In this document: positions 1 to 53,942 of the stretch, piece after piece | Layout of the letters: the number at the start of each line of letters is the position of its first letter | Numbering within the stretch: position 1 is the first letter of the stretch | Origin: Desulfobulbus propionicus | Lineage (GTDB): Bacteria; Desulfobacterota; Dissulfuribacteria; Dissulfuribacterales; DYOW01 | Length of the DNA stretch: 53,942 nt | Direction: 5' to 3' | NCBI GenBank assembly: GCA_020720325.1 | Contig: DYOW01000003.1 | Span: forward strand, 3,522 to 57,463 | Notes under the pieces: model-generated | What the model was told of the DNA's origin: nothing | What the model saw: the letters and a program-made list of their open reading frames with translations, nothing else | Database searches by the model: none | Position numbers and translations under genes: made by a program

Positions 1-130
1 TATGTTTCAAGGCTATATTTCAAAATATTTTCTTAATAAAAATTCTGTTTTTTCTTTGTTGTGATAACTTTTGTGGTAACAACACTGTTTACCTTTCTTT
101 TTTATAGTCATAACCACTTGATTTTATTAT

Positions 131-204
<74 letters not shown>

Positions 205-238
205 GTCATGTCTAATCTATTTTAAAAAATAAAAAAAA

Positions 239-2740
239 TCAAATGCCCTTTTTCAAAAAGTATTCCATTTTATGGGCAGGAACAGGTGGGCTGAAATAAT
301 ATCCCTGAATCTCATCACATTGTAATTCCTGAAGAAACTCAAGTTGTTCTTTTATTTCAACGCCTTCAGCAACGACTTTCAGTCCGAGACTTTTTGCCAT
401 TGCAATCATTGCGGAAACAATGCCAATGCTTTTATTATCAGAGGGATAATCCTTTATAAATGACCTGTCTATCTTTATTGAATCTATGGGAAGCTTATTA
501 AGATAATAAAAAGAAGAATAACCCGTTCCAAAATCATCAATTGAGAGTCTTATACCCATTTCTTTCAAAGAATTTATTAAATTTATTGCCTTTTCTTCAT
601 TTTCAATAATGGCGCTTTCTGTTATTTCAATCTCAAGAAGTTTGGGATTGACTGATGTTTCCTTAATTATTTCAAGGATAGTTTTATATAAATTTTCATC
701 CCTGAACTGTCTTGGAGAAAGATTTAAGGATAATTTAACATCATGTCCGGCTTCAGACCATTTTTTGATTTGTCTGCATGATTCCCTTAAAACCCATTCA
801 CCTATGGGTATAATAAGCCCGGATTTCTCTGCAAAAGGAATAAATTTTAAGGGAGGGATAATGCTTCCGTCAGGCTGCACCCATCTTATCAGGGCTTCTG
901 CGCCAGCTATTTTTTTTATATTCAAATTTATACGAGGCTGATAATGGAGGATAAAAGACCCCTCATTAATTGCCTTTCTTAAATTTGCCTCAAGGAACAG
1001 GCTGTCCCTTGCTAATTCATCAAGTCCCTGTGTGTAAAAATTATATCTGTTTCCGCCGCTTTTCTTTGCTTCATACATTGATATCTCAGCATTTTTAAAT
1101 AATGTCGAAGCATCCCTGCCATCATTGGGGAAACATCCGACACCGATACTGCCTGTTACAACCAGTTCCAGATTATCAATAACAAAAGGTCTTGAAAGCT
1201 CAGAGAGAATATGCTGAACAAGGTCAATAACATAAAAAATATCTTTATAGCCAGAGATAATAAAAGAAAAATTGTCTCCGCCTATTCTTGCTATGGTATG
1301 GTGATTATCAAGTAAACCCACAAGCCTTGTTGCAATCTTAGTAAGTAAATAATCCCCTTTTGTATGGGAAAGACTGTTGTTGATCCTCTTAAAATCATCA
1401 ACATCAAGGTTTAATACAGAAAGCGTTGTATTGTCTGACCCTGCTTTTTTTATTTCTACATCAAGTCTGTCAAAAAAAAGAGCGCTGTTTGGCAGTCCTG
1501 TCAGGGGGTCATAATTTTCTCTTACCCTGAGCTTTTCCTCCTGGGTTTTTAATTCTGTAAGGTCATGAAAAACTGATGCGTAATTGGTTACCCTTCCATT
1601 TACATCTTTAAGGGTGATAATATTAAGTATTTCAGGGTAAATCTCGCCGTTTTTTCTCCTGTTCCATATTTCGCCTGTCCATTTTCCTTTATTTTTTAAT
1701 TCTTCCCACATTTTTTTATAAAATGCCGGCTCATGCCTGTCAGATTTTAAGAGGGAAGGATTATTACCGATTATCTCATGAGGTTCGTAACCGGTAATGC
1801 GGGTGACAGCAGGATTTGCCATAATAATTTTTGAATTTTCATCGGTTATAATAACACCTTCTATGCTGTTGTTAAAAAGTTCAATAACCAGATTAAGCTG
1901 TTTCTGCGCAAGGGAAAAAAGGGTGATATCCTGAACAGTGCCCATCATTGACACAGGTTTGCCATTTATGTCATACTCAAGGTCTCCCTCTTCATGGACA
2001 TATCGGATATTGCCATCAGGTTGTGTTATCCGGCGCTCAACAGAATATTTTATGCCTTTTTCAACTGCGTTATTTACCGCATTTATAACCATTTCACTGT
2101 CGTCAGGATGGATAGACCGGAGAAAAAACGGATAACTTGGCTGTATCTTGTCTTTTTTATATCCAAAAATATTATAAACCTCATCAGACCATTTAAGCCC
2201 GCCTGTCTCAATATTCCAGAACCAATGACCTATTTTGGCCATTGATTGAGCCTTTTTATGGAGATTTAAATTAATTTGAAGCTCTTCTTCAAGATTTTTT
2301 TGTGTGGTTATATCCCTTCCAAAAACAAAAAGTCCTTTTCTGGTTCCGTCAGGATTAAAAACAGGTATTTTTATGATGTCAAAAATCTTTGTTGTTCCGT
2401 CAGGTTGTAAAATTTTCTCTTCACCCCGTGAAATATGACCTGCATTCCAAGCTATTTCATCGCTGTCTTCACAAGCAAGAAAGGCATCACGGTGAAAAAG
2501 AGAATATTCAGCAAGTTCGGAATCTTTTTTACCATAGTAATCCACATCTTCAAGCTGAAACATCTTAAGATCTGCCTTATTTGCCTCAAGCCACCTGCCT
2601 TCTCCATCTTTAAAACAAATTATATCAGGAACAGTATCAAGAAGGAGTTGTAGTCTCTCTGCTTTTTCCAGAAGGTTTTTAATCTTATCGGATTCCGTAA
2701 AGTCATCAAAATCTTTGGGAATCATTTTATATTTTTTCAA
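239..2740 (-). CDS. Multi-PAS sensor protein with degenerate GGDEF (GGDNF) and intact EAL domain (c-di-GMP phosphodiesterase type)
   Basis: 833-aa ORF with several PAS-like segments. The GGDEF position reads RIGGDNF. EAL signatures are present: EALIRW, DDFGTGYSS, EGVE, QGYYF. Confidence 0.85.
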   Translation of the reverse strand: MKKYKMIPKDFDDFTESDKIKNLLEKAERLQLLLDTVPDIICFKDGEGRWLEANKADLKMFQLEDVDYYGKKDSELAEYSLFHRDAFLACEDSDEIAWNAGHISRGEEKILQPDGTTKIFDIIKIPVFNPDGTRKGLFVFGRDITTQKNLEEELQINLNLHKKAQSMAKIGHWFWNIETGGLKWSDEVYNIFGYKKDKIQPSYPFFLRSIHPDDSEMVINAVNNAVEKGIKYSVERRITQPDGNIRYVHEEGDLEYDINGKPVSMMGTVQDITLFSLAQKQLNLVIELFNNSIEGVIITDENSKIIMANPAVTRITGYEPHEIIGNNPSLLKSDRHEPAFYKKMWEELKNKGKWTGEIWNRRKNGEIYPEILNIITLKDVNGRVTNYASVFHDLTELKTQEEKLRVRENYDPLTGLPNSALFFDRLDVEIKKAGSDNTTLSVLNLDVDDFKRINNSLSHTKGDYLLTKIATRLVGLLDNHHTIARIGGDNFSFIISGYKDIFYVIDLVQHILSELSRPFVIDNLELVVTGSIGVGCFPNDGRDASTLFKNAEISMYEAKKSGGNRYNFYTQGLDELARDSLFLEANLRKAINEGSFILHYQPRINLNIKKIAGAEALIRWVQPDGSIIPPLKFIPFAEKSGLIIPIGEWVLRESCRQIKKWSEAGHDVKLSLNLSPRQFRDENLYKTILEIIKETSVNPKLLEIEITESAIIENEEKAINLINSLKEMGIRLSIDDFGTGYSSFYYLNKLPIDSIKIDRSFIKDYPSDNKSIGIVSAMIAMAKSLGLKVVAEGVEIKEQLEFLQELQCDEIQGYYFSPPVPAHKMEYFLKKGI

Positions 2741-2754
2741 AAGATATTAAATAG

Positions 2755-3834
2755 TTAAATAGTTCTTGACAAGCTCTTTACAGGTTCGGAAGCAGGCTGA
2801 CCAAAATAAAATCCCTGGACATAATCAACGCCAAGATTGGATAAAATATCAAATTCCTCAATACTTTCAATTCCTTCCGCAATAACCCTGATATTATTTT
2901 CCTTTGCCACCTGAAGCAGGGCTTTTATAAGAGATTGCCTCAGATGATCAAGATGTATGTTTCTAATATACTGCATATCAATTTTAATATAATCAGGCTG
3001 AAGCTCCTCAAGCATTTTTAATGACGAATAACTGCTTCCAAGGTCGTCAAGGGCAGTTCCAAAACCCATTTCTCTGTAGAGGTCAAGGATGGATTTAAGA
3101 TGTTCTATATTAACTACCTTTTCAGACTGAATAACCTCAAAAACAATATTTTCAGGTTTAATATTAAATTTTTTAGCTGCTTCAAATGTTGTTGACAGAC
3201 ATTCCTTGGGGTCGTAAATAGAGTTAGGAATAAAATTTATAAAAATTTTTCTGGAAATATTATTTCTTGCCGCATTTTCAATGGACATTTCCCTTGCAAT
3301 CCTGTCAAGGTTAAACTGAAGATAAAGACTCTGGGCTTTGGTGAAAAGTTCAAACGGTGGTATGCTTTTTCCGTCTTTATTAATTCCTCTTGTCAGACAC
3401 TCGTATGCATGGATAGACTTATTTCTAAAATCAATAATGGGATGAAAAAAAGTAACAAGCTTTCTGTTTGAAATAATATAAAGAAGATCATCCGCTGAAA
3501 AGATATCCTCCCAGATCTTAAGATTTTTAAGTGAAAAAGCCATTGAAGGAGTTAATGTTTTTCCTGCAGGCGCTGGAAGAATAAAAATGTCTGACTTCTC
3601 AAGAACGGTTATTTCACTATCAGAAGAAATAACAGAGACAACTTCCTTAAGCTCTGAAGAAGATAAGAATAAAATATTGGTTTGAATCTTAAAATTAATA
3701 TTATTTCTTTGCAAAATACTTTCAATTTTAAAAAGGATATGCGGTATTTGACTTGAAATATAGATATCCGCAGGAGAATCAAAGACATTTTCAACCATAT
3801 TGCATCTTAAACATCCGTACATTTTTTTATCCAC
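2755..3834 (-). CDS. EAL-domain protein (ECL variant) with uncharacterised N-terminal domain
   Basis: 359-aa ORF. The C-terminal half has YECLTRG, DDLGSSYSS, AEGIE and QGFYFG. The first ~120 aa are not recognisable. Confidence 0.75.
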   Translation of the reverse strand: MDKKMYGCLRCNMVENVFDSPADIYISSQIPHILFKIESILQRNNINFKIQTNILFLSSSELKEVVSVISSDSEITVLEKSDIFILPAPAGKTLTPSMAFSLKNLKIWEDIFSADDLLYIISNRKLVTFFHPIIDFRNKSIHAYECLTRGINKDGKSIPPFELFTKAQSLYLQFNLDRIAREMSIENAARNNISRKIFINFIPNSIYDPKECLSTTFEAAKKFNIKPENIVFEVIQSEKVVNIEHLKSILDLYREMGFGTALDDLGSSYSSLKMLEELQPDYIKIDMQYIRNIHLDHLRQSLIKALLQVAKENNIRVIAEGIESIEEFDILSNLGVDYVQGFYFGQPASEPVKSLSRTI

Positions 3835-3977
3835 CCTGAGTTTTTTTTGTAAACTATAACTTTAAACCATAATAAATAAAAGTAAACATTGAAGGAAAAA
3901 AATTATTTTTATTGTTTCTGGTATCTTGTTCTTGCAACATGGGACAGAACAAAGTCCTGTCCCTGCAAATTTTATTA

Positions 3978-5561
3978 TTATATTCTTAAAGCAACAGCGC
4001 TTACTACTCCGTCCTGTTTCAACAATACATCAAGGGTATTCTGGGAAACTTCCTCATCTGTTGTAAGAAGTATGACATTTCTGCTGTTTCCTGAATCTTG
4101 ACCCACATGCATGCGGGCAATGTTATTTCCGCACTGGCCAAGGGTTGTTCCGATTGTGCCGATAACTCCCGGTTTATTTTCATTATAAATAAGAAGGATA
4201 TTGCCCTCAGGTATGGCGTCAAGGCTAAAATTATTTATCTTCACAAGTCTTGGCTCTTTTTTACCAAAAATTGAACCAATTACTGTATTTTCTTCTTTAT
4301 CTGTTTTAACAGTTATTGAAAGAAGGCTTGTAAACTCTTCAGTGGTCTCACTTTTTGATTCAGTTACCTTTATGCCTCTGTCCTTTGTGATAACCGGGGC
4401 ATTTACAAAATTAACATCATATCTGAGAAAAGGAGTTAAAATGCCCTTTAACACTGCAATTTTAATTGGAGCAGTGTCCTCACTTGCAAGTTCTCCAAGA
4501 TATGAAATAACAACTTCCTGAATAGGTCCCTGGGCAAACTGTGAAATAAATGATCCAAGCCTTTCACCAAGCTCAAGATAAGGTCCAAGTTTTGCTAAGG
4601 TTTCACCGCTTACTGAAGGAACATTAACCGCATTTCTGATATCGCCTTTTGTAAGATAATCTGCAATCTGTTTTGCGACTGCTGTGGCGACATTTTCCTG
4701 CGCCTCACGGGTTGAAGCGCCAAGATGAGGGGTGCAGATGAAATTTTCAAGGGAAAGAAGGGGATTGTTTTCAAGCGTGGTTGGCTCAACCTCAAATACA
4801 TCAAGGGCTGCGCCGCCAAGGTGACCGTTTGTAAGATATTCATAAAGATCTTTTTCGTTAATTATGCCTCCCCTTGCGCAATTAAGGACAATAGCGCCCT
4901 TTTTCATCTTTGCAAAGATGGAAGCATTTAAACAATGTTTTGTTTCAGGTGTTAAAGGCGTATGAACAGAAATATAATCCGCCCTTGCGCAAAGCTCATC
5001 AATTGTAACCATCTCAACGCCCATCTTCTGTGCAACCTCTGGAAGGGTGTAAGGGTCAAATGCAATAACCTTCATCTGAAAACCCTGGGCATATTTGGTG
5101 ACAATATTGCCAATCTTTCCTATTCCTATAATTCCAAGGGTTCTTCCATTCACTTCCTGTCCCATAAATTTTTTCTTTTCCCATTTACCCTGTTTCATTG
5201 AAGATGTCGCCTGTGGCAGATGTCTTGATATGGAAAGAATCATTGCCATTGTGTGTTCCGCAGCAGAGTTTGTATTACCGCCGGGGGTGTTCATCACCAC
5301 AATACCCTTTCTGTTACAAGCGGGAATATCCACATTATCAAGTCCTGTTCCAGCCCTTCCAACAACCTTTAAGTTACTTGCAACTGTCAAAAGATCTTCA
5401 GTGACCTTTGTTGCGCTTCTTACAACAAGACCTGCGATATCAGGAATAAACGACTTTAATTCATCAGGGGTCATGCCTGATTTTTCAATGACCTCCAAAC
5501 CTGCTTCCTTCAGTATATCGGAACATTCTTTTTCCACTGAATCTGATATTAATACCTTCAT
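3978..5561 (-). CDS. serA: D-3-phosphoglycerate dehydrogenase, long form with C-terminal ACT domain
   Basis: 527-aa ORF with a 2-hydroxyacid dehydrogenase NAD site (GIIGIGKIG) and catalytic-region motifs (NCARGG, TPHLGAST). The long C-terminal regulatory extension is typical of type-I SerA. Confidence 0.9.
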   Translation of the reverse strand: MKVLISDSVEKECSDILKEAGLEVIEKSGMTPDELKSFIPDIAGLVVRSATKVTEDLLTVASNLKVVGRAGTGLDNVDIPACNRKGIVVMNTPGGNTNSAAEHTMAMILSISRHLPQATSSMKQGKWEKKKFMGQEVNGRTLGIIGIGKIGNIVTKYAQGFQMKVIAFDPYTLPEVAQKMGVEMVTIDELCARADYISVHTPLTPETKHCLNASIFAKMKKGAIVLNCARGGIINEKDLYEYLTNGHLGGAALDVFEVEPTTLENNPLLSLENFICTPHLGASTREAQENVATAVAKQIADYLTKGDIRNAVNVPSVSGETLAKLGPYLELGERLGSFISQFAQGPIQEVVISYLGELASEDTAPIKIAVLKGILTPFLRYDVNFVNAPVITKDRGIKVTESKSETTEEFTSLLSITVKTDKEENTVIGSIFGKKEPRLVKINNFSLDAIPEGNILLIYNENKPGVIGTIGTTLGQCGNNIARMHVGQDSGNSRNVILLTTDEEVSQNTLDVLLKQDGVVSAVALRI

Positions 5562-5611
5562 TTTTTTCTCCTCTGAATAATAATTAACATAAATTATATA
5601 TTTATTTTTTA

Positions 5612-6748
5612 CTAATTCTGGGCAAAATATTCCAACGCCGCAGCCCCTGCCCTTCCAAGAATAATTGGATGACCAAGTTTTTTTAGCGCCCTTTCAATAG
5701 CGGATAATGCAATTATCATATCCCATTCACTTAAATAACCCATATGGGAAATCCTTACAATCTTGCCTTTTGCCTCTCCCTGACCACCAGCGATGGAAAT
5801 TCCGAATTCATCCCTTAAAATCTTATTTACCTTTTGTCCGTCAATACCCTCTGGCATTTTTATAACTGTCACAGCCTCGGAAAGAGATTTGGAATAAAGC
5901 TCAAGACCGGTTGCAATAACTCCCTGCCTTGTGCCCTCAGCAAGCCTTTTATGATGCAAAAACACATTTTCAAGTCCGCGTTCTTTCATTTCTTTAAGCG
6001 CGGTGGAAAGTCCGATTATAAGTGAAATTGCAGGGGTAAAGCTTGTTGTTTGCTTATTGTATGATTTTAATTCACTTTTTAAGTTAAAATAAAATTTGGG
6101 AAGATCGGATTTTTCAGCAAGTTTCCATGCCTTCTGACTTACGCTTATTGTGGAAAGACCAGGGGGAAGACCAAGGGCTTTTTGAGAGCCTGTGATAACA
6201 ACATCAAGACCCCATTCGTCTGTTTTTAATTCATATACGCCAAGGGCTGTGATTGCATCAATTATAAGGACAGTTTCAGGCATATTTTTTGTAATTTCCG
6301 CAATTTCTTTTACTGGTTGTTTGGCGCCTGTTGATGTTTCGTGCGCCTGCATAAAAACAGCTTTAACATCAGGATTTTTATCCAAAATATCCTTGACAGT
6401 AATAGAATCAACTGCCTCGCCCCATGTGACATCAATATCAATTGGAATCACCCCGAATGCATTACATAGCTCTGTCCATCTTTCACCGAATTTTCCTGCC
6501 CTTATGCATATTGCCTTATCACCTTTTGAAAGAAGGTTGCAAACAGCAGCCTCCATTGCCCCTGTGCCTGATGAGGCAAAAAACAGGACATTTTCATTGG
6601 TCTGATATAGATATTTCAGATTTTCCCTGACCTCTGTAAGAATTTCAGAAAACTGGGGCGTCCTGTGGTGCATTATGGGCATTGACATTGCCGAAAGAAC
6701 CGTAGGAGAGACCTCAACAGGACCCGGTGATATTATGTATCTTTTCAT
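5612..6748 (-). CDS. Class-V aminotransferase (serine-pyruvate/phosphoserine aminotransferase type)
   Basis: The ORF is open from 6763. I prefer the ATG at 6748 (MKRYIISPGP) because a GGAG lies 9 nt upstream. The sequence is a class-V PLP fold (SGTGAMEA..., ITGSQKAL lysine motif). Its position directly upstream of serA suggests the phosphoserine aminotransferase role. Confidence 0.75.
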   Translation of the reverse strand: MKRYIISPGPVEVSPTVLSAMSMPIMHHRTPQFSEILTEVRENLKYLYQTNENVLFFASSGTGAMEAAVCNLLSKGDKAICIRAGKFGERWTELCNAFGVIPIDIDVTWGEAVDSITVKDILDKNPDVKAVFMQAHETSTGAKQPVKEIAEITKNMPETVLIIDAITALGVYELKTDEWGLDVVITGSQKALGLPPGLSTISVSQKAWKLAEKSDLPKFYFNLKSELKSYNKQTTSFTPAISLIIGLSTALKEMKERGLENVFLHHKRLAEGTRQGVIATGLELYSKSLSEAVTVIKMPEGIDGQKVNKILRDEFGISIAGGQGEAKGKIVRISHMGYLSEWDMIIALSAIERALKKLGHPIILGRAGAAALEYFAQN

Positions 6749-6986
6749 CTTTATAAACTCCATAATTAAAATCTTAAAATAAAGAAAATATTATATAATA
6801 AATTATTATTTTTTCAAAATTATTTTTAATAAACTTTTAATAATTGTTTTTGGGCATTATTCCTTTTTTACTGTGACTGACAATTAATTTTGCGCAATTC
6901 TTGCTTTAAAAAAAAATTAATGTATTAAAATAAATAAAATTGGGATTCTATTTTTTAAAACTTATTTTTTTTTCATTTATTATTTT

Positions 6987-9900
6987 ATGAAGCCACTGAA
7001 TATTAAAATTTCTGCGCTCGTTGTTTTTTTATTAAGCTTACAGATTTTTTCGTTTTGCTGGTTAAAAAACGACCTTGATAAAAAAATAACAACAAGGGCT
7101 TCAGAACTGGAAAAATCCATTGAGAATGCCTATCAGGCAACTATTTTTACCTATAAAAACTGGGCAAACTTTGTTTATGCTCAAAATATAATGAACAATT
7201 ATGAAGTTCTTTCCTATCTTTATCAGGGTTTTGTTTATTCAGACAAACAAAGGGATGACGCAAGAAAAAACCTGCGCCATCTTCTGGAGCCTTTATATGA
7301 TGAATTATTAAAACAAAAATTTGCTCAGCTTCATTTTCACTTTCCTGACGGCACAAGTTTTTTAAGATTTCATGCCCCTGAAAATTACGGAGATAATATA
7401 TTTGATTTCCGTTATTCTGTAAAAAAGGCAAATATTGAAAAAAGCGCTGTTGACGGATTTGAAACCAGCAGACTTTTTAATGGATACAGATTTGTTTATC
7501 CTGTTTTTTATGGCGACCAGCATATTGGAAGTGTGGGGCTTAGCGTTTCTTGTGAGGCATTTAAAGAAAATTTTGCAATTTATGATCCCGGTGAATATGA
7601 CTTTATTATAAAAAAATCATCTTTAATCAATGCTATGCCAGAGGAAATGATTAATGATTATTATCTTCAAAGCAATATCCATAAAGATTACTTCTTTCAA
7701 AAAACAGAAAATCTTTCACAAAAAAATTACAATGAACACTTAGAACATATTGATCCTGCAACTATAAAAGAAATAATAAAAAATCTCAGAAACAAAATTG
7801 AACTGAAAATCAAAGACAATTCAAACTTCACCTTATTTACCAACCATGATGGAAACTATTATTCACTCACGCTCACATCCATCAAAGACATCCAAAACAA
7901 TCCTATAGCCATTATATGCCGTTTAAAAAGAGATAGTTTGATAAAAAGCTATCATATATTTTTTTACATAAATATTTTTTTTGTTTTTCTCTTTAACACA
8001 TTATTAATAATCTATTTTATTATTTTGGATAAAAACAGGCAAAAAGATATTAAACAAAAACAACTGCTTGAAACAACCCAAAAATATCTGCGGAATATCA
8101 CGGACAATATTCCTGACGCATTATTTATTCTTGATAACAATGGACAAATAATCCTTATTAATAATTCCTCAAAAAAAATATTCTCTGATGATGATTCTTT
8201 TTTTCTTAATAAAAATTTTTTTGATCTCTTCATTTGTCTGAAAAAAAAATATAACATAAAAAAAGAGGATTTTTTTAACAAAAATCATATTCTCTTTAAC
8301 ACAACCTTTGAGCTTTCACCTCTGATAAATCTTCATGAAGTTTTTTTATCGTTAAGGTTTATAATGCTTAATGAAGACACAAACAATATGCAGGCGCTGG
8401 CAATCATGTCTGATATTACAGAACATAAAAAAAATATTCAGAAGATTAATATATTTTCAAAACTTGTGGAACAAACCCCGCTTTCCATAATAATTACCGA
8501 TAAAAATACCAATATAGAATATGTAAACCCCAAATTTACCAGTGTCACCGGTTATAGCGACATTGAAGTCATGGGAAAAAACCCGAGCATTTTAAAATCA
8601 GGGTTTATTTCAAGGGAATTTTATAAAAATTTCTGGGAAACTATTTCCTCAGGAAAAATATGGATAGGTGAATTTCATAACAAAAAGAAAAACAAAGAGC
8701 TTTTCTGGGAGTGGGCAATTATTTTTCCAATAAAGAATGATACGGGTGAAATAACACATTTTGCTGCAATAAAAGAAGATATAACCGAAAAAAAACAAAT
8801 TAACGAGGTTTTGGAAAAAACAAAAAGCCAGCTTGAATTTCTTTTTGATAATCTGGCGATGGGTGTGGCAATAACAAAAGACAGGCTAATTTATAAGGTT
8901 AATAAAACAGTCCTTCAGATGTTCGGCTATTCCTCTCCTGACGAAGTTATTGGCAAAAGCACTGAGATTATATATCCCACACACGAGCAATTCTTAAGTT
9001 TTGGAAATAAATTTTTACCTGTATTATCAAAGGGAGAAATCTTTATTTCAGATGAATATCTCATGAAAAAAAATAAAGAAATGATCTGGACAAGACTCTT
9101 TGCAAAGGTAATAAATCCTGCAAACCCACAGGGAGGCGTTATGTGGCTTTTTGAGGATATTTCAGAGCAAAAAAAATTACAGGAAGAGCTTTATATCTCA
9201 CAAATGATTTCTGAAAAGGCAAACAGGGCAAAAAGCGAATTTCTTGCCAATATGAGCCATGAAATAAGGACACCCATTAATGCAATAATAGGAATGACAG
9301 AACTTTCTCTGGAAAAATCCACAGACCCTGAACAGGAAAACTATCTTAAGACAGTTATTGACTCCTCTGAATTTTTACTCAATCTGATAAATGAAATCCT
9401 TGATTTCTCAAAGATTGAGGCAGAAAAATACGAACTTGAAATAAAACCCTTTTCCTTAAAAACATTAATGGAAAAAATAATCGTGGGGCTTAAAGTTAAA
9501 GCAGAACAAAAAAATCTCAAATTACTCCTTGCTTTTGACCCTGAGCCTCTAAATTATCTATTGGGAGATTCGCATAACCTCACCAAAATTTTTATAAATA
9601 TCATAGGAAATGCCATTAAATTTACAGAATATGGTGACATAAGGGTTGATTGCGCCATATCCAATGAGAAAGATGACAGCCTTGATGTTATTTTTTGTGT
9701 AAATGATACAGGAATAGGCATACCTGAGGATAAATTACAGAATATTTTTGCTGCTTTTTCCCAGGCAGACCTTTCAATAACAAAAAAATTTGGCGGAACC
9801 GGACTTGGTCTCACCATAACCAAAAAACTCGTTGATTTAATGGAAGGCAAAATTACAGTTGACAGCAAGGTTGGCGCGGGAAGCTCTTTTTGTATTAAGA

Positions 9901-10805
9901 TACCTTTTCAAAAAGGAGAATTAATCCCAGATGAACCCGCAAGCGCTGAGCATAGCGAAAATATCATAACACAAGATGATAAAATATTTTTAAACAAACA
10001 AAACATTAAGATACTTATAGCAGAAGATAATAAGACAAATCAGGAGCTAATCAAAATTATTTTAAATAAACAGGGCATTAAGACAGATATTGCAAATAAT
10101 GGAATTGAGGCTCTAAAGTTATTGTCAACATCTGATTATGATATTATCTTAACAGATATTCAAATGCCTTATATGGACGGTCTCACTGCCATTGAAATAA
10201 TAAGGGCATTTGAAAAAGGCAAAAACCTTCATAATAAAGATATTAAGGATATTGAGGAAAAATTAAGAAAAAAATTAAAAAATAAACATACAGCCATTAT
10301 AATAATCACCGCTCATGCTATACAGGGCTATAAGGAAGAATGCCTCAAAAAAGGAGCTGATGATTGTATAACCAAACCAATCAGGAAAAAAGAACTCATT
10401 CAGGTATTGCAAAAATTTATAAAAAATGATATTCAGTCAGATATGAAAGAAAATAACATAGCTTATAATAATTCCTCTTCTATTAAAGAAAAAGTTACAA
10501 ATCATCTCAAAAGCTCATATGATCTTTCATCAGAACAAATTGACATGATACTTCAAAATTCTATCATAGCCTTGCGGGATTTATTGGACATCCTTAATAA
10601 TAACATTATAAGCAATGATTTTGAAAATATTTTTAAGACAGCCCACTCCTTAAAGGGTTCTTTATTAAATCTTGGACTTGATGATATTGCTGAAATAGCA
10701 AAAACAATTGAAATATCAGGCAAAGCAATGGATAAAAATACCGACTATCCGGGATTATATTCATCACTACAGGAAAATCTGCAATCATTTTTTAATGAGG
10801 AATAA
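6987..10805 (+). CDS. Hybrid sensor histidine kinase (periplasmic Cache-like domain, PAS domains, HisKA, HATPase, REC, HPt)
   Basis: 1272-aa ORF with an N-terminal TM and a Cache-like segment (LHFHFPDGTSFLRFHAPENYGD). It has an H-box SHEIRTPINAIIGMTEL, ATPase N/G boxes (GNAIKFT, DTGIGI, GGTGLGL), a REC domain (ILTDIQMPYMDG) and an HPt motif HSLKGS. Confidence 0.9.
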   Translation: MKPLNIKISALVVFLLSLQIFSFCWLKNDLDKKITTRASELEKSIENAYQATIFTYKNWANFVYAQNIMNNYEVLSYLYQGFVYSDKQRDDARKNLRHLLEPLYDELLKQKFAQLHFHFPDGTSFLRFHAPENYGDNIFDFRYSVKKANIEKSAVDGFETSRLFNGYRFVYPVFYGDQHIGSVGLSVSCEAFKENFAIYDPGEYDFIIKKSSLINAMPEEMINDYYLQSNIHKDYFFQKTENLSQKNYNEHLEHIDPATIKEIIKNLRNKIELKIKDNSNFTLFTNHDGNYYSLTLTSIKDIQNNPIAIICRLKRDSLIKSYHIFFYINIFFVFLFNTLLIIYFIILDKNRQKDIKQKQLLETTQKYLRNITDNIPDALFILDNNGQIILINNSSKKIFSDDDSFFLNKNFFDLFICLKKKYNIKKEDFFNKNHILFNTTFELSPLINLHEVFLSLRFIMLNEDTNNMQALAIMSDITEHKKNIQKINIFSKLVEQTPLSIIITDKNTNIEYVNPKFTSVTGYSDIEVMGKNPSILKSGFISREFYKNFWETISSGKIWIGEFHNKKKNKELFWEWAIIFPIKNDTGEITHFAAIKEDITEKKQINEVLEKTKSQLEFLFDNLAMGVAITKDRLIYKVNKTVLQMFGYSSPDEVIGKSTEIIYPTHEQFLSFGNKFLPVLSKGEIFISDEYLMKKNKEMIWTRLFAKVINPANPQGGVMWLFEDISEQKKLQEELYISQMISEKANRAKSEFLANMSHEIRTPINAIIGMTELSLEKSTDPEQENYLKTVIDSSEFLLNLINEILDFSKIEAEKYELEIKPFSLKTLMEKIIVGLKVKAEQKNLKLLLAFDPEPLNYLLGDSHNLTKIFINIIGNAIKFTEYGDIRVDCAISNEKDDSLDVIFCVNDTGIGIPEDKLQNIFAAFSQADLSITKKFGGTGLGLTITKKLVDLMEGKITVDSKVGAGSSFCIKIPFQKGELIPDEPASAEHSENIITQDDKIFLNKQNIKILIAEDNKTNQELIKIILNKQGIKTDIANNGIEALKLLSTSDYDIILTDIQMPYMDGLTAIEIIRAFEKGKNLHNKDIKDIEEKLRKKLKNKHTAIIIITAHAIQGYKEECLKKGADDCITKPIRKKELIQVLQKFIKNDIQSDMKENNIAYNNSSSIKEKVTNHLKSSYDLSSEQIDMILQNSIIALRDLLDILNNNIISNDFENIFKTAHSLKGSLLNLGLDDIAEIAKTIEISGKAMDKNTDYPGLYSSLQENLQSFFNEE

Positions 10806-10810
10806 TCTAC

Positions 10811-11833
10811 ATGACCATGAAAAACGATTTGTTTGACAAACCCAAACTTCTTATTGCCGAGGATGAACCATCACAAAGAATGCTCCTTAAAATGCTCCTT
10901 GAAAATGAGGGATATCATGTCTTTGAGACAGACAATGGCTTAGATGCACTCAATATTTATAAAGATAATCCTGATATAAGACTTCTTGTGACAGATATTA
11001 ACATGCCGCTTATGGATGGCTTTGACTTAATAACAAGATTAAGACAGGAAGAAATAAGATATGCCTACATTATTGTCCTTACTTCTTCATATGAAAAAGA
11101 TACCCTTATAAAAGCGCTTTCCATTGGCGCTGATGATTTTATTGTGAAACCTGTTTTGCATCAGGAGCTTAAGTTAAGGCTTGAGGGAGCCAAAAGGCTT
11201 TTAAAACTCGAAGGAAGCGAAGAGCTTATATTTTCAATGGCAACGCTTTCGGAATACAGGAGCGAGGAAACCGGACTGCATCTTAAGAGGGTTGAACATT
11301 ATACAAAGGAAATAGCAACCTATATTGCTACAAATATGAAGGAATTTAACCTTTCAGTTGCCACAACAAATGAAATTGCAAGGGTAAGCCCTCTTCATGA
11401 CATAGGCAAGGTGGCAATTCCCGACAATATTCTTCATAAACCCGGACCACTTGATAATAATGAATTTGAAATAATGAAAACCCATGCCTCAATCGGAGGC
11501 TCGCTCATAAAAGAGATTTACGACAGGACAGGTCACAGTTTTATTAAAATAGCATATGAAATCGCCATGTATCACCATGAAAAATGGGATGGCTCCGGCT
11601 ATCCCGCAGGACTTAAAGGAGATAGCATACCCTTTCCCGCCCAGATCTTTTCTATTGTTGATGCCTATGACGCGTTAACCTCTGACAGGTGCTACAGAAA
11701 GGCCATGAGCCATGAAGATGCGCTAAAAATAATCAGAGATGGCAATGAAAAACACTTTTCACCCAAAATATTTGAAATTTTTGAGGCAAATTTAGATGAA
11801 ATCATAAAGATTAAAGATAAATTTAAGGATTAA
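10811..11833 (+). CDS. Response regulator with HD-GYP c-di-GMP phosphodiesterase output (RpfG family)
   Basis: 340-aa ORF. REC domain (LLIAEDEP, VTDINMPLMDG, KP) followed by HDIGKV ... HHEKWDGSGYPAGL. Confidence 0.9.
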   Translation: MTMKNDLFDKPKLLIAEDEPSQRMLLKMLLENEGYHVFETDNGLDALNIYKDNPDIRLLVTDINMPLMDGFDLITRLRQEEIRYAYIIVLTSSYEKDTLIKALSIGADDFIVKPVLHQELKLRLEGAKRLLKLEGSEELIFSMATLSEYRSEETGLHLKRVEHYTKEIATYIATNMKEFNLSVATTNEIARVSPLHDIGKVAIPDNILHKPGPLDNNEFEIMKTHASIGGSLIKEIYDRTGHSFIKIAYEIAMYHHEKWDGSGYPAGLKGDSIPFPAQIFSIVDAYDALTSDRCYRKAMSHEDALKIIRDGNEKHFSPKIFEIFEANLDEIIKIKDKFKD

Positions 11834-11941
11834 TTGATATTATAAAAGCTAAGAGAAACCTATTGCCAAAAATATCCCTTCATTATGAGTTCGAGACTTT
11901 TGCAAAACAAAAAATTATCTTAATAATATTCATTAAATCTC

Positions 11942-11970
11942 TTGACAGAATCATAATTTTTCTATAAATT
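11942..11970 (+). promoter_or_regulatory. Sigma-70-like promoter candidate for tRNA-Leu
   Basis: TTGACA at 11942-11947 followed by TATAAATT at 11963-11970 (spacer 15-17 nt depending on the hexamer chosen). It lies ~12-20 nt upstream of the tRNA 5' end. Confidence 0.4.
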
Positions 11971-11981
11971 TAGAAATTTTA

Positions 11982-12065
11982 GCCGAAGTGGTGGAACTGG
12001 TAGACGCGCCGGACTCAAAATCCGGTAAGGGCAACCTTGTGGGGGTTCGATTCCCCCCTTCGGCA
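11982..12065 (+). tRNA. tRNA-Leu (anticodon CAA)
   Basis: Acceptor GCCGAAG/CTTCGGC, anticodon stem CCGGA/TCCGG with loop CTCAAAA (anticodon CAA), long variable arm, T-arm GGGGG-TTCGATT-CCCCC, discriminator A. Confidence 0.9.
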
Positions 12066-12098
12066 TTAACCTAAAAACTCTTATTATAAGTTTTTAAC

Positions 12099-12743
12099 TT
12101 GAAAAATATACTTTTTATAACACCCACAACGCTGGAAATGGATTATTTCCTCCCCGCGCTTTCAAAATCAGTTACAAGGCATCTTATCTGCGGAATAGGC
12201 CCTGTAAATTCCCTTTTTAATCTCATTATTTCCATTGAAAAAAACAAACCTGATTTTATAATACTTGCAGGCATTGGCGGGGCCGTAAAAAATTCAGAAA
12301 TCTTAAAAAATGATGTCTGCATTGCTCTTACTGAAACATTTGCAGATATCGGAAGATGCGAAAAGGACAGCATAACCCCTATCCTTATTGAAGATAATAT
12401 TAACGCGCAAAAAAAATTTGACCTCCAAAAATATTGGCAAAATTATTTAAATAGTGATATATTAAATAAATTATATATTAAACCTGTGGATATGATTACA
12501 GTTTGCTGCTCCACTGCCTTTGAAAAAAGGCTAAGTATTCTTCAGAAAAATTTTGACTTTCGGATAGAAAATATGGAAGGCGCTTCTGTTGCTATGGTTT
12601 GTGAAAAATTTGATATTCCTTTAATAGAACTTAGAGGAACAAGCAATTATATTTCTGAAAATAAAAAAATGTGGGATATTAAAGGCTCATTAGAAAAAAC
12701 TTCAATTGCCCTTGAAAAAGTTTTACAAATTTTAATAAGATGA
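12099..12743 (+). CDS. mqnB: Futalosine hydrolase (PNP/MTAN-fold nucleosidase)
   Basis: 214-aa ORF with a TTG start. Nucleosidase-fold motifs are present (GIGPVNS, GIGGA, ENMEGASVAMVC). It overlaps the mqnD-like gene by 4 nt. Confidence 0.7.
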   Translation: MKNILFITPTTLEMDYFLPALSKSVTRHLICGIGPVNSLFNLIISIEKNKPDFIILAGIGGAVKNSEILKNDVCIALTETFADIGRCEKDSITPILIEDNINAQKKFDLQKYWQNYLNSDILNKLYIKPVDMITVCCSTAFEKRLSILQKNFDFRIENMEGASVAMVCEKFDIPLIELRGTSNYISENKKMWDIKGSLEKTSIALEKVLQILIR

Positions 12744-13564
12744 TTCCTTTTGTTAATCCCATAAAATTGGGCATTTCCCCATGTCCCAATGATACATTTA
12801 TGTTTTATGCATTGCTTAACAAAAAAGTATCTGTAAATTTTGAAATAAACCCAGTTATTACGGACATATCTGTATTAAATCAGATGTTATTAGACGGGAC
12901 AGTTGATGTCTGCAAGGGTTCTATTGCAGTATATCCCCGTATTATGAAAGATTATATCCTTCTTACAGCGGGTATTGCTATGGGGAAAGGTTGTGGTCCT
13001 TTGCTTATTTCCTTAAATATTACTGAAAAAAATATGATAAAATCATCAAAAATAGCCATACCCGGAATTAATACCACGGCAAATCTCCTTTTAAAAAAAT
13101 TTGAGCCTGAAATCAAGGCTGAAAACCTGATTGAAATGAACTTTGCGGATATCCCAAAAGCTGTCTTAAATGGAGAAGCTGACCTTGGTTTAATTATCCA
13201 TGAAACAAGATTTACCTACAGGGATATGGGGCTTTCAAGCCTTATTGACCTTGGTGAATGGTGGGAGAAAAAAAAAGGACTTCCTCTGCCTCTTGGAGGA
13301 ATTTTTGCAAAAAAAAATATTGGAAATGCCGATATAGAAAAAATAACAGACAAAATCAGGGAAAGCATTGTTTTCTCAATGGAAAATTCAGGACTTTCCC
13401 TTGGCTTTATAAAACAATATGCACAGGAGCTTGACGAAGATGTGATAAAGAATCATATAAAACTATATGTGAATAATTACTCCGTAAATCCCGAAGAAGA
13501 AGGTGAAAAAGCAATCAGGACGCTTCTTGACATTAATCCTTCCCTGAATATTTTTATTAATTAA
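12740..13564 (+). CDS. mqnD: 1,4-dihydroxy-6-naphthoate synthase (futalosine pathway)
   Basis: 274-aa ORF. The N-terminal GISPCPNDTFMFYAL signature matches the MqnA/MqnD periplasmic-binding-like fold family, with the SPCPNDTF form typical of MqnD. Confidence 0.75.
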   Translation: MIPFVNPIKLGISPCPNDTFMFYALLNKKVSVNFEINPVITDISVLNQMLLDGTVDVCKGSIAVYPRIMKDYILLTAGIAMGKGCGPLLISLNITEKNMIKSSKIAIPGINTTANLLLKKFEPEIKAENLIEMNFADIPKAVLNGEADLGLIIHETRFTYRDMGLSSLIDLGEWWEKKKGLPLPLGGIFAKKNIGNADIEKITDKIRESIVFSMENSGLSLGFIKQYAQELDEDVIKNHIKLYVNNYSVNPEEEGEKAIRTLLDINPSLNIFIN

Positions 13565-13635
13565 AACAATCAATCATTAAAATTATAAAATAATAAATTC
13601 TAAAAACTAATTTTTTTAAAAGGTGAAATAAAATT

Positions 13636-14340
13636 ATGGATATTGGTGTAATGAAAATGGTAATGGATGCAGGACTTATGGTAAAACTTGTCCTGATTCT
13701 GCTTGTTTTGTTATCTTTTGCCTGCTGGAGCATAATTATAGTAAAAGGATTAAGGTTTTCAGGGGCAAGAAAAAAAAATATGGATTTTGCAAGGTTTTTC
13801 TGGGACTCTGACAATATCGGACAATTATATAATCAGGCTAAGATAATGCCTGAATCCACCATGGCATGTGTGTTCATGGAAGGTTTTGAGGAGATAAAAA
13901 GGCTTCAGGAAAGCAATAAAAAAAAGGGGAAGGTTATCCCAAAAGAGACATGGATTGAAAGCCTTAACAGAAGCCTCAACAAAGGAATCAGGATAGAAAT
14001 ATCAAGCCTTGAAAGAACAGTGCCGTTTCTTGCCACAATCGGAAATACAGCTCCTTTTATCGGACTTTTCGGGACTGTATGGGGCATAATGAAAAGTTTC
14101 CAGGGAATTGCGGAACAGGGAACCGCCACCCTTTCAACTGTTGCCCCTGGTATTGCCGAGGCCCTTATTGCCACTGCCGCAGGTCTTGGAGCTGCCATAC
14201 CTTCTGTTGTTGCATTTCACGCCTTTGTGGATTCACTTAACAGGATGGAAACAGAACTTAATGCCTTTTCAGGTGATTTTTTAAATCTTGTTGAAAGAAA
14301 GCTTCTCTCAGACAAGGATAAAGAAGAAGGCGAGGAATAA
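13636..14340 (+). CDS. tolQ: Tol-Pal system protein TolQ (MotA/TolQ/ExbB proton channel)
   Basis: 234-aa ORF with three TM segments and the motif PFLATIGNTAPFIGLFGTVWGIM. TolR, TolA and TolB follow. Confidence 0.85.
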   Translation: MDIGVMKMVMDAGLMVKLVLILLVLLSFACWSIIIVKGLRFSGARKKNMDFARFFWDSDNIGQLYNQAKIMPESTMACVFMEGFEEIKRLQESNKKKGKVIPKETWIESLNRSLNKGIRIEISSLERTVPFLATIGNTAPFIGLFGTVWGIMKSFQGIAEQGTATLSTVAPGIAEALIATAAGLGAAIPSVVAFHAFVDSLNRMETELNAFSGDFLNLVERKLLSDKDKEEGEE

Positions 14341-14344
14341 TAAG

Positions 14345-14797
14345 ATGGGAATGAATGTTGGTAATTCAAAATGTAAGAGACAGATTACCGCTGAAATAAA
14401 TGTCACTCCCCTTGTGGATGTTATGCTTGTGCTGCTTATAATCTTTATGGTCACAACACCCATGATGACCACAGGCGTTGATGTCAAACTTCCAAAGACC
14501 ACTTCTGACCCTTTGCCGCAGAAAAAACAGCCGGTTATTATCTCAGTCACCCAAAACAATGAAATTTACCTTAATAATAACATAACAAACATCTCTTCCC
14601 TTAAAAGAAGCCTTGCTGATTTAAAACAACGGGGCGAAACCGAACAGATTCTTCTTAGAGGCGACAGCAAGGCAGATTATGGTTTTGTTGCCTCTGTGAT
14701 TGCCGCCACAAGGGAGGCAGGAATAGAAAACCTTGGTCTTGTCACAGAACCAACAGACACTAAGCCAATAAAAGGCTCAAAAAAAGAAAAAAAATAA
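14345..14797 (+). CDS. tolR: Tol-Pal system protein TolR (ExbD/TolR family)
   Basis: I chose the ATG at 14345, which has GAGGAA 7 nt upstream and follows the tolQ stop. The tracked 14288 start would overlap tolQ. Motif EINVTPLVDVMLVLLIIFMV. Confidence 0.8.
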   Translation: MGMNVGNSKCKRQITAEINVTPLVDVMLVLLIIFMVTTPMMTTGVDVKLPKTTSDPLPQKKQPVIISVTQNNEIYLNNNITNISSLKRSLADLKQRGETEQILLRGDSKADYGFVASVIAATREAGIENLGLVTEPTDTKPIKGSKKEKK

Positions 14798-16072
14798 ATG
14801 AAAAAAAGAAATTCTATTTTTGGTGAAAACTGGTTTCTCGGAGTTTTCCTTGCCGTTCTTTTACATATATTAGTGGCGCTTCTTGCCCTTTTTTCATCCA
14901 AGTTATGGAAAAATCCTTTTCATATTGCTGCTCCATACAATGTGAGAATTGTTTCTCCCAATGAACTGTCAAGAATCACAGGAGAAATGGGAGAAAAAGC
15001 AAAAACCCCGCCGGAAGCAACAAAAGAACACTCTAAGGAACACGAAAAAACCCAGGAAAAACCTTCTGATGATGCGCAGAGAATTGAAGAGTTAAAAAAG
15101 AAAGAAGAGGCTAAGAAAGCTGAGGAGCAAAAGAAGATAGAAGAGGCCAAAAAGGCCGAAGAAAATAAAAAAATCGAGGAAGCAAAAAAAGCTGAGGAAC
15201 AAAAGAAAATAGAGGAAACCAGGAAAGCCGAAGAAGCCAAGAAGGTCGAGGAACAAAAAAAGATAGAAGAGGCTAAGAAAACCGAGGAAGCAAAGATTGC
15301 CCTTGAGAGGAAAAAGGAAGAAGAGCGTAAAAAAGCTGAGGAGCAAAAGAAGATAGAAGAGGCCAAAAAGGCTGAAGAACAAAAGAAAATAGAGGAAGCC
15401 AAAAAGGCTGAGCTTGCTAAAAAAGCAGAGGAACAAAAAAAGATAGAAGAGGCTAAAAAGGCTGATGAATTAAAGAAAAAAGAAGAAGCAAAAAAGGCTG
15501 AGGAAGCTAAGAAAGCCGAGGAGGCAAGAAAAGCGGAAGAGGCCAAAAAGGCTGAGCTTGCTAAAAAAGCAGAGGAAGATGCTTTAAATAAAAAACTTCA
15601 GGCAATAAAAAACAAGGCAGGCGAAAAAGAAGCCCAGGAAAATCTTTCTAAAAAACTTGCTAACCTCAAGGAAAAACACGGAGAAAGTACTAACGGACAT
15701 GAGAAAGCCGCTGGAGATACAAAAGAAAAATCAAGGGGAGCAGGCCCAATAGGTCAGGATCTATTTTGCAAATTTTATAATTGCAATGAGCTCATAGATA
15801 AAATACAATCAAACTGGAGACCGCCGGAACAACTGATTGACCAAAAAGGACTCCATTGTCTGCTTGTAATAAAAATTAAAGATGACGGCGCTGTGATAGG
15901 CGTGGATGTTGAGAAAAAATCCGGCAACAGTATCTTTGATTTATCTGCTGTAAAGGCTGTAAAATCATCAAGTCCCCTCCCCCCTGTCACAAAGGACTTA
16001 AAGACACTTATGAAAGACACCGGCTATCTGGAAATTGGTTTAAATTTTAAACCCGGAGATGTTGGTTTTTAA
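14798..16072 (+). CDS. tolA: TolA-like protein (N-terminal TM anchor, long Glu/Lys/Ala helical repeat, TonB/TolA-type C-terminal domain)
   Basis: 424-aa ORF with a single N-terminal TM. About 165 aa consist of EEAKKAEEQKKI-type repeats, followed by a globular C-terminus. The gene sits between tolR and tolB. Confidence 0.8.
   Translation: MKKRNSIFGENWFLGVFLAVLLHILVALLALFSSKLWKNPFHIAAPYNVRIVSPNELSRITGEMGEKAKTPPEATKEHSKEHEKTQEKPSDDAQRIEELKKKEEAKKAEEQKKIEEAKKAEENKKIEEAKKAEEQKKIEETRKAEEAKKVEEQKKIEEAKKTEEAKIALERKKEEERKKAEEQKKIEEAKKAEEQKKIEEAKKAELAKKAEEQKKIEEAKKADELKKKEEAKKAEEAKKAEEARKAEEAKKAELAKKAEEDALNKKLQAIKNKAGEKEAQENLSKKLANLKEKHGESTNGHEKAAGDTKEKSRGAGPIGQDLFCKFYNCNELIDKIQSNWRPPEQLIDQKGLHCLLVIKIKDDGAVIGVDVEKKSGNSIFDLSAVKAVKSSSPLPPVTKDLKTLMKDTGYLEIGLNFKPGDVGF
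15080..15580 (+). repeat. In-frame degenerate tandem repeat inside tolA (AAGAAGATAGAAGAGGCCAAAAAGGCTGA-type units)
   Basis: Repeated nucleotide units encode (K)IEEAKKAEEQKK many times. They also create long spurious antisense ORFs. Confidence 0.85.
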
Positions 16073-16121
16073 ATAAATTTGTTTTATATTATAAACCTGA
16101 TTAAAACGAGGATAGAAAAAA

Positions 16122-17402
16122 ATGAAAAAAATCTATATAGTTTTTGTGTTGTTATTGTTTTTAATTTTATGCGGACAAAACGCATATGCCGCAAGGGTAT
16201 ATCTTGATATACTTGGTCCCGGTGGCAAACAATTTCCAATTGCTGTTCCAAATCTTGATGTCACCCCTCAAGGCTCACAGTATGCTGACGTTGGCGCTCA
16301 AATATCCGATGTGCTTTCAAATGACCTTACATTTCACGGATTTTTTTCAGTTTTGGAAAAATCGCAATACGGAGGCGCTCAGGATGCCTTATGGAATAAG
16401 TTCAGGCTGGATTATCTTGTGAAGGGTTCTGTCTTTGCGAGCGGCAACACAATAGTGGTTGAACTAAAACTACTTGAAATGCCGGGCGAAATCCTCATTG
16501 AAGGCAGAAGATACACTGCTAACATGAATGAATACAGAAAAATCGCGCACCGTTTCTGCGATGTTATTGTCAAGGCAATTACCGGAGAACATGGCGTAAG
16601 CCTTTCAAAAATCGCCTTTGTTGCGCCAAACGGAAAAAACAGGGATTTTTTCACTGCTGATTTTGACGGATATGCCCCCGCATTGGAATCTTCCGAAAAA
16701 TCATTTGTAATATCACCACGCTATTCACCTAACGGAAAATATATAGCATATACTTCTTACAGAACTGGAAATTCATGTCTTTATATCAAAGACCTTGAAA
16801 GAAATATTGTAAAAAAAGTAAGCGCTCATCCCGGATTAAATGTTTCCCCTGCATGGCATCCTGACAGTAATACCCTTATTGTAAGCCTTAGTAAGGACGG
16901 CAATCCGGATTTATATCTTATTAATACTGATGGTCATATAATTTCAAAGCTTACATCTGGCCCTGGCGCCAATATTTCCCCGACTTTTTCTCCTGACGGT
17001 TCAAGGATTGCCTTTGTCTCAGACAGGACAGGCTCTCCACAGATTTATATTATGGATTTAAGTTCAAAAAGCGTTAAACGACTGACATTTTCAGGAGATT
17101 ATAATACTGACCCGCAGTGGTCGCCAAAAGGTGATAAAATAGCATATGTAAGTAGGGCAGGAGGTTTTCAGATTTACACAATATCTCCTGAAGGAACAGG
17201 CGCCGCAAGGTTAACAGATCAGGGAAACAATGAGAACCCCTCATGGTCTCCTGACTCAAGACAACTGCTTTTTACCTCAACAAGACTTGGCGGTAAAAGT
17301 CTCTTTGTTATGCTTGCTAACGGAGACTATCAAAGAGTAATTGTAAAAAATATCGGGAAAATTTCCACTCCCTTCTGGGGACCTAATTTTCTTAACAACT
17401 AA
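16122..17402 (+). CDS. tolB: Tol-Pal system beta-propeller protein TolB
   Basis: 426-aa ORF with a signal peptide, a TolB N-domain and repeated SPxFSPDG/WSPDS propeller blades. Confidence 0.9.
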   Translation: MKKIYIVFVLLLFLILCGQNAYAARVYLDILGPGGKQFPIAVPNLDVTPQGSQYADVGAQISDVLSNDLTFHGFFSVLEKSQYGGAQDALWNKFRLDYLVKGSVFASGNTIVVELKLLEMPGEILIEGRRYTANMNEYRKIAHRFCDVIVKAITGEHGVSLSKIAFVAPNGKNRDFFTADFDGYAPALESSEKSFVISPRYSPNGKYIAYTSYRTGNSCLYIKDLERNIVKKVSAHPGLNVSPAWHPDSNTLIVSLSKDGNPDLYLINTDGHIISKLTSGPGANISPTFSPDGSRIAFVSDRTGSPQIYIMDLSSKSVKRLTFSGDYNTDPQWSPKGDKIAYVSRAGGFQIYTISPEGTGAARLTDQGNNENPSWSPDSRQLLFTSTRLGGKSLFVMLANGDYQRVIVKNIGKISTPFWGPNFLNN

Positions 17403-17450
17403 TACAACAAAATTGCAATAGAAATAACAATAGTTATTAAGGAGGAAAAC

Positions 17451-18275
17451 ATGGCAGATAAAAAAATCACTTTTAATAAAAAAATTATAGGAATAGGCAT
17501 ATTATCCGTTGGACTTTGTTCATGCGCTGCGCCGGATCAGGTAACCCTTCTTGAAAAAAGGGTAAACAGCCTTTCAATGGAAAACACACAGATAAAAGAT
17601 GAGCTTAGATCCATGAAAGGTCAGACAATACGCGCTGATATCGACAATATTCAAAAAAATCAGGCTAAAATTGACAACAGGCTAAATGAAGTCAACGCTG
17701 AACTTCTAAGGGTAGGCGGAGCTGTTGACCAGATATCACATAATTACAGCAAAGACAGGTCAAGGCTTGACAGACTCGAATTAAGCCTTGGAGGCACACA
17801 GTCAACACAAACCGCAGAGCCTGATGAGACCGGGGTTACCCCACCGGTAGAACCCCCAGTGAAGATAACACCTTCTGATAATATTAAAAAACAACCTGAC
17901 ACAACAGGACCCACAGATTATTACAAACAGGGAATCGAGCTTTTCAAACAAAAAAATTTTAAGGAAGCAAAAAACAGTTTTGAAATTTATGAAAAGGAAA
18001 ATCCCCAGGGGAAATATTTAAGCAACGCCAGTTTCTGGAAGGGAGAATGTGATTATAACCTGGGAAAATTTGAGGAGGCAATCCTTGAATACCAGTTGGT
18101 TATTGAAAAATATCCGAACAGTGAAAAAACCTCAGGCGCGCTCCTGAAACAAGGCATTGCATTTCAAAAAATTGGGGACCATAATAGTTCAAAGGCTGTG
18201 TTTAATAAACTCCTGAAACATTTTCCAAACAGCCCGCAGGCAGCAATAGCAAAGGATTATCTGAAAAAAATGTGA
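17451..18275 (+). CDS. cpoB: CpoB/YbgF-like Tol-Pal-associated protein (coiled coil + TPR), possibly a lipoprotein
   Basis: 274-aa ORF with AAGGAGG 6 nt upstream. It has a signal-like N-terminus ending in LCSC, a coiled-coil segment, then TPR repeats (YYKQGIELFKQKNFKEA ... YPNSEKTSGALLKQGIAF ... FPNSPQA). Confidence 0.7.
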   Translation: MADKKITFNKKIIGIGILSVGLCSCAAPDQVTLLEKRVNSLSMENTQIKDELRSMKGQTIRADIDNIQKNQAKIDNRLNEVNAELLRVGGAVDQISHNYSKDRSRLDRLELSLGGTQSTQTAEPDETGVTPPVEPPVKITPSDNIKKQPDTTGPTDYYKQGIELFKQKNFKEAKNSFEIYEKENPQGKYLSNASFWKGECDYNLGKFEEAILEYQLVIEKYPNSEKTSGALLKQGIAFQKIGDHNSSKAVFNKLLKHFPNSPQAAIAKDYLKKM

Positions 18276-18293
18276 TTAATCAGCCATGGATAA

Positions 18294-18614
18294 TTATTTT
18301 TTTTCTTTATCAGGAAAAACATAGACCATATCATTATCTTTTACCCAGCCCAGTTCTTCCCTTAAAATAATCTCGCGGCTTTGAGGGTCTTTGAGACCGT
18401 CCACCTGATTTTTAAGCTGGGCTACATCCCTTGCTTTTGCCTGAGTTAACTCAATAAGCTGGGCTTTTTCCTTTTTTAAAAGGAAAATTTTGATAGCTCC
18501 AAAAGGAGCAAAAATTATCCATAATGACAAGACAAAAAGGGACCCGGCAAGGATTAATAGCCATCTTTTAATAAACTTATGCTTATCTGTCCGGGGTATA
18601 GCAGAATTTATCAT
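18294..18614 (-). CDS. ftsB: Septum formation initiator (FtsB/DivIC family)
   Basis: 106-aa ORF with one TM, then a coiled coil and the conserved REELGWVKDNDMVYVF tail. Confidence 0.75.
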   Translation of the reverse strand: MINSAIPRTDKHKFIKRWLLILAGSLFVLSLWIIFAPFGAIKIFLLKKEKAQLIELTQAKARDVAQLKNQVDGLKDPQSREIILREELGWVKDNDMVYVFPDKEKK

Positions 18615-18673
18615 AAAAACCTATATTTTAATAAATTAAAGATACAAAGAATAGAGATAAAGTCAAGAAATTA

Positions 18674-19732
18674 ATGCCTGTAAAAGACAAAAATAAATCA
18701 TCTTTTTTTCTTGTTGTATTTTCGTTTTTTTTAACGTTATGTATTTTTTTCATATTAAGCTATTACGGCAAAAACCTGATTTTTCTCAAATCAAAAATCA
18801 TTATTCCCCTTTCAAAATTTATTTTTATTGTATTTATCACACTGCTTTTAACCTCATATATTGAGGCAAAGGGATGGATAACAAAATTTTCAGGTATTTT
18901 TAAACCAATAATGAGATTTAGCAATCTCAGCTCCTGGAGCATTTCATCATTCACATCCGCCTTTCTCTCAGGAATTGTTGCAAATACCATTCTTTTTAAT
19001 GCTTATACCGAAAAACATATAAATAAAAAAGAACTTTTTATCACAAATATGCTAAATAACAGCATTCCAGCATATTTGCTTCATCTTCCAGCCATGGCGG
19101 CCATTCTTCTACCTATTCTCGGCAAAGCCGGAATTATCTATACGTCAGTCACATTTTTTGCTGCGATTGCAAGGGGTTTTTTTATTATTTTTCTCGCAAA
19201 ATTTTTCCTGAAAAAAGAAGCGGGGCGCCAACAAACCCTAACAGACACAAAAGAAGAAAAAGACAGCCCCAAAAAAAATATTTTTCAGACAATAAAAAAA
19301 AACACTTTGGATCGTTTCATAAAGATATTCACTTACACACTTCCCATATATTCACTAACTGTTCTCATGCAGGAACTCGGTTTTTTTGGATGGCTTCAGG
19401 ATAAAACAGCAAATTTTTTTATATCTCTTATACCAATTGAAGGACTTTCTGTTATAATCTTTAGCATTATTATGGAATTTAATGCAGGCGCAGTGGCGGC
19501 AGGGGCGCTGCTGAATAATGGTGTTCTTGACATTAAACAAACTGTTTTAGCTCTTGTTATCGGTTCAATTATAGCGACACCAATTCGCGCAATAAAACAT
19601 CAATTACCCATGTATATGGGTATTTATACGCCTTTTCTGGGATTTCAGCTTATTATAATAAGTCAGATATTAAGAATTATAAGCATAATTCTTGCTGGAC
19701 TTCCTTTATTTTTATTTTTTTATTACAAATAG
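18674..19732 (+). CDS. Polytopic membrane protein with nucleoside-recognition/Gate-type domains (FeoB-membrane-domain-like, no GTPase domain)
   Basis: 352-aa ORF with about 8 hydrophobic segments. The overall look matches nucleoside-recognition (Gate) domain proteins. The assignment is by eye only. Confidence 0.45.
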   Translation: MPVKDKNKSSFFLVVFSFFLTLCIFFILSYYGKNLIFLKSKIIIPLSKFIFIVFITLLLTSYIEAKGWITKFSGIFKPIMRFSNLSSWSISSFTSAFLSGIVANTILFNAYTEKHINKKELFITNMLNNSIPAYLLHLPAMAAILLPILGKAGIIYTSVTFFAAIARGFFIIFLAKFFLKKEAGRQQTLTDTKEEKDSPKKNIFQTIKKNTLDRFIKIFTYTLPIYSLTVLMQELGFFGWLQDKTANFFISLIPIEGLSVIIFSIIMEFNAGAVAAGALLNNGVLDIKQTVLALVIGSIIATPIRAIKHQLPMYMGIYTPFLGFQLIIISQILRIISIILAGLPLFLFFYYK

Positions 19733-19740
19733 GAGAAAAG

Positions 19741-22695
19741 ATGAGATTATTTTTTTTTATTTTTATATTTTTATTGTTAAATTCAGGTATGGCTTATTCA
19801 ATGACAAATATTGACCTTGATGTGACGGTTAATTTAAATGATAAGGCGCTTTATGGCATAGCAAAGATTTCAAATTATGAAATTTCGCCTGAATTTAACA
19901 ACCCAGGCATTGAAATTTTACATAAAACTCTAAAAAAAGAGAATGAAAAGGATGTTATTTTTATTGAATACAAAACTGATATAGGAAACATATTGGAAAA
20001 CTCCAGGATGTTTTCAGCGGATGATTTCCTGTTTTTATATGACAACTGGTTTCCTGAGGCGGATAATTATGCGATATACAGCCTTAAAGTTTCTGTTCCG
20101 GAAGGTTTTATTCCCATTTCCGAGGCGGATGAAGTCAAAGAAAACAAAGGTAAATATGAATTTATTTTTAATCACCCAAGGGATGAAATAACGCTGATTG
20201 TTGGAAAATTTCACAAAAATTCAATTAAACACCGTGATATTGACATATCAACATATTTTTTGGAAAACGACAGGAATCTAAGCAATCTTTACCTGACAAA
20301 AACAGGGCAGTTTCTTGATAAATACCAGAAACTCCTTGGCAAATTCCCTTTCAAAAAATTTTCTGTAGTTGAAAATCCAGCGCAAACCGGCTACGGCTTT
20401 CCCACATTTACCCTGCTTGGCTCTGCTGTTTTAAGGCTGCCATTCATACCTGACACATCCCTTGGTCATGAACTGGCACATTCATGGTGGGGCAACTCAA
20501 TTTATAATGATTTCTCCAAAGGTAACTGGATTGAAGGCCTCACCACATACCTTTCCGACTATCATTATGAAAAAGAAAAAAATGCTGATACTGCCTACAG
20601 AAAAAATATTATCGTTAAATACATGAGTTATAACGACACAAATTCCACTCCATTAATGGATTTTAAGGGAAATATTGACAATAAAAACGAATCCATTGGT
20701 TATGGAAAAGGGGCTTTTCTCTTTTATACCCTTGAAAATGAAATGGGAGAAAAAAATTTTTATGATGCCCTTAAAGATTTGATAAATACATACAGTTTCA
20801 AAGAAGCAAGCTGGGATGATATAAAAGATACCTTTAATAAATATTCACAAAATAAGCTTGACACAATATTTGACCAGCGCTTAAAAAGAAATGACATACC
20901 TGATATAAATATTTCATCCAATGAACTGCATATTGATGAAAAAGGCGAATTTTTATTGAAAATTACAGTAAATCAGGGCACAAAGATACCATACAACTTA
21001 ACAGTTCCTCTTATAGTTGAAACCCTTTCGGGAAAACAGGATTTTGATATAAATATTTCCGGTGAAAAACAGGATGTGTATCTGAATGTGAATAATTTTC
21101 CCCTTAAGGTGATTATTGACCCTCAATATAAAATAATGCGAAAATTAAGTCCAAACGAATATCCCCCTGTATTTTCCAGAGTAATTGGCGCAAAATCCGG
21201 CATAATGACAATCCATAAAAGTGAGAGGGAAATTTACAGCGAAGCCATTGATTTTTTTACAAATAAAAATAAAAACTATGAAATAATTGAGATTGACGAC
21301 AACTCAGCCTTTGAATGGGAGAAATATAACACGCTTAAATCAATTATTTTTATGGGGACTGTTCCAAAACCTATTCAAAAAATAATAAAAAAACAAGACC
21401 TGAGAAATTCCGGAGTATCCATTGATATTATAAATAATATAGCCAATAATTCCATTATAACCCTCCTAAGAATTGATAAAAAAGAAGAATTTACCAAAAT
21501 CAAAAGAAAATTATTCCATTACGGCAATTATTCAAAAATTGTTTTTTCTGACGGCAAAACCATTGAAAAAGCCTTAAAAAACACCGAGGATGGCATTATC
21601 TATAATATTTATAACCCCATTATGGGCTATAACAAAGATTCCATATTAACATTTAATGATATAATTAATCAGATAGCTAATAAAAAAATAGTCTTTGTTG
21701 GTGAAGAGCATGACAAATATGCGCATCACCTCTTGCAGTTAATGGTCATTAAGGCTCTTAATAAAAAAGGCGTTAAACTGGCCGTTGGAATGGAGATGTT
21801 TCAAAAACCATTTCAAAAGGCATTGGATGATTATATTGAAAGCAAAATAAGTGAACAGGACTTTCTCTCCCAATCAGAATATCTTAAGAGATGGAGCTTT
21901 GATTATAAACTCTACAAACCAATAATAGATTACTGCAGGGCAAATAATATCAGAATTATCGCCCTTAATGCGCCAGTGGAATTAACAAAAAAAATATCCG
22001 AAAAGGGAATTGGCGCGCTTACCCCGGAAGAACAGGAAAATATTCCAAATATTGACATAACAAATAATGAGCACAAAGATTTTGTAAACTATATTTTTTC
22101 ATCCCATAACATATCTGAAAAAAAGGATTTCACCAATTTTTATATGGCCCAGCTTTTATGGGACGAGACAATGGCTGATACAGCGCATAATTTTCTTAAA
22201 AATAATCCCGTATATAAAATGGTGATACTTGCAGGAAACGGTCACATAGAAAATAGATACGGCATTCCAAACCGCCTGACTGCAAGGGGAGACTATGATA
22301 TAACAACCATAACAAATGAGTCTGTTTTGGAAATAAATCCAGAAAAAGCGGATTTTTCCATTATCATGCCCTATTTTGAACAGCCATTCTCAGCCCGGCT
22401 TGGAGTGACTCTGGAAGAAATGCCTGACGGATTATTAATAAAAGATATTGATAAAAATAGCGTTGCAATGAAATCAAATCTCCATAAAAATGACATTATT
22501 TTATTTGCGGATGATGTTAAAATATCAAATCTTTTTTCTCTTAAGGCAATACTGTCAATGAAAAAACAATCCGATACAATCAAACTTAAAATTAAAAGAA
22601 AAAAACAGGATAATCAGGAAGAATATGAAGAGCTTGAGATTATTTCAGAGCCTTTTGACAAAACATCCCGGATGCCTTTTGAACATCCCAAATGA
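19741..22695 (+). CDS. Secreted multidomain protein: M1-type zinc metallopeptidase + ChaN/Tiki-superfamily (haem-binding-uptake-like) domain + PDZ
   Basis: 984-aa ORF with a signal peptide. It has HELAHSWWGN plus WIEGLTTY (HEXXH-E zinc site), a mid region VFVGEEHDKYAHH ... GMEMF ... ILAGNGH (ChaN/Cofac_haem_bdg-like) and a C-terminal PDZ-like segment (GLLIKDIDKNSVAMKSNLHKNDIILFADD). Confidence 0.7.
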   Translation: MRLFFFIFIFLLLNSGMAYSMTNIDLDVTVNLNDKALYGIAKISNYEISPEFNNPGIEILHKTLKKENEKDVIFIEYKTDIGNILENSRMFSADDFLFLYDNWFPEADNYAIYSLKVSVPEGFIPISEADEVKENKGKYEFIFNHPRDEITLIVGKFHKNSIKHRDIDISTYFLENDRNLSNLYLTKTGQFLDKYQKLLGKFPFKKFSVVENPAQTGYGFPTFTLLGSAVLRLPFIPDTSLGHELAHSWWGNSIYNDFSKGNWIEGLTTYLSDYHYEKEKNADTAYRKNIIVKYMSYNDTNSTPLMDFKGNIDNKNESIGYGKGAFLFYTLENEMGEKNFYDALKDLINTYSFKEASWDDIKDTFNKYSQNKLDTIFDQRLKRNDIPDINISSNELHIDEKGEFLLKITVNQGTKIPYNLTVPLIVETLSGKQDFDINISGEKQDVYLNVNNFPLKVIIDPQYKIMRKLSPNEYPPVFSRVIGAKSGIMTIHKSEREIYSEAIDFFTNKNKNYEIIEIDDNSAFEWEKYNTLKSIIFMGTVPKPIQKIIKKQDLRNSGVSIDIINNIANNSIITLLRIDKKEEFTKIKRKLFHYGNYSKIVFSDGKTIEKALKNTEDGIIYNIYNPIMGYNKDSILTFNDIINQIANKKIVFVGEEHDKYAHHLLQLMVIKALNKKGVKLAVGMEMFQKPFQKALDDYIESKISEQDFLSQSEYLKRWSFDYKLYKPIIDYCRANNIRIIALNAPVELTKKISEKGIGALTPEEQENIPNIDITNNEHKDFVNYIFSSHNISEKKDFTNFYMAQLLWDETMADTAHNFLKNNPVYKMVILAGNGHIENRYGIPNRLTARGDYDITTITNESVLEINPEKADFSIIMPYFEQPFSARLGVTLEEMPDGLLIKDIDKNSVAMKSNLHKNDIILFADDVKISNLFSLKAILSMKKQSDTIKLKIKRKKQDNQEEYEELEIISEPFDKTSRMPFEHPK

Positions 22696-23702
22696 GAGCT
22701 GTTAAAATAGCAATTGCCGCAAATTCCTTTGTTTTTATACTTAAACTGTTCTCCGCAGTAATGACAGGCAGCGCCTCCATGTTTGCCGAGGCAATCCATT
22801 CCTTTGCGGATACCGCAAATCAGGCGCTTTTATGGATAGGTTTAAGAAGAAGCAAAATAGGACCCTCAAAAGAATATCCCTTTGGCAGGGGAAAAGAAAT
22901 GTTTGTGTGGGGACTGATATCGGCTTGCGGCATCTTTTTTATTGGTTCAGGCGTCACAATATATCACGGCATTGAGTATTTGATGGAATATCAAAATCCC
23001 CAACTGACTAAATTAAATTATATCATATCTGATGAAATGGGGGAACAACTGGAAAGTATATTTTATACCCATAATAGCGCTCCTAACTTAAATCTCATCG
23101 TCCTTTTGGTTTCCCTTGTTGTTGAGTCAATTCCCCTTTGTATTGCATGGATTGACAAACAGGAAGGAAACACTGCAAATCTTGCCGTAATATTGGAAGA
23201 CAGCGTGGCTGTTCTTGGTGTTGTTCTTGCCTTTATCGCCATATTTCTCTCCAAAATCACTGACTGGTTTATATGGGACGGCATTGGTTCAATTATTATT
23301 GGAATTTTGCTTGGCGCTGTTGCAATTGTGCTAATCAAAAAGAATCTTGAATATCTCATGGAAAAATCCTCCCCTGAAGAGCTAAAGGAAGAGGTTAAGG
23401 AAGAACTGGAAAAAATGCCCCTTATTGAAGATATTAAAGACATAAGAATGATTATCCTTACGCCCACCACCCATCACATCAGGGCAGAGGTTGAGATTAA
23501 CGGTTATCTCCTTGTTAAAGAAATGGAAGACACTCTCAGAGATGAATATGAAGAAATAGAAAATTATTCCGAATTTTTAAGGTTTTGTTCCACATTTGCA
23601 AACAGAATCACAAGGATTGTTGGCTCAAGCATTGATAAAATGGAAGACAGGATAAAGAAAAAAATCACCTATATTAAGAGCGTGGATATAAAGCCGTCAT
23701 AA
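22692..23702 (+). CDS. Cation diffusion facilitator (CDF) family transporter
   Basis: 336-aa ORF with a 4-nt overlap (ATGA) with the upstream gene. TM2 has HSFAD (HxxxD), TM5 has ILEDSVAVLG, and a C-terminal cytoplasmic domain is present. Confidence 0.8.
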   Translation: MRAVKIAIAANSFVFILKLFSAVMTGSASMFAEAIHSFADTANQALLWIGLRRSKIGPSKEYPFGRGKEMFVWGLISACGIFFIGSGVTIYHGIEYLMEYQNPQLTKLNYIISDEMGEQLESIFYTHNSAPNLNLIVLLVSLVVESIPLCIAWIDKQEGNTANLAVILEDSVAVLGVVLAFIAIFLSKITDWFIWDGIGSIIIGILLGAVAIVLIKKNLEYLMEKSSPEELKEEVKEELEKMPLIEDIKDIRMIILTPTTHHIRAEVEINGYLLVKEMEDTLRDEYEEIENYSEFLRFCSTFANRITRIVGSSIDKMEDRIKKKITYIKSVDIKPS

Positions 23703-23753
23703 AAATCAAACAAATCAGATGGTTGTTTTCCTGACAGATCCAGCATCATTATT

Positions 23754-25724
23754 TCACGGCAATTTATGGGCTTTTTCCTTAAAAAGCAGTTCACCTTTAG
23801 GGTTTAATAATTTTTTTTGCAGCATATCAGGGACTAAGTCAGGATGAACAGGTTTGCTGAACAAATAACCCTGAATCTCGTCACATCCAAGATTGCTTAA
23901 TATATCAAGATGTTCCGCTGTTTCCACACCTTCTGCAACCACGGAAATATCAAGGCTCTGGGCAAGGGCAATAATTGACTTGGTTATCAGCTTGGATTCA
24001 GGGTTAAAGGATAGGTCTTTTATAAATGACCTGTCTATTTTTAATCCTGAAACCGGAAGTTTATGCAGATAACTAAGAGAAGAAAATCCAGTTCCAAAAT
24101 CATCGATATAAATTTTAATACCTTCATCACGTATTTGCTCAAAAATTTTTATTTTTTGGTTTATATCCTCAAGAAATGTTGATTCTGTAATCTCAATCTG
24201 TATTAAATTTGTTGGGATTCGGGTCTCCTGCAATAAACTCATCACCTTTTCAGGAAGTTCCTTTTTAAACTGGTCTGACGAAATATTGACTGCCACAGGA
24301 ACAACATCCAGTCCTTCCTTTCTCCAGTGATAAAGGTCAAAACAAGCAATTTTCAATACAATTTCGCCTAACTGGGAGATAAGACCCATTTTTTCTGCTA
24401 TTGGAATAAAATCCAATGGCATTATAAGTCCTTTCTCAGGATGATTCCACCTGATAAGAGCCTCAAAACCCACCAACTCATTGGTAAAAGTGTTCACCTT
24501 TGGCTGGTAGTAAAGGATAAATTCCTGTCTCTCTATTGCGATTCTTAAATTGCTTTCTATTTCAAGATGTTCCGCAATGATATTATCCATGCCGGGTTGA
24601 TAAAAATGAAACCCGTTCCCGCTGTTTTTTTTCACCTCATACATTGCAATTTCAGCCCTTTTTAACAGAAGCTCCGCATTTTGACCGTCAGAGGGATAGA
24701 TGCTTATTCCAGCGCTTAAAGTAAAGATATAATATTGTCCCAAAATATCAAATTTCTTACTGGAAAATGATTTTTGTATTAATCGCACAAAATCTGCGAT
24801 ATAGTCTATATTTGAAATATTTTCAAAAAGAATAATAAATTCATCCCCTCCAAAACGGTAAAGGGAAATATTTGTCTTTACAACATATTCTTTTTGAAAT
24901 TTTGTGATTATTTCTATAAAATAAGCGGCTATTTTTTGGAGAGTGATATCGCCGATTTCGTTTCCGAGGGTATCATTAATCTTTTTGAAATTATCAACAT
25001 CATTTAAAATTATCACCGGATTGCTATTTTTGTGATAAAGATAATCAAATATCCTGTTAAGATGCGCAAGAAATGCCGTTCTGTTGGGAAGTCCTGTTAA
25101 TTTATCATAAACAGCATTATGTTCCATTTCTCTTGTCTTATTTTCCAGTAAATTTTCGAGAAATTCATAATTCTTTTCAAGAAATTTGTATAATTCAACA
25201 CCTTCAATGGCATTTGATGTAAGATGTATCAAAATAGACATATAAAGAGATAAATGATTTTCCGGCTTGACTTCATTTTCAAGGATACCCACAAAAATTC
25301 CCCTCACCCTTCTCTGGGTTGTCATGGAATGAAGCATAACCGGAAGACCTGATTTGCTTTTGGAGGGAAAAATCGGTCTGTTCTGTCTTAATGCAAAGGC
25401 GCATTCACCCCTGTTTATCTGATAGTCAAACTCATCCTGAATTAATTCGTTAAATGAGGCAGGCTCACATAAAAATTGATAAAGGTCAGCGTCATGTTCG
25501 TTTACAAGATAAAATCCCATTGCCCTGAAATTAATAAATTTCTCTATATAACTCTTTGTTTTGAGAAAAATTTTCTTTAAATCCCTGTGTTCATTGGCAG
25601 TTCCGTAAATATCGCCCATTTCAACAAGGCTCTCAAATGCCTCAAAAAACCAGCCGTTAAGCATTTCAAGGTAATTTAGCCTTTGTCTGAAAAATTCTAT
25701 TTCAGTAAAAATTTCAGTCTGCAT
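23754..25724 (-). CDS. Sensor-domain / GGDEF / EAL protein, both catalytic motifs intact
   Basis: 656-aa ORF. Motifs: RFGGDEF; EALIRW, DDFGTGFSS, AEGVE, QGYLF. The N-terminal ~190 aa look GAF-like and are not confidently assigned. Confidence 0.85.
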   Translation of the reverse strand: MQTEIFTEIEFFRQRLNYLEMLNGWFFEAFESLVEMGDIYGTANEHRDLKKIFLKTKSYIEKFINFRAMGFYLVNEHDADLYQFLCEPASFNELIQDEFDYQINRGECAFALRQNRPIFPSKSKSGLPVMLHSMTTQRRVRGIFVGILENEVKPENHLSLYMSILIHLTSNAIEGVELYKFLEKNYEFLENLLENKTREMEHNAVYDKLTGLPNRTAFLAHLNRIFDYLYHKNSNPVIILNDVDNFKKINDTLGNEIGDITLQKIAAYFIEIITKFQKEYVVKTNISLYRFGGDEFIILFENISNIDYIADFVRLIQKSFSSKKFDILGQYYIFTLSAGISIYPSDGQNAELLLKRAEIAMYEVKKNSGNGFHFYQPGMDNIIAEHLEIESNLRIAIERQEFILYYQPKVNTFTNELVGFEALIRWNHPEKGLIMPLDFIPIAEKMGLISQLGEIVLKIACFDLYHWRKEGLDVVPVAVNISSDQFKKELPEKVMSLLQETRIPTNLIQIEITESTFLEDINQKIKIFEQIRDEGIKIYIDDFGTGFSSLSYLHKLPVSGLKIDRSFIKDLSFNPESKLITKSIIALAQSLDISVVAEGVETAEHLDILSNLGCDEIQGYLFSKPVHPDLVPDMLQKKLLNPKGELLFKEKAHKLP

Positions 25725-26574
25725 CGTTTAAAAAAAATGTGACTATTTCGTCAAATAGTTCTTCCGATTTATTTACTATAAATTTTATACTATGATCTGT
25801 AAGGTTAAGGCTGTCAAATGCCACACGGTCCAAAGGAGTTATAAAAAAATCTCCGCTTGTACAGGGAATCATGGACTTTGCTATAATATTTGATACATGA
25901 ATTATGGCGCATGGCCTTTTATGGAGTTCAGAGACAGAGGGATAGTGGTGAAACATGACTTTTTCCTGCTGATCAGCGGGAAATTTCCATTTATTTAGTA
26001 AAATTCCGCCAAGTTTTGCATGGTCAAATCCAAAAACCTCTTCCTCAAGTTTCCACAAAAGCTTATTATCATCTTTATGACGGCTTAAAATGTCCATCAT
26101 TACATCAGGATAAGACTTAAAAAACAGTATGCGGCCTATATCGTGAAGAAGACCTGAGACAAAATAACTCTCCGGGTTTATTTCTTTAAGGATAGTGGAG
26201 CTTAATTTTGCCACAATCCCAGTAATAATACTATGCTGCCAGAAGGATTTCATGTCAACGTATTTCTTGTCAATACCATTGAAACTGTCAATTATTTTTG
26301 TGGCAAACACAATATTTATAATCTGCTGTGTGCCAAGAAGGGCGCATGCCTTGGAAACCCTGTCAATTTTTCTGGGAAAACCATAAAATGCGCTGTTAAC
26401 TATCTTTAAAACCCGTGCGGTAAGACCTGTGTCTTTTTCTATAATTTTGGAAAACTCCTCAAAAGATGAAAAAGGACTGTTCACAACCTCATTTAGTTTT
26501 ACCAGCACTTCCGGTAAGGTTGGGAGATTTTCAGTATGGATCAGAATTTTTTCAAGACTTATTTTTCTTTGCAT
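25714..26574 (-). CDS. HDOD-domain signalling protein
   Basis: 286-aa ORF with typical HDOD layout and motifs (LPTLPEVLVKLNEV..., SAFYGFPRKI, GLLHDIGR). It overlaps the downstream GGDEF-EAL gene by 11 nt. Confidence 0.8.
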   Translation of the reverse strand: MQRKISLEKILIHTENLPTLPEVLVKLNEVVNSPFSSFEEFSKIIEKDTGLTARVLKIVNSAFYGFPRKIDRVSKACALLGTQQIINIVFATKIIDSFNGIDKKYVDMKSFWQHSIITGIVAKLSSTILKEINPESYFVSGLLHDIGRILFFKSYPDVMMDILSRHKDDNKLLWKLEEEVFGFDHAKLGGILLNKWKFPADQQEKVMFHHYPSVSELHKRPCAIIHVSNIIAKSMIPCTSGDFFITPLDRVAFDSLNLTDHSIKFIVNKSEELFDEIVTFFLNDAD

Positions 26575-26981
26575 GCCTGGGACAAATATATAGTTAATAG
26601 TTCTGATATAAAGGGGTCTTCAACATCATTAAACATAAACTTTTTTTTAGCGGTTTCAGCACATATATCTTTATCTTTATAAAACAGACTAGGATTTTTT
26701 CTCTCATCAAACATTGTGTTTTTTTGTTCAAAAGATATTGTTGAAGTCTGAAAATTTTTATCCCTTAGCACATAGGCCTCTCCTATTCCCCAAATTCTTA
26801 ATACCCTCAGATGTTTGGAGCTTAAAACCGTCCCTGAGGAAATAATAAATCTTCCGGAATCGTCCTTGATATCCCTTTTAAGGATCATGCCTTCTTCTAA
26901 TTCATCTATCTTTAATAACAACATATAAAATAAAAAATTTAAAAAATTAAAATACTTCTGATTCTTTTTATCGACAGACAT
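26559..26981 (-). CDS. Hypothetical protein; N-terminal segment resembles the DUF3391-type module found in front of HD-GYP/HDOD proteins
   Basis: 140-aa ORF. The segment KIDELEEGMILKRDIKDDSGRFIISSGTVLSSKHLRVL is reminiscent of that module. The start is uncertain (alternative ATG at 26924) and neither start has a clear SD. Confidence 0.4.
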   Translation of the reverse strand: MSVDKKNQKYFNFLNFLFYMLLLKIDELEEGMILKRDIKDDSGRFIISSGTVLSSKHLRVLRIWGIGEAYVLRDKNFQTSTISFEQKNTMFDERKNPSLFYKDKDICAETAKKKFMFNDVEDPFISELLTIYLSQACKEK

Positions 26982-27017
26982 GTTTAATAATTAATTTTTA
27001 AACAAAAAAAGAATTTT

Positions 27018-28382
27018 TCAACTAAAATAGCTAATAAAATATATTATATTTCTTTTTAGAGGATTATCATTAAAATTCCACAATCTTTCGGGAGAATCAT
27101 TTATATTTACAGGTATAGTATCCCAACCTCCGGCTGGATGAAAAAAAGTTCCAACTCCCTGTGCAAAAAAAGAATATATAATAAATAAAATAATAATAAT
27201 TTTTATAATTTTATATCTTTTCACAAATGTTTGCATAACTGGGACACTTGATAAAATTAGAAATGGTTGAATTTCTGACAAGAGTCTGGGTCCATAACAG
27301 TGCCCTCCCCACCATGAAAACCATTTAGAAATTAGCAACAATTGCAGTATCGCAAAAACAATAAAAATTATATATATATTATCATACCCTGATTTTTTAT
27401 TTTTTACAACAAGATAACTTCCTGCAAAGCCAAATATTGCAAAGGGAAAATAGAAAAAAAGTCCTCTTCCCGGGCTAAACAATAATCCTGAAAATCCGTC
27501 AATAAAATTTGTTGTAAAGGTCATTTCATAACCGCCGGTTAATGAATTAAAATAGTATAAATTATAAAAAATCAGCAAAAAACCAAGAGGCATTGCAGAT
27601 AGAGCAAAAATTATCGTTTTAGTTAATGGGAATCTCAATAAAAAGTAAATTGATAGGGGCAATACAAAAAGGAGATTTGAAAGACGTATGCAAATACAAA
27701 TGCCGCAAATAATGCCAAGCAATATAATGGCTAAATTAATCCTCTTTCCTGATATTTCCTTTTTTATATTTATTACATTATCTAAGCGCATCAATAAAAA
27801 AACCGATAAAAGCATAAAAAAAATACCGGTTGTATGCTGCCATAAAGCCTGGGAAGAAACAGAAGACGCAGATGAACAAAAGGCATAAACAAAAGTTAAT
27901 AACAATGAAACATTTATATCGTCATTACTTAGTTTCCGCACAATAAGAAAAAATACCAAAACAGACAGGCTTGTTATAAAACTTGCAGAAAATTTTTCTA
28001 TTACTATTGCAAATCTCACCCATTCTTCAGTAGAGACTGTTTTTTTCAACATATGGTTGCCCATAATGTTGCTGAATAAAAAAACAGGCGCCACATAAAA
28101 AGGCAGAGAAATTAAGCCTGTGGCAACAGGATAGTTTGATATATAATGGGATTCTTTTTTTTTAAAAAAATAAGAATCAATTTTATTTTCCGTGCAATAA
28201 TCATAAAATTCATCCATATAAAGATTTCCCTTTGTCAAAATCTTTATTGGAATAACAGCGGATGGAAAGGTATCCCCGCTGTTTATTATCCTTAAATTTA
28301 GATTATAATAAAAAAAACTTATAAAAAAAAGAAAAATAAGGATTTTATCTGAAAAAACAATCCTCTTTGGCTGCATTATCAA
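27018..28382 (-). CDS. Polytopic membrane protein, GT-C-fold glycosyltransferase-like (ArnT/PMT family 39-like)
   Basis: 454-aa ORF with 10 or more TM segments. The overall architecture resembles GT39/ArnT-type enzymes. No catalytic motif was verified. Confidence 0.4.
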   Translation of the reverse strand: MIMQPKRIVFSDKILIFLFFISFFYYNLNLRIINSGDTFPSAVIPIKILTKGNLYMDEFYDYCTENKIDSYFFKKKESHYISNYPVATGLISLPFYVAPVFLFSNIMGNHMLKKTVSTEEWVRFAIVIEKFSASFITSLSVLVFFLIVRKLSNDDINVSLLLTFVYAFCSSASSVSSQALWQHTTGIFFMLLSVFLLMRLDNVINIKKEISGKRINLAIILLGIICGICICIRLSNLLFVLPLSIYFLLRFPLTKTIIFALSAMPLGFLLIFYNLYYFNSLTGGYEMTFTTNFIDGFSGLLFSPGRGLFFYFPFAIFGFAGSYLVVKNKKSGYDNIYIIFIVFAILQLLLISKWFSWWGGHCYGPRLLSEIQPFLILSSVPVMQTFVKRYKIIKIIIILFIIYSFFAQGVGTFFHPAGGWDTIPVNINDSPERLWNFNDNPLKRNIIYFISYFS

Positions 28383-28393
28383 GAAAAAACTTA

Positions 28394-28765
28394 TTAACCC
28401 TTCAGATGTTTCCTTACAGCTTCTTTAAGTTCATCAAGATTAAAGGATTTTACAATATATTCATCAGATGCCCATGATGCAAGATTTTGCTTGTATTCAG
28501 GGTATGCGGAACATAAAAGCACCTTAATATTAGGTTTTTTCTGTTTCATCTGACCAAGAACCTCAATCCCATCAATACCCGGCATATTGATATCAAGTAT
28601 AACAAGATCAGGCAAATAAGTGTCAAAAAGTTTAAGGGCATCCTCGCCGTTAAGGGCAGAGGCAACTTCATAACCCTCCTCTTCAAATTCCTCTTTATAA
28701 AGAAGATGAATGCTCTCCTCATCATCCACAAGAAGTATCTTTTTTAGCGTCTTAACCTTTTCCAT
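28394..28765 (-). CDS. Stand-alone response-regulator receiver (CheY-like)
   Basis: 123-aa ORF. Motifs: LLVDDEESI, ILDINMPGIDG, SAYPEY, K at the expected position. Confidence 0.85.
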   Translation of the reverse strand: MEKVKTLKKILLVDDEESIHLLYKEEFEEEGYEVASALNGEDALKLFDTYLPDLVILDINMPGIDGIEVLGQMKQKKPNIKVLLCSAYPEYKQNLASWASDEYIVKSFNLDELKEAVRKHLKG

Positions 28766-28787
28766 AAAACCTCCGTTTAATATTTTA

Positions 28788-29786
28788 TTATAATTTAATA
28801 TCTCTTAGGAATTTTGCAGATTCTTCCGGAGGTGTGGGATTTATATAAAAACCTGTGCCCCATTCAAAACCCGCTATCATTGTAAGTTTAGGCATCACTT
28901 CTATGTGCCAGTGATAATAATCAAGATTAGGAGTTCTTACAGGCCCTGTATGAAGCATAAAGTTATAAGGAACATCAGGGAGGGCCTTATCCAAACGCTT
29001 CATTGTCTGGGAAAAAATATCTGCAAGGGACATTAATTTGGTGTCATCAATATAGTTAAAATCAGAGCTGTGAAATTTTGGCAAGACCCACATTTCAAAG
29101 GGTGATCTTGGCGCATAAGGGCATAAAACTACAAATTCATTATTTTCAAGGACAATCCTCTCACCTGATTTTAACTCCTGACGAATTATATCACAATAAA
29201 CACATCTGTCCTTGTATTTGTGAAATCCTGCCGAGCCTACAACCTCTTCCTGGATAAGATAGGGGACAATAGGAAGGGCAATAAGCTGGGAATGGGAATG
29301 TTCAAGGGAAGCCCCTGCGGCGCTTGCATAATTTTTAAATACCATTATATATTTAATTCTCATATCCCTTGAAAGGTCATTTATCCTGTCCCTGTAAGCC
29401 CTGAAAATAAGGGATATTTGCTCCACACTCATCATTGCGATGGATGCATCATGGTCAGGGGTTTCTATTATAACCTCATGGGCGCCTATGCCGTTCATCT
29501 TATCAAACATGCCCTCGCCCCTTTTGTCCAGTTCGCCTTCCACAACAAGCGCGGGAAATTTATTGGGAACAACCCTTAATTTCCAGCCGCCGGAATTTGG
29601 GATATTGGACTGCCTTCCGTAAACAAGTATTTCATTTGGGGTTGTATATTCATTTCCGGGACAAAGGGGACAAAAACCAACTACTTTTTTATGCTGATTA
29701 AAAACAAAGTCTGAGGGTCTTTTTCCCCTCTCCTTTGCAATAATAACCCATCTTTCAACTATGGGATCTTTTCTTAACTGCGACAT
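28788..29786 (-). CDS. galT: Galactose-1-phosphate uridylyltransferase family (HIT superfamily, GalT-type) nucleotidyl transferase/phosphorylase
   Basis: 332-aa ORF with Zn-site CPLCPGNE and the active site HSHSQL (HxHxQ). It lies directly downstream of the GH57 gene. Confidence 0.8.
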   Translation of the reverse strand: MSQLRKDPIVERWVIIAKERGKRPSDFVFNQHKKVVGFCPLCPGNEYTTPNEILVYGRQSNIPNSGGWKLRVVPNKFPALVVEGELDKRGEGMFDKMNGIGAHEVIIETPDHDASIAMMSVEQISLIFRAYRDRINDLSRDMRIKYIMVFKNYASAAGASLEHSHSQLIALPIVPYLIQEEVVGSAGFHKYKDRCVYCDIIRQELKSGERIVLENNEFVVLCPYAPRSPFEMWVLPKFHSSDFNYIDDTKLMSLADIFSQTMKRLDKALPDVPYNFMLHTGPVRTPNLDYYHWHIEVMPKLTMIAGFEWGTGFYINPTPPEESAKFLRDIKL

Positions 29787-29795
29787 AATTTTATT

Positions 29796-31961
29796 TTATA
29801 CCAACCAAACCTTTTTTTCAAAGTCTTCGTCAGGCACAATAATGGAAATTGAGCCGGAACGCGGCAGTCTTTCCTTTACAATATCGTCCTGTAAAAACTC
29901 AAATATAAAATTAATTCTTGTGCCAACCCCTGCATCAAAAATACCAAACGGCAGGGCACACTCGATTATTTCCTGAATAGTAACCTTAATGCCTGATAAT
30001 TCAATATCTGTTTTATCACTACCTATAAAAAAAGAATATTCCCAGCAATTATTTTTTATATTTCTTGTAAAATATAATATAAAATCTCTTTCCTTACAGC
30101 TAAAAATCAACCGGAAAGATATATCAGAGGATAAATCAAAATCAAAGCCATCTTCTGCGCCGGCAATTCTGATAAAAAAATAATCAAGGTTAAAGCCATA
30201 CATAAACCCCTTGATAAATGAATCACCCGCATACATTGAACCACCCTTTTCATCTAAAAAAACAGAACCCGCCCCTGTCCATTCAAGATAATGGCTCTGA
30301 TAACCGTCAATAATGGGATGAATAAAAGCGGCAGGCTCATCTGAAACACTTATAGTTTTTATAGGTTTAATGGGCTGAGTAATTTCAAAAGGTATTGGAA
30401 GCCCGATTTTATCATAGACATTTTGGAGATGGCTTCGGAAAAGATAGTCAAATTCCATTGAAAAATCAGTATGGAATTGGTCTCCATACCACCAGAACCA
30501 ATCGCTGCCCTCGGCAATATACATTGATTCCATTGCCTTGGCAAGATTTTCAGCGGAAATATTTCCCTGTTTTATTACCTTATCAAGGGCATCCCTTGTT
30601 TTTTTCAACATATTCCATGCTTTGTTTTCTTCATTTCCGCCAATCCAGATACCGAAATCATTATTAATCCACGATGCGGGATGGAGTTTTTTTAGGCTTT
30701 TCTTTGGGGGATATTTATTAATATAATCGCTTACAGTGGTAAGCTTAAAATCTTTGTTTGATATTATTGCGTCATACATGCGTGTAAGAAAGGTTTCCCC
30801 ACCGTCATAAAAATATTCCCATGGATTTTCACCGTCAAGAATTATTGTAAGCAAAGGGGGTTGTTCAGTGAGACCAATGTGATTTTTTATTGCAAGCGCC
30901 CTTCCCATAAAATCTGACACAGCAGCAGTGGGATCATTATTTTTATACACAAAACCAATCCTGTCGGAAAGCTGATGGTGTCTGAAGACAAGATTAAAGG
31001 GTTTTTTAGAGAATTCCGTAAAATACGGTTGAAAAAGCGAATCTTTACTGGCGTTTTCAATAGATGAAAAGAGTATTGATTCATCAGTGGCAGCCCATAA
31101 AAAACCAGCCTCATTAAAAAGGTCTATTATTTCCTGCGAAACAGAACCTTCGGATGGCCATAGTCCCAGGGGTTTTTGACCAAAAATTTTATTGAAATAG
31201 TCAACTCCTTTTTTAAGCTGGGCGACAACATCTTCGGGATATGAAAATCTGTCCGGAATGCGGGTAAATTTATTTGACTTCTGGGCTATGTTTGTATCGT
31301 ACAAAAGAGGCATTATGGGATGATAAAAAGGGGTTGTGGATATTTCTATCTCTTTTTTCTCCCATTTTTTTTTATACTTTGGGATTAATCCCTTTAAAGT
31401 TTCCAGATGCAGGCTTAAAATAAAATCTCTTTCCTGTTCGTTAAAACCAGAGCCTTTCTTTATAAGTTCCTGGACATTTTTATCTTTTTTGGCTGCAAAA
31501 CCCAGCCATGTCATATTAAACCAGACCTGAAGGTCCATTATATCCTGATTTGAAAATTTTTTGGCTGCATCCACTAATTTTTGAGGGGCATTTTCTTTGC
31601 CTCTTAAAGACAACAACTTATTATATCGCGGATATTTTTCCACCATTGTGGGCAGGTGGCATGAAAAAAAATTTTTTATTATAAAAACCTTTTCTTCCTG
31701 ATCCAACAGGGAGGGAGATTTTCTGGTAAGGTCATAAAATTTATCTGTTTTGCCGTTTATGTATTGTTCAATTTGATAGAGAAGTGAAGGGACAAAATTA
31801 AAGGTTATATTTGCCTCAGGTTTATTTTTAACCACCTCAAGCATGTCGTTATATGCCTTAACCGCATGAAGTCTGACCCATGGCATGATAAATTTGTCAG
31901 CGCCTGGATCAATATAAAGTGGCTGATGCATGTGCCATATAAAGGCAATATTTAATTCCAT
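29796..31961 (-). CDS. Glycoside hydrolase family 57 alpha-glucan-active enzyme (long form with C-terminal extra domains)
   Basis: 721-aa ORF with N-terminal FIWHMHQPLY, a nucleophile region LWPSEGSVS and the ATDESIL region. Confidence 0.8.
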   Translation of the reverse strand: MELNIAFIWHMHQPLYIDPGADKFIMPWVRLHAVKAYNDMLEVVKNKPEANITFNFVPSLLYQIEQYINGKTDKFYDLTRKSPSLLDQEEKVFIIKNFFSCHLPTMVEKYPRYNKLLSLRGKENAPQKLVDAAKKFSNQDIMDLQVWFNMTWLGFAAKKDKNVQELIKKGSGFNEQERDFILSLHLETLKGLIPKYKKKWEKKEIEISTTPFYHPIMPLLYDTNIAQKSNKFTRIPDRFSYPEDVVAQLKKGVDYFNKIFGQKPLGLWPSEGSVSQEIIDLFNEAGFLWAATDESILFSSIENASKDSLFQPYFTEFSKKPFNLVFRHHQLSDRIGFVYKNNDPTAAVSDFMGRALAIKNHIGLTEQPPLLTIILDGENPWEYFYDGGETFLTRMYDAIISNKDFKLTTVSDYINKYPPKKSLKKLHPASWINNDFGIWIGGNEENKAWNMLKKTRDALDKVIKQGNISAENLAKAMESMYIAEGSDWFWWYGDQFHTDFSMEFDYLFRSHLQNVYDKIGLPIPFEITQPIKPIKTISVSDEPAAFIHPIIDGYQSHYLEWTGAGSVFLDEKGGSMYAGDSFIKGFMYGFNLDYFFIRIAGAEDGFDFDLSSDISFRLIFSCKERDFILYFTRNIKNNCWEYSFFIGSDKTDIELSGIKVTIQEIIECALPFGIFDAGVGTRINFIFEFLQDDIVKERLPRSGSISIIVPDEDFEKKVWLV

Positions 31962-31990
31962 AATTAATTATAATCTAAAAAAAATTATTT

Positions 31991-32362
31991 TCATTCCCCT
32001 CTGAGCCTTTCTTCTCTTTCTTCTCTTTCTTTGCATTTAATACAAAGAGAGGTTACAGGTCTTGCCTCAAGCCTTTTAAAAGAGATTTCTTCCGGACATT
32101 TATCACAAAGGCCATAAGTTCCGTCTTCTATTCTTTTTAAGGCTGACCTTACTTTTTTAATAAGTTTTCTCTCTCTGTCCCTGATTTTTAATTCAACTCC
32201 GATATCTGTTTCAAAACTTGCCCTGTCAGTGGGATCAGGTATATTTTCATCCTTTGATTCCATTTCTTCAAGGGTTTCTTCTGCTGTTGAAATGAGTTCA
32301 TTTTCCTGCTTTAACAATAATTCCTTTAAGTAAGCTACTTGTTCAGTTGTTAGATGTACCAA
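31991..32362 (-). CDS. dksA: DksA/TraR-family C4 zinc-finger protein
   Basis: 123-aa ORF with a coiled-coil N-terminus and CDKCPEEI...CIKC (CxxC-N17-CxxC). Confidence 0.8.
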   Translation of the reverse strand: MVHLTTEQVAYLKELLLKQENELISTAEETLEEMESKDENIPDPTDRASFETDIGVELKIRDRERKLIKKVRSALKRIEDGTYGLCDKCPEEISFKRLEARPVTSLCIKCKEREEREERLRGE

Positions 32363-32364
32363 TT

Positions 32365-32856
32365 TTAAGCCTCCGTTATATCATTAAAAGTCCAGACGCC
32401 GCTTTTGCCGCCTGTTTTTTTGAGAAGTCTTATTGAAGAAATTGTAATTCCCTTGTTGATTGCCTTACACATATCATAAAGAGCAAGAGCGGCAACCGAG
32501 ACAGAAGCAAGGGCTTCCATTTCCACTCCGGTAACGCCAAAACATTTTACATTTGAAATAATTTCTATAGTATTCCGGTCATTATCCGGTAAAAATTCTA
32601 TTTCCACTGACGAAACAGGTATGCTGTGACATAAAGGTATGAGCATATCAACCTTTTTTGCTGCCATTATACCTGCAATTCTTGCCACTGCAAATGCATC
32701 ACCTTTTGGGATATCTCCGGCAATCAATCTTGAAAAGGTATTGACATCAAGATTTATGGTTGCAGATGCCTTTGCCTCTCTGACAGTTGGTTCTTTTAAA
32801 GACACATCAACCATTATTGCATTACCCTTATCATCAAGATGAGAAAATCCGTTCAT
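32365..32856 (-). CDS. moaC: Cyclic pyranopterin monophosphate synthase accessory protein MoaC
   Basis: 163-aa ORF. Motifs: MVDVSLKEPTVREA, GDAFAVARIAGIMAAKK, LIPLCH, TGVEMEAL. Confidence 0.9.
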   Translation of the reverse strand: MNGFSHLDDKGNAIMVDVSLKEPTVREAKASATINLDVNTFSRLIAGDIPKGDAFAVARIAGIMAAKKVDMLIPLCHSIPVSSVEIEFLPDNDRNTIEIISNVKCFGVTGVEMEALASVSVAALALYDMCKAINKGITISSIRLLKKTGGKSGVWTFNDITEA

Positions 32857-33989
32857 TAGTGAGATGCGCCATCCTTTCTTTTGCCGCTTCCTTCAAAATG
32901 GCTGAAAATTTTTTTAAAAAAACCTGCGTTCTTTTCTTTTTCAATCTCAGCAAATTCTTCAAGCAGTTCTTTCTGACGCTGATTTATTTCTTTGGGTAAA
33001 ACTATAATTATTTTTATTATCTGGTCCCCATTTCCAAATCCTCTCAAATCAGGGGCGCCAAGTCCTTTAAGCCTGAATTCTTCGCCAGGCTGAGCTCCTG
33101 GATGAATCTCAATATTTTTATTTCCGTCAACAGTTAAAACCTCTATTGTATCACCAAGAATTGCCTGAGTAAAAGTTATGGAAACCTCGCAATACACATC
33201 ATTTCCCTGTCTCTGAAAAAATTCATGGGACTGCACAAATATAAAAAGATAAAGATCCCCGCTTGGTCCGCCGAGTTTTCCTGCCTCACCTTCTCCCCTT
33301 ATCCTTACCCTTGATCCGTTATCAACCCCTGCGGGAATTCTGACCTTTAATTTATGACGTTGTTTTATCTTTCCTTCGCCACGGCATTTCTCACACGGAT
33401 TAGAGATTATTACTCCCGCGCCTTTACAGGCATGACAAGTTGTTGAGATTGTAAAAAATCCCTGAGATCTAATAACTTCGCCCCTTCCGTTACAAACACC
33501 ACAAACATTTCTCTTGCTTTCAGAGCCCTCTCCTGTACCGTTACATAGATCACAGCTTTCCATGCGGCCGTACTCTATTTCTTTTTCACATCCCTTTACA
33601 GCATCAATAAAAGAAATAGAAATATCATATCTTAAATCAGCGCCTGGCTCAGGAACCGGGCCCCTCTGACGCCTGGAAGTCTGGGAAAAGCCAAAAAACT
33701 CTTCAAAAATATCATGAAAAGCGCCAAAAATATCTTCTGAACGATTAAATCCCCTGCCTGCGCCGCCAAGCCCCTCTTTTCCATATGAATCATATATCTT
33801 TCTCTTATCAGGATTACTTAAAACCTCATATGCCTCGGCAGCTTCCTTGAATTTTTCTTCAGCCTCCTTATCACCCTGATTTCTGTCAGGATGATATTTA
33901 AGGGCAAGCTTTCTGTATGCCTTTTTCAGCTCATCGGAATCGGCATTTTTTGAAACACCAAGAATCTCATAATAATCCCTGTCGCTCAT
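32856..33989 (-). CDS. dnaJ: Molecular chaperone DnaJ
   Basis: 377-aa ORF with a J-domain (DYYEILGV ... YHPDRN), a G/F region and four CxxCxGxG zinc-finger repeats. Confidence 0.95.
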
Positions 33990-33991
33990 AA

Positions 33992-34240
33992 TTAGAGTTC
34001 ACCTTTTTCCATCTGATAAGATTTTTTCTCTTCATAGTCTTTTTCAAGTTCTTTAATGTTTTCGTATGTCACTTTCTTTGCTGCAATCTCTCTTAATGCA
34101 GTGACAATTTCTTTATTTTTACAAAGAACAAGGGGTGGCACATTTTTTCTAAGCTGTTTAACCCTCTCAATGGTGAGATAAACAAGCTCAAACCTGTTAG
34201 CCACATTTTCCAGACAATCTTCAACGGTAATTCTTGCCAA
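33992..34240 (-). CDS. rpoZ: DNA-directed RNA polymerase subunit omega
   Basis: 82-aa [33 protein letters not shown] is the classic RpoZ N-terminus. Confidence 0.85.
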
Positions 34241-34384
34241 ATTTTCCTCCGTATAATTTATATTGTAATTTTATATTAAAGCGCAGATTAAATTTAATTT
34301 AAAAAAAATTAAATATTTAATAATAACTGATTTTTTTTAAAAGACAAGACCTAATGTCTGTAATTATCTGGCTAAAAAAATTTT

Positions 34385-34915
34385 CTATTTAAACCAGATT
34401 TTACTAAAATCAAGGTCTAATCTGCATTTTATATCAAAAGAAAACACATCATCCCTGAAATCACCCTGTTTTATATATTTATCCTCTTTCAACTTATATA
34501 TCTTTGCCTTTTTAAGAAAAGGATAGCATAATACATAATATTTAGCGCCTTCCCTGCAATAAAGGTCAAATTTATATACTTCATCAGTCCGGGAATTTTT
34601 TTCCGAAACTATCTCAAAAATTATTTCAGGAGCATTGGTTATCTTATCCTGCAATTCATCACATACAACAATTACATCTGGTCTTACAAGAGTGTCATTA
34701 CTTATGAACCAGTCAACTTCGAACAGCACATAACAGGATTCTTCACAGGCATCAAGTTGTTCATCCAACAAACGAAATATTTTTCCGCTTATATATTGAT
34801 GCACAGGATGAGGTGAAGGAGACATGGCCACAGCGTGACCATCTATCAGCTCCCAGTCACCCTTCCATTGCTGCAAGTCTTCCAGTGTGTAATAGATATT
34901 TAAGGCTGTATTCAT
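34385..34915 (-). CDS. Uma2-family (DUF820, PD-(D/E)xK-like) putative endonuclease, copy 1
   Basis: 176-aa ORF. Motifs: WELIDG..AMSPSP..HQ; PDVIVVC; EIIFEIVSEKN. It aligns over its full length with the ORF at 38471-39013. Confidence 0.75.
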   Translation of the reverse strand: MNTALNIYYTLEDLQQWKGDWELIDGHAVAMSPSPHPVHQYISGKIFRLLDEQLDACEESCYVLFEVDWFISNDTLVRPDVIVVCDELQDKITNAPEIIFEIVSEKNSRTDEVYKFDLYCREGAKYYVLCYPFLKKAKIYKLKEDKYIKQGDFRDDVFSFDIKCRLDLDFSKIWFK

Positions 34916-35052
34916 AATCTGATTATCTCCATCATAATATATAACAATAATTATAACATATTATTTTTACTTTTTAAATTAATTTAAGCGCTTAATTTTT
35001 TTAGCAATTTAATATTTTTATTGCCTGATTTAATTTTAAAAGTTATTATAAA

Positions 35053-35163
35053 GTAGCTCTAAAAATATGTATTTTGAGATTGCTTCGCTACCTTTCGCAA
35101 TGACGGACATTGTCATTGCGAGGAACAAAGTGACAAAGCAATCTAATTTTTAGAGGTTGCCTA
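35053..35163. repeat. MITE/REP-like palindromic element, copy A
   Basis: Sequence GTAGCTCTAAAAATATGTATTTTGAGATTGCTTCGCT...CGCAATGAC-GGACATT-GTCATTGCGAGGAAC...AGCAATCTAATTTTTAGAGGTTGCCT. It has an internal long inverted repeat and inverted termini CTCTAAAAAT/ATTTTTAGAG. It is near-identical to copy C. Confidence 0.85.
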
Positions 35164-35229
35164 TAATTATAAGTAAAAAAATAATAACTTTCTGCAAAAA
35201 AACATCATTTAAATAAAAAGGAAAAAAAT

Positions 35230-36672
35230 ATGGAATATACGACTTTCACAAAGGAAGATGTTGAAAAACTTGAAAAAACTCTGAAAAGAGATAAAAAAAA
35301 TGTTTGGTCCCAGGTGGATGACAAGATAAAAAAATCCATTTTCGAATACTCTGAAAGATACAAAGATTTTTTATCAATTGCAAAAACCGAAAGAGAGGCT
35401 GTATCAATTATCAGAGATATTGCGATAAAAAATAATTTTTCACCCATTGATGATGCAAAAAAATCACAAAAAAAGCTTTTCTGGTCATTTAAGGATAAAA
35501 CAGCGGCGCTTATAAATCTTGGCAAAAAACCCCTCTCAGATGGTTTCAGGCTTGTGGCATCCCATATTGACGCGCCACGCATTGATCTTAAACAAAACCC
35601 TCTTTATGAAGAGCTTGATATGGCATATCTTAAAACCCACTATTACGGTGGCATAAAAAAATATCACTGGCTGTCCCGCCCCCTCGCAATTCATGGACCT
35701 GTGTTAAAAAATGACGGCTCCACCGTAAATATTATTATTGGCGAAGATGAAAACGACCCGGTCTTTACCATTAATGATCTTCTGCCACATCTTGCCGGCA
35801 AAGTGCAGGGAGATAAAAAACTACCCGATGCATTCCCTGCGGAAAAATTAAATATACTTATTGGCGGCATCCCATTAATTTCAGATGACTCAGGCAAAAA
35901 CGGCATAAAAGAAGCGGTAAAATTAAATATACTTAAATTATTAAATGATAAATACGGCATTATTGAAGAAGACCTTGTTTCAGCAGAGCTTGAGGTTATT
36001 CCTGCAGGAAAGGCAAGGGATGTGGGATTTGACCGGGCATTTGTTGGTGGATATGCCCATGATGACAGAAGCTGCGCCTTTGCATCCTTAAAGGCAATTC
36101 TTGATGCGCAAAATCCAGAAATCCCATGCATCGCTGTGTTTTTTGACAAGGAAGAAATAGGAAGTGACGGAAATACCGGCGCAAATTCAAAAATACTTGA
36201 AATTTTGCTTTATGACCTCTTAAACCATGCAAAGGAAAGAATAAATCCCGAAACACTCACCAGGATTTTTAGTCTGTCAAAGGCAATATCCGCAGATGTC
36301 ACAGCAGGCATTGACCCCGATTATCAGGAAGTTCATGAAAAAAGAAACGACGCCCTTATTGGATACGGAATATGCCTTACAAAATATACAGGTTCAAGGG
36401 GCAAGTATTCAGCAAGCGACGCTCATGCCGAATATATGAACTGGATAAGGAGGATTTGGAACAATAATAACGTAATCTGGCAGGCAGGAGAGCTTGGAAA
36501 GGTTGACGAAGGCGGCGGGGGAACTGTGGCAAAGTATCTTGCATATCATGGAATGGATATTGTTGATGCGGGAACGCCATTGCTTGCAATGCACTCTCCC
36601 TTTGAAATTGCCCATAAATCAGACCTTTTTATGACATATCTTGCCTATAATGCATTTTTTAAGGAAGCATAG
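35230..36672 (+). CDS. M18-family aminopeptidase
   Basis: 480-aa ORF. Motifs: SHIDAPRIDLK, GGYAHDDRSCAF, FDKEEIGSDGNTGA, MHSPFEIAHKSD. Confidence 0.85.
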   Translation: MEYTTFTKEDVEKLEKTLKRDKKNVWSQVDDKIKKSIFEYSERYKDFLSIAKTEREAVSIIRDIAIKNNFSPIDDAKKSQKKLFWSFKDKTAALINLGKKPLSDGFRLVASHIDAPRIDLKQNPLYEELDMAYLKTHYYGGIKKYHWLSRPLAIHGPVLKNDGSTVNIIIGEDENDPVFTINDLLPHLAGKVQGDKKLPDAFPAEKLNILIGGIPLISDDSGKNGIKEAVKLNILKLLNDKYGIIEEDLVSAELEVIPAGKARDVGFDRAFVGGYAHDDRSCAFASLKAILDAQNPEIPCIAVFFDKEEIGSDGNTGANSKILEILLYDLLNHAKERINPETLTRIFSLSKAISADVTAGIDPDYQEVHEKRNDALIGYGICLTKYTGSRGKYSASDAHAEYMNWIRRIWNNNNVIWQAGELGKVDEGGGGTVAKYLAYHGMDIVDAGTPLLAMHSPFEIAHKSDLFMTYLAYNAFFKEA

Positions 36673-36680
36673 GAAAAATT

Positions 36681-37631
36681 ATGAAGATAGTATTACCATC
36701 TTATAGAATATTCGATGCATATACCAATGACAAAATACTTTTACAGATAGAAAGATGCGGAAGACTTTGCTATAAAAGTGAAGACAAGATAACAGAAGGC
36801 TCTGCTGAAGGATTTACAAAACGCATCATTCAAAGCGGTCATGAATCCGTCCTTGAAATGGGAAATATAACCTTAAAAATAAGCGCTGATTCCGAGGTTA
36901 CCTTAATTAAATTCCTTGAGACAGTTCCGAGATTTTTTCAGGTATCCAAAACAGATAAAGGCTCTTTAATTGTGACAGGAAGTCCAAGAAGTTACAGGGA
37001 CCTTGCCCGTTCACACCCCACTCTTAAGCTTACAAAGGCGCTAATGCTCTATCTTACGCCAAATTATCCAGTTCTTTTTGAAGACCTCCAGCCAAAGCAC
37101 GGATGGTCTTCTCAAGATGGTCTTAATATAAAAGAAATGACAAATAATGAAATTGACAAGCTTCCCGTTGACCTTTTTATAAAACATAAGTCATTGCTTG
37201 TGCAATTTATAACCAACCGCGCGGTGACACACGAGCTTGTAAGACACAGACCCGCTTCATACCTTCAGGAATCCCAGAGATATTGCAGGTACAATCAGGA
37301 TAAATTCGGCGGGGAGATAAATTTTATTAAGCCTCTGTTTTATGAGGAAGGATCCAATGAGTTTGATATATGGAAGATCGCAATGGAGACAGCGGAAAAA
37401 CATTATATGGAACTCTTAAAAACATCAACGCCACAGGCTGCAAGAACCGTTCTTCCCAATTCATGTAAAACCGAGATAATGGTAAATGCCTACATTGAAG
37501 AATGGCTTCATATATTAAAACTCAGGACATCAAAGGCGGCGGATCCTTCCATAAGGGAAATAATGCTGATGCTGCTTGATGAACTTAACCGGAGATACCC
37601 TGATATCTTCGGGATTTTAAAGACAGAATAA
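36681..37631 (+). CDS. thyX: FAD-dependent thymidylate synthase ThyX
   Basis: 316-aa ORF with the ThyX signature THELVRHRPASYLQESQRY (RHRxxSxxxxSxR). Confidence 0.85.
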   Translation: MKIVLPSYRIFDAYTNDKILLQIERCGRLCYKSEDKITEGSAEGFTKRIIQSGHESVLEMGNITLKISADSEVTLIKFLETVPRFFQVSKTDKGSLIVTGSPRSYRDLARSHPTLKLTKALMLYLTPNYPVLFEDLQPKHGWSSQDGLNIKEMTNNEIDKLPVDLFIKHKSLLVQFITNRAVTHELVRHRPASYLQESQRYCRYNQDKFGGEINFIKPLFYEEGSNEFDIWKIAMETAEKHYMELLKTSTPQAARTVLPNSCKTEIMVNAYIEEWLHILKLRTSKAADPSIREIMLMLLDELNRRYPDIFGILKTE

Positions 37632-37762
37632 TGAGCAAAATTAAAGTCATTATTATTTTATCCGAAGAATTAAAAATATCAGGGTAGAAAAAAATATTGA
37701 ATTTAAAAATTTTAATATTATTGTATATACTATTTACTAATCGGAGGAACAATAAAAAAACT

Positions 37763-38368
37763 ATGAAAAATCTATTTCTTAAAAATTACGACAACAAAGG
37801 TTTCACCCTTGTTGAAATGGCAATTGTTCTTGTAATTATTGGTCTTATTCTTGGCATGGTCTTTAAAGGAAAAGAGCTTATTGATGGCGCAAAGGTTAAA
37901 AATCTCGCAGCGCAGTATAATAAGATACTTGCCGCGACAAACACCTTTTATGAAAGATATGGTTTTTATCCCGGTGATGGCTGTCCTTCTGCAACTCCGG
38001 CAACAGTTGCCACATGTAATGGAACCAAAAACGGTTTGCTTACAACTGCTAACGAACAGGGAGCTTTCTGGTACTTAATGATAGATGTTACTGGCATTAT
38101 GCCAGCAGCTGACAGAAAAAGTGTTTTTGGTCAGGATTGGGATGTCTGGTATGGGGCAATAGGAGGTCTTACAGCAAACTGGCTTGATTTGCCGGGAGGG
38201 GCTCAGGCAGATCCAAGATTATCTTGTGCTTTGGACAGGCTCATCGATGATGCTGCTTCTGCAACAGGTTTTATAAGAACCAACGGGACTGCGCCTACCT
38301 GGACAAACACAACAGATTGCTGGACACTATCCGGCCAGGTTAATATCGTAATCAAGATACTTCCTTAA
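37763..38368 (+). CDS. Prepilin-type N-terminal cleavage/methylation-domain protein (type IV pilin / pseudopilin-like), orphan
   Basis: I chose the ATG at 37763, which has GGAGG 15 nt upstream. The tracked TTG at 37697 adds an implausible leader. It has the class-III signal KGFTLVEMAIVLVIIGLILG, and the C-terminal part has several Cys. Confidence 0.75.
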   Translation: MKNLFLKNYDNKGFTLVEMAIVLVIIGLILGMVFKGKELIDGAKVKNLAAQYNKILAATNTFYERYGFYPGDGCPSATPATVATCNGTKNGLLTTANEQGAFWYLMIDVTGIMPAADRKSVFGQDWDVWYGAIGGLTANWLDLPGGAQADPRLSCALDRLIDDAASATGFIRTNGTAPTWTNTTDCWTLSGQVNIVIKILP

Positions 38369-38402
38369 ATTAATCGTTTAATATAATAAAAAAAACAAAT
38401 AA

Positions 38403-38439
38403 AGGCAGGTTGGTTAAAAAAACTTACCTGCTTTTTTTA
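38403..38439 (+). terminator. Rho-independent terminator candidate after the pilin-like gene
   Basis: Stem GGCAGGT (38404-38410) pairs with ACCTGC(T) (38426-38432) across a ~15-nt loop, followed by a T7 run. Confidence 0.55.
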
Positions 38440-38470
38440 TAAACCCAAAATATAAGACTGGTTTCTTACT

Positions 38471-39013
38471 ATGCAGGCAAATGATTTAAGATATCAGGAA
38501 AAATATACTTTCAGGGACTATGAAAAATGGGATGGAGACTGGGAACTCATTTATGGGAATGCCTTTGCCATGTCTCCTTCGCCGGTTTTTGAACATCAAT
38601 ATGTGTCTGGCGAGATTTTTAGACAACTTCATGAACAACTTGAAGCTTGCCCCAAATGTCAGGTTATTTATGAAATGGACTGGAATATAAGCGATGAAAC
38701 AGTGGTCGGACCTGATATTATGGTTGTATGCGGACACATTGGAGAAAGAGTGGTCAAGGCGCCGGTCATTATCTTTGAGGTAACCTCAAGACAGAATGCC
38801 AAAAGGGATGAGATACTTAAATTTGAATTATACCGCATTGAAGGTGTGGAGTTTTATGGCATTGTCTATCCTCAATTTAATAAGGTAAAACTCTATAAAC
38901 TTTTAGATGATAAATACAAAAAAATCAATGACTTTACCAACGAAATATTTGCTTTAGATATTAAAGATTGTAAAATTAAGATAGATTTCAGTAAAATATG
39001 GCTGAAAAAATAA
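38471..39013 (+). CDS. Uma2-family (DUF820) putative endonuclease, copy 2
   Basis: 180-aa ORF. Motifs: WELIYG..AMSPSP..HQ; PDIMVVC; VIIFEVTSRQN; the shared C-terminal DFSKIW. It is a paralog of 34385-34915. Confidence 0.75.
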   Translation: MQANDLRYQEKYTFRDYEKWDGDWELIYGNAFAMSPSPVFEHQYVSGEIFRQLHEQLEACPKCQVIYEMDWNISDETVVGPDIMVVCGHIGERVVKAPVIIFEVTSRQNAKRDEILKFELYRIEGVEFYGIVYPQFNKVKLYKLLDDKYKKINDFTNEIFALDIKDCKIKIDFSKIWLKK

Positions 39014-39037
39014 AATAAACCAGTTCATATACACTAT

Positions 39038-39155
39038 GCTCTCTCTAAAAGATATGTATTTTGAGATTGCTTTGCTATGGCTTGAAATGACAAGGCTCGA
39101 CATTGTAACTATTAATGATTGGTGTTTAGTGTATCAATTTAATTTTTAGAGGATG
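39038..39155. repeat. MITE/REP-like element, degenerate copy B
   Basis: The left half (CTCTAAAAGATATGTATTTTGAGATTGCTTTGCTAT) and the right terminus (CAATTTAATTTTTAGAGG) match copies A and C. The centre has diverged and lost the palindrome. Confidence 0.6.
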
Positions 39156-39181
39156 ATTATAGAAGAAAGGAGGTTTTCAAG

Positions 39182-39400
39182 ATGCCCGGTCAACAAATCA
39201 CGATATTTCAAAAAGCTTTAGATATTGTTGAATCGTTACCTGAATATCAACAGGAAGACCTTATTAATATCATTCGGCATAGGCTACTGGACCAGAGAAA
39301 GGAATTACTTGTAAGGAATATCAGAGAAGCAAGAGAGGAATATGCCAGAGGAGAAGTAAAAAGAGGCAATGTAGATGACCTAATGAAGGAAATTGAATGA
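39182..39400 (+). CDS. Putative type II antitoxin (partner of RelE/YafQ-like toxin)
   Basis: 72-aa ORF with AAAGGAGG 8 nt upstream. It is small and acidic and overlaps the toxin gene by 4 nt (ATGA). The family is not recognised. Confidence 0.6.
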   Translation: MPGQQITIFQKALDIVESLPEYQQEDLINIIRHRLLDQRKELLVRNIREAREEYARGEVKRGNVDDLMKEIE

Positions 39401-39681
39401 CAACTCTCATTTGGGGCAAAACTTTTATAAAAGCCTTCAAACGAACTATCAAGAAACATCCAACCCTAAAGCATGATATTGAAGAAACTTTAAGATTTTT
39501 AACTAATAATCCTTTTGCTCCACAATTGGAGACCCATAAACTCAAAGGTAAACTATTGGGTTCATGGGCATGTAGCGTTGGATACGACCTGCGAATAGTA
39601 TTCGACTTTGTAAAGAGTGAAGACCAAAAGGAAGACAATATCCTTTTGCTTGAGATTGGAACACACGATGAAGTATATTAA
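39397..39681 (+). CDS. Type II toxin, RelE/StbE/YafQ-family mRNA interferase
   Basis: 94-aa ORF. Motifs: FKRTIKKHPTL...; HKLKGKLLGSWACSVGYDLRIVF; LLLEIGTHDEVY, a typical YafQ/RelE layout. Confidence 0.75.
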   Translation: MTTLIWGKTFIKAFKRTIKKHPTLKHDIEETLRFLTNNPFAPQLETHKLKGKLLGSWACSVGYDLRIVFDFVKSEDQKEDNILLLEIGTHDEVY

Positions 39682-39683
39682 GG

Positions 39684-39791
39684 GTAGCTCTAAATATGTA
39701 TTTTGAGATTGCTTTGCTATCGCTCGCAATGACTGATATTGTCATTGCGAGGAACATTGTTGCGAAGCAATCTAATTTTTAAAGGTTGCCT
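39684..39791. repeat. MITE/REP-like palindromic element, copy C
   Basis: It has the same termini and internal inverted repeat as copy A (…GAGATTGCTTTGCTATCGCTCGCAATGAC-TGATATT-GTCATTGCGAGGAACATTGTTGCGAAGCAATCT…). It starts 2 nt after the toxin stop codon. Confidence 0.85.
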
Positions 39792-39886
39792 TAAGCCTAA
39801 CACATCACTGCACCCCAAAAAGCCAGTGTTTTTTGGCGGGTGAGTTCTGGCATCAGACAATCGAGTAATGGCAAAAATTAAATATC

Positions 39887-40864
39887 CTATATTTTTCCAT
39901 ACAAATGACACCTTACCATACTGCCTTCCTGTCTTATTTCAGGCGGAATGACCCTTTTACATATATCCATAACCCTGTCGCACCTGTAATGAAACACACA
40001 TCCTGTTATTTTTTCAGATATTCCCGGAACATTTCCCTTGATTGGAACAAGCCTTTTTTTGCCCAGATTAATTGGATTTGATGGTATGGAATTAATTAAT
40101 CCCTGTGTATAAGGATGCAGGGGATTTGTAAATATATTTTTAACCTCTGCCTCTTCAATAATTTCTCCAAGGTACATAATAAGCGCCCTGTTTCCTATCT
40201 CTGATACAAGACCCAGATTATGGGTAATGATTATTGTTGACATATTGCCCTTTTGAAGTTCTTTCAAAAGCTCAAGAATCTGCCATTGTATTGTAACATC
40301 AAGCGCGGTTGTAGGCTCATCCGCAATAAGAAGGCTGGGATTACAGCTTAAGGCCATTCCTATCATTGCCCTTTGCCTTAAACCTCCTGAAAGTTCATGG
40401 GGATAGGCATAAAAAAGTCTTTCAGGTTCAGGAATACCCACCCTATCCATTATATCCAATGTCCTTTTCTTGGTTTCTTTCCAGTCGGTTTTAAGATGTT
40501 CGGCAATTGTTTCGGATATTTGTTCGCCTATTGTAAAAACCGGATTAAGGGATGTCATTGGCTCCTGAAATATCATGGAAATCTGTTTGCCCCTGACCCT
40601 TGTCATGTCTTTTTCTGAAAAACGGTCAATTCTCAGTCCCTTGAAATTAATAGCGCCGGACGTTTTTCTAATGGAATGGGAGGGGAAAAGTTTTAAGACA
40701 GATAAGGATGTGAGGGTTTTGCCGCAGCCGGATTCACCCACTATGCAAAGACATTCATTTTCATAAACGGAAAAACTCACATCCTTTACAACAGGATATG
40801 AGTCTTCCCCGATATTTATCTCAACCCGCAATCCTTTTACGGACAGCAGGGGATATTCATCCAT
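39887..40864 (-). CDS. ABC transporter ATP-binding protein, DppD/OppD type, no cognate permease or binding protein in the window
   Basis: 325-aa ORF with Walker A GESGCGKT, signature LSGGLRQR, Walker B LLIADEPTTALD and the oligopeptide-type C-terminal Cys-containing tail (GCVFHYRC...C...C). Confidence 0.85.
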   Translation of the reverse strand: MDEYPLLSVKGLRVEINIGEDSYPVVKDVSFSVYENECLCIVGESGCGKTLTSLSVLKLFPSHSIRKTSGAINFKGLRIDRFSEKDMTRVRGKQISMIFQEPMTSLNPVFTIGEQISETIAEHLKTDWKETKKRTLDIMDRVGIPEPERLFYAYPHELSGGLRQRAMIGMALSCNPSLLIADEPTTALDVTIQWQILELLKELQKGNMSTIIITHNLGLVSEIGNRALIMYLGEIIEEAEVKNIFTNPLHPYTQGLINSIPSNPINLGKKRLVPIKGNVPGISEKITGCVFHYRCDRVMDICKRVIPPEIRQEGSMVRCHLYGKI

Positions 40865-40884
40865 AGGTTTTTTGTTTTTCTCTG

Positions 40885-41571
40885 TTATACGTCTTTTACC
40901 AAAAGTGTCGCAGGATCAAGCAACATGGTAATAATCTGATCTATTGACTGACCCTTTAAAAGTTTTACCTGTATATCGTTTTTCTGATAATTAAGCTGGA
41001 TAATAAGCTCAAACATATCTGAAATATTTGAAAGGGACTGAGGCATGTTATTTACATACCCACCGTTTTCAGCCCTTGCGGAAAACCAGCACTGAAAATT
41101 ATTTTCCCTTGCAAACATCTTTAACTCGCTTAATGTCTCGCGAAATCTTTCTTCTATTGTAATGCCGTCAAAAAGAATCACCTGGGGAAAAAATATACCC
41201 TGTTCTATAAGGTCATTAACCCTTTCCTCAAAATGAGCTGCTGTAAAATTTCCCTGGCTAAATGTGAGAATAAATCTGTGGGGCAGTATTTCATCCCAAA
41301 CCTGGAGCGAATTAGGTATATTTGCAACATTACAAACATTTTTGAATACTTCATCATACCAGAGACATACCTTTTTTATGGGCTGATCAATTGTTACATG
41401 AAGCACATTTTTACCCTCAAAAAGTCTTTCAAGGGCAACCTGAATCAGAAACGCTGTTTTTCCGACACCGGCAGCAGCAAGTACCATCCCAAATTCACTA
41501 TCTTTAAGCAAATATTTATTGTCTTCTCCAAGTTTTCTCAGAGGATTTTTTTCAAGAAATGCTAATTTCAT
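40885..41571 (-). CDS. RecA/KaiC-superfamily P-loop ATPase-like protein of unknown function
   Basis: 228-aa ORF with Walker A AAAGVGKT and a Walker-B-like QVILFDG. No other recognisable domain. Confidence 0.5.
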   Translation of the reverse strand: MKLAFLEKNPLRKLGEDNKYLLKDSEFGMVLAAAGVGKTAFLIQVALERLFEGKNVLHVTIDQPIKKVCLWYDEVFKNVCNVANIPNSLQVWDEILPHRFILTFSQGNFTAAHFEERVNDLIEQGIFFPQVILFDGITIEERFRETLSELKMFARENNFQCWFSARAENGGYVNNMPQSLSNISDMFELIIQLNYQKNDIQVKLLKGQSIDQIITMLLDPATLLVKDV

Positions 41572-41583
41572 ATAATATGCTCC

Positions 41584-43671
41584 TTAATGTCCCTTTTTTT
41601 TGCGTTCTTCTTCGGCTTTTTTGATGATTTCATCGGCAACATTTTTTGGCACCTGTCTGTACTGGGAAAATTCCATTGTAAATTGTGCCTTTCCCTGTGT
41701 TCCTGACCTTAAGACTGTTGAGTAACCAAACATATCTGAAAGAGGAACTTCAGCCTCAATAACAGACATGTCTCCCTCGTCCTGAGAACCCAGAATAAGT
41801 CCCCTTCTCTGATTAAGAGTGCCCATAACAGTTCCCTGAAATTCTGTGGGAGTTTCCACCGCAACCTTCATAATAGGCTCTAAGATTACAGGTTTTGCCG
41901 AATTATAACCTTCTTTGAAAGCGCCCCTTGCAGCAGCCTGGAATGCCATATCTGATGAATCAACCGCATGGGATTGTCCGTCATTAATGGCTACTTTTAC
42001 ACCATTTACAGGAAAGCCGCAAAGCGGTCCTTTATCCATGCTTAACTTAAAACCCTTTTCGCAGGACGAAATATATTCTGTAGGAATTGAACCGCCAACA
42101 ACCTGATTATCAAAGATAAAATCAGCTTCTGTTGTAGGCTCCATATATCCTGCAACCCTACCATACTGTCCCGCGCCACCAGACTGTTTTTTATGGGTAT
42201 AGTTAAAATTACCTCTCTGGGTAATGGTTTCCCTATAGGCAACCTGAGGCTGACCAACGGTAAGCTCTACATTATATTCTCTTTTCATCCTCTCGGTATA
42301 AACCTCAAGATGAAGCTCTCCCATGCCTGATATTATTGTCTCGCTTGTTTCATGGTTTACAAATGTCCTGAATGTTGGGTCTTCCTTTGTGAAACGGTTC
42401 AATGCCTTAGACATATTAACCTGGGCGGCGCTGTCCTTTGGAACAATCGCAAGGGAAATAACCGGTTCAGGAATATGCATTGAGGTCATGGCATACCTGA
42501 CATCCTGTGAGGTAAATGTATCGCCGGAGGCGCAGTCCACACCGAATAAAGCTCCAATATAACCTGAAGGAATGCTGTCAACATCTTCCATCTGATCTGA
42601 ATGCATCCTTACTACTCTTCCAATCTTAACCTTTTTGCCTGTTCTTGAATTAACGATGGTATCGCCTTTGTTTAATGTGCCCTGGTATGTTCTTATATAT
42701 GTAAGCTGACCAAATCTTCCTTCATCAAGCTTAAAAGCAAGGGCAACAAGTGGTTTATCAGGATCATTAAGCATAACCACAGGGGCCTCGTTATTATCCA
42801 GATCAAGCCCAATATTTTCTACTTCAGAAGGATTTGGAAGAAATTCCATTACACCATCAAGAAGCAACTGAACAGCCTTGTTTTTATATGCGGAACCCAT
42901 AAAAACAGGGGTCATTTCCCTGTTTAATGTGCCTTTTCTAATTGCAGCCTTAAGGGTTTCTTCTTTAATGTTACCTTCCAATGCCTCTTCCATAAGCTCA
43001 TCAGAAAACATAGAGGCAGCGTCAATAAGTATCTCCCTTCTCCTGTCAACCTCATCTTTAAGATTATCCGGAATTGGAACTTCAGTTATAATTTCTCCGT
43101 TTGCGCCTTCAAAAACAAAACCTTTCATTATCACCAAATCCACAACGCCTTCAAGGTCATTCTCCAATCCAATTGGAACCTGCATTGCAATGGCATTGTG
43201 ATTAAGTTTTTCCCTTAACTGGTCAATAACCCTGAATGGATTTGCGCCACTTCTGTCACATTTATTAATAAAGGCAATTCTTGGAACCTTGTAACGGTTC
43301 ATTTGCCTGTCAACGGTTATTGACTGAGACTGAACACCGCCAACAGAACAAAGCACAAGTATTGCTCCGTCAAGAACCCTTAATGCCCTTTCAACCTCTA
43401 TGGTAAAATCAACGTGGCCGGGGGTGTCAATAATATTTATCTCATGGTCTTTCCACTCACAGTAGGTTGCGGCGGATGTGATGGTTATACCGCGCTCCCT
43501 TTCAAGTTCCATAAAGTCCATTGTCGCGCCAACACCATCTTTGCCGCGAACATCATGGATTGCATGAATCCTTTTTGTGTAAAAAAGTATGCGTTCAGTC
43601 AGGGTGGTTTTCCCTGAATCAATGTGAGCGCTAATTCCTATGTTTCTTACAAGATTTGGGTCTCGATTCAT
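41584..43671 (-). CDS. fusA: Elongation factor G (EF-G paralog, EF-G2-like)
   Basis: 695-aa ORF. G motifs [21 protein letters not shown], plus full EF-G domains II-V. It is not next to rpsL/rpsG/tuf, so probably a second copy. Confidence 0.9.
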
Positions 43672-43981
43672 TTTTAAAAAACCTCTGTTAATTTATATAT
43701 TTTATCATTAAAGTTTAAGAATTATAAGTGTGTGAATTATTCAGGATAAACACCCTTTTGTCAAGACATAGATAACCTAAAAGATGAAATGTTATACGAT
43801 TTTCACAAAATTACAATGTTTTTATTTTGAAAAATTTTTTTTTTATGTAATATTAAATAAGGTTTTAAAAAGGACTGCAAATGACAGTCCTTATAAAGTT
43901 GCAGAAATTACTTTTTAAAGATACATATTTCTTAAAACTTTTCAACTTTAAGCTTAAAACTTTTTTATTAAGGAGAAAAAA

Positions 43982-44821
43982 TTGGAACCTGATATTTTTA
44001 TTGAATTAATTTCTAAAAAAAGAGACGACACCTATATAAATTATCTTCTCACAAAGGCTGTGATGGCGGCAAATGAAGCAGGAGAAATATTAAAATCCTA
44101 TTATGACAAACCGTTACATATTAATTTTAAGGGTGATATTGATATTGTAACTGAGGCGGATATTAAATCCCAGGAAACAATTCAGAAAATTTTAAATAAT
44201 GATGAATATGATATAAAGTTTATCGGAGAAGAAAATTGTATTGAAAGTTGGGAAATACCGGATGAACCGTGCTGGATTGTTGACCCACTGGACGGAACAA
44301 CAAATTTTGCCCATAGTTTTCCCTGGTTTGCAGTATCTATTGCATATTATGACGGAAAGGAACTGCAAATAGGGATTGTCCACGCACCCCTTTTTGATGA
44401 AACATTTGTTGCTGTAAAAAACGCCGGGACATACCTTAACTCCACAACCATTGTGACTTCTTCAGCATCCCAGTTAAAAAGCTCTCTGCTTGCCACAGGC
44501 TTTCCATATGATGTCCAAAAAAACCCCCAAAAAGTTATGGCTGCATTTAATGATGTTATCTTAAAGGCAAGGGGAATAAGAAGGGCAGGAGCTGCTGCCC
44601 TTGACCTTGCATATGTTGCGGCGGGAAGGCTTGACGGATTCTGGGAAATAAAACTAAAACCATGGGATACTGCCGCTGGAGTTTTGCTTGTAAAGGAGGC
44701 AGGAGGCATTATCTCTGATTTTGGCGGCGCCCCTTTTAATTTTAAGAAAAACTCCATTTTGGCGGCAAATAAAAATATTCACGGACAACTTAAAGATATT
44801 CTTTGTAATTATAATGAATAA
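43982..44821 (+). CDS. Inositol monophosphatase family protein (SuhB-like)
   Basis: 279-aa ORF with a TTG start and AAGGAGAAAAAA upstream. Motifs: VTEADIKS, WIVDPLDGTTNF, WDTAAG. Confidence 0.85.
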   Translation: MEPDIFIELISKKRDDTYINYLLTKAVMAANEAGEILKSYYDKPLHINFKGDIDIVTEADIKSQETIQKILNNDEYDIKFIGEENCIESWEIPDEPCWIVDPLDGTTNFAHSFPWFAVSIAYYDGKELQIGIVHAPLFDETFVAVKNAGTYLNSTTIVTSSASQLKSSLLATGFPYDVQKNPQKVMAAFNDVILKARGIRRAGAAALDLAYVAAGRLDGFWEIKLKPWDTAAGVLLVKEAGGIISDFGGAPFNFKKNSILAANKNIHGQLKDILCNYNE

Positions 44822-45140
44822 AAAATAATTTCCAAATCACTTATAATGGTCATGGCAATTTGACTCTATACATCAAAGCTTTTCTGAAAGTTTAAATTTT
44901 TATTCACATCATCAAAAAAATTTTCTAAAAAAAACACATATTAGCTTCATTAATTCAGTATTCCATCAATAATATTGAGATTATTTCTCATTTTTTTAAA
45001 AAATTCAAAAATTTTACTAAACATCCTCTTAAATAATAAAAAAATATTTATAGCATAAACCCATTATTTTCAGAATAAAACTAATTATTATAATCTACTA
45101 AAACAATAAAGACATTTTAATTTAACATTATTTTAACAAT

Positions 45141-45187
45141 TTATTTTGAAACAAATTTATAATTAGATTGTTTTTTTATTTTGAAAC
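45141..45187 (+). promoter_or_regulatory. Direct repeat TTATTTTGAAAC x2 in the long AT-rich leader of the alkaline phosphatase gene (candidate regulator site)
   Basis: Identical 12-mers at 45141-45152 and 45176-45187 (35 nt start to start), about 185-230 nt upstream of the ATG. The function is unknown. Confidence 0.2.
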
Positions 45188-45369
45188 TGAGTCTCTTTAT
45201 AAATTTATATTAATTATTTAAAATTAATTTTAAAAACAGCCTTGAAAATTTTTTTAAAAAGGAGGTGATCGCTGGATTTTAAAAATTCAAAACCAAAACA
45301 CACTTTGTCAGGCTAACAGATTATTCAACAAAACTTTAAACAATTTAAAAAGGAGAAATTAAAATTATC

Positions 45370-46920
45370 ATGAAGAGAAGGAATTTTCTATCACTTTTTC
45401 TGTTTTTATTTTTATTTTTGTCCACATCCATCACTAATGCCCTTAATATTGATAGTGGAGCAGCAAAAAACTATGTGTTTCTTTTTATAGGTGACGGCAT
45501 GTCTGTTGTTCAGGTTAATGCATCTGAATACTACTTAACATCATTATATAATAAATGTGCCCTTGGTGAGGCAAACAAAAACAACTGCTATCCATTTCCT
45601 GGAGATAAATACGACACATCCGCTCAAGCAAAACTTCCAAGGATTTCCTTCACACAATATCCATATACGGGTATCGCCACAACCTACGGAACAAACTCTT
45701 TTACCCCTGACTCAGCAGACACAGGAACTGCCCTTGCCACAGGTAAAAAAACCAAATCCGGCACAGTTTCAATGGATCCAACAGGCAAAACAATCTATAC
45801 AACCATCGCCGAGGTATTAAAGTCAAAAGGAATGAATGTTGGCATAGTTTCAAGCGTTTCCATTGACCATGCCACCCCAGCTGTTTTTTATTCACACAGC
45901 CCCAGCAGAAACAATTATTATGACATAGCAAAACAGATTCCAACAAGTGGCTTTGACTACTTTGCAGGCGGCGGCTTTGTACAGCCCACAGGTTCCAAAA
46001 AAGATCAAAAAAATATTGTGGATATTATTAAAGAAAGCGGCATGAAATATGTCAACTCAAGGGCAGATTTCGAGACTCTTCCAAATGCCCCCGGACAAAG
46101 GGTTGTTGCGACAAACCCTTCCGCAGGTCTTGATTCTTCCCAGGCTCTTTACTATGACCTTGACAGAAGGTATGTCAACAAGCCAAATGACCACATAACC
46201 CTTGCTGAATACACAAAAAAAGGCATTGACCTGCTCTATGATCCAAAGGGAAGCAATGGCTTTTTTATGATGGTTGAAAGCGGAAAGATTGACTGGGCAA
46301 ATCATGCAAATGATGCGGCATCTTCTATTGCCGATGTAATTGCCTTTGATGAAGCAATAAAGACAGCTTATGATTTCTATAAACAACATCCCAATGAAAC
46401 CATAATTATTGTCACCGGCGACCATGAGTGCGGCGGCATGACAATAGGTTTTGCCGGAACAAAATATAGCACAAATTTTGCAAACCTTTCCAGCCAGAAA
46501 ATGTCCTACATTGAATTTGGCAAAATTGTAAGCTCCTATAAAAATGCAAGCCCCCCGGCAAATATTGCGGATGACATGAAACGCATGATATCAGACACAT
46601 TTGGACTTGATTACAGCAAGCTTACAGATTTCCAGAAAGCTCAGCTTGAAGACGCTTATGACAGAAGCATGGCAGGAAAAGCAATTGTTGGTTCAGAGCA
46701 GGATTACCTTCTCTATGGAGGTTATGATGCCTTAACCGTTACATGCACACATATATTAAATGAAATTTCAGGCATTGCATGGACATCATACTCTCACACA
46801 GGAGTTCCGGTTCCTGTTTATGCTGTTGGAAAGGAATCAAACAAATTTACCGGTCAGATGGATAATACTGATATTCCTAAAAAACTTTCCGAAATCACAG
46901 GCTACAGCTTGCCTAAATAA
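45370..46920 (+). CDS. Alkaline phosphatase (PhoA family), secreted
   Basis: 516-aa ORF with a signal peptide, the active-site region PDSADTGTALATGKKT and metal-ligand regions (DHATPA, DWANHAND, TGDHECGG, SHTG). Confidence 0.85.
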   Translation: MKRRNFLSLFLFLFLFLSTSITNALNIDSGAAKNYVFLFIGDGMSVVQVNASEYYLTSLYNKCALGEANKNNCYPFPGDKYDTSAQAKLPRISFTQYPYTGIATTYGTNSFTPDSADTGTALATGKKTKSGTVSMDPTGKTIYTTIAEVLKSKGMNVGIVSSVSIDHATPAVFYSHSPSRNNYYDIAKQIPTSGFDYFAGGGFVQPTGSKKDQKNIVDIIKESGMKYVNSRADFETLPNAPGQRVVATNPSAGLDSSQALYYDLDRRYVNKPNDHITLAEYTKKGIDLLYDPKGSNGFFMMVESGKIDWANHANDAASSIADVIAFDEAIKTAYDFYKQHPNETIIIVTGDHECGGMTIGFAGTKYSTNFANLSSQKMSYIEFGKIVSSYKNASPPANIADDMKRMISDTFGLDYSKLTDFQKAQLEDAYDRSMAGKAIVGSEQDYLLYGGYDALTVTCTHILNEISGIAWTSYSHTGVPVPVYAVGKESNKFTGQMDNTDIPKKLSEITGYSLPK

Positions 46921-46955
46921 TTTAATATTTATTTTTTAATTTTTCAAAAAAATTT

Positions 46956-46988
46956 AAGGGGATGAATAAATCCCCTTTTTTTTATTTT
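46956..46988 (+). terminator. Rho-independent terminator after the alkaline phosphatase gene
   Basis: Perfect 7-bp stem AAGGGGA (46956-46962) / TCCCCTT (46971-46977) with an 8-nt loop, followed by a T-rich run. Confidence 0.75.
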
Positions 46989-47007
46989 AAGGTAATATAA
47001 TTTTTCT

Positions 47008-48132
47008 ATGAACAAAACTCATCAAAAAAAAGCCGACATTATTTTTGTCATTGTCCTTATCTGTTTTTCTTTGTTTTTATTCTATCTTCCCACTGGATTT
47101 GAAAAAAACCTCATTAACACAGAAAAGGCAAAGGCAAGGATTATCTCTGTTGATAATTCCATAATTGAAAACACAACCATAATTAAACTTGGCTCACAAA
47201 TATTGGCTGTGGAGATTATACAGGGCAAATACAAAGACAAAAAAATAGAAATTTTTAACCAGCTCACAGGCAAGATGGATTTTGACGAAATTTACAATGC
47301 GGGACAGGAAATAATGGTGGAGTTTTCTTTAGATGAAAATGAGAATATTATAAGCGGAGTCGCAAGGGGAACTTACAGGCTTGAAAACATCTTTTTATTA
47401 TTTTTGCTTTTTTCAGGGCTTCTTTTTATTGCCGCGGGCTGGACAGGCTTTAAGGCGCTTTTGTCCTTTGTGTTCACAGCTCTTTTATTGTGGAAGGTAA
47501 TGGTTCCACTTTTTTTAAAAGGTTATGACCCTGTATGGATTGCAATGGGAATAATAACAGGTCTTGTTTTAACAATCAGTTTTCTTATAGGAGGATTCAC
47601 AAGGCTTGGCATTATCACTGCCCTTGGTTCAATCACCGGGCTTTTGCTCACCTGCATTCTTGCTCAGATATTTATCCAGCCCTTCAGGATTCACGGCGCA
47701 GTGCTGCCTTTTTCAGAAAATCTTCTTTTTTCTGGGTTTCAGGTTAATCTTTCAAAAGTATTTATAGCAAGCATTTTTATTGCGTCAGCAGGAGCTGTGC
47801 TTGACCTTGCCATGGATGTGGCCGCGGCGATGAATGAAATAAAAGAGAAAAAACCCAATATTTCCATGATGGAGCTTATAAAATCAGGCTTTAGTGTGGG
47901 AAAGGCTGTTCTTGGAACAATGACCACAACGCTTTTATTTGCATATTCAGGCGGTTATATCACAATGCTGATGTTTTTCATGGGTTCAGGCATTCCCTGG
48001 CAAAATATTGTGAATCTGCACCTGATTTCAGCAGAGATATTAAATACCCTTGTGGGAAGCTTTGGACTGGTCACAGTCGCTCCGTTTACAGCCATTGCAG
48101 GGGGAATTATTTATTCATGGAAAAATGTCTAA
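47008..48132 (+). CDS. YibE/F-family integral membrane protein
   Basis: 374-aa ORF with an N-terminal TM plus an extracytoplasmic beta-rich segment, then ~7 TM segments. It resembles YibE/F-like proteins by eye. Confidence 0.5.
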   Translation: MNKTHQKKADIIFVIVLICFSLFLFYLPTGFEKNLINTEKAKARIISVDNSIIENTTIIKLGSQILAVEIIQGKYKDKKIEIFNQLTGKMDFDEIYNAGQEIMVEFSLDENENIISGVARGTYRLENIFLLFLLFSGLLFIAAGWTGFKALLSFVFTALLLWKVMVPLFLKGYDPVWIAMGIITGLVLTISFLIGGFTRLGIITALGSITGLLLTCILAQIFIQPFRIHGAVLPFSENLLFSGFQVNLSKVFIASIFIASAGAVLDLAMDVAAAMNEIKEKKPNISMMELIKSGFSVGKAVLGTMTTTLLFAYSGGYITMLMFFMGSGIPWQNIVNLHLISAEILNTLVGSFGLVTVAPFTAIAGGIIYSWKNV

Positions 48133-48153
48133 ATCATTTAAAAATTTATTATA

Positions 48154-48231
48154 AGATTCCTCGCTTCACCCGAAATGACACTTAATGACACTTTTATATG
48201 TCATTACGAGGAATAAAGCGCCGAGCAATCT
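48154..48231. repeat. REP-like palindromic element related to the core of the copy A/C MITE
   Basis: Sequence AGATTCCTCGCTTCACCCGAAATGACA...TGTCATTACGAGGAATAAAGCGCCGAGCAATCT. It has the same AGATTxCTxGCT / CGxAATGAC / GTCATTxCGAGGAA / AGCAATCT blocks but lacks the CTCTAAAAAT termini. It sits between convergent genes. Confidence 0.65.
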
Positions 48232-48281
48232 TAATCATATTGGAAAAAATTTTAATTCTTAAAGATTTCCTAAAATTAAAA

Positions 48282-49262
48282 TCATAAAAAAACTCTATCT
48301 TTGGGAAGAATACACGACTCAGCCGTGCAAAGTGTTATTTCAACGGTGATATGAGACAAATTTTCAATGTCTTTCAATAATGCCTTGTAGTGTTCCGCTG
48401 GTTTGGGATAATGCGTTACAAGCGATATTATCACAGCGTAATCATTTGGTCCAACTTTCCATAAATGCAGGTCTGCAATGCGGTTGTCTGAATCTGACTC
48501 AATTATTTTTTTTATAAGACTTTCTTTAGTATTTTCTGTATTTTCATCCAAAAGTATGGGACTGGTTTCCATTAATAAATTTAGTGACCAGCGGGATATA
48601 ACCAGAGCGCCAACCAAACCAGCCACAGGGTCAAACCAATTCCAACCGTATATTTTTCCTGCAAAAAGCGCTGCTATTGCAAGAAAAGAGGTTAAAGCAT
48701 CAGCTACTACATGAAAATAGGCAGCCTTAAGATTATGGTCATTATGCGAATGAGCGTGATTTTCGTCTTCATCATGATGATTATGTGTATTTTGATGGTC
48801 ATGTTCATGATGACCCTTAAGGAGAAAAGCGCTCAAAATATTGATAAAAAGACCAAGCGCAGCAACAATGATGGCTTCATTAAATTTAATTTCTTCAGGA
48901 TTGAATATGCGCCCTATTGATTCCACGGACATTATCAAGGCAACCACAAATAATCCAACTGCGCTTGAAAATCCCCCAAGAACGCTTACCTTGCCTGTTC
49001 CAAAGGTAAATAAAGGATTATTTTCATGCTTTTTGGCATAATTATATGCAAATATCGTAATCATAAAGGCAGCTACATGTGTCGCCATGTGCCAGCCGTC
49101 AGCCAGAAGAGCCATAGAGCCAAAAGAGATGCCTGCAATAATCTCAACAATCATTGTGACAGCGGTTAAGCATAAAACCTGTTTGACGCGTGATTCACCT
49201 TTTTTATGAATCACTGCAAAATCATGGTTATGCCGCAATGTTTCAAGTGTTTGAACGTGCAT
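48282..49262 (-). CDS. Cation diffusion facilitator (CzcD/ZitB-like) with a His-rich cytoplasmic loop
   Basis: 326-aa ORF. TM2 has LLADGWHMATH, TM5 has FHVVADALTS, and the loop is HHEHDHQNTHNHHDEDENHAHSHNDH. Confidence 0.85.
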   Translation of the reverse strand: MHVQTLETLRHNHDFAVIHKKGESRVKQVLCLTAVTMIVEIIAGISFGSMALLADGWHMATHVAAFMITIFAYNYAKKHENNPLFTFGTGKVSVLGGFSSAVGLFVVALIMSVESIGRIFNPEEIKFNEAIIVAALGLFINILSAFLLKGHHEHDHQNTHNHHDEDENHAHSHNDHNLKAAYFHVVADALTSFLAIAALFAGKIYGWNWFDPVAGLVGALVISRWSLNLLMETSPILLDENTENTKESLIKKIIESDSDNRIADLHLWKVGPNDYAVIISLVTHYPKPAEHYKALLKDIENLSHITVEITLCTAESCILPKDRVFL

Positions 49263-49286
49263 TAAAATCCCCTTTTTAATAAAATA

Positions 49287-49568
49287 TTAGTTCCCGCAAG
49301 CCCTGATGAGCGTCCATATTCCTATGGCTATAAATCCAAATCCGGCAAGATAATGCAGATGTTTTTCACAAACATATTGCGAAATAATGCCACCTGCAAT
49401 AACTCCAATTGCGGAAGTAAAAATTAAAGCCAGGAATGAAGCTAAAAATATCATAAATTTACTGATATTTTTGTCTGCGGCAAAAAGCATTGTGGCAAGC
49501 TGAGTCTTGTCTCCAAGCTCAGCAATAAAAACAGTTGCAAAAACAGCAAAAAAAAATTTGTTATCCAT
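49287..49568 (-). CDS. UPF0016 (GDT1/TMEM165/MneA-like) family membrane protein, single-domain form
   Basis: 93-aa ORF with three hydrophobic segments and the family signature ELGDKTQLAT in the first one. Confidence 0.75.
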   Translation of the reverse strand: MDNKFFFAVFATVFIAELGDKTQLATMLFAADKNISKFMIFLASFLALIFTSAIGVIAGGIISQYVCEKHLHYLAGFGFIAIGIWTLIRACGN

Positions 49569-49629
49569 TTAAAAATACAATAATTAATTGGGAAGAACAA
49601 TCATGATTTATCATTAGTCCTGAAATTTT

Positions 49630-49767
49630 TTAGGGCTCATTTGAACCGCATGAGCCGCAGCTCCCGCCGCAACCGCCGCAGCCCTTTATAAAGGTGCGGA
49701 AAAGAAAATAAATTGCCCCTCCAAGAATTAAACTCATTAATATGATATCAAAAATACCAATGTCCAT
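49630..49767 (-). CDS. 45-aa Cys-rich single-TM peptide (resembles the FeoB-associated Cys-rich membrane protein family)
   Basis: Not in the ORF track because it is under 60 aa. Hand translation gives MDIGIFDIILMSLILGGAIYFLFRTFIKGCGGCGGSCGSCGSNEP*. A strong SD, AAGGAGGAAAA, lies 7 nt upstream, and the ORF starts 26 nt after the ATPase stop. Confidence 0.7.
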   Translation of the reverse strand: MDIGIFDIILMSLILGGAIYFLFRTFIKGCGGCGGSCGSCGSNEP

Positions 49768-49793
49768 ATATTTTCCTCCTTGTTAAAGTTTTT

Positions 49794-51905
49794 TTATTTT
49801 TTTAATGGCAGAAACGAATTTAAAAGTGTTGATAATGTAAGGATATTATGCAAAAAAGCAGCGGATAGAGGTCCTATAAATCCGGTTGAGGCAGAAAGCA
49901 ATATTAAGGAGTTTAACCCGGTTGAGATATTAAAGTTTTTGTTTATTATATCCATGGTGTCAACGGCTATTTCTTTGGCGGTGACAACAGGATATATTTC
50001 ATTTTTTATCAAGACAATATCCGCCACATCTTTAGCCATATCAGATGCGTTATAAACAGCGATGCTCACATCAGCGATGGAAAGCGCGGGAGCGTCATTT
50101 ATTCCGTCCCCGCAAAAAGCGATGATATTACATTCTTCTCTCTTTAATTCTTCTATTATTCTGGATTTATCTTCAGGAAGCAGTTTATAATAAACCTCAT
50201 CAAGCCCTATCTCTTCTGAAACAGCCATAGCCTTGTTTTTCTCATCGCCTGTAAGCATAATGACCTTGACAGCGCCCGATTTTTTCAATGCGATTATGGT
50301 ATCTTTGGCATCATGTCTTAATTTTTCCTTTAATGCTATAATGCCTATTGGCTCATAGTCCATAGTCATATAAAGAAGGGTTTTTCCTTCCAAAATAAAG
50401 GATTTTATTTTATTGTCATATTCATCAAAGGAAATATCCTCGTCTTCCTCAATAAAGTGATTGCTTCCCACCAGAACCTGTTTTTCATACACATTAGCCT
50501 TTAGCCCGTGTGCAATAATATATTCAACATCTGAATGTTTTATGTGCTTTAATTCCTTTTGCCTTGCATGTCTTACAATAGCCTGACCCACAGGATGATT
50601 ATAGTGTTCCTCAAGCGAGGCTGCCATAGCAAGAATATCATTTTCATTATAATCCTGATGAAAAGAGATTAAGTCCGTTATTTCCATGTGTTCTGATGTT
50701 AATGTGCCTGTCTTGTCGAAAACAAAAACATTGGCTCTGGAAAGCTTTTCAAATGCATTTCCGCCCTTTATGATTACTCCTTCAGTTGTCGCTTTATACA
50801 TTGAAGACTTAAAGGCAACAGATGGAGAAAGCTTTATGGCGCAGGCATAATCAACAAGTAAAACAGAAGCTGTTCTTTTTATGTCCCTTGTTAAAATATA
50901 GACTATAGAGGCAATAATCAATGTTATAAAAACACTCCTGTCTCCAAGTTTATCCGAATATCTCTGAATATTGCTTTTTGATGCAAGAGATTTTAATATA
51001 TATGAGGATATTCTTGCTGTTATGGTTTCTATTCCTATTTTTTCAGCCCTTATTTTAATAGCTCCTTCCCTTACTGTTGAGCCGGACAATGCATAGTCAT
51101 TTATTTCTTTTTTTATTGGTATTCCCTCTCCTGTAAGGGAAGACTCGTCAACAAGCGCTCCTCCTGAAATAACTGTTCCGTCTATTGGAATTATATTGCC
51201 TGCGTTGACAGACACTATATCATTAATATCTATATCATTTATATTTATCTCTATAAGATTATTATCTCTTTCAACCCAGATTTTTTCTATTGATGGATTT
51301 AATAATTTTGTTATTGCTTTATCCGCCTGATTAGTGGTGAAATATTCAAGATATTCTCCTGTTTCTATGAGAAGATATGTCAGGTTTGCCGCAAGATAAT
51401 TTTTTCTTAAAAGAGATATAAGCACAGCCAATGCGGATAAAACATCCGCTTTAATGCCTTCAAGAAATAATTTTTTTATTCCTCTTAGCAAAAGCGGCGA
51501 CACTGATATAAAGGTCAGGATATTTTTCAATGTCTGGGGCATTATAGGCAAAAACAATAATAAAACTATGCTTCTTGATATGTGAAAAAGGTCTTTTTGT
51601 TCAATTTCTCCTGGATATACAAAGCGCTCGGTATTTTCATCACTAAAATAATTTATAATTCCGTCAATTATTTTTTCCCTTGTTTCAATATTATTATCAT
51701 AATTAACAATAACGGAATTAGCCAGAAGATTTATTCTGGTTGCGGTCACGCCCTGTATTTTTTCAAAAAAAGCAATAATTTTTATGCTGCTTATTGAATT
51801 TAAATTTACATTAAAAGCCTTAAAGCGTATTCTTTTAGGGATTTCATGCGCTATATAAATATTGCTTTTTTTCAGTTTCAGGTTTTGATTTATTATGTTA
51901 TTCAT
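49794..51905 (-). CDS. P1B-type (heavy-metal) P-type ATPase with a non-canonical transmembrane metal site (YAC in place of CPC) and a Cys-less HMA-like N-terminus; FezB/P1B-6-like candidate
   Basis: 703-aa ORF. Motifs: TGE (SLTGEG), DKTGTLT, the HP dipeptide (YNHPVGQAIV) diagnostic of P1B pumps, MLTGD, GDGINDAPAL. The TM helix before DKTGT reads LLVDYACAIKLSPS, with no CPx/SPC/TPC. Confidence 0.8.
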   Translation of the reverse strand: MNNIINQNLKLKKSNIYIAHEIPKRIRFKAFNVNLNSISSIKIIAFFEKIQGVTATRINLLANSVIVNYDNNIETREKIIDGIINYFSDENTERFVYPGEIEQKDLFHISRSIVLLLFLPIMPQTLKNILTFISVSPLLLRGIKKLFLEGIKADVLSALAVLISLLRKNYLAANLTYLLIETGEYLEYFTTNQADKAITKLLNPSIEKIWVERDNNLIEININDIDINDIVSVNAGNIIPIDGTVISGGALVDESSLTGEGIPIKKEINDYALSGSTVREGAIKIRAEKIGIETITARISSYILKSLASKSNIQRYSDKLGDRSVFITLIIASIVYILTRDIKRTASVLLVDYACAIKLSPSVAFKSSMYKATTEGVIIKGGNAFEKLSRANVFVFDKTGTLTSEHMEITDLISFHQDYNENDILAMAASLEEHYNHPVGQAIVRHARQKELKHIKHSDVEYIIAHGLKANVYEKQVLVGSNHFIEEDEDISFDEYDNKIKSFILEGKTLLYMTMDYEPIGIIALKEKLRHDAKDTIIALKKSGAVKVIMLTGDEKNKAMAVSEEIGLDEVYYKLLPEDKSRIIEELKREECNIIAFCGDGINDAPALSIADVSIAVYNASDMAKDVADIVLIKNEIYPVVTAKEIAVDTMDIINKNFNISTGLNSLILLSASTGFIGPLSAAFLHNILTLSTLLNSFLPLKK

Positions 51906-51910
51906 ATTTT

Positions 51911-52001
51911 TTTGTCTGAATCACGGATTACACGGAAAGGAAAGAACTAATTTAAGCGTCTGAACTGATTTTTTAGAATTAATGAATTAACAGAACTAAT
52001 G
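51911..52001. repeat. Partial copies of a second short-repeat family (GTCTGAATCA / GGATTA-CA-type units)
   Basis: TTTGTCTGAATCACGGATTACACGG (51911-51935) shares its first 13 nt with the left arm of the 52387-52487 palindrome. A related GTCTGAACTGATTTTTTAGAATTAATGAATTAACAGAAC follows. Confidence 0.5.
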
Positions 52002-52091
52002 GAGGCAATTTTTTTGTGAATTCATGTATTAATTTTTTTCAGCCACTCAGACTATCATTAACTGCCTTGCCTTTTTATGTATTAATAATGT

Positions 52092-52277
52092 TTAGTTTTT
52101 ATGCGCAAAAGGATTATAAAGATTATAATGCCACAGTGAAAATCCTATCATGGATACCCCTGCGATAGTATGGTATTCCCAGTTTGCCCTGCCCCTGCCC
52201 ATTCCTGTCCATACGAGATAGAGCATAGAAAGCGTCATGCCTGTTTTGACAATACTGTTTATTGTTTTTTTTTCCAT
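52092..52277 (-). CDS. 61-aa two-helix membrane protein with conserved-looking His residues (DUF4405-like?)
   Basis: It is the only ORF in a 620-nt gap. It has two hydrophobic helices (MTLSMLYLVWTGMG; HTIAGVSMIGFSLWH), no SD, and is co-directional with the cluster. Confidence 0.5.
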   Translation of the reverse strand: MEKKTINSIVKTGMTLSMLYLVWTGMGRGRANWEYHTIAGVSMIGFSLWHYNLYNPFAHKN

Positions 52278-52386
52278 ATTATTTTAATTAAGTTTATTTA
52301 TTTTAAGTTTTATTATTTATACATACAAAAGTAATGGCGCAAAGTATCATTTTAGAGAAGAATTCAGTTTACATATAACACACTTA

Positions 52387-52487
52387 TTTGTCTGAATCAG
52401 TATTTTCAGGATTAAAGGATAAACAGGATAAGCTGTTGATGGGCATCCTGTAAATCTTAAAATCCTGTGTATCCTGATTCAGACAAA
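52387..52487. repeat. 101-nt imperfect palindrome (MITE/REP-like) in the intergenic region inside the cluster
   Basis: Perfect 14-nt arms TTTGTCTGAATCAG (52387-52400) / CTGATTCAGACAAA (52474-52487). The inner arms are built of CAGGAT(T/A)-type units and are largely complementary. Confidence 0.8.
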
Positions 52488-52527
52488 AATTAACAGCTTT
52501 ACTAATAAAGATGTTAATTAATAATAG

Positions 52528-52872
52528 TTATACTGATTCCTTCTCTTCCTTTTTAAGATTTATTTCCTGTTTTACATCCTCAAATTTTTCTTTAATCTCT
52601 TCAATACCTGAAACCACCCCTGTCCAGGACTGAGCCACTGCCTTTAAGATAAATTTCTGGACATTTTCATTGCTGAGAACAAGAGTCAATCCCGCTCCGA
52701 TTAATAATCCCTGCCAGAGATATCCTGAGCCAAAATCAAATCCCAAAATTCTGGGATAATTCTGCTGTGGGTATTGATAAACAGGATAATTTGACTGATA
52801 TAAATTTGATGCAGGATAATAGCCCTGATTTGCGTAATCAGGAAAGACATTAGGCTGGCGGTGACTGCTCAT
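52528..52872 (-). CDS. Small membrane protein: Q/N/P/Y-rich N-terminus, YtxH-like GxxxG helix, charged coiled C-terminus
   Basis: 114-aa ORF. The N-terminal region is QPNVFPDYANQGYYPASNLYQSNYPVYQYPQQNYP, followed by FDFGSGYLWQGLLIGAGLTLVLSNENVQK. The start overlaps the upstream stop (TAATG). It is paralogous in the helix region to 53304-53942. Confidence 0.7.
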   Translation of the reverse strand: MSSHRQPNVFPDYANQGYYPASNLYQSNYPVYQYPQQNYPRILGFDFGSGYLWQGLLIGAGLTLVLSNENVQKFILKAVAQSWTGVVSGIEEIKEKFEDVKQEINLKKEEKESV

Positions 52873-53273
52873 TAGGATTTTTCTCCTTGTTCTTCAGTAT
52901 TTTGAGGCGCTGCCTTTGGTTTTCCAATATATGACATAAGATAACCAACGCCAGTTGCTGTCGCCGCCATAAATAAAAACGGAACTACTCCCCTTGCGCC
53001 TGTCATCTGGGCAACTGATGTTCCCGCAAATGTGGCGACCCCTGCCATTCCACCTTTGACAAGGCTGTCAATGCCTGCCTGTGTCCATGTCATTTGATTT
53101 GACTGGACTTTATGGATATTATTTCCCATGCTGAGTGTGGCGCCAACAATAACGCCGAATAAACCTGTGCTTAATGCCAGTCTGCTGTTAAAATAATTTG
53201 CGGGATAGTAATTATAAGATTGTTGCGGATACTGATAGTTTTGGTTTGGAAAATTTGAATGAGACATAGACAT
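52872..53273 (-). CDS. Small two-helix membrane protein with Q/N/Y-rich N-terminus and a MamC-like helix-loop-helix core
   Basis: 133-aa ORF with AAGGAGAAAC 6 nt upstream. The N-terminal region is NFPNQNYQYPQQSYNYYPANYFN. TM1 is GLFGVIVGATLSMG, the loop is NNIHKVQSNQMTWTQAGIDSLVKGG, and TM2 is the Gly/Ala-rich MAGVATFAGTS...VVPFLFMAATATGVGYLMSYIG. Confidence 0.7.
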   Translation of the reverse strand: MSMSHSNFPNQNYQYPQQSYNYYPANYFNSRLALSTGLFGVIVGATLSMGNNIHKVQSNQMTWTQAGIDSLVKGGMAGVATFAGTSVAQMTGARGVVPFLFMAATATGVGYLMSYIGKPKAAPQNTEEQGEKS

Positions 53274-53303
53274 ATAGTTTCTCCTTATTTTTTATATTTT
53301 AAA

Positions 53304-53942
53304 TTATTTAATTGGTTGTCCTGATGAGAATATATTTGCAAGTCCTTCTTTAACTGATTTATTTGTCAGCAAAAAAGCAATCAAAGAGCCTGCAATCAAT
53401 CCTTTCCAGAATTGTTCATGGTTAAAATCCACCGAAAAAACTGAAAAAATCTCATCTGGCTGTGCCTGACCCGCCATTATTCTGTTAACTGTTTCCATTG
53501 CCATGCCAAACCTGTTTTCCATGTGTTTTGGATGGTGATGGGGTGAATGACTGTGGCTTTGCATTGATGAATGGCTTTGCTGCTGAGGATTGTAGTAATT
53601 AGCCTGATTAGGATCAGCATATTGAGCATGTGGATTGACAAATGGATTTTGAGTCTGATATGGATTTGAAAAAGGGGGATAACCATAAGGATTCATAAAA
53701 TTTGGCGGGACAAATCCTGGAGGTCCATAAGGCTGGGCTTGAAAATTATGGGGAAGAGTCTGCTGAAAAGGAGCGCCATACATCATCTGAGCCTGCATAA
53801 GTTCCTGTCCAAACATCATCTCAGAGCTAAAAGGATTCTGCTGTGGATGCAGCTGGGGCTGGAAATGAGGATTTGTGGGTTGCGGTTGCGGCTGAAAATT
53901 AGGCTGGGGATGTGGCTGGGGATGTGGCTGGGGATGTGGCTG
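53304..53942 (-). CDS. Membrane protein with a long P/Q/H/N/Y-rich low-complexity region and a C-terminal YtxH-like GxxxG helix (5' end outside the window)
   Basis: The frame stays open to the window edge, upstream of the tracked Met at 53819. Hand translation of 53942-53820 gives QPHPQPHPQPHPQPNFQPQPQPTNPHFQPQLHPQQNPFSSE. There is a His cluster HSSMQSHSHSPHHHPKH, and the C-terminus is FWKGLIAGSLIAFLLTNKSVKEGL. Confidence 0.7.
   Translation of the reverse strand, partial: QPHPQPHPQPHPQPNFQPQPQPTNPHFQPQLHPQQNPFSSEMMFGQELMQAQMMYGAPFQQTLPHNFQAQPYGPPGFVPPNFMNPYGYPPFSNPYQTQNPFVNPHAQYADPNQANYYNPQQQSHSSMQSHSHSPHHHPKHMENRFGMAMETVNRIMAGQAQPDEIFSVFSVDFNHEQFWKGLIAGSLIAFLLTNKSVKEGLANIFSSGQPIK
53902..53942. 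repeat. 12-nt tandem repeat GGCTGGGGATGT (at least 3.4 copies, truncated by the window end), coding for (QPHP)n on the minus strand
   Basis: Identical units at 53902-53913, 53914-53925 and 53926-53937, plus a partial unit at 53938-53942. Confidence 0.9.

Follow-up and report, generated by a model that had tools for sequence, protein, structure and literature searches.

A probable fez (ferrosome) cluster with a lineage-specific downstream trio in an uncultured Thermodesulfobacteriota bacterium

Eight co-directional minus-strand ORFs at the end of the window, i.e., the whole 53,942-nt stretch of DNA analysed, encode a P-type ATPase, two further transporters and several small membrane proteins, and the question is whether they belong to a known metal-handling system. 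A first-pass annotation had read them as a ferrosome-like locus, and recomputation bore out its ORFs, junction spacings and motifs (Table 1). By their coordinates, genes 1 and 2 are separated by 30 nt, and genes 2 and 3 overlap by 1 nt at 52872 (TAATG). The following gaps are 250 nt (gene 3 to the 61-aa gene), 186 nt (61-aa gene to ATPase), 26 nt (ATPase to Cys-rich peptide), 61 nt (to GDT1) and 24 nt (GDT1 to CDF). We conclude that the locus is in all probability a fez (ferrosome) cluster of an uncultured sulfur-cycle bacterium of the Thermodesulfobacteriota, its one unusual feature, the trio downstream of fezB, being a recent lineage-specific add-on. The annotation also held that the window edge cuts the cluster and that more of its genes may lie beyond 53942; the first part stood, with gene 1 cut by the edge, but the second did not. 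Upstream of gene 1, as read in a near-identical contig, HicAB/DUF4258 genes were found on the opposite strand, and the cluster therefore ends there in this strain.

Table 1. Coordinates of the features of the locus in the window.
Feature	Position	Strand	Basis
Gene 1, 3' part (212 codons), fez GxxxG protein of FezE/FezG kind	53304..53942	-	homologues, composition
MamC-like membrane protein, 133 aa	52872..53273	-	NCBIfam MamC, Pfam PF26373
FezA-like/YtxH-like protein, 114 aa	52528..52872	-	family alignment, hhalign
Palindromic 101-nt element in 250-nt gap	52387..52487	.	inverted repeat, 43-nt arms
Two-helix protein, 61 aa, minimal DUF4405/FezC-membrane-domain-like	52092..52277	-	family alignment, DUF4405 matches
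186-nt gap before ATPase, 13-mer third copy at 51911-51923	51906..52091	.	repeat search, L004 comparison
FezB-type P1B-6 ATPase, 703 aa	49794..51905	-	motifs, NJ clade, database bit scores
Cys-rich peptide, 45 aa, one TM helix	49630..49767	-	PF12669 below threshold; conservation in L004
UPF0016/GDT1 cation/H+ antiporter subunit, 93 aa, single-domain	49287..49568	-	PF01169 1.7e-19, ELGDKT
DmeF-type CDF transporter, 326 aa	48282..49262	-	PF01545 1.8e-37, NCBIfam DmeF

The ATPase and its phylogenetic placement

FezB has been defined by D[Y/F]SCA, HNxxT and an R-rich N-terminus (preprint 10.1101/2020.01.10.902569). The ATPase of the window carries the TGE, FDKTGTLT, HP and GDGINDAP motifs; its TM4 reads DYACA, not CPx, a variant of D[Y/F]SCA with Ala at the position of Ser in the published motif, and its TM6 reads HNILT, which fits HNxxT. 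The N-domain is HMA_2-like and contains the R-rich motif HEIPKRIRFK, with R25 and R27 invariant. In an NJ tree (n = 105), in which proxies and the published motifs stood in for the four experimentally studied FezB sequences, the ATPase fell inside the FezB-motif clade with a bootstrap of 99/100 against 66 other P1B ATPases, and not among the CPC/SPC pumps. This clade also took in P0111, a protein whose 90% cluster includes a C. difficile protein and whose gene adjoins a DUF6110 FezA-like gene. Database scores were 371-682 bits for FezB-family proteins versus at most 254 bits for canonical P1B structures, the best PDB match being CopA (254 bits). In the AF2 model (pLDDT 81), the N-domain is separated from the A-domain by four helices, and the published six-helix topology was not clearly reproduced.

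Small membrane proteins encoded upstream of the ATPase

The full product of gene 1, read in a near-identical contig (L002, 1584-2534), has 316 aa. Its N-terminus is a low-complexity stretch of 280 aa, rich in Q/P/N/H/Y, and its C-terminal module is conserved; the protein also has a His-rich patch (HSHSPHHHPKH) and one GxxxG helix (FWKGLIAGSLIAF). Its place in the locus is taken by homologues in L004 (77%), L005 (42% across the C-terminal module), L096, L018 and L099-L102. The protein is of the FezE/FezG kind, the letters FezE, FezF and FezG being mapped here by description and not by sequence. Composition agreed with the low-complexity N-termini reported at first pass, as Q+N+P+Y+H made up 53-65% of the tails of the small membrane proteins.

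The 133-aa protein is QNY-rich at its N-terminus, its hydrophobic segments contain GxxxG, and one loop is conserved (N-x-H-K-V...T..A.DS..KG). It matched the NCBIfam MamC model at 2.2e-7 and 31 bits (cut-off 100) and has a precomputed assignment to Pfam PF26373. Its family is small, with just 33 representative relatives in 1.84 billion proteins, and 33/33 match the MamC model. The earlier label 'MamC-like' holds at the family level. The likeness to MamC (Mms13) covers residues 33-94, which match model positions 9-70 of 97 (helix 1, loop and helix 2), and the best-conserved part is the loop, the mineral-facing part of MamC. The protein differs from MamC in its score, far under the cut-off, in its additional QNY-rich tail, in its genomic partner, which is FezB and not mam genes (the gene adjoins a FezB-type ATPase in 14 other loci, plus L114), and in the expected mineral, amorphous Fe phosphate versus magnetite. 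The MamC match, together with the CDF and with one ATPase relative from a Magnetococcales MAG, might point to a degraded or novel magnetosome cluster, but we find this scarcely credible. Besides the low MamC score, the CDF reached 44.6 bits with MamB and 33.6 bits with MamM (cut-offs 350), and none of 30 window proteins searched with Pfam (13 of them also with NCBIfam) matched a mam/mad family. Moreover, FezB is accompanied by MamC-like genes in Rhodobacter capsulatus and Vibrio owensii and on an Arcobacter plasmid, and none of these hosts is known to be magnetotactic. Among the by-products of this analysis, the most interesting is that fez clusters encode a MamC homologue in such organisms.

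The 114-aa protein consists of a QNPY-rich tail, a GxxxG helix invariant in the family (G55, G59) and a charged amphipathic helix at the C-terminus (GIEEIKEKFEDVKQE). Its family aligned with the FezA/DUF6110 family with an hhalign probability of 85.8% (E 5.4e-6), a moderate profile-profile score, and genes of this type stand directly upstream of FezB in many loci. YtxH and DUF5132 were each matched by 2/8 members, and the designation 'YtxH-like' was likewise upheld at the family level. The 61-aa protein gave no match when searched alone against DUF4405; at the family level, 8/11 members matched DUF4405 (best E 5e-4), and K11, M14, H36, G40, F46, H50 and Y54 were invariant. FezC has been shown experimentally to bind haem b (PMC11334425), and the 61-aa protein is a candidate haem-b cytochrome that would act as a homodimer.

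The order low-complexity GxxxG, MamC-like, FezA-like, 2-TM and FezB recurs in two unrelated lineages. One comprises the Thermodesulfovibrionales MAGs L005/L006, which also have FeoB, a second ATPase and a FeoA-domain gene, and the other L096/L097. A partial order was found in Albibeggiatoa (L007), the Arcobacter plasmid (L014), R. capsulatus (L018), V. owensii (L114) and eight metagenome loci, and FeoA or FeoB is often present as well. Across phyla, the four upstream small proteins thus keep their order beside FezB-type pumps, and are therefore real genes tied to the pump. This synteny, like the position of the ATPase in the FezB clade and away from the CPC/SPC pumps, argues against an ordinary heavy-metal efflux island, in which the ATPase, CDF and UPF0016 would export toxic metals and the small ORFs would be unrelated or not genes. 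In NCBIfam the ATPase does fall into TIGR01525, the generic heavy-metal subfamily (476 bits), and the CDF into DmeF. Iron genes are lacking nearby, as the window contains no feoA, feoB or fur, and a convincing Fur box was not found either; even so, we consider such an island very improbable.

In agreement with the fez-type reading of the first-pass annotation, based on a non-CPx P1B-6 ATPase and GxxxG proteins, the motifs, the clade, the FezA/DUF4405 links and the cross-phylum synteny with FeoA/FeoB point in one direction. Judged from its sequence, the five-gene core (genes 1-5) is a fez cluster, i.e., the known machinery of a membrane-bound iron-storage organelle. It is not divergent, as had been proposed, since the core has the standard proteobacterial/Nitrospirota-type arrangement; the whole locus is a known system plus a lineage-specific variant.

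The three genes downstream of fezB

All three downstream genes named at first pass were recovered. The Cys-rich ORF has a strong SD (AAGGAGG, 6 nt 5' of the ATG), and its product ends in a GCGGCGGSCGSCGS tail; it is kept in L004 at 95% and was not found in the other fez loci. Its proposed FeoB-associated type was not sustained, with PF12669 below threshold (E 0.011; 16.5 bits, cut-off 27 bits) and a likeness in architecture only. UPF0016 is present as a single gene with a single domain, and a homodimer is therefore implied. The CDF has a His-rich cytoplasmic loop (11 His in 34 residues) and scored 405.8 bits with NCBIfam DmeF (cut-off 250).

The trio is probably co-transcribed with fezB, because the gaps are of 26, 61 and 24 nt, none of the three junctions between the ATPase gene and the CDF gene has a terminator-like site, and Rfam gave no match, with no NiCo or yybP-ykoY riboswitch. 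These tight junctions could suggest an integrated organelle with FezB, CDF and UPF0016 all in the ferrosome membrane, where they would load more than one metal or exchange H+ released into the lumen by mineral precipitation, the Cys-rich peptide being a metal-handling partner. The arrangement is retained in L004; P1B, CDF and UPF0016 transporters all move cations out of the cytoplasm, and magnetosomes offer an analogy in the CDF pair MamB/MamM. Nevertheless, we regard such integration as unlikely. The UPF0016 and CDF genes adjoin FezB in this lineage only, among the loci compared, and the trio was present only in L001-L003, L010, L011 and the 90%-identical relative L004. It was missing in 29 other FezB-type loci and in a 61% relative (L112), which has an HDAC-family gene there, 283 nt further on; the system can therefore do without the trio. 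In addition, the CDF scores highly as a DmeF equivalog and is not MamB/M-like, and the trio stands where related clusters have a FeoA-domain gene, which looks like a replacement and not like evidence of integration. With the trio confined to this strain and its 90% relative, the earlier idea of three transporters forming one system was left without comparative support.

From the gene content of the compared loci, the trio is a recent lineage-specific add-on. Our best guess is that it comprises ordinary divalent-cation/H+ antiporters clearing the cytoplasm of Mn, Co, Ni, Zn or excess Fe during iron sequestration, and we would guess at the cell membrane as their site sooner than the organelle membrane. 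They resemble DmeF/CzcD-type CDF and UPF0016 (GDT1/MneA/Mnx) Mn/Ca-H+ antiporters in scores over the cut-offs, the His-rich loop and ELGDKT, and differ in lying 26-61 nt behind fezB without either riboswitch.

Relation to described fez systems and intergenic repeats

Six-gene fez operons have been described in Shewanella putrefaciens and Rhodopseudomonas palustris, and in 'larger' clusters FezH occurs as a second ATPase, along with a DUF4405 protein and one bearing a FeoA domain (Grant et al., preprint 10.1101/2020.01.10.902569; Nature 2022). Like the proteobacterial operons, the window locus encodes a P1B-6 ATPase marked by D[Y/F]xCA, HNxxT and an N-terminus rich in R, together with two GxxxG proteins and a DUF4405-like protein of two helices, and its gene order is that of V. 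owensii L114, R. capsulatus L018, Thermodesulfovibrionales L005 and L096. It differs from them by having no separate HMA_2 (FezC/FezD-like) protein, no FeoA-domain gene and no FezH-like second ATPase (found in relatives L004, L113, L005 and L096), and by the TM4 Ala instead of Ser, unusually long low-complexity tails and three additional transporter genes behind fezB. In the case of C. difficile fezAB (Pi et al., Nature 2023), the window pump and the Clostridioides protein P0111 share 33% identity. The adjacent 114-aa protein shows similarity to the FezA family (hhalign 86%) and has its layout, with an amphipathic helix after the GxxxG helix. Firmicute clusters, however, are two-gene (DUF6110 plus pump) and lack MamC-like, DUF4405 or low-complexity proteins.

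Ferrosome formation requires both FezA and FezB, and their expression in E. coli yields ferrosomes (10.1101/2025.09.22.677801), whose mineral is Fe phosphate (PMC13307979). By analogy with these other species, the small membrane proteins would coat or give shape to a vesicle formed from the cytoplasmic membrane. FezB, driven by ATP, would move Fe(II) out of the cytoplasm into this vesicle, where the iron would precipitate with phosphate. The 61-aa protein may dimerise around haem b and move electrons across the organelle membrane, a passage that would control the iron redox state.

The repeats reported in two of the larger gaps (250 and 186 nt) were also found. The 13-mer TGATTCAGACAAA occurs in three exact copies restricted to these gaps, with 0.23 expected by chance. 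The 101-nt element is not in the 90% relative L004, where ~135 nt of the 186-nt gap are also missing, leaving 49 nt. The ends of this element are the 13-mer and its reverse complement, and as an RNA it folds into a hairpin of -42.2 kcal/mol (z = -7.7).

The FezB-type ATPase

Eight minus-strand ORFs were present at 48282-53942 exactly as the first-pass annotation had reported them, and recomputation of the junctions gave, in gene order, 30 nt, a 1-nt overlap, 250, 186, 26, 61 and 24 nt, again as described. They encode a low-complexity protein (gene 1), a 133-aa MamC-like protein, a 114-aa FezA-like protein, a 61-aa two-helix protein, a 703-aa ATPase, and a downstream trio composed of a 45-aa Cys-rich peptide, a 93-aa UPF0016/GDT1 protein and a 326-aa CDF. 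The locus is a genuine fez (ferrosome) cluster of known architectural type with a three-gene add-on. The Pfam and NCBIfam models identified the 703-aa protein as a heavy-metal P-type ATPase. FezB (P1B-6) has been defined by the motifs D[Y/F]SCA in TM4 and HNxxT in TM6, along with an N-terminal R-rich motif (preprint 10.1101/2020.01.10.902569). In the window ATPase, TM6 contains HNILT (residues 686-690), with H686, N687 and T690 invariant in the alignment of ATPase homologues, and the R-rich motif is HEIPKRIRFK, where R25 and R27 are also invariant. TM4 contains DYACA, which agrees with D[Y/F]SCA at four of five positions and has Ala for Ser, missing the strict published pattern at that one position. 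Among about 120 ATPase relatives, DYSCA was found in 60, DFSCA in 39 and DYACA in 8, making the Ser-to-Ala change a minority state within the FezB family. The DYACA relatives include the Beggiatoaceae proteins P0006 and P0008, and the former, from Albibeggiatoa, is encoded within a fez-type cluster (L007). The N-domain matched Pfam HMA_2 with an E-value of 9e-7 and 29.4 bits, just below the 30-bit cut-off, and an AF2 model (pLDDT 81) showed a ferredoxin-like fold at residues 16-88. For FezB, six transmembrane helices lacking an MA/MB pair are expected; in the window ATPase, approximately six hydropathy segments were clear, and the model placed four helices before the A-domain (106-121, 124-149, 153-166 and 170-202), leaving six or eight helices as alternatives.

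The phylogenetic position of the enzyme among P1B ATPases was analyzed in an NJ tree (105 sequences, 558 trimmed columns), which contained 39 FezB-motif proteins, three FezH-like second ATPases, E. coli CopA and ZntA, and 61 other pumps from the genome scan; the experimentally studied FezB was represented by proxies only, Clostridioides P0111 and the Mailhella locus L032. The 39 FezB-motif proteins formed a clade with a bootstrap of 99/100 and the window ATPase fell inside it, bearing out the earlier proposal of a fez-type locus around a non-CPx P1B ATPase. Its closest relatives were two metagenome proteins (100/100), followed by a protein from a Thermodesulfovibrionales MAG (78/100). P0111 was found in the same clade; its 90% cluster contains a C. 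difficile protein, and a DUF6110 gene adjoins it. The solved canonical P1B pumps reached at most 254 bits, versus 371-682 bits for FezB-family proteins from lineages other than that of the window. On this phylogeny, the window pump is placed as a member of the FezB clade. A genome-collection scan with the ATPase alignment provided at least 17 further FezB-type loci and the outgroup ATPases for the tree; its matches were dominated by generic P-type motifs, and none of the four experimentally studied fez species was among the matches listed. A metagenome scan with the window ATPase as single query gave no matches, and one with alignment A6, narrower than the 114-aa family alignment A4, gave 13 loci.

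Small membrane proteins, gene order and the MamC-like component

The three upstream small proteins had, as previously noted, Q/N/P/Y/H-rich N-terminal tails, here with 53-65% Q+N+P+Y+H, and a GxxxG helix each, the segments being GLIAG in gene 1, GVIVG in the 133-aa protein and GLLIG in the 114-aa protein, in whose family G55 and G59 are invariant. A profile-profile comparison aligned the 114-aa family with the FezA family over 66 columns with a probability of 85.8% and an E-value of 5.4e-6, a match of moderate strength. The members of the latter are FezB-adjacent genes of Clostridioides, eleven other Firmicute or Actinobacteria loci, and Mailhella, and FezA is a membrane protein needed together with FezB (10.1101/2025.09.22.677801). 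DUF4405 (PF14358) was matched by eight of the 11 members of the 61-aa family, with a best E-value of 5e-4, the window protein itself being unmatched; His36 and His50 are invariant in this family. FezC, which has a DUF4405-like membrane domain, has been shown to bind haem b, with a homodimer as the model (PMC11334425).

A pairwise search of neighbouring genes showed that the five-gene order is kept in the Thermodesulfovibrionales MAG locus L005, where a low-complexity GxxxG protein, a MamC-like protein, a GxxxG protein with an amphipathic tail, a 61-aa two-helix protein and a FezB-type pump share 42%, 46%, 35%, 55% and 47% identity, respectively, with those of the window. The genes bordering this cluster encode FeoB, a FeoA-domain protein, an HMA_2 protein and a second, CPC-type ATPase. 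When HMMs of the family alignments were run on 37 loci, the MamC-like, 114-like and FezB genes were found in this order in L005, L007, L014, L018, L096, L100, L102, L105-107, L109 and L110; DUF2202 and a YtxH-annotated gene are additionally present in the Arcobacter plasmid locus (L014), and in Vibrio owensii (L114) a six-gene operon of the same type was observed. The Firmicute, Actinobacteria and Desulfovibrionaceae loci have instead a two-gene FezA(DUF6110)+FezB unit. The expectation that the small ORFs are conserved next to the ATPase in other genomes thus held, and the gene neighbourhoods show the four small proteins and the FezB-type pump as a conserved partnership. A plain efflux island was considered as an alternative and rejected because the ATPase lies inside the FezB clade and the four small proteins are conserved beside FezB-type pumps. 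FeoA/FeoB, Fur and DtxR, which are frequent but not obligatory fez neighbours, were not hit when 30 window proteins were searched against Pfam; iron-homeostasis genes adjoin the homologous clusters L005, L007, L017 and L096.

The 133-aa protein matched the NCBIfam equivalog MamC (NF038051) with 31.1 bits and an E-value of 2.2e-7, not reaching the curated cut-off of 100 bits, and by this measure it is MamC-like, not MamC. A word-indexed homologue search found two matches only, and when 1.84 billion representatives were searched exhaustively, only 33 relatives were obtained at E-values up to 1e-3, all of which match the MamC model (best E-value 9e-20). The conserved core of the family consists of helix 1, a loop (N-L-H-K-V...M-T..A..D-S-L.K-G) and helix 2. 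A magnetosome gene cluster would account for such a protein; this possibility was rejected, as the score was 31.1 versus 100 bits, no mam or mad family was found among the window proteins scanned, and the genomic partners are fez genes. The family recurs in proteobacterial and Nitrospirota-type fez clusters and is, at the level of sequence, one of their regular components. Rhodobacter capsulatus, Vibrio owensii, the host of the Arcobacter plasmid and Albibeggiatoa are not known to be magnetotactic. Since the protein is a partner of FezB in these organisms, we regard it as a Fez component of common ancestry with MamC and not as a magnetosome gene, which suggests a common origin of a ferrosome protein and a magnetosome protein. 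No discussion of a link between MamC and fez was found in the literature searched.

Cluster boundary and the downstream trio

The cluster had been thought to be cut by the window edge, with more genes possibly beyond it. Gene 1 is indeed truncated there; no further cluster genes follow, as in the near-identical contig L002 gene 1 is the first of the cluster, with a full length of 316 aa. It is preceded in this contig by a 600-nt spacer and then HicAB/DUF4258 genes on the opposite strand, and the cluster therefore ends at gene 1 in the window strain. Because QPHP/QPQP-type repeats vary between near-identical strains, the gene 1 product has lengths of 316, 310 and 307 aa, and in several assemblies the contig breaks within this low-complexity stretch. 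In relatives, a second, CPC-type ATPase, FezH-like and with an R-rich or HMA_2 N-terminus, was observed directly upstream of gene 1, and its TM6 has the sequence H-[IV]-x-H-T. In the window strain, HicA/HicB and DUF4258 toxin-antitoxin genes occupy the position of this pump, which therefore was lost or moved.

In the trio, the CDF matched PF01545 (1.8e-37) and NCBIfam DmeF (NF033827; 405.8 bits versus a cut-off of 250), with residues 11-309 aligned to model positions 2-308, and is DmeF-type by score. The UPF0016/GDT1 protein matched PF01169 (1.7e-19, 70.3 bits versus a cut-off of 27); its ELGDKT fits E-x-G-D-[KR]-[TS], and it is single-domain, a second copy being absent from the cluster. The 45-aa ORF has an AAGGAGG Shine-Dalgarno sequence. 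Its previous description as a FeoB-associated-type Cys peptide was not sustained by PF12669 (16.5 bits, E-value 0.011, below the 27-bit gathering cut-off); it resembles this family in architecture, with one helix and a CGxC-rich tail, and feoB is not nearby. Between the ATPase and the CDF, none of the three junctions contained a terminator-like site, and an Rfam scan of 47500-53942 detected no RNA family, including the NiCo and yybP-ykoY riboswitches; because both are lacking in these junctions, the trio is likely co-transcribed with fezB.

Homologues of the three genes adjoin a FezB-type pump only in the window-strain contigs and in L004, a relative whose ATPase is 90% identical, and neither a CDF nor a UPF0016 ORF was found in the fetched flanks of the other FezB-type loci (0/29). 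In the 61% relative (L112/L113), an HDAC-family gene lies 283 nt after the pump, and in related clusters the place of the trio is taken by a FeoA-domain gene. This distribution identifies the trio as a recent lineage-specific three-gene add-on. The first-pass annotation had, in one of its two readings, joined trio and ATPase into one organelle system; absent from 29 other FezB loci, the trio lends such functional integration no comparative support. A multi-metal ferrosome was also considered, in which the P1B-6 ATPase, the DmeF-type CDF and the UPF0016 antiporter would share the organelle membrane, the Cys-rich peptide would be a metal-handling partner, Fe would be co-deposited with Mn, Co or Zn, mineralisation protons would be removed, and the MamC-like protein would mark a shared ferrosome/magnetosome membrane-proteome ancestry; taken jointly, we consider this improbable.

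For a fez cluster with an add-on, and by analogy with other species, the small proteins would build a vesicle, FezB would load Fe(II) into it, the DUF4405-like dimer would shuttle electrons, and the iron would precipitate as Fe phosphate, which is the ferrosome mineral (PMC13307979). Membrane-bound Fe/P granules that disappear on loss of fezB would be the expected product of such a cluster. The trio might, as a guess, remove competing or surplus cations during iron storage. Ferrosomes are, to our knowledge, a recently described bacterial organelle studied experimentally in four species only, and with this locus the fez system reaches into an uncultured, sulfur-cycle lineage of the Thermodesulfobacteriota. 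It is also a natural variant in which three cation-export genes replace the usual FeoA-domain gene, offering a handle on the question of whether further transporters may be recruited to the ferrosome; if the extra genes are plain efflux pumps, it is simply one more fez cluster.

Repeats, promoter region and genomic surroundings

The repeats reported in the larger gaps were found again, as a 13-mer, TGATTCAGACAAA, of which all three copies lie in the two long intergenic gaps. A 101-nt palindrome with one copy at either end folds with -42 kcal/mol and z = -7.7. None of these elements is present in L004, where the gap between the 61-aa gene and the ATPase is 49 nt. The 13-mer was set aside as a regulator site or conserved operator, being absent from this 90% relative, in which the gaps differ or are shorter; the repeats look like recent small palindromic insertions that possibly act as mRNA stem-loops. 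Ahead of gene 1, both L002 and L004 have a conserved promoter-like TTGACA-17-TA(T/A)ATT, including the form TATATT, and just upstream of it the two lineages share a block of about 20 nt (GA.A.AGAA.CTCATTA). This block agreed with the Fur-box consensus at only 13/19 positions. A Fur-box scan upstream of gene 1 gave no site with fewer than 6 mismatches in 19, which is not significant in AT-rich DNA, and no convincing Fur box is present.

Positions of features in the window and in related contigs
Feature	Sequence	Positions	Remark
Gene 1, length variation	window	53820-53942	
Gene 1, length variation	L002 (near-identical contig)	1584-2534	316 aa
Gene 1, length variation	L011 (window-strain contig)	694-1626	
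Gene 1, length variation	L004 (90% relative)	2809-3732	
FezH-like ATPase region	L004	299-2476	
FezH-like ATPase region	L113 (61% relative)	1-474	
FezH-like ATPase region	L005 (Thermodesulfovibrionales MAG)	3566-5776	
FezH-like ATPase region	L096	4602-6809	
Region compared with FezH-like ATPase	L002	1-1583	HicA/HicB + DUF4258
MamC-like gene	window	52872-53273	
MamC-like gene	L018 (Rhodobacter capsulatus)	9120-9710	
MamC-like gene	L114 (Vibrio owensii)	4395-4700	
MamC-like gene	L014 (Arcobacter plasmid)	7292-7645	
MamC-like gene	L007 (Albibeggiatoa)	6791-7147	
13-mer TGATTCAGACAAA	window	51911-51923, 52387-52399, 52475-52487	
Palindrome	window	52387-52487	101 nt
Promoter-like region of gene 1	L002	1480-1583	
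Promoter-like region of gene 1	L004	2700-2808	
Alkaline phosphatase + YibE/F genes	window	45370-46920 + 47008-48132 (+)	convergent to cluster
Alkaline phosphatase + YibE/F genes	L004	9777-12539	beside cluster
984-aa fusion gene	window	19741-22695 (+)	
Second CDF gene	window	22692-23702 (+)	4-nt overlap with fusion gene

Genes for an alkaline phosphatase and a YibE/F membrane protein converge on the cluster, and they are also beside it in L004. A phosphate link to the cluster is conceivable because the ferrosome mineral is iron phosphate, and the adjacency is possibly a coincidence. The EF-G of the window shares 76-80% identity with proteins from MAGs of Dissulfuribacterales and other Thermodesulfobacteriota, the G+C content is about 35%, and the remaining window is ordinary chromosome, with genes for Tol-Pal, menaquinone synthesis, DnaJ, ThyX and signalling proteins. 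Elsewhere in the window, a 984-aa fusion of M1 peptidase, ChaN haem-binding (Tiki) and PDZ domains is followed by a second CDF with weak scores against FieF, MamB and MamM, and these two may be another iron-related pair.

Follow-up and report, generated by a model that had tools for sequence, protein, structure and literature searches.

The gene under study most probably encodes a FezB-type (P1B-6) ATPase and belongs to what is most probably a fez-like ferrosome cluster, the final ~6 kb of the window (the whole 53,942-nucleotide stretch of DNA analysed); we put the probability of this reading at about 0.72. Ferrosomes are recently recognised lipid-bounded iron-storage organelles of anaerobes that play a role in Clostridioides difficile infection. 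The host is an uncultured anaerobe related to Dissulfuribacterales/Thermodesulfobacteriota. The closest named relatives of its TolB come from Dissulfurimicrobium and Dissulfuribacterales MAGs (53-60% identity), which are anaerobes, as expected of fez carriers. The pump is a slightly unusual member of the recently described FezB family and does not represent a new kind of pump.

The pump gene is real and intact, and its score of 476 bits against the NCBIfam heavy-metal P-type ATPase model TIGR01525 (cutoff 346) rules out a chance pattern. Pfam matches are E1-E2_ATPase, Hydrolase and HMA_2. The catalytic set is complete: TGE (258-260), DKTGT (397-401), HP (437-438), MLTGD (550-554) and GDGINDAP (599-606). 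The HP dipeptide (H437-P438), which an earlier note on this DNA had correctly picked out in YNHPVG, lies in the N-domain and is class-specific for P1B ATPases; together with the catalytic motifs it places the protein in that class. Three independent assemblies encode the identical protein, and a fourth encodes one with 90% identity. Its only cysteines are C355, C592 and C598.

Structure prediction, which the earlier note had proposed as a check, gave a confident AF2 model of the whole pump (pLDDT 87.2) with the P1B core fold of A, P and N domains plus membrane helices. The top Foldseek matches are the CopA, ZntA and CoaT cores, aligned over ~650 columns (CopA 4bbj, E=3e-40, TM 0.60-0.63, 657 columns; CoaT 7qbz, E=1e-34; ZntA 4umw was also matched). 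Eight helices make up the modelled membrane region (106-121, 124-149, 153-166, 170-202, 312-339, 342-374, 639-674 and 679-702), of which 124-149 and 170-202 are weakly hydrophobic. The topology reported for the P1B-6 subfamily has six helices (TOPCONS-based, cited in Grant et al., preprint).

Table 1. Features of the pump gene and its neighbours, in window coordinates
Feature	Position	Strand	Basis
fezB-like gene, P1B-6-type P-type ATPase, 703 aa	49794..51905	-	ORF, ATG start, Pfam/TIGR01525, homologues, tree
Cys-free HMA_2-type domain, residues 14-88	51642..51866	-	PF19991 and fold model
R-rich motif R25-I-R27	codons 51825-51833	-	alignments
TM4 signature D352-Y353-A354-C355-A356, Ser-to-Ala variant of D[Y/F]SCA, in SVLLVDYACAIKLSPSVAF	50838..50852	-	HMMER alignments, translation
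Phosphorylation motif DKTGT (DKTGTLT in full), D397	50703..50717	-	translation
TM6 signature H686-N687-I688-L689-T690 (HNxxT), Leu at fourth position	49836..49850	-	homologue alignments
45-aa membrane peptide, FeoB-associated type, Cys-rich tail GCGGCGGSCGSCG	49630..49767	-	PF12669; 26 nt downstream of fezB
93-aa single-repeat GDT1/UPF0016 divalent-cation carrier, ELGDKT	49287..49568	-	PF01169, E=1.7e-19
326-aa DmeF-type cation diffusion facilitator (CDF), His-rich loop	48282..49262	-	NF033827, PF01545
61-aa protein, two hydrophobic helices, conserved His36 and His50	52092..52277	-	directly upstream of fezB
Imperfect palindrome, 101 nt, between 114-aa and 61-aa genes	52387..52487	.	strain-specific insertion
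114-aa GxxxG membrane protein: Q/Y/P-rich tail, helix with G-LLI-G and LSNE, amphipathic helix SGIEEIKEKFEDVK	52528..52872	-	homology
133-aa MamC-like membrane protein, Q/Y/P/N-rich N-terminus, G-VIV-G	52872..53273	-	NCBIfam MamC
316-aa paralogue of the 114-aa GxxxG protein, C-terminal 212 codons in the window, gene cut by window end	53304..53942	-	homology

The earlier note had aligned Y-A-C by hand, without gaps, to the CPC position of metal pumps. HMMER alignments agree: D-Y-A-C of the pump falls under A-C-P-C of Archaeoglobus fulgidus CopA, G-C-P-C of ZntA and A-C-P-C of HMA4, with Tyr for the first Cys and Ala for the Pro. The distance from Y353 to D397 of DKTGTLT is the 44 residues it had counted. 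Predicted helix TM4 is broken at 350-353 with no Pro there.

P1B-6 has been defined by an SCA motif (review PMC13460109) and, more completely, by D[Y/F]SCA together with HNxxT and an R-rich motif at the N-terminus (Grant et al., preprint). The pump departs from the strict TM4 motif by having Ala354 in place of Ser, at a position that is naturally variable inside the clade: across 223 family members it is Ser in 190, Ala in 21 (9%), Val in 6, Cys in 5 and Gly in 1. H686-N687-I-L-T690 matches the TM6 motif HNxxT (Grant et al., preprint). An alternative hallmark, N-x18-H-N-x-(S/T) (review PMC13460109), is broken by Leu689 at the fourth position, where 187 of the 223 members have Ser or Thr and 16% have neither. 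In TM5 the invariant Asn is N665, which precedes H686 by 20 residues. All residues invariant in a 62-sequence alignment (R25, R27, D352, C355, N665, H686, N687 and T690) are kept in the pump. HMMER alignments to solved pumps end before H686; on our own ungapped reading, H686 and T690 would match ligands of CopA and CoaT.

The true oddities of the pump, Ser to Ala in TM4 and Ser/Thr to Leu in TM6, are small as judged from sequence. The lack of CPC and CxxC, which the earlier note had stressed, is the family norm and makes the observation less exceptional than it first looked. Absence of both usual hydroxyls could alter metal coordination. Losses of the TM4 and TM6 hydroxyls co-occur above chance, both across all members (odds ratio 5.6, Fisher p=7e-5, n=223, shared ancestry ignored) and among 50%-identity representatives (odds ratio 8.1, p=5e-4, likewise with shared ancestry ignored).

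The N-terminus is HMA-like and Cys-less, as the earlier note had read it: residues 1-354 contain no Cys. PF19991 (HMA_2) matches residues 14-84 with E=9e-7 and 29.4 bits, slightly below the 30-bit gathering score. R25 and R27 are invariant in both family alignments (A1 and A5), and the N-terminus carries the RxR motif (RxR or RxRxR) of P1B-6 pumps with no CxxC or His-rich metal-binding domain. Modelled alone, residues 1-98 fold as beta-beta-alpha-beta-beta-alpha (pLDDT 84). Fold matches of this model are singly weak (E 3e-3 to 0.1), and classical HMA domains predominate among them, with TM up to 0.69 and mostly rmsd 2-3.4 A over 54-63 columns.

The pump nests within the FezB family. The best 120 homologues all have a D[YFH]xC-type TM4 and an HNxxT TM6, and nearly all have an N-terminal RxR; these TM4, TM6 and RxR features recur in most of a set of 150 representatives clustered at 50% identity. 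In a neighbour-joining tree built from 200 sequences, with CPC-type relatives as the root and no bootstrap values, the pump falls inside the D[YF]SCA clade beside P0002, P0003, P0004 and P0244 (DYSCA) and apart from CPC-type R-rich and DxGTG-type relatives. Ala, Val, Cys or Gly at the TM4 Ser position arises on several separate branches of this tree. Identity to Vibrio and Clostridioides-type members is 31-39%. The earlier note's view that A-C-A would line up with the S-C-A of P1B-6/FezB is borne out by DYACA, HNILT and RIR, the type of these homologues, the nesting in the clade and the fez-type neighbours. We also scanned a genome collection with the FezB alignment, using patterns that included the generic DKTGTLT and GDGINDAP; this returned at least 80 loci, mostly unrelated P-type ATPases. 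FezB-type pumps account for at least ~16 of the newly scanned loci (L010-L012 and L014-L025 by motif, L026 by tblastn score). Solved pumps searched with HMMER and Foldseek included no P1B-6 structure.

Upstream of fezB, the cluster encodes two GxxxG paralogues, a MamC-like protein and a 61-aa protein. The 114-aa protein fits the description of a FezA/E/G-type protein by its sequence. Homologues of it directly precede fezB in the 90%-identical relative (L004), a Thermodesulfovibrionales MAG (L005), Albibeggiatoa (L007/L008), Magnetococcales (L009), L011 and Rhodobacter capsulatus (L012). These loci include a betaproteobacterial MAG, and homologues of the GxxxG proteins adjoin fezB in five other lineages. 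The 316-aa protein, visible at full length in a same-strain contig (L002), has a long Q/P-rich region and a His-rich HSHSPHHHPKH ahead of a helix with G-LIA-G. In profile searches the 316-aa and 114-aa families collapse into one, and two paralogues per cluster are present in the window, L005, L009 and L012. The window pairs fezB with GxxxG membrane proteins (114 aa, 316 aa and the MamC-like protein through G-VIV-G), and such proteins are encoded in nearly all fez clusters (Grant et al., preprint). The 61-aa gene has an equivalent position in L004 and L005, and in Magnetococcales a longer relative follows fezB; the protein matches no Pfam or NCBIfam family.

The 133-aa protein is at most a distant MamC homologue, and not MamC itself, as judged by profile comparison. 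It matches NCBIfam MamC (NF038051) with E=2.2e-7 and 31 bits, below the equivalog cutoff of 100, and no other mam genes are nearby. Its L005 orthologue matches the same model with E=5e-10 and 40 bits over profile positions 4-87 of 97. Precomputed matches to Pfam PF26373 (MamC) exist for the MamC-like protein. Among the loci compared, orthologues are confined to the window clade and L005. A word-index search with the 133-aa protein found two close relatives and nothing more, a metagenome scan with its alignment found zero relatives, and a PDB profile search returned noise only. We rejected the two-helix protein between the GxxxG genes of R. capsulatus as MamC-like, as it matched no NCBIfam model and its BLASTP alignment covered 6 residues at E=0.22.

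Gene order is conserved across two phyla. The order GxxxG, MamC-like, GxxxG, 61 aa, fezB is kept in the Thermodesulfovibrionales MAG, whose FezB is 47% identical and has the motifs DYACS and HNGTT; feoB and a FeoA-domain gene border its cluster, which includes another HMA_2 ATPase (736 aa). In Albibeggiatoa (L007), FeoA lies downstream of fezB. The 90%-identical relative has a CPC-type pump (725 aa, MSCPCA, RMR) immediately upstream of the cluster. An R-rich/HMA-type partner (FezC, FezD) occurs in many, not all, fez clusters (Grant et al., preprint). A search for a FezC/FezD-type R-rich/HMA_2 partner found none from 47 kb to the window end or, in the same-strain contig, over the 1.5 kb that precede the cluster, where a HicAB toxin-antitoxin pair is located; a small HMA_2 protein is present in L005, L007 and L009.

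Downstream of fezB and on its strand come the 45-aa peptide, GDT1 and CDF genes, after spacers of 26, 61 and 24 nt in turn. The spacers contain no terminator-like site, and fezB is probably co-transcribed with all three genes. These three genes accompany fezB solely in its closest relatives (FezB 90-100% identical). The CDF scores 406 bits against CDF_efflux_DmeF (NF033827, cutoff 250). The match of the 45-aa peptide to PF12669 (E=0.011) is under the family cutoff and is the window's sole, weak match to iron-homeostasis genes of the Feo, Fur or DtxR kind, with which fez clusters are associated. A YibE/F membrane-protein gene is close by. In the cluster intergenic regions, no site with fewer than five mismatches to the Escherichia coli 19-mer Fur box consensus was found, a comparison that is uninformative for the host phylum. 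The strain-specific 101-nt palindrome is outside the conserved system. We rejected TGATTCAGACAAA, a repeated 13-mer, as a conserved operator: the 90%-identical relative lacks it and has intergenic regions that are both shorter and unlike those here.

The downstream genes admit a reading without an organelle, which we consider unlikely: the pump would be an ordinary PfeT/CtpC-like efflux pump of the cytoplasmic membrane, forming with the DmeF-type CDF and GDT1 carrier a detoxification operon that exports an excess of Fe(II), Co(II), Ni(II) or Mn(II). The pump's small upstream neighbours would then be unrelated membrane proteins or scaffolds. The tight same-strand arrangement of these genes, a CDF above the equivalog cutoff for the Co/Ni type DmeF and the adjacent YibE/F gene are consistent with it, and the P1B-6-like CtpC exports zinc at the cell membrane with a small scaffold protein as its partner (review PMC13460109). 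However, the CDF, GDT1 and 45-aa genes are restricted to the closest relatives, whereas the upstream GxxxG and 61-aa genes stay with fezB across phyla, as in ferrosome-forming clusters. Relatives with 40-47% identity have feoA or feoB at the cluster rather than efflux genes, and CtpC-type pumps have CPC and occupy a separate tree branch. Decay of the pump is very improbable. Two signature positions off consensus could indicate a non-functional paralogue with an eroding motif, and the CPC-type second ATPase in the 90%-identical relative's cluster makes redundancy conceivable, but the 703-codon frame is intact, the protein is conserved across the four assemblies and the structure prediction is confident. 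With catalytic and family-invariant residues all present, we ruled out a pseudogene or inactive paralogue.

Retuning of the site towards, for example, Co, Ni, Mn or Zn by the double hydroxyl loss, which would make the pump a specificity-shifted P1B-6 subtype, strikes us as quite unlikely. Both hallmark hydroxyl positions are altered, their co-loss in the 223 members suggests that the two positions are functionally coupled, and the transporters encoded alongside carry Co/Ni (DmeF) and divalent-cation (GDT1) annotations. Yet the co-occurrence statistic takes no account of shared ancestry, and all invariant candidate ligands (D352, C355, N665, H686, N687 and T690) are kept. The TM4 Ser position corresponds in alignments to the CPC Pro, and the TM6 fourth position presumably lies beside, not on, the CopA/CoaT ligand residues in our ungapped manual register. 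Substitutions at the TM4 position are scattered in the tree and Ala-type relatives retain FeoA/FeoB neighbours, so that this position looks tolerant rather than specificity-determining.

On the favoured reading, a FezB-type pump of a fez-like cluster, homology and context make it most likely that the protein uses ATP to move Fe(II) into a ferrosome-like vesicle. We infer Fe(II) specificity from genetics and context in other species, and the earlier suggestion of Fe(II) as a possible metal holds as far as sequence comparison goes. Deleting fezB in Desulfovibrio magneticus or the whole fez operon in Shewanella putrefaciens abolished ferrosomes, and the S. putrefaciens operon was sufficient for ferrosomes in E. 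coli (Grant et al., preprint). C. difficile ferrosomes hold most cellular iron, as ferrous phosphate, and the C. difficile literature words the role of FezB as one that ‘may’ import Fe(II). The literature surveyed contained no published transport biochemistry, including Fe(II) specificity, for any P1B-6 pump.

A Post-Albers cycle would proceed with phosphorylation of D397 by ATP and dephosphorylation through TGE 258-260. A divalent metal, most probably Fe(II), would enter from the cytoplasm and occupy a candidate site formed by D352-Y353-x-C355 of the unwound TM4, N665 of TM5 and H686/N687/T690 of TM6. Release on the non-cytoplasmic side would deliver it into a small membrane vesicle, and an iron-phosphate mineral would build up in the lumen. 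The two GxxxG paralogues, the MamC-like protein and the 61-aa two-helix protein may be components of the vesicle membrane, and the FeoB-associated peptide, GDT1 carrier and DmeF-type CDF may form a lineage-specific metal-handling add-on. For the Cys-free, Arg-bearing HMA_2 domain, regulation or protein docking appears likelier than metal binding.

A further idea, doubtful though not negligible, is that the window clade and its Thermodesulfovibrionales relative have a distinct kind of ferrosome-like cluster, with pump hydroxyls lost in the window clade and a true MamC homologue in both. If so, the sequences would be evidence of components shared or exchanged between the membranes of ferrosomes and magnetosomes, and would suggest that the TM4 Ser and TM6 Ser/Thr pair tunes cargo or binding tightness. 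The locus adds a FezB member from an uncultured sulfur-cycling Desulfobacterota lineage and refines a known family; current understanding stands. As a natural ‘mutant’ at two signature positions, the pump suggests that the hydroxyls are dispensable, as opposed to indispensable D, C, N, H, N and T residues of the proposed site. The order GxxxG, MamC-like, GxxxG, 61 aa, fezB across two phyla offers a compact candidate set for organelle reconstitution, whose MamC-like member may connect the system with magnetosomes in evolution.

As with magnetosomes, the expected product of this locus is a membrane-bounded iron-mineral organelle. One cluster protein is significantly, if sub-threshold, similar to magnetosome MamC. 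The CDF in the probable pump operon is a DmeF equivalog rather than MamB or MamM, whose models give 45 and 34 bits (cutoffs 350), and the window contains no further mam genes. Ferrosomes contain amorphous Fe-phosphate, and magnetite is absent from them.

P1B-4 Fe(II)/Co(II) exporters (PfeT and CoaT, with SPC and HEGxT) share the general architecture of the pump and act in efflux across the cell membrane. A hydroxyl/Cys TM4 and a His-x-x-x-Thr TM6 suggest, by manual alignment, a comparable putative ligand set for borderline divalent metals. P1B-4 pumps differ in keeping the Pro (SPC), in having HE rather than HN and in lacking an R-rich HMA_2 domain. Mycobacterium tuberculosis CtpC, a cell-membrane Zn (or Mn) exporter, and ‘FezH’-type second ATPases resemble the pump in their R-rich CxxC-less N-terminus and HNx(S/T) TM6; unlike the pump, they have a canonical CPC in TM4 and fall on separate tree branches. 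No CtpC/FezH-type gene is visible in the window or the same-strain contig.

The nearest known system is FezB itself (D. magneticus DMR_28330, S. putrefaciens, Rhodopseudomonas palustris RPA2333 and C. difficile). The pump differs from it in having Ala for Ser in TM4 and Leu for Ser/Thr in TM6, and the available sequence of the locus lacks a FezC/FezD-type partner and adds the MamC-like protein, FeoB-associated peptide, GDT1 carrier and DmeF-type CDF. It shares with FezB its domain order, a length of ~700 aa, the Cys-free RxR HMA_2 N-terminus, D-Y-x-C-A at the CPC position, HNxxT, adjoining GxxxG membrane-protein genes and an anaerobic host.

Translation of the ATPase gene confirmed the coordinates of its sub-features and recovered every string quoted in the earlier note: the TM4 stretch SVLLVDYACAIKLSPSVAF, in which D352 to A356 read DYACA, together with DKTGTLT (D397) and YNHPVG (H437-P438). 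The protein matches the Pfam families E1-E2_ATPase and Hydrolase and the NCBIfam heavy-metal P-type ATPase model (476 bits). HMMER alignments to solved pumps place D-Y-A-C on A-C-P-C in A. fulgidus CopA and on the CPC of ZntA and HMA4. Tyr thus stands for the first Cys and Ala for the invariant Pro, which bears out the claim that YAC occupies the CPC position.

The earlier note had also described a Cys-less, HMA-like N-terminus. The only cysteines are residues 355, 592 and 598, the N-terminal domain is Cys-free, and Pfam HMA_2 scores 29.4 bits (cutoff 30). Modelled alone, the domain has pLDDT 84 and a beta-beta-alpha-beta-beta-alpha order. Taken singly, its matches in the PDB are weak (E 3e-3 to 0.1, TM up to 0.69); they include HMA7, CopZ, ATP7B and MNK domains, MerP, and ZntA/CadA/PacS N-termini. 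Because these matches are mostly classical HMA domains, the model supports an HMA-like fold without CxxC, in agreement with that description.

A full-length AlphaFold2 model built from the family alignment (pLDDT 87.2, pTM 0.75) matches CopA (4bbj, E=3e-40), ZntA and CoaT cores in Foldseek over ~650 columns. Searching the PDB by sequence and by fold found no P1B-6 structure. The TM4 helix is broken at 350-353, exactly at V-D-Y, without any proline; this predicted break resembles the unwinding seen at CPC in other P1B pumps. The membrane region of the model has eight predicted helices, versus six reported from topology predictors.

The FezB group is defined by TM4 D[Y/F]SCA, TM6 HNxxT and an Arg-rich N-terminal RxR, and its N-terminus is without a known metal-binding domain (Grant et al., bioRxiv 10.1101/2020.01.10.902569). 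A 2026 review (PMC13460109) gives the P1B-6 signature as SCA plus N-x18-H-N-x-(S/T); the SCA motif given in the earlier note is correct by both definitions. The window ATPase carries DYACA, HNILT and R25-I-R27, and has all eight residues that are invariant in a 62-sequence alignment (R25, R27, D352, C355, N665, H686, N687 and T690). It differs from FezB/P1B-6 in having Ala for the TM4 Ser and Leu at the fourth TM6 position: it departs from strict D[Y/F]SCA at one variable position and lacks the alternative HNx(S/T) hallmark. The best 120 homologues from a search of 5.8 billion clusters are without exception FezB/P1B-6-type (120/120), as are most of the best 150 representatives at 50% identity clustering.

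In a neighbor-joining (NJ) tree of 200 sequences, computed without support values, the window ATPase is nested inside the D[YF]SCA clade. It sits there beside a protein 90% identical to it, a relative at 61% (DYVCS/HNIFT), one from Thermodesulfovibrionales with DYACS and one with DYSCA; relatives of the CPC type (CtpC/FezH-like) and of the DxGTG type stand well apart. By phylogeny, the protein belongs with FezB/P1B-6 and presumably works like it, and we classify it as FezB/P1B-6 with a minor signature variant. A CtpC/FezH identity was rejected, as that type has CPC where the window ATPase has DYACA. Nor is the protein a P1B-4 (SPC/HEGxT) or P1B-1/2 pump. The observation in the earlier note is confirmed and its interpretation supported.

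The TM4 substitution is not unique. Of 223 P1B-6-type sequences, 190 have Ser at this TM4 position, 21 Ala, 6 Val, 5 Cys and 1 Gly; at the fourth TM6 position, 187 have Ser or Thr. Ala variants are known from cultured bacteria (Amorphus, Rhodobacter capsulatus, Thioflexithrix and Rhodovulum) and are spread over several separate branches of the NJ tree; TM4 Ser-to-Ala is a recurrent, tolerated variant. TM4 and TM6 hydroxyl losses coincide above expectation, both in the 223 sequences (odds ratio 5.6, Fisher p=7e-5) and when the representatives clustered at 50% identity are taken (odds ratio 8.1, p=5e-4). Because these tests ignore shared ancestry, the statistic is a lead only, and it hints that the two positions may be coupled in the ion site.

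Four same-strand genes lie upstream of fezB (see table). Profile searches identify the 114-aa and 316-aa GxxxG proteins as paralogues. Two GxxxG copies precede fezB in the window clade, a Thermodesulfovibrionales MAG, a Magnetococcales MAG and R. capsulatus, and one copy was found in Albibeggiatoa and a betaproteobacterial MAG. The Thermodesulfovibrionales cluster keeps the whole upstream gene order, though its FezB is only 47% identical, and is extended by a second HMA_2 ATPase and a small HMA_2 protein, with feoB on its upstream side and a gene with a FeoA domain on its downstream side.

Features of the fezB cluster, in window coordinates
Feature	Coordinates	Strand	Relation
Q/P/His-rich GxxxG protein, 316 aa, truncated end only	53304-53942	minus	full length in L002 (same-strain contig)
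MamC-like membrane protein, 133 aa	52872-53273	minus	orthologues L004 (90%-identical relative) 3767-4165, L005 (Thermodesulfovibrionales MAG) 6746-7171
GxxxG protein, 114 aa	52528-52872	minus	upstream of fezB
Two-helix protein, 61 aa	52092-52277	minus	upstream of fezB
13-mer TGATTCAGACAAA, three copies	51911-51923, 52387-52399, 52475-52487
P1B-6/FezB-type ATPase ORF, 703 aa	49794-51905	minus
Cys-rich peptide gene, FeoB-associated-type, 45 aa			downstream of fezB, gap 26 nt
GDT1 carrier, 93 aa			after 45-aa gene, gap 61 nt
DmeF-type CDF			after GDT1 gene, gap 24 nt

The 133-aa protein matches NCBIfam MamC with E=2.2e-7 (its L005 orthologue with E=5e-10 over 84/97 positions) and has precomputed hits to Pfam MamC (PF26373). 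It scores far under the MamC equivalog cutoff and is therefore, on these profile matches, at best a distant homologue of magnetosome MamC. Titles and abstracts of the four papers naming both ferrosomes and MamC contained no apparent link of MamC to fez clusters. The MamC-like protein may represent an evolutionary link between ferrosomes and magnetosomes, two iron organelles.

The 114-aa, 133-aa and 316-aa proteins (52528-53942, minus strand) all start with Q/Y/P/N-rich low-complexity tails, such as NQNYQYPQQSYNYYPANYF, and orthologues keep the composition of these tails, not their sequence. A His-rich stretch (HSHSPHHHPKH) and an N-terminal CDCG are further features of the 316-aa protein. The tails may serve in contacts with mineral or metal, or in forming condensates.

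All three copies of the exact 13-mer in the 54-kb window fall inside the cluster's two intergenic gaps. The copy at 51911-51923 lies 6-18 nt ahead of the fezB ATG, and the other two make up the ends of an imperfect palindrome of 101 nt (52387-52487) with a predicted RNA fold of -42 kcal/mol (z=-7.7). These elements are identical in the same-strain contig and were not found in the 90%-identical relative. They therefore look like small mobile insertions, probably MITE/REP-like, and conserved regulation by the 13-mer was rejected on the same absence.

Downstream of fezB, no terminator-like site was found in the gaps between the fezB, 45-aa, GDT1 and CDF genes, and the last three lie beside fezB only in the closest relatives. 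A plain efflux operon, in which the ATPase acts with the DmeF-type CDF and GDT1, is an unlikely reading of this arrangement. We give somewhat less credence to a specificity-shifted subtype; both hydroxyls are missing from the window ATPase (A354, L689). That the protein is a decaying paralogue is very improbable, with TGE, DKTGT, HP, MLTGD and GDGINDAP all intact.

What the evidence best supports is a pump of the FezB type that loads Fe(II) into a ferrosome-like vesicle. The pump would carry Fe(II) from the cytoplasm into the vesicle, whose membrane would hold the GxxxG, MamC-like and 61-aa proteins. D352, C355, N665, H686, N687 and T690 are candidate ligands, because they are invariant and appear to match known P1B sites by position. 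HMMER alignments to solved pumps end short of the TM6 candidates, so the TM6 correspondence is our own ungapped reading by hand. [quoted passage not shown] In C. difficile, most cellular iron is stored as ferrous phosphate in FezB-dependent ferrosomes.

Relatives of the window strain encode a second ATPase within the cluster. In L004 (299-2476) its N-terminus is Arg-rich and of the HMA_2 kind and its CPC is canonical (MSCPCA), which fits the 'FezH' of Grant et al.; in L005 (3566-5776) it has 736 aa and HMA_2. In the window strain (contig L002) this place is taken by the toxin-antitoxin pair HicAB and by a DUF4258 gene. Beside the cluster are genes for an inositol-monophosphatase-family protein (43982-44821), an alkaline phosphatase (45370-46920) and a YibE/F membrane protein (47008-48132), the latter two also adjacent in L004. 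A link between these genes and phosphate supply to an Fe-phosphate mineral would be purely speculative.

Elsewhere in the window, signalling proteins of the PAS/GGDEF/EAL and hybrid histidine-kinase kinds are abundant (239-2740, 6987-10805, 23754-25724). Other genes there specify TolA and TolB of the Tol-Pal system (14798-17402) and a fusion protein of the ChaN-type haem-binding/peptidase M1/PDZ kind (19741-22695). Judged by TolB, the host lies close to Dissulfuribacterales/Thermodesulfobacteriota; the nearest named relatives are 53-60% identical. An identical FezB occurs in JGI metagenome 3300000234, NCBI MAG GCA_974336885.1 and one Logan assembly.

The P1B-6/FezB family and its unusual motif have already been described, and fez clusters are documented with two to ten genes. 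FezC and FezD were not seen from 47 kb to the window end, nor in the 1.5 kb upstream in L002. With its MamC-like gene and its CDF and GDT1 add-on, the cluster is within documented fez diversity, and its GxxxG genes beside fezB, like those of the other clusters compared, agree with the description of fez clusters by Grant et al.

Follow-up and report, generated by a model that had tools for sequence, protein, structure and literature searches.

A predicted ferrosome-type trio of small membrane proteins with low-complexity tails, encoded beside a FezB-like P1B-6 ATPase

Anaerobes such as the pathogen C. difficile can store iron in the ferrosome, a lipid-bounded organelle recognised only recently. 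In S. putrefaciens and R. palustris, ferrosomes require six-gene fez operons that include members of the small-protein groups considered here, and the same work provides fez sufficiency and proteomics as well as the co-purification of Fez proteins with ferrosomes (bioRxiv 10.1101/2020.01.10.902569). FezB is the presumed Fe(II) pump of this system, and the Fe/P-rich, membrane-bounded granules that arise from fez genes under anoxic, iron-replete conditions have been shown only in species other than the one studied here (bioRxiv 10.1101/2020.01.10.902569). Among the listed examples are Sputcn32_3194, RPA2334, Q366DRAFT_02523 and Q366DRAFT_02521 for the "GxxxG-motif" Groups 2-1 and 2-3, and Sputcn32_3195 (the two-TM FezF by elimination), RPA2335 and Q366DRAFT_02522 for Group 4; in the supplement of Grant et al., Q366DRAFT_02521 is placed in Group 2-3, 02522 in Group 4-6 and 02523 in Group 2-1, together with Sputcn32_3194 (bioRxiv 10.1101/2020.01.10.902569). 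Two further systems bear comparison. One is MamC (Mms13) of magnetosomes, whose topology and loop function have been described, with the loop predicted to face the lumen (PMC6206293). The other is PacL (DUF1490) of Mycobacterium tuberculosis, a type of small protein that combines a single TM segment and a GxxG motif with a disordered region and, in some members, a His-rich motif. Its genes lie upstream of those for P1B ATPases, the P1B-6-like CtpC among them, and the proteins act as scaffold or chaperone for the pump and are needed for ATPase stability and clustering (PMC13460109).

Here we describe three genes, all on the minus strand, at the far end of a 53,942-nt window (that is, the whole stretch of DNA analysed). 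The first of them, g3 (53304..53942), is represented by the C-terminal 212 codons of a protein of 310-316 aa whose 5′ end lies outside the window: the ATG at 53819 lies within the gene, the reading frame is open through the window end, and the full protein in other assemblies, 310-316 aa long, has the N-terminus MEQKIQNP...CDCGS. A gap of 30 nt, carrying an AAGGAG Shine-Dalgarno sequence, separates g3 from g2 (52872..53273, 133 aa), and the start of g1 (52528..52872, 114 aa) overlaps the g2 stop as TAATG. The true start of g2 may be the third codon, since its homologue in a close relative (L006) begins MSHSNF; the trio is retained in that relative and in a second one, L007. Directly downstream, also on the minus strand, follow a gene for a 61-aa protein with two hydrophobic helices (52092..52277) and a gene for a 703-aa P1B-6 ATPase (49794..51905), 3′ of which lie three more metal-related genes in the same orientation (48282..49767), encoding a 45-aa FeoB_associated-like Cys-rich peptide (49630-49767), a 93-aa GDT1/UPF0016 half-transporter (49287-49568) and a DmeF-like CDF transporter (48282-49262).

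The order of long GxxxG gene, MamC-like gene, short GxxxG gene with an acidic helix, and fezB recurs in ~80 genomes from several phyla. We compared the window with a synteny set of 80 genome loci, obtained by a profile scan of genome contigs with the g1-family alignment and spanning Thermodesulfobacteriota, Chromatiaceae, Thiobacillaceae, Campylobacterota, Deferribacterales and Rhodopseudomonas, and with a set of 88 sequences that consists of the window and 87 fetched loci. The original prediction, made from the sequence of the locus, asked whether homologues keep company with the atypical ATPase, and they proved to be both common and tied to it, with a P-type ATPase starting within 1.5 kb downstream in 61 of the 72 loci with enough sequence; most of the loci without a close downstream ATPase have one upstream. 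The gene immediately upstream is MamC-like by phmmer in 56 of 75 loci, and jackhmmer finds a MamC-like gene in 81 of the 88 sequences. A second GxxxG gene is found upstream in 47 of 63 loci. The two GxxxG genes are told apart by the acidic helix (GxEExKE), which is present in 69/75 of the downstream genes versus 1/64 of those upstream of the MamC-like gene.

Each member of the trio can be assigned to a catalogued fez group by homology to listed members together with gene position. Searched with phmmer, g1 matches Q366DRAFT_02523 (L034:7881-8255, 124 aa) at E = 4.9e-19, the D. indianensis copy (L055) at 2.1e-16 and the R. palustris copy (L069) at 7.7e-13, and g2 matches Q366DRAFT_02522 (L034:7314-7712, 132 aa) at E = 2.4e-13, with jackhmmer from g2 also reaching the R. 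palustris copy. For g3, single-sequence phmmer did not reach Q366DRAFT_02521 (L034:6309-7292, 327 aa), and an iterated profile of the C-terminal domain matched it at E = 1.2e-21; this profile also collects Group 2-1 proteins, because the helix is common to both groups. In the D. vibrioformis trio the ORF lengths are exactly 327, 132 and 124 aa. Thus, g3 is a fez Group 2-3 protein (of the QFWKGAVVGAAAAV type), g2 belongs to Group 4 (FezF-type) and carries a precomputed assignment to PF26373, and g1 belongs to Group 2-1 (FezG-type); which group answers to the names FezE, FezF and FezG is drawn from gene order and from the descriptions in the paper. As small GxxxG-bearing proteins within the cluster, g1 and g3 also share the sequence context of the listed members, (Q/D)FWKG..(V/I)G, which in the window reads QFWKGLIAGS and YLWQGLLIGA.

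The adjacent ATPase points the same way. Grant et al. tabulate DYSCAIK, HNxST and HELPRRIRFKSL as FezB motifs (bioRxiv 10.1101/2020.01.10.902569), and the window enzyme carries the corresponding set of a TM4 DYSCA(I/L)K-type motif (DYACAIK), a TM6 HNxxT motif (HNILT) and an R-rich N-terminal HxxPxRxRxK element (HEIPKRIRFKAF). Its two departures from the tabulated motifs, Ala for Ser in TM4 and Leu at the fourth position of TM6 against HNx(S/T)T, count against the assignment and are both conservative. Pfam assigns E1-E2_ATPase, Hydrolase and HMA_2 domains, the last at 29.4 bits and so just below the cut-off of 30, and NCBIfam assigns ATPase-IB_hvy. The best local matches are all FezB-type and score 500-600 bits; those ATPases of L006 and L034 that are not FezB (FezH-type and others) reach ~230-290 bits. 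Judged by its sequence, the window ATPase is the ferrosome pump FezB. The 61-aa protein between g1 and this pump has a homologue in the corresponding place at 30 of the 80 genome loci; counted anywhere in the sequence, a homologue is present in 40 of the 88 sequences searched. The protein has a conserved His pair (H36 and H50), and it probably represents a DUF4405-like fez component. Seven of ten homologues match DUF4405 weakly (best E = 0.0054, below the cut-off), and the window copy itself gave no Pfam or NCBIfam match.

The trio thus matches catalogued fez Groups 2-3, 4 and 2-1 gene for gene and is therefore a member of a known system. We consider it highly likely that these three genes form the small-membrane-protein module of a ferrosome cluster which, together with the DUF4405-like 61-aa protein and FezB, would serve under anoxia to make a granule, enclosed by lipid, that stores iron phosphate. 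The guess that the trio encodes organelle proteins of the adjacent transporter cluster is essentially what homology to fez clusters implies, because the adjacent ATPase is the ferrosome pump. The locus itself is ordinary, one more fez cluster from an uncultured low-GC anaerobe. It differs from known fez clusters in several respects. It belongs to a very divergent low-GC (~35%) lineage that shares 44% identity or less with each of the 80 genome matches, its tails are N/Q/Y-rich rather than G/A/P-rich, no R-rich small protein of the FezC or FezD type was seen within the window, and the CDF, GDT1 and FeoB_associated-like genes are additions. Together with the ~80 syntenic loci it defines a conserved three-gene module with testable features, namely a Gly-zipper helix, an acidic stripe confined to the pump-adjacent protein, a MamC-like domain and disordered tails of conserved composition with Cys/His motifs, which bear on the assembly and filling of membrane-bounded mineral compartments in bacteria.

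Those same additions are compatible with plain metal efflux, and invite a different account, in which the trio would work as PacL-like scaffolds or chaperones of a metal-efflux "effluxosome": the GxxxG proteins would keep the P1B ATPase stable and clustered within the cytoplasmic membrane, and His/Cys motifs would buffer or deliver metal alongside the CDF and GDT1 exporters. Like PacL, the trio consists of small membrane proteins encoded upstream of a P1B ATPase, and g3 bears a His cluster, HSHSPHHHPKH. However, no sequence homology to PacL, a family defined by DUF1490 and by an N-terminal TM helix with EA repeats after it, was detected for the trio. The likeness is functional only, and the Pfam families recurring in 150 relatives do not include DUF1490. 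The architecture is also reversed, the PacL TM helix being N-terminal with the cytoplasmic part after it and the tail of the trio proteins preceding the helix, and PacL serves efflux at the plasma membrane rather than an organelle. Since the ATPase has FezB-specific motifs and groups with FezB-type pumps, since the trio matches the fez groups, and since fez operons with these groups make ferrosomes (bioRxiv 10.1101/2020.01.10.902569), we regard plain efflux as improbable. Mechanistically, the two readings are not mutually exclusive.

Structurally, g1 and g3 are variations on one module. In g1, a 40-aa Q/N/P/Y tail is followed by a GxxxG helix (YLWQGLLIGAGLTLVLS, residues 51-67), a break at N68 and an amphipathic acidic helix (69-113) in which E92, E95, D99 and E103 are nearly invariant. 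In g3, an N-terminal CxCG motif (outside the window) precedes a ~230-aa Q/P/N/Y/H-rich disordered tract, a conserved HHHPKHMENRFG motif with a helix, the GxxxG helix DFNHEQFWKGLIAGSLIAFLLTNKSVKE and a 20-aa tail, and there is no acidic helix. The module, with the consensus DF....(F/L)W(K/Q)GL..G......L(T/S)N..V, is a Gly-zipper/GxxxG hydrophobic helix, to which the amphipathic acidic helix is added only in the g1 type. Its glycines fall at G55-LLI-G59 in g1 and as G-LIA-G in g3, and among 150 relatives G55 is invariant and G59 nearly so. That two of the three proteins have a C-terminal module in common, as first proposed, is upheld by a direct comparison (g1 versus g3, BLASTP E = 8e-6); the trio are not three paralogues, for only g1 and g3 share the module and g2 forms a separate family (hhalign of the family profiles, probability 1%). 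Anchoring in the membrane with disordered N-terminal tracts is borne out as a prediction, the AF2 model of g1 having pLDDT 56-58 over residues 1-40 and >90 over helices 51-67 and 69-113. The hydrophobic helix may not span the membrane, because it is short and only moderately hydrophobic (best 18-residue Kyte-Doolittle mean 1.36). Searches with g1 by phmmer returned 303 cluster representatives at E ≤ 1e-3, a word-indexed search with the g3 C-terminal module gave no candidate, and a Foldseek comparison of the g1 model with the PDB gave no match at E ≤ 0.001, the helix-kink-helix shape being uninformative.

The module had also been likened to YtxH, and this resemblance, which may reflect remote homology, holds only below threshold. 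Pfam and NCBIfam return nothing significant for g1 or g3, which have no YtxH match at E ≤ 1, whereas co-linear sub-threshold matches occur to YtxH (PF12732) in 34 of 150 relatives (best E 9.6e-5) and to DUF5132 (PF17195) in 26 of 150, covering the module from end to end (profile positions 7-67 of 71). Both families do share the layout of a hydrophobic, Gly-rich helix that leads into a long charged one, and the tails do evolve by repeat slippage, so one could picture generic stress membrane proteins of the YtxH/DUF5132 type, with fast-evolving tails and no organelle role, that came to lie beside the ATPase by chance. The inspected matches are far below the gathering scores, however (about 14-17 bits for five YtxH matches, against a cut-off of 37.5 bits), YtxH proteins lack P/Q/Y tails and a FezB context, and the adjacency of the trio to FezB-type ATPases and MamC-like genes is conserved across phyla. 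We therefore hold a fortuitous placement of generic proteins to be very improbable.

After a 29-aa N/Q/Y/P-rich tail, the middle protein, g2, has three predicted helices (30-57, 63-91 and 97-116), and by homology it is a MamC-like multi-helix membrane protein, unrelated to the module of g1 and g3. The precomputed Pfam assignment to MamC (PF26373) covers g2 and all 72 database homologues, and the NCBIfam MamC model (NF038051) matches 61 of 68 g2-family members (best E = 4.7e-22) and g2 itself at E = 2.2e-7. Residues 33-94 of g2 align to model positions 9-70, a region in which a loop or helix of ~20 residues connects two Gly/Ala-rich helices, and the conserved D69 of g2 lies in the inter-helix segment where acidic residues of MamC contact magnetite. 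A natural fusion (P0117) joins a MamC-like domain to the GxxxG module. Other approaches added little: a word-indexed search with g2 found two close relatives only, a sequence search of the PDB gave a chance match (E = 1.8), and the AF2 model, from database homologues, is of low confidence (pLDDT 57).

Given this homology, and weak matches of the window CDF gene to MamB and MamM, the locus might be thought a magnetosome-related one, with g2 as MamC, magnetite-associated neighbours and a magnetotactic host. Scores and context led us to reject this. Against the 100-bit equivalog cut-off for MamC proper, g2 scores 31.1 bits; the CDF protein is of the DmeF type (406 bits versus 45 for MamB); no other mam genes were seen in the annotated part of the window, which presents a fez rather than a mam context; and g2 homologues adjoin FezB in ~80 genomes. 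Most of these genomes come from lineages that are not known as magnetotactic. The N/Q/Y/P-rich tail of g2 is a further difference from MamC, as is the mineral, which in ferrosomes is iron phosphate and not magnetite. We thus give the magnetosome reading almost no credence and retain the ferrosome one, in which the MamC-like domain links ferrosomes to magnetosomes.

A further trait of the trio is compositional. Three tandem genes with Q/N/P/Y/H-biased N-terminal tracts had been reported, and they are present, co-oriented on the minus strand, with all the quoted peptide tracts found: these five residues make up 65% of g1 residues 1-40 (binomial P 4e-11), 69% of g2 residues 1-29 (P 1.5e-9) and 65% of the first 139 residues of g3 in the window (P 9e-35), compared with 17.5% in the 40 other window genes. 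The best 25-aa windows reach fractions of 0.76, 0.80 and 0.92 in the trio, and the maximum in any other window gene is 0.60. The (QPHP)n stretch of g3 was likewise recovered, being encoded by at least 3.4 perfect copies of a 12-nt tandem repeat, GGCTGGGGATGT (53902..53942); its copy number is polymorphic among assemblies, and several contigs end there. The bias extends to relatives, with tails of median length 70 aa, 55% P/Q/N/Y/G/H and 2.6 K+R per 100 aa in the g1 family, and a median of 43% Q/N/P/Y/H in the g2 family, so that P/Q/Y-rich, nearly uncharged N-terminal tails are a trait of all three protein families. Within this "low-complexity" region, some relatives conserve the short motifs CxC and HHPKH. 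The His tract described for g3 is likewise not of low complexity throughout, since one part of it corresponds to the conserved sequence HHPKH(D/M)E(H/N)R(F/Y)G. In composition (Q/N- or Y-rich and charge-poor) and in predicted disorder, the tails would fit a prion-like or phase-separating type. Neither the tails nor the MamC homology is mentioned in the text or supplement of the preprint version of the ferrosome study (bioRxiv 10.1101/2020.01.10.902569). The tails in all three families, the MamC-domain homology and the CxC/HHPKH motifs thus go beyond that text; the tails and the MamC-like middle protein are little-discussed features of already catalogued families.

Which membrane face the tails occupy is a matter on which the cues conflict. 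The charge flanking the GxxxG helix (K+R 0.8 on the N side and 2.65 on the C side) suggests an N-out/C-in orientation, and the 280-aa N-terminal region of g3, along with reasoning from MamC, suggests that the tails are cytoplasmic; of the two, a cytoplasmic location is the more likely. Within a ferrosome, the GxxxG helices would hold the proteins in the organelle membrane and bring about their oligomerisation, and may help to bend or delimit that membrane, while the g2 inter-helix loop would, by analogy with the MamC loop, face the lumen. The acidic stripe of g1 could dock on the basic, R-rich HMA_2 N-terminal domains of Fez ATPases, much as PacL scaffolds bind the metal-binding domains of P1B ATPases; this idea draws on charge complementarity and on the PacL analogy only. 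The tails could be flexible multivalent scaffolds or Fe(II)-handling arms, with the CxC/His motifs of g3 taking part. In a more speculative picture, which as a whole is rather improbable, the tails on the two GxxxG types and on the MamC-like protein would form a condensate-like multivalent layer on one face of the ferrosome membrane, concentrating Fe(II) through the CxC/His motifs, recruiting Fez ATPases through the acidic helix and driving vesicle formation or iron-phosphate nucleation, and the shared MamC-like domain would mean that part of the membrane proteome of both ferrosomes and magnetosomes descends from one ancestral iron organelle.

Finally, a structured spacer (52278..52527, minus strand), between g1 and the gene for the 61-aa protein, sets the genes for the trio apart from those that follow. 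A metal riboswitch in this spacer was considered and dropped, because Rfam, at both gathering and E-value thresholds, gave no family for it and no riboswitch in or around the cluster. The spacer sequence is not conserved in L006, a simple terminator scan did not call it, and promoter and terminator scans were uninformative. It contains a small AT-rich hairpin with a U run and then a hairpin of ~100 nt, with a fold energy of -55.8 kcal/mol (z = -5.8), and it may act as an attenuator or as an mRNA-stability element between the structural and the pump genes.

On sequence grounds, the locus at 52528-53942, with three tandem small genes on the minus strand, adds a divergent new member to the known family of ferrosome (fez) clusters, and the original prediction of organelle-associated small membrane proteins tied to an atypical ATPase came close to this. 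The genes run in the order g3, g2, g1 towards the pump: g1 (52528-52872, minus, 114 aa) and g2 (52872-53273, minus, 133 aa) are joined by TAATG, in which the g2 stop overlaps the g1 start, and a 30-nt gap with an AAGGAG ribosome-binding site separates g2 from g3, which extends on the minus strand from 53304 to the window end. For g3, the listed ORF of 171 aa begins at an internal Met, and its frame stays open as far as the window's final base. When g2 was looked up by exact match, five contigs with the same genes turned up in public assemblies, two of which contain full-length g3 (310 and 316 aa, N-terminus MEQKIQNPVQAEAACDCGSH). A perfect 12-nt tandem repeat (53902-53942; also L002:1830-2060 and L003:940-1150 on two fetched contigs) encodes (QPHP)n in g3, and its copy number changes from one assembly to the next. 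The window terminates inside it, as do three public contigs, which suggests that the repeat is heterogeneous at strain level and that assemblies break on it. Near the g3 N-terminus, a second repeat difference of 6 aa (QQFTQP) was seen between assemblies.

Compositionally, the N-terminal tracts are as unusual as had been claimed, with Q/N/P/Y/H at 65-69% versus a mean of 17.5% in the window's 40 other genes (binomial P between 1.5e-9 and 9e-35); in the trio, the highest-scoring 25-residue segments reach 0.76-0.92, and the maximum in the rest of the window is 0.60. The C-terminal module said to be common to two proteins was recovered between g1 and g3 (BLASTP, E = 8e-6). Since g2 does not carry this module, and profile-profile comparison of the g1 and g2 families gave 1% probability, the locus holds two families and not, as first proposed, three paralogues.

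Searched with g1 by HMMER, the full set of 1.84 billion cluster representatives yielded 303 homologues at E <= 1e-3, built, from N to C terminus, of a variable P/Q/Y/G/A-rich tail, F(L/F)G.(D/N)F....FWKGALLGAGV.LLLTNE.VQK and GVEE(I/L)KE(K/R)F.D(A/V).AE., with G55, E92 and E95 invariant and G59, N68, Q72, K94, D99 and E103 nearly so. The g1-family alignment was then used to scan GTDB genomes, one for each species, and picked out 80 loci, from Thermodesulfobacteriota, Chromatiaceae, Thiobacillaceae, Competibacteraceae, Campylobacterota, Deferribacterales and Rhodopseudomonas. As to whether homologues always sit beside the atypical ATPase, a check proposed at the outset, a P-type ATPase starts <1.5 kb downstream in 61 of the 72 loci with enough sequence for this count, and most others have one upstream. 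A g2 homologue is directly upstream of the g1-type gene in 56/75 loci (phmmer) and present in 81/88 sequences (jackhmmer; the window plus all fetched loci), and a second GxxxG gene (encoding a hydrophobic helix of the g1/g3 type) occurs farther upstream in 47/63. The positions follow a strict rule: the acidic helix (GxEExKE) is found in 69 of 75 GxxxG genes downstream of the g2-type, MamC-like gene, on the pump side, and in 1 of 64 upstream of it, where the GxxxG genes are long (median 273 aa). Two close relatives keep the trio, their g2 being 95% and 68% identical to that of the window.

Among these loci, that of Desulfobacter vibrioformis DSM 8776 has three ORFs in trio order, whose lengths are exactly 327, 132 and 124 aa. 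They are Q366DRAFT_02521, 02522 and 02523, placed by Grant et al. in Groups 2-3 (GxxxG), 4-6 and 2-1 (GxxxG), respectively (bioRxiv 10.1101/2020.01.10.902569), and are matched by the g3 C-terminal profile (E = 1.2e-21), g2 (E = 2.4e-13) and g1 (E = 4.9e-19). By group, the counterparts in S. putrefaciens, whose fez operon is sufficient in E. coli, are Sputcn32_3194 (2-1), 3195 (4-2) and 3196 (2-5), and in the published description FezE and FezG belong to the GxxxG proteins and FezF has two TMs (bioRxiv 10.1101/2020.01.10.902569); we infer that Sputcn32_3195 is FezF by elimination and 3194 FezG by gene order. In C. difficile, ferrosome iron is a ferrous-phosphate mineral (PMC13307979). The window's own pump (49794-51905, minus) is a 703-aa ATPase with an HMA_2 N-terminal domain at 29.4 bits and the motifs HEIPKRIRFKAF, DYACAIK and HNILT; the signatures tabulated for FezB, the P1B-6 ATPase of fez clusters, are HELPRRIRFKSL, DYSCAIK and HNxST (bioRxiv 10.1101/2020.01.10.902569). 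Among 145 collected ATPase ORFs, it scores 500-600 bits against FezB-type pumps; with the non-FezB ATPases (FezH-type and other) of the close relative L006 and of D. vibrioformis, the scores are ~230-290 bits. In close relatives, g3 is also immediately preceded by a gene for a second HMA_2 P-type ATPase (L006:299-2476, L007:1-474), which is FezH-like, with SCPCA in TM4 and HIIHTGG in TM6, at the place where L002 has HicAB and a DUF4258 gene.

The g2 protein resembles MamC, a protein with two predicted TM helices around a 21-residue helical loop that is predicted to face the magnetosome lumen and works through acidic residues (PMC6206293). Against the NCBIfam MamC model, g2 gives E = 2.2e-7 and 31 bits (the equivalog cut-off, 100 bits, is well above), and 61 of 68 g2-family members match it, at best with E = 4.7e-22; all 72 database homologues carry the precomputed Pfam PF26373 'MamC' and are annotated as hypothetical proteins only. 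The helix-loop-helix layout of g2 is that of MamC, and a conserved Asp (D69) lies between the two helices; g2 also has a third hydrophobic helix, and its AF2 model is of low confidence. In P0117, a 252-aa cluster representative from the g1-family search, a MamC-like domain (residues 18-73, E = 8.5e-8) is naturally fused, through a P/Q/Y-rich linker, to a GxxxG plus acidic-helix module, which is Rosetta-stone evidence that g2-type and g1-type proteins work together.

The P/Q/Y-rich tails are a family-wide trait, not peculiar to the window genome. Across 150 representatives, the g1-family tail has a median of 70 aa, 55% P/Q/N/Y/G/H, and 2.6 K+R and 5.1 D+E per 100 residues; in the g2 family, the 30 residues preceding helix 1 are 43% Q/N/P/Y/H (median), and in g3-type proteins tracts of this kind extend over 200-400 aa. 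Enrichment in P, Q and Y is common to all loci, and the dominant residues appear to differ, with N/Q/Y in the ~35% GC window and more G/A/P in Desulfovibrio-type loci. Short conserved motifs are embedded in the g3-type tracts, which contain CxC(G) in 16/64, His clusters in 23/64 and, in 12/64, H-H-P-K-H-(D/M)-E-(H/N)-(R/K)-(F/Y)-G followed by a helix and DF...QFWKG; the 'His tract', originally read as low complexity, thus ends in a conserved motif of this HHPKH type. In Desulfobulbaceae-type upstream GxxxG proteins, repeated PPGYA(V/I)DPATGQ(I/M)V(F/Y) takes the place of CxC. The preprint and its tables (bioRxiv 10.1101/2020.01.10.902569) make no mention of tails with embedded motifs, the MamC-domain link or the acidic-helix position rule, and these features, the disordered tails being family-wide, are new relative to it.

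Structurally, the g1 AF2 model, built with 150 sequences, has a disordered tail (pLDDT 56-58), a tiny beta-hairpin at residues 41-46, the GxxxG helix at 51-67, a break at N68 and a helix at 69-113 (pLDDT above 90), and gave no informative match to PDB folds. The GxxxG helix is short and moderately hydrophobic (best 18-residue mean 1.36) and the helix after it strongly amphipathic; flank charges (K+R 0.8 on the N side versus 2.65 on the C side) speak for a C-terminal helix in the cytoplasm. Three points favour cytoplasmic tails: the N-region of g3, which is 280 aa long and lacks a signal peptide, the analogy with MamC and the fusion in P0117. A monotopic or hairpin anchor would reconcile the two. 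The proposed YtxH resemblance is partly borne out: 34/150 relatives match PF12732 co-linearly over the whole module, and g1 and g3 themselves have no match; the five inspected YtxH matches score 14-17 bits versus a 37.5-bit cut-off, and 26/150 relatives match DUF5132. Among characterised proteins, PacL (DUF1490) of M. tuberculosis is the closest functional analogue. Each of these small TM proteins combines a Gly motif with a charged helix, a disordered region and, optionally, a His-rich motif; their genes precede those for P1B ATPases, the P1B-6-like CtpC among them, and their binding to the pump N-terminal domain stabilises and clusters the pump (PMC13460109). By analogy, the invariant g1 acidic stripe (E92, E95, D99, E103) may dock onto basic, R-rich N-terminal domains of Fez ATPases.

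Downstream of g1, the minus strand carries a structured spacer, a 61-aa protein, the ATPase, a 45-aa peptide, a GDT1 half-transporter and a CDF. The genes appended to FezB (48282-49767, minus) encode a Cys-rich, FeoB_associated-like 45-aa peptide ending in GCGGCGGSCGSCGS, a single 93-aa GDT1/UPF0016 half-transporter and a DmeF-like CDF, a combination not described for fez clusters in the preprint (bioRxiv 10.1101/2020.01.10.902569). The 61-aa protein (52092-52277, minus) has two hydrophobic helices and a conserved His pair (H36 and H50, 14 residues apart) that could conceivably ligate haem or metal; its homologues, held by 40/88 sequences searched, lie between the GxxxG gene and FezB in 30/80 genome loci, and DUF4405 matches of its relatives are weak. 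The 250-nt spacer (52278-52527, minus) comprises a small hairpin with a U run, then a long hairpin with arms GUCUGAAUCAG and CUGAUUCAGAC (fold energy -55.8 kcal/mol, z = -5.8); it matched no Rfam family, and its sequence is not kept in the 95% relative L006, where different hairpins occupy the same place. Elsewhere in the window, and unrelated to the fez finding, two Uma2-family (putative restriction endonuclease-like) genes (34385-34915 and 38471-39013) lie on opposite strands ~3.5 kb apart, with an M18 aminopeptidase, a ThyX and a prepilin-type gene between them.

Follow-up and report, generated by a model that had tools for sequence, protein, structure and literature searches.

MamC is the most abundant protein of the magnetosome membrane. 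The initial annotation of the stretch of DNA analysed here (the window, 53,942 nucleotides) noticed a protein resembling it beside metal pumps. The host is uncultured and known only as a MAG; it belongs to the Seep-SRB2/UBA3076 order of the Desulfobacterota and is a non-magnetotactic relative of sulfate reducers. What is the MamC-like protein of such a bacterium, and what does it do? We assign a probability of roughly 0.8 to the following reading: the 133-aa product of 52872..53273 (minus strand) belongs to the MamC superfamily, is small and integral to the membrane, and represents the conserved FezF-type ('Group 4') protein of a cluster for ferrosomes (fez), which are iron-storage organelles. 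This assignment draws on the NCBIfam MamC model, on hhalign and on matches of homologues to the Pfam family PF26373.

The open reading frame 52872..53273 begins with ATG, preceded at 7 nt by AAGGAG. Its stop codon shares 1 nt with the ATG of the downstream gene (52528..52872, minus strand). Compared to a relative with 95% identity, the gene has accumulated 29 synonymous and 6 non-synonymous codon differences, and is thus under purifying selection. One of the six non-synonymous differences falls into residues 31-119.

How similar is the protein to MamC? The NCBIfam model of MamC (NF038051) matches it with 31.1 bits (E = 2.2e-7), which does not reach the curated equivalog cut-off of 100 bits. 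The same model matches 18 of 18 other family members tested, with scores between 18 and 47 bits, while P0212, a MamC inside a real mam operon (MamF, MamI, MamE with MCR, MamK, MamM, MamO, MamA and MamB), scores 95.6 bits. BLASTP against MamC of Magnetofaba australis yields 12 identities in 35 positions (residues 36-70, E = 1e-5), close to the ten or so over about 35 positions that had initially been counted by hand. The core of the protein, GLFGVIVGATLSMGNNIHKVQSNQMTWTQAGIDSLVKGGMAGVATFAGTSVAQ, corresponds to residues 37-89. The MamC pattern used for the hand alignment was materially right, as it agrees with the consensus of the aligned named MamCs, GVLGAVVGGSAAAAKN...EA.VDTGKEAAGAGVATA.SAVAAG. 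Furthermore, precomputed matches to PF26373.1 (Pfam 'MamC') exist on P0001 (95% identical to the window protein, with one residue difference in 31-119) and P0002 (68% identical), and PF26373 is precomputed on each other full-length family member that we found.

For a profile-profile comparison we aligned a family profile of 56 sequences to a profile of eight MamCs, three of them named (Magnetofaba, Magnetovibrio and Magnetococcales), with hhalign. The match is highly significant (98.5% probability, E = 2.4e-15) and extends over 87 gapless columns including the polar loop, which bears out the suggestion of a MamC-like membrane protein. The real alignment scores 89.7. Shuffled MamC alignments, which retain the composition and the helix/loop layout, score 12.7±2.6 (columns shuffled) and 13.8±2.4 (shuffled within segments). 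The highest shuffled score is 20.5 and the reversed alignment scores 20.7. Detection is also reciprocal: when searched against 1.84 billion proteins, the family profile matched P0212 (E = 5.7e-7). It is extremely improbable that the resemblance is compositional, such that any Gly/Ala-rich membrane protein with two or three helices would resemble MamC, and we reject this explanation: the family proteins are indeed short, of low complexity and rich in G, A, V and T, of 14 control genomes, 8 contain weak matches to the MamC HMM in six-frame translation (E up to 1) and pairwise identity to MamC is just ~26-34%, but the shuffle controls contradict it, and both the gapless columns across the polar loop and the reciprocal detection speak against it. 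The likeness is distant homology, not composition.

The segments of the protein can be delimited along the gene (all on the minus strand). Residues 1-30 (53184..53273) form a charge-free, Q/N/P/Y-rich N-terminal extension, as seen in the translation, the composition and the family alignments, where it lies outside the MamC core and differs in length between family members. Alignments and hydropathy place hydrophobic helix 1 at residues 31-51 (53121..53183, mean Kyte-Doolittle hydropathy 1.13). Its Gly motif G37xxG40xxxG44 is (nearly) invariant across the family and common to MamC (GVLGAVVGG).

The hhalign alignment and family conservation define residues 52-72 (53058..53120) as a conserved polar loop, NIHKVQSNQMTWTQAGIDSLV. 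Its family consensus is NLHkVQd..MT..QA..DSLa, and most of it coincides with the magnetite-interacting loop of MamC, which has 21 residues. Residues of the MamC loop, including the Fe2+-binding Asp70, were taken from PMC6584501 and PMC6206293. In the hhalign alignment TQAGIDS of the window protein lies opposite EEAAIDS of MamC, so that D69 (codon 53067-53069) is aligned with the Asp matching Asp70 of AMB-1 MamC and Q65 with the Glu66 position. D69 is at least 90% conserved in the family alignment, where the loop (N52, H54, V56, Q57, D69, S70, K73) is conserved to the same degree as the helices. The window loop is less acidic than the MamC loop because it contains a single acidic residue, with S58 where the family usually has Asp and Q65 where MamC has Glu.

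Alignments assign residues 73-116 (52926..53057) to helix 2, a short ARG turn and helix 3. Helix 2 is Gly/Ala/Thr-rich (KGGMAGVATFAG...) and has an AGVAT motif in common with MamC. The hydrophobic helix 3 carries an ATATGVGY motif, in which Y111 is aligned with the Tyr of KYAWD in MamC. The most conserved small-residue motifs are G37, G40, G44, G74, G78 and T107-G108-V109-G110. The protein has three hydrophobic segments compared to two in descriptions of MamC and FezF. An AlphaFold2 model from the 56-sequence alignment, which we take to indicate three helices and no more, places helices at 63-90 and 97-114 with low confidence (pLDDT 52.6, pTM 0.30). A profile search of PDB sequences returned chance matches alone (E of 0.7 or worse).

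Is the protein then a genuine magnetosome MamC, and its host an unrecognised magnetotactic bacterium? The significant similarity to MamC (NF038051, hhalign) would agree with this idea, as would a CDF transporter (MamB/MamM family) within the window gene string and the NCBI name of family member P0048, 'magnetosome protein MamC'. Yet a score of 31 bits is far from the equivalog cut-off of 100 bits, and the phylogeny separates the two. In an unrooted tree of 114 columns, in which 85 of 168 inner branches are unresolved, the eight MamCs form a single clade (SH-aLRT 97) that leaves out the window protein, which falls into a separate, well-supported clade of 64 rows (99). Of 217 representative clusters, the MamCs account for a single small clade, and wherever the genomic context of its nearest neighbours could be read, it is linked to fez. 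The window protein itself forms a divergent sub-branch of three sequences together with two metagenomic homologues. Markers tell the same story: no mam genes had been visible in the window, and the 97.6%-complete host genome has no match to magnetochrome (PF18509), MamF/MmsF (PF09685) or MamI. Moreover, wherever family members other than MamC were seen in context, the locus is a fez cluster (33 of 33), and this holds for L103 with the NCBI-named P0048. MamC is not known from magnetotactic Desulfobacterota. We therefore reject a genuine MamC, which we regard as hardly conceivable, on account of the low score, the separate clade, the fez context and the absence of magnetosome markers from the genome. 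The 133-aa protein is not a MamC orthologue.

A direct comparison with MamC (Mms13/Mam12; NF038051; PF26373) of magnetotactic Pseudomonadota fits distant homology over the 87 gapless columns. Shared are separated hydrophobic helices, G-x2-G-x3-G in helix 1, a polar loop of ~21 residues with an Asp70-equivalent, AGVAT and the Tyr of the last helix. Both genes adjoin those for iron transporters of an organelle that is bounded by a membrane and contains an iron mineral. In contrast to MamC, the window protein does not have the signatures KEAAG and KYAWDR, has Gln for Glu66 and occurs in a fez instead of a mam/mms context. The mineral concerned would be iron phosphate rather than magnetite.

The window locus is a ferrosome (fez) cluster by its gene content and by the order shared with related loci: the gene is flanked by genes for GxxxG proteins and lies near a FezB-type P1B ATPase. 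The genes are ordered QP212 (GxxxG), MamC-family gene, QP114 (GxxxG), TM61 and FezB, all on the minus strand. The upstream neighbour (53304..53942) is Q/P/H-rich and has a C-terminal GxxxG anchor, FWKGLIAGSL, of the fez Group 2-3 type (motif compared with Supplementary Table 4). Its 5' end is lost at the contig end, leaving 212 aa here compared to 307 aa in the 95% relative. The downstream neighbour (52528..52872, 114 aa) has a Q/N/P/Y-rich N-terminus and a LWQGLLIGAGL anchor, a GxxxG motif of the fez Group 2-1 type (FezG-like). Neither neighbour has an NCBIfam match at E up to 1. A DUF4405-like two-helix membrane protein of 61 aa (52092..52277) follows, which is of the FezC-membrane-domain type and whose position is conserved in related clusters.

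The next gene (49794..51905) encodes a FezB-type P1B ATPase of 703 aa, recognised by HMA_2 and signature motifs. Signatures of FezB (P1B-6) are DYSCA[LI]K and HN(G/S)(T/S)T together with an R-rich N-terminus (Grant et al., 10.1101/2020.01.10.902569, supplement). In the window ATPase, the HMA_2 N-terminus is R-rich (HEIPKRIRFKA), the metal-site helix reads DYACAIK, with Ala in place of Ser, and HNILT is present. The protein is 44-47% identical to FezB genes of related clusters. The tail of the co-directional string (48282..49767) consists of a FeoB-associated Cys-rich peptide (49630..49767, 45 aa), a GDT1/UPF0016 transporter (49287..49568, 93 aa) and a CDF transporter with a His-rich loop (48282..49262, 326 aa); by Pfam labels, L130, the locus of the 95% relative, has the same order. 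In the window lineage these three stand where a FeoA-domain gene otherwise occurs. The metal pumps of the initial annotation are hence only partly confirmed: the FezB-type P1B ATPase and the CDF transporter stand, but the 695-aa ORF 41584..43671, a candidate for a second pump (FezH), is EF-G and was rejected. The FezH orthologue is located on another contig of the host genome, and its adjacency to the window cluster is therefore taken from related loci.

Related loci share this architecture. In all 28 named genome loci we find FezH, an R-rich protein, QP/GxxxG, the MamC-family gene, GxxxG and a DUF4405-like gene, with FezB and a FeoA-domain gene present wherever the contig extends. Five metagenome loci (L128, L129, L130, L135 and L137) have the same order. 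Hence, in 33 of 33 related loci the MamC-family gene lies between two genes for GxxxG membrane proteins beside FezB/FezH P1B ATPases. In the metagenomic protein P0127 the MamC-family domain is even fused to a GxxxG neighbour of the 114-aa kind. Among 61 order-level genomes, the gene occurs in 8 of the 17 that have HMA_2 fez-type genes and in none of the 44 without HMA_2. Scans of genome contigs with the 133-aa protein or the ATPase as single sequences gave no matches; an alignment query was required.

The window order also agrees with Dde_0490-0493 and Sputcn32_3193-3198. Group 4-1 contains Dsarc_02690 and Dsarc_02790 (159 and 143 aa), Dde_0492 belongs to Group 4 as well, and Group 4-2 includes Sputcn32_3195 and RPA2335 of Rhodopseudomonas palustris (10.1101/2020.01.10.902569). 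In Desulfosarcina variabilis Montpellier, the family profile matches exactly two ORFs, 8.9 kb apart, of 159 aa and 143 aa (the second from an internal Met), which are the sizes of Dsarc_02690 and Dsarc_02790. By position, Sputcn32_3195 is FezF of Shewanella putrefaciens CN-32. The window protein thus matches Group 4 of Grant et al., with the link to Shewanella FezF and RPA2335 made through the preprint's grouping and gene order. FezF (Sputcn32_3195), RPA2335 and Group 4 occupy the same position, after the R-rich and the long GxxxG protein, before the short GxxxG protein and by FezB. They are also small multi-helix membrane proteins of the same size class (~90-170 aa). The window protein differs from them in its Q/N/P/Y-rich N-terminal extension and its divergent sub-branch, and the window cluster in ending with the FeoB-associated peptide, GDT1 and CDF, with no FeoA-domain gene there.

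Proteins of the FezA/FezE/FezG type (Group 2) are likewise small membrane proteins of ferrosome clusters with small-residue motifs for helix packing. They flank the window-type gene and, in one metagenomic protein, are fused to the MamC-family domain. Nevertheless, they are a different family with a single hydrophobic anchor, [FW]xKG(L/A)(L/I/V)xGA, and are not matched by the MamC model. As a conserved Group-4/FezF-type fez gene, the window gene fits the iron-mineral compartment that was originally suspected, the implied compartment being the ferrosome instead of the magnetosome.

What could the protein do in a ferrosome? Ferrosomes contain amorphous iron phosphate as their mineral rather than magnetite. 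Therefore, the role of MamC as a crystal-face template is not simply transferable. By analogy with MamC, the Gly/Ala-rich hydrophobic helices may insert the protein into the ferrosome membrane, where its Gly motifs could provide a packing surface for the GxxxG proteins encoded on either side. The polar loop, 21 residues long and conserved (N52, H54, Q57, D69, S70, K73), would then face the lumen and bind Fe2+ or touch the iron-phosphate granule loaded by FezB/FezH. Such contact might affect nucleation, size or attachment of the mineral. We put forward this mineral-facing mechanism tentatively and give it somewhat less than an even chance.

Alternatively, the MamC homologue may serve the ferrosome cluster without mineral contact, either shaping the membrane or acting as a scaffold (a Gly-zipper with the GxxxG proteins), or as an accessory subunit of FezB/FezH. 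The conserved loop would in this case serve protein-protein contacts. This alternative deserves serious consideration, even though we would not bet on it. Conservation is highest in the small-residue (Gly/Ala) motifs of the protein, and the gene is always sandwiched by genes for GxxxG proteins, translationally coupled to one of them, and fused to such a partner in P0127. The single acidic residue in the loop of the window copy points in the same direction, as does the proposal that GxxxG proteins have roles in membrane curvature (10.1101/2020.01.10.902569). On the other hand, loop residues are conserved like the helices, and the Asp that binds Fe2+ in MamC is retained as D69. The soluble N-terminal domain of P0112, which from its sequence we read as the ferritin-like DUF2202 type named in the same preprint, would similarly point to iron chemistry as a fusion. 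Mineral contact and scaffolding are not mutually exclusive roles. Published fez deletions took out whole fez operons or fezBC.

By itself the window gene changes little. Genes of its kind occur regularly, and conserved, in this known type of cluster, and current Pfam already labels its homologues P0001 and P0002. The window copy is an ordinary member of the FezF-type genes, though the link between ferrosome and magnetosome is little discussed. Its relatives matter more broadly: MamC is related to a large family whose members are central components of ferrosome clusters in anaerobes that are not magnetotactic, a statement for which we found no paper in the literature searched. The kinship of MamC with this family provides a concrete handle on the relation between the two organelles, and work on the MamC loop can serve as a template for proposing a role of the uncharacterised FezF-type protein that experiments could test. 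MamC of magnetotactic Pseudomonadota may even be a late offshoot of the much larger and more widely distributed FezF-type family, with a FezF loop that contacts mineral and one membrane-mineral module reused in two organelles, a scenario we find attractive yet doubtful. If true, two iron organelles usually treated as genetically distinct would share an interface module.

The family also affects how annotations are read. A 'MamC' annotation in metagenomes is no evidence for magnetotaxis: P0048, named 'magnetosome protein MamC' in NCBI, lies inside a fez cluster.

The ORF at 52872..53273 (minus strand) encodes 133 residues, of which residues 37-89 are the core that the initial annotation had likened to the magnetosome protein MamC. 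AAGGAG lies 7 nt 5' of the ATG, and the TAA stop and the ATG of the following gene have one base in common. The protein begins with a Q/N/P/Y-rich N-terminus devoid of charges (residues 1-30). A predicted hydrophobic helix (31-51) is followed by a polar stretch of 21 residues (52-72), a second predicted helix rich in Gly/Ala/Thr (73-92), an ARG turn (93-95), a third predicted hydrophobic helix (96-116) and a charged tail (117-133). Compared with L130, a metagenomic locus encoding a 95% identical relative, the gene differs by 29 synonymous and 6 non-synonymous codons, and just one of the six falls within residues 31-119. Hence, this is a real gene under purifying selection.

The likeness to MamC is real, as several independent lines of sequence comparison indicate. 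The sole family match of the window protein is NF038051, the NCBIfam equivalog model for MamC (E = 2.2e-7, 31.1 bits; protein 33-94, model 9-70 of 97). The same model is matched by 8/8 members of our first alignment and 10/10 further members, with E-values between 1e-3 and 7e-12, mostly across model positions 8-88. In a set of 1.84 billion representative proteins, a profile built from 56 family members matched 217 clusters at E ≤ 1e-3. One of them is P0212, which scores 95.6 bits on NF038051 and sits in a textbook mam operon (MamF/MmsF, MFS transporter, MamI, MamE with Trypsin-magnetochrome-PDZ, MamK, CDF, MamO with Trypsin-TauE, TPR MamA, CDF, P0212). A search with P0212 retrieved proteins named MamC by NCBI/UniProt from Magnetofaba australis, Magnetovibrio and Magnetococcales.

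We aligned eight MamCs of this kind; the MamC pattern given in the initial annotation is consistent with them. Comparing the family profile with this alignment, hhalign gives a probability of 98.5% and an E-value of 2.4e-15 over 87 columns without gaps. The likeness thus survives the profile-profile comparison proposed as its test. To rule out composition, the MamC alignment was shuffled 60 times under two schemes. The real alignment scores 89.7, the reversed one 20.7, and the shuffled ones 12.7±2.6 (maximum 18.9) for all columns and 13.8±2.4 (maximum 20.5) for columns shuffled inside helix/loop segments. PF26373 (named MamC in Pfam, according to gene tables) is precomputed on all full-length family members, and membership of the window protein is suggested by these homologues and the profile comparison.

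A magnetosome MamC proper is a reading we reject. The score is far below the equivalog cut-off of NF038051 (100 bits). A tree built from 171 core domains groups the eight MamCs in a single clade (SH-aLRT 97) and places the window protein in another, well-supported one. Marker genes were not found either: magnetochrome domain, MamF/MmsF and MamI find no match in the window's genome (a 2.44-Mb MAG, 97.6% complete). EF-G neighbours and the named relatives of the locus assign this genome to the Desulfobacterota order with Seep-SRB2/UBA3076. Public labels can mislead here, a practical warning: P0048 (locus L103, JAFCZI010000022.1) is named 'magnetosome protein MamC' at NCBI, yet its NF038051 score is only 46.6 bits and its gene belongs to a cluster of ferrosome (fez) genes.

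The window gene is instead a FezF-type gene of a ferrosome cluster. The initial annotation had proposed that a MamC-like protein beside metal pumps would fit an iron-mineral compartment. This is supported, with the ferrosome and not the magnetosome as the organelle. Fez clusters consist of FezB, R-rich proteins, GxxxG proteins and further conserved groups (10.1101/2020.01.10.902569). Group 4 comprises hypothetical proteins of 90-170 aa encoded exactly between Group 2-1 and 2-3 genes, one example being Dde_0492, which has Dde_0491 and Dde_0493 as neighbours; in S. putrefaciens, Sputcn32_3195 is likewise flanked by two GxxxG genes (10.1101/2020.01.10.902569). The Group 2-1 and 2-3 GxxxG motifs include DFLKGLLIGAAATY and DFWKGALVGAAVVF (10.1101/2020.01.10.902569, Supplementary Tables), and the window's LWQGLLIGAGL and FWKGLIAGSL match them. 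On the genome of Desulfosarcina variabilis Montpellier, the family profile matched exactly two ORFs, 8.9 kb apart. They encode 159 aa and, if read from an internal Met, 143 aa, the sizes of Dsarc_02690 and Dsarc_02790 (Group 4-1). This direct sequence check of Group 4 equivalence covers one genome and Group 4-1; FezF itself and RPA2335 belong to Group 4-2.

Relatives of the gene share this context. All 28 named genome loci encoding a relative (Desulfobacterota MAGs plus two labelled Pseudomonadota) have a single gene order: FezH, an R-rich 110-aa protein, a long Q/P-rich GxxxG protein, the MamC-family gene, a short GxxxG protein and a DUF4405-like protein. FezB and a FeoA-domain protein come next wherever the contig extends that far. 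Distant members also lie among fez genes, including the closest MamC relatives with readable surroundings (P0099, P0166, P0183). In the order holding Seep-SRB2/UBA3076, 8 of 17 genomes with HMA_2 genes carry the MamC-family gene versus 0 of 44 without, a descriptive count since the 61 genomes are mutually related. A subgroup near the MamC clade has long Lys/Ala/Pro-rich, histone-H1-like C-terminal tails (P0152, P0153, P0156, P0164, P0169, P0174, P0183, P0192, P0200, P0201, P0206); P0183 is encoded in a fez cluster.

What the protein does can be proposed by analogy. It would sit in the ferrosome membrane with its loop facing the lumen, where the loop may meet Fe2+ or the iron-phosphate granule that FezB/FezH would load. 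Through its small-residue motifs it would pack against the GxxxG proteins encoded on either side. In the main rival reading, the protein would only organise the membrane or act as an accessory to the pumps. In MamC, loop residues Glu66 and Asp70 are implicated in iron/magnetite binding (PMC6584501). The profile alignment sets T-Q65-A-G-I-D69-S of the window protein opposite E-E-A-A-I-D-S of MamC. The Asp is kept (D69 is ≥90% conserved across the family), whereas the Glu position is Gln in the window protein and Glu or Gln elsewhere. Loop residues N52, H54, V56, Q57, S70 and K73 are as conserved as the helix Gly motifs. Loop conservation and the kept Asp therefore favour a lumen-facing loop meeting Fe2+ or the granule.

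Two natural fusions fit the proposed lumen-facing, GxxxG-packing arrangement. In P0127 the MamC-family domain runs directly into a GxxxG FezG-type protein. P0112 (locus L129, 8001-8681) joins an N-terminal soluble domain to a MamC-family domain and is encoded at the end of a fez cluster in which a stand-alone copy is present as well. From its sequence, we read the soluble domain as probably of the DUF2202 ferritin-like type, one mentioned by 10.1101/2020.01.10.902569. The AF2 model of the window protein is too poor to decide between two and three spans.

The window protein adds a new and somewhat divergent member to a family already named 'MamC' in Pfam and already listed as a fez group, conserved but undescribed (10.1101/2020.01.10.902569). 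Our literature search found no paper linking MamC with ferrosome genes and none using the terms 'MamC-like' or 'MamC homolog'. FezF appeared in that preprint only, the published Nature version lying outside the search.

In the window, the gene is second in a co-directional string. A Q/P/H-rich GxxxG protein truncated by the contig end precedes it. A 114-aa GxxxG protein, a 61-aa two-helix protein and a 703-aa P1B ATPase (R-rich HMA_2 N-terminus, DYACAIK, HNILT) follow, and then a FeoB-associated Cys-rich peptide, a GDT1/UPF0016 transporter and a CDF transporter with a His-rich loop (all three within 48282-49767, minus strand). The arrangement is the same in L130, where a second HMA_2 ATPase, one of FezH type, lies further upstream. 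Its orthologue (91% identity) lies on a separate contig of the window's genome (G000:C128:17526-19697; locus L131, 1501-3678); the assembly has probably split the cluster. This ATPase gene is followed by two small genes on the minus strand (encoding 78 and 89 aa), an HTH/transposase-like ORF of 104 aa and then the end of the contig. Between FezH and the Q/P-rich gene, the assembly or even the operon may have been disrupted by an insertion. After FezB, the window and L130 have the Cys-rich peptide, GDT1 and CDF genes in the place taken by a FeoA-domain gene in the other related fez clusters. Because GDT1/UPF0016 proteins are often Mn/Ca transporters, the cluster of this lineage may handle more than iron.

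Elsewhere in the window, a tight minus-strand unit encodes an EF-G paralogue (41584-43671), a small P-loop protein (40885-41571) and an orphan OppD-type ABC ATPase (39887-40864); none of them is a metal pump, and they are unrelated to the MamC-family finding. The genome has a second HMA_2-type locus (G000:C137:9975-13701), where a gene for an HMA_2 protein of 162 aa precedes a P-type ATPase frame of ~1054 aa. This locus may represent another HMA_2 metal system; similar HMA_2 ATPases of 1020-1050 aa occur in nine related genomes without a MamC-family gene.
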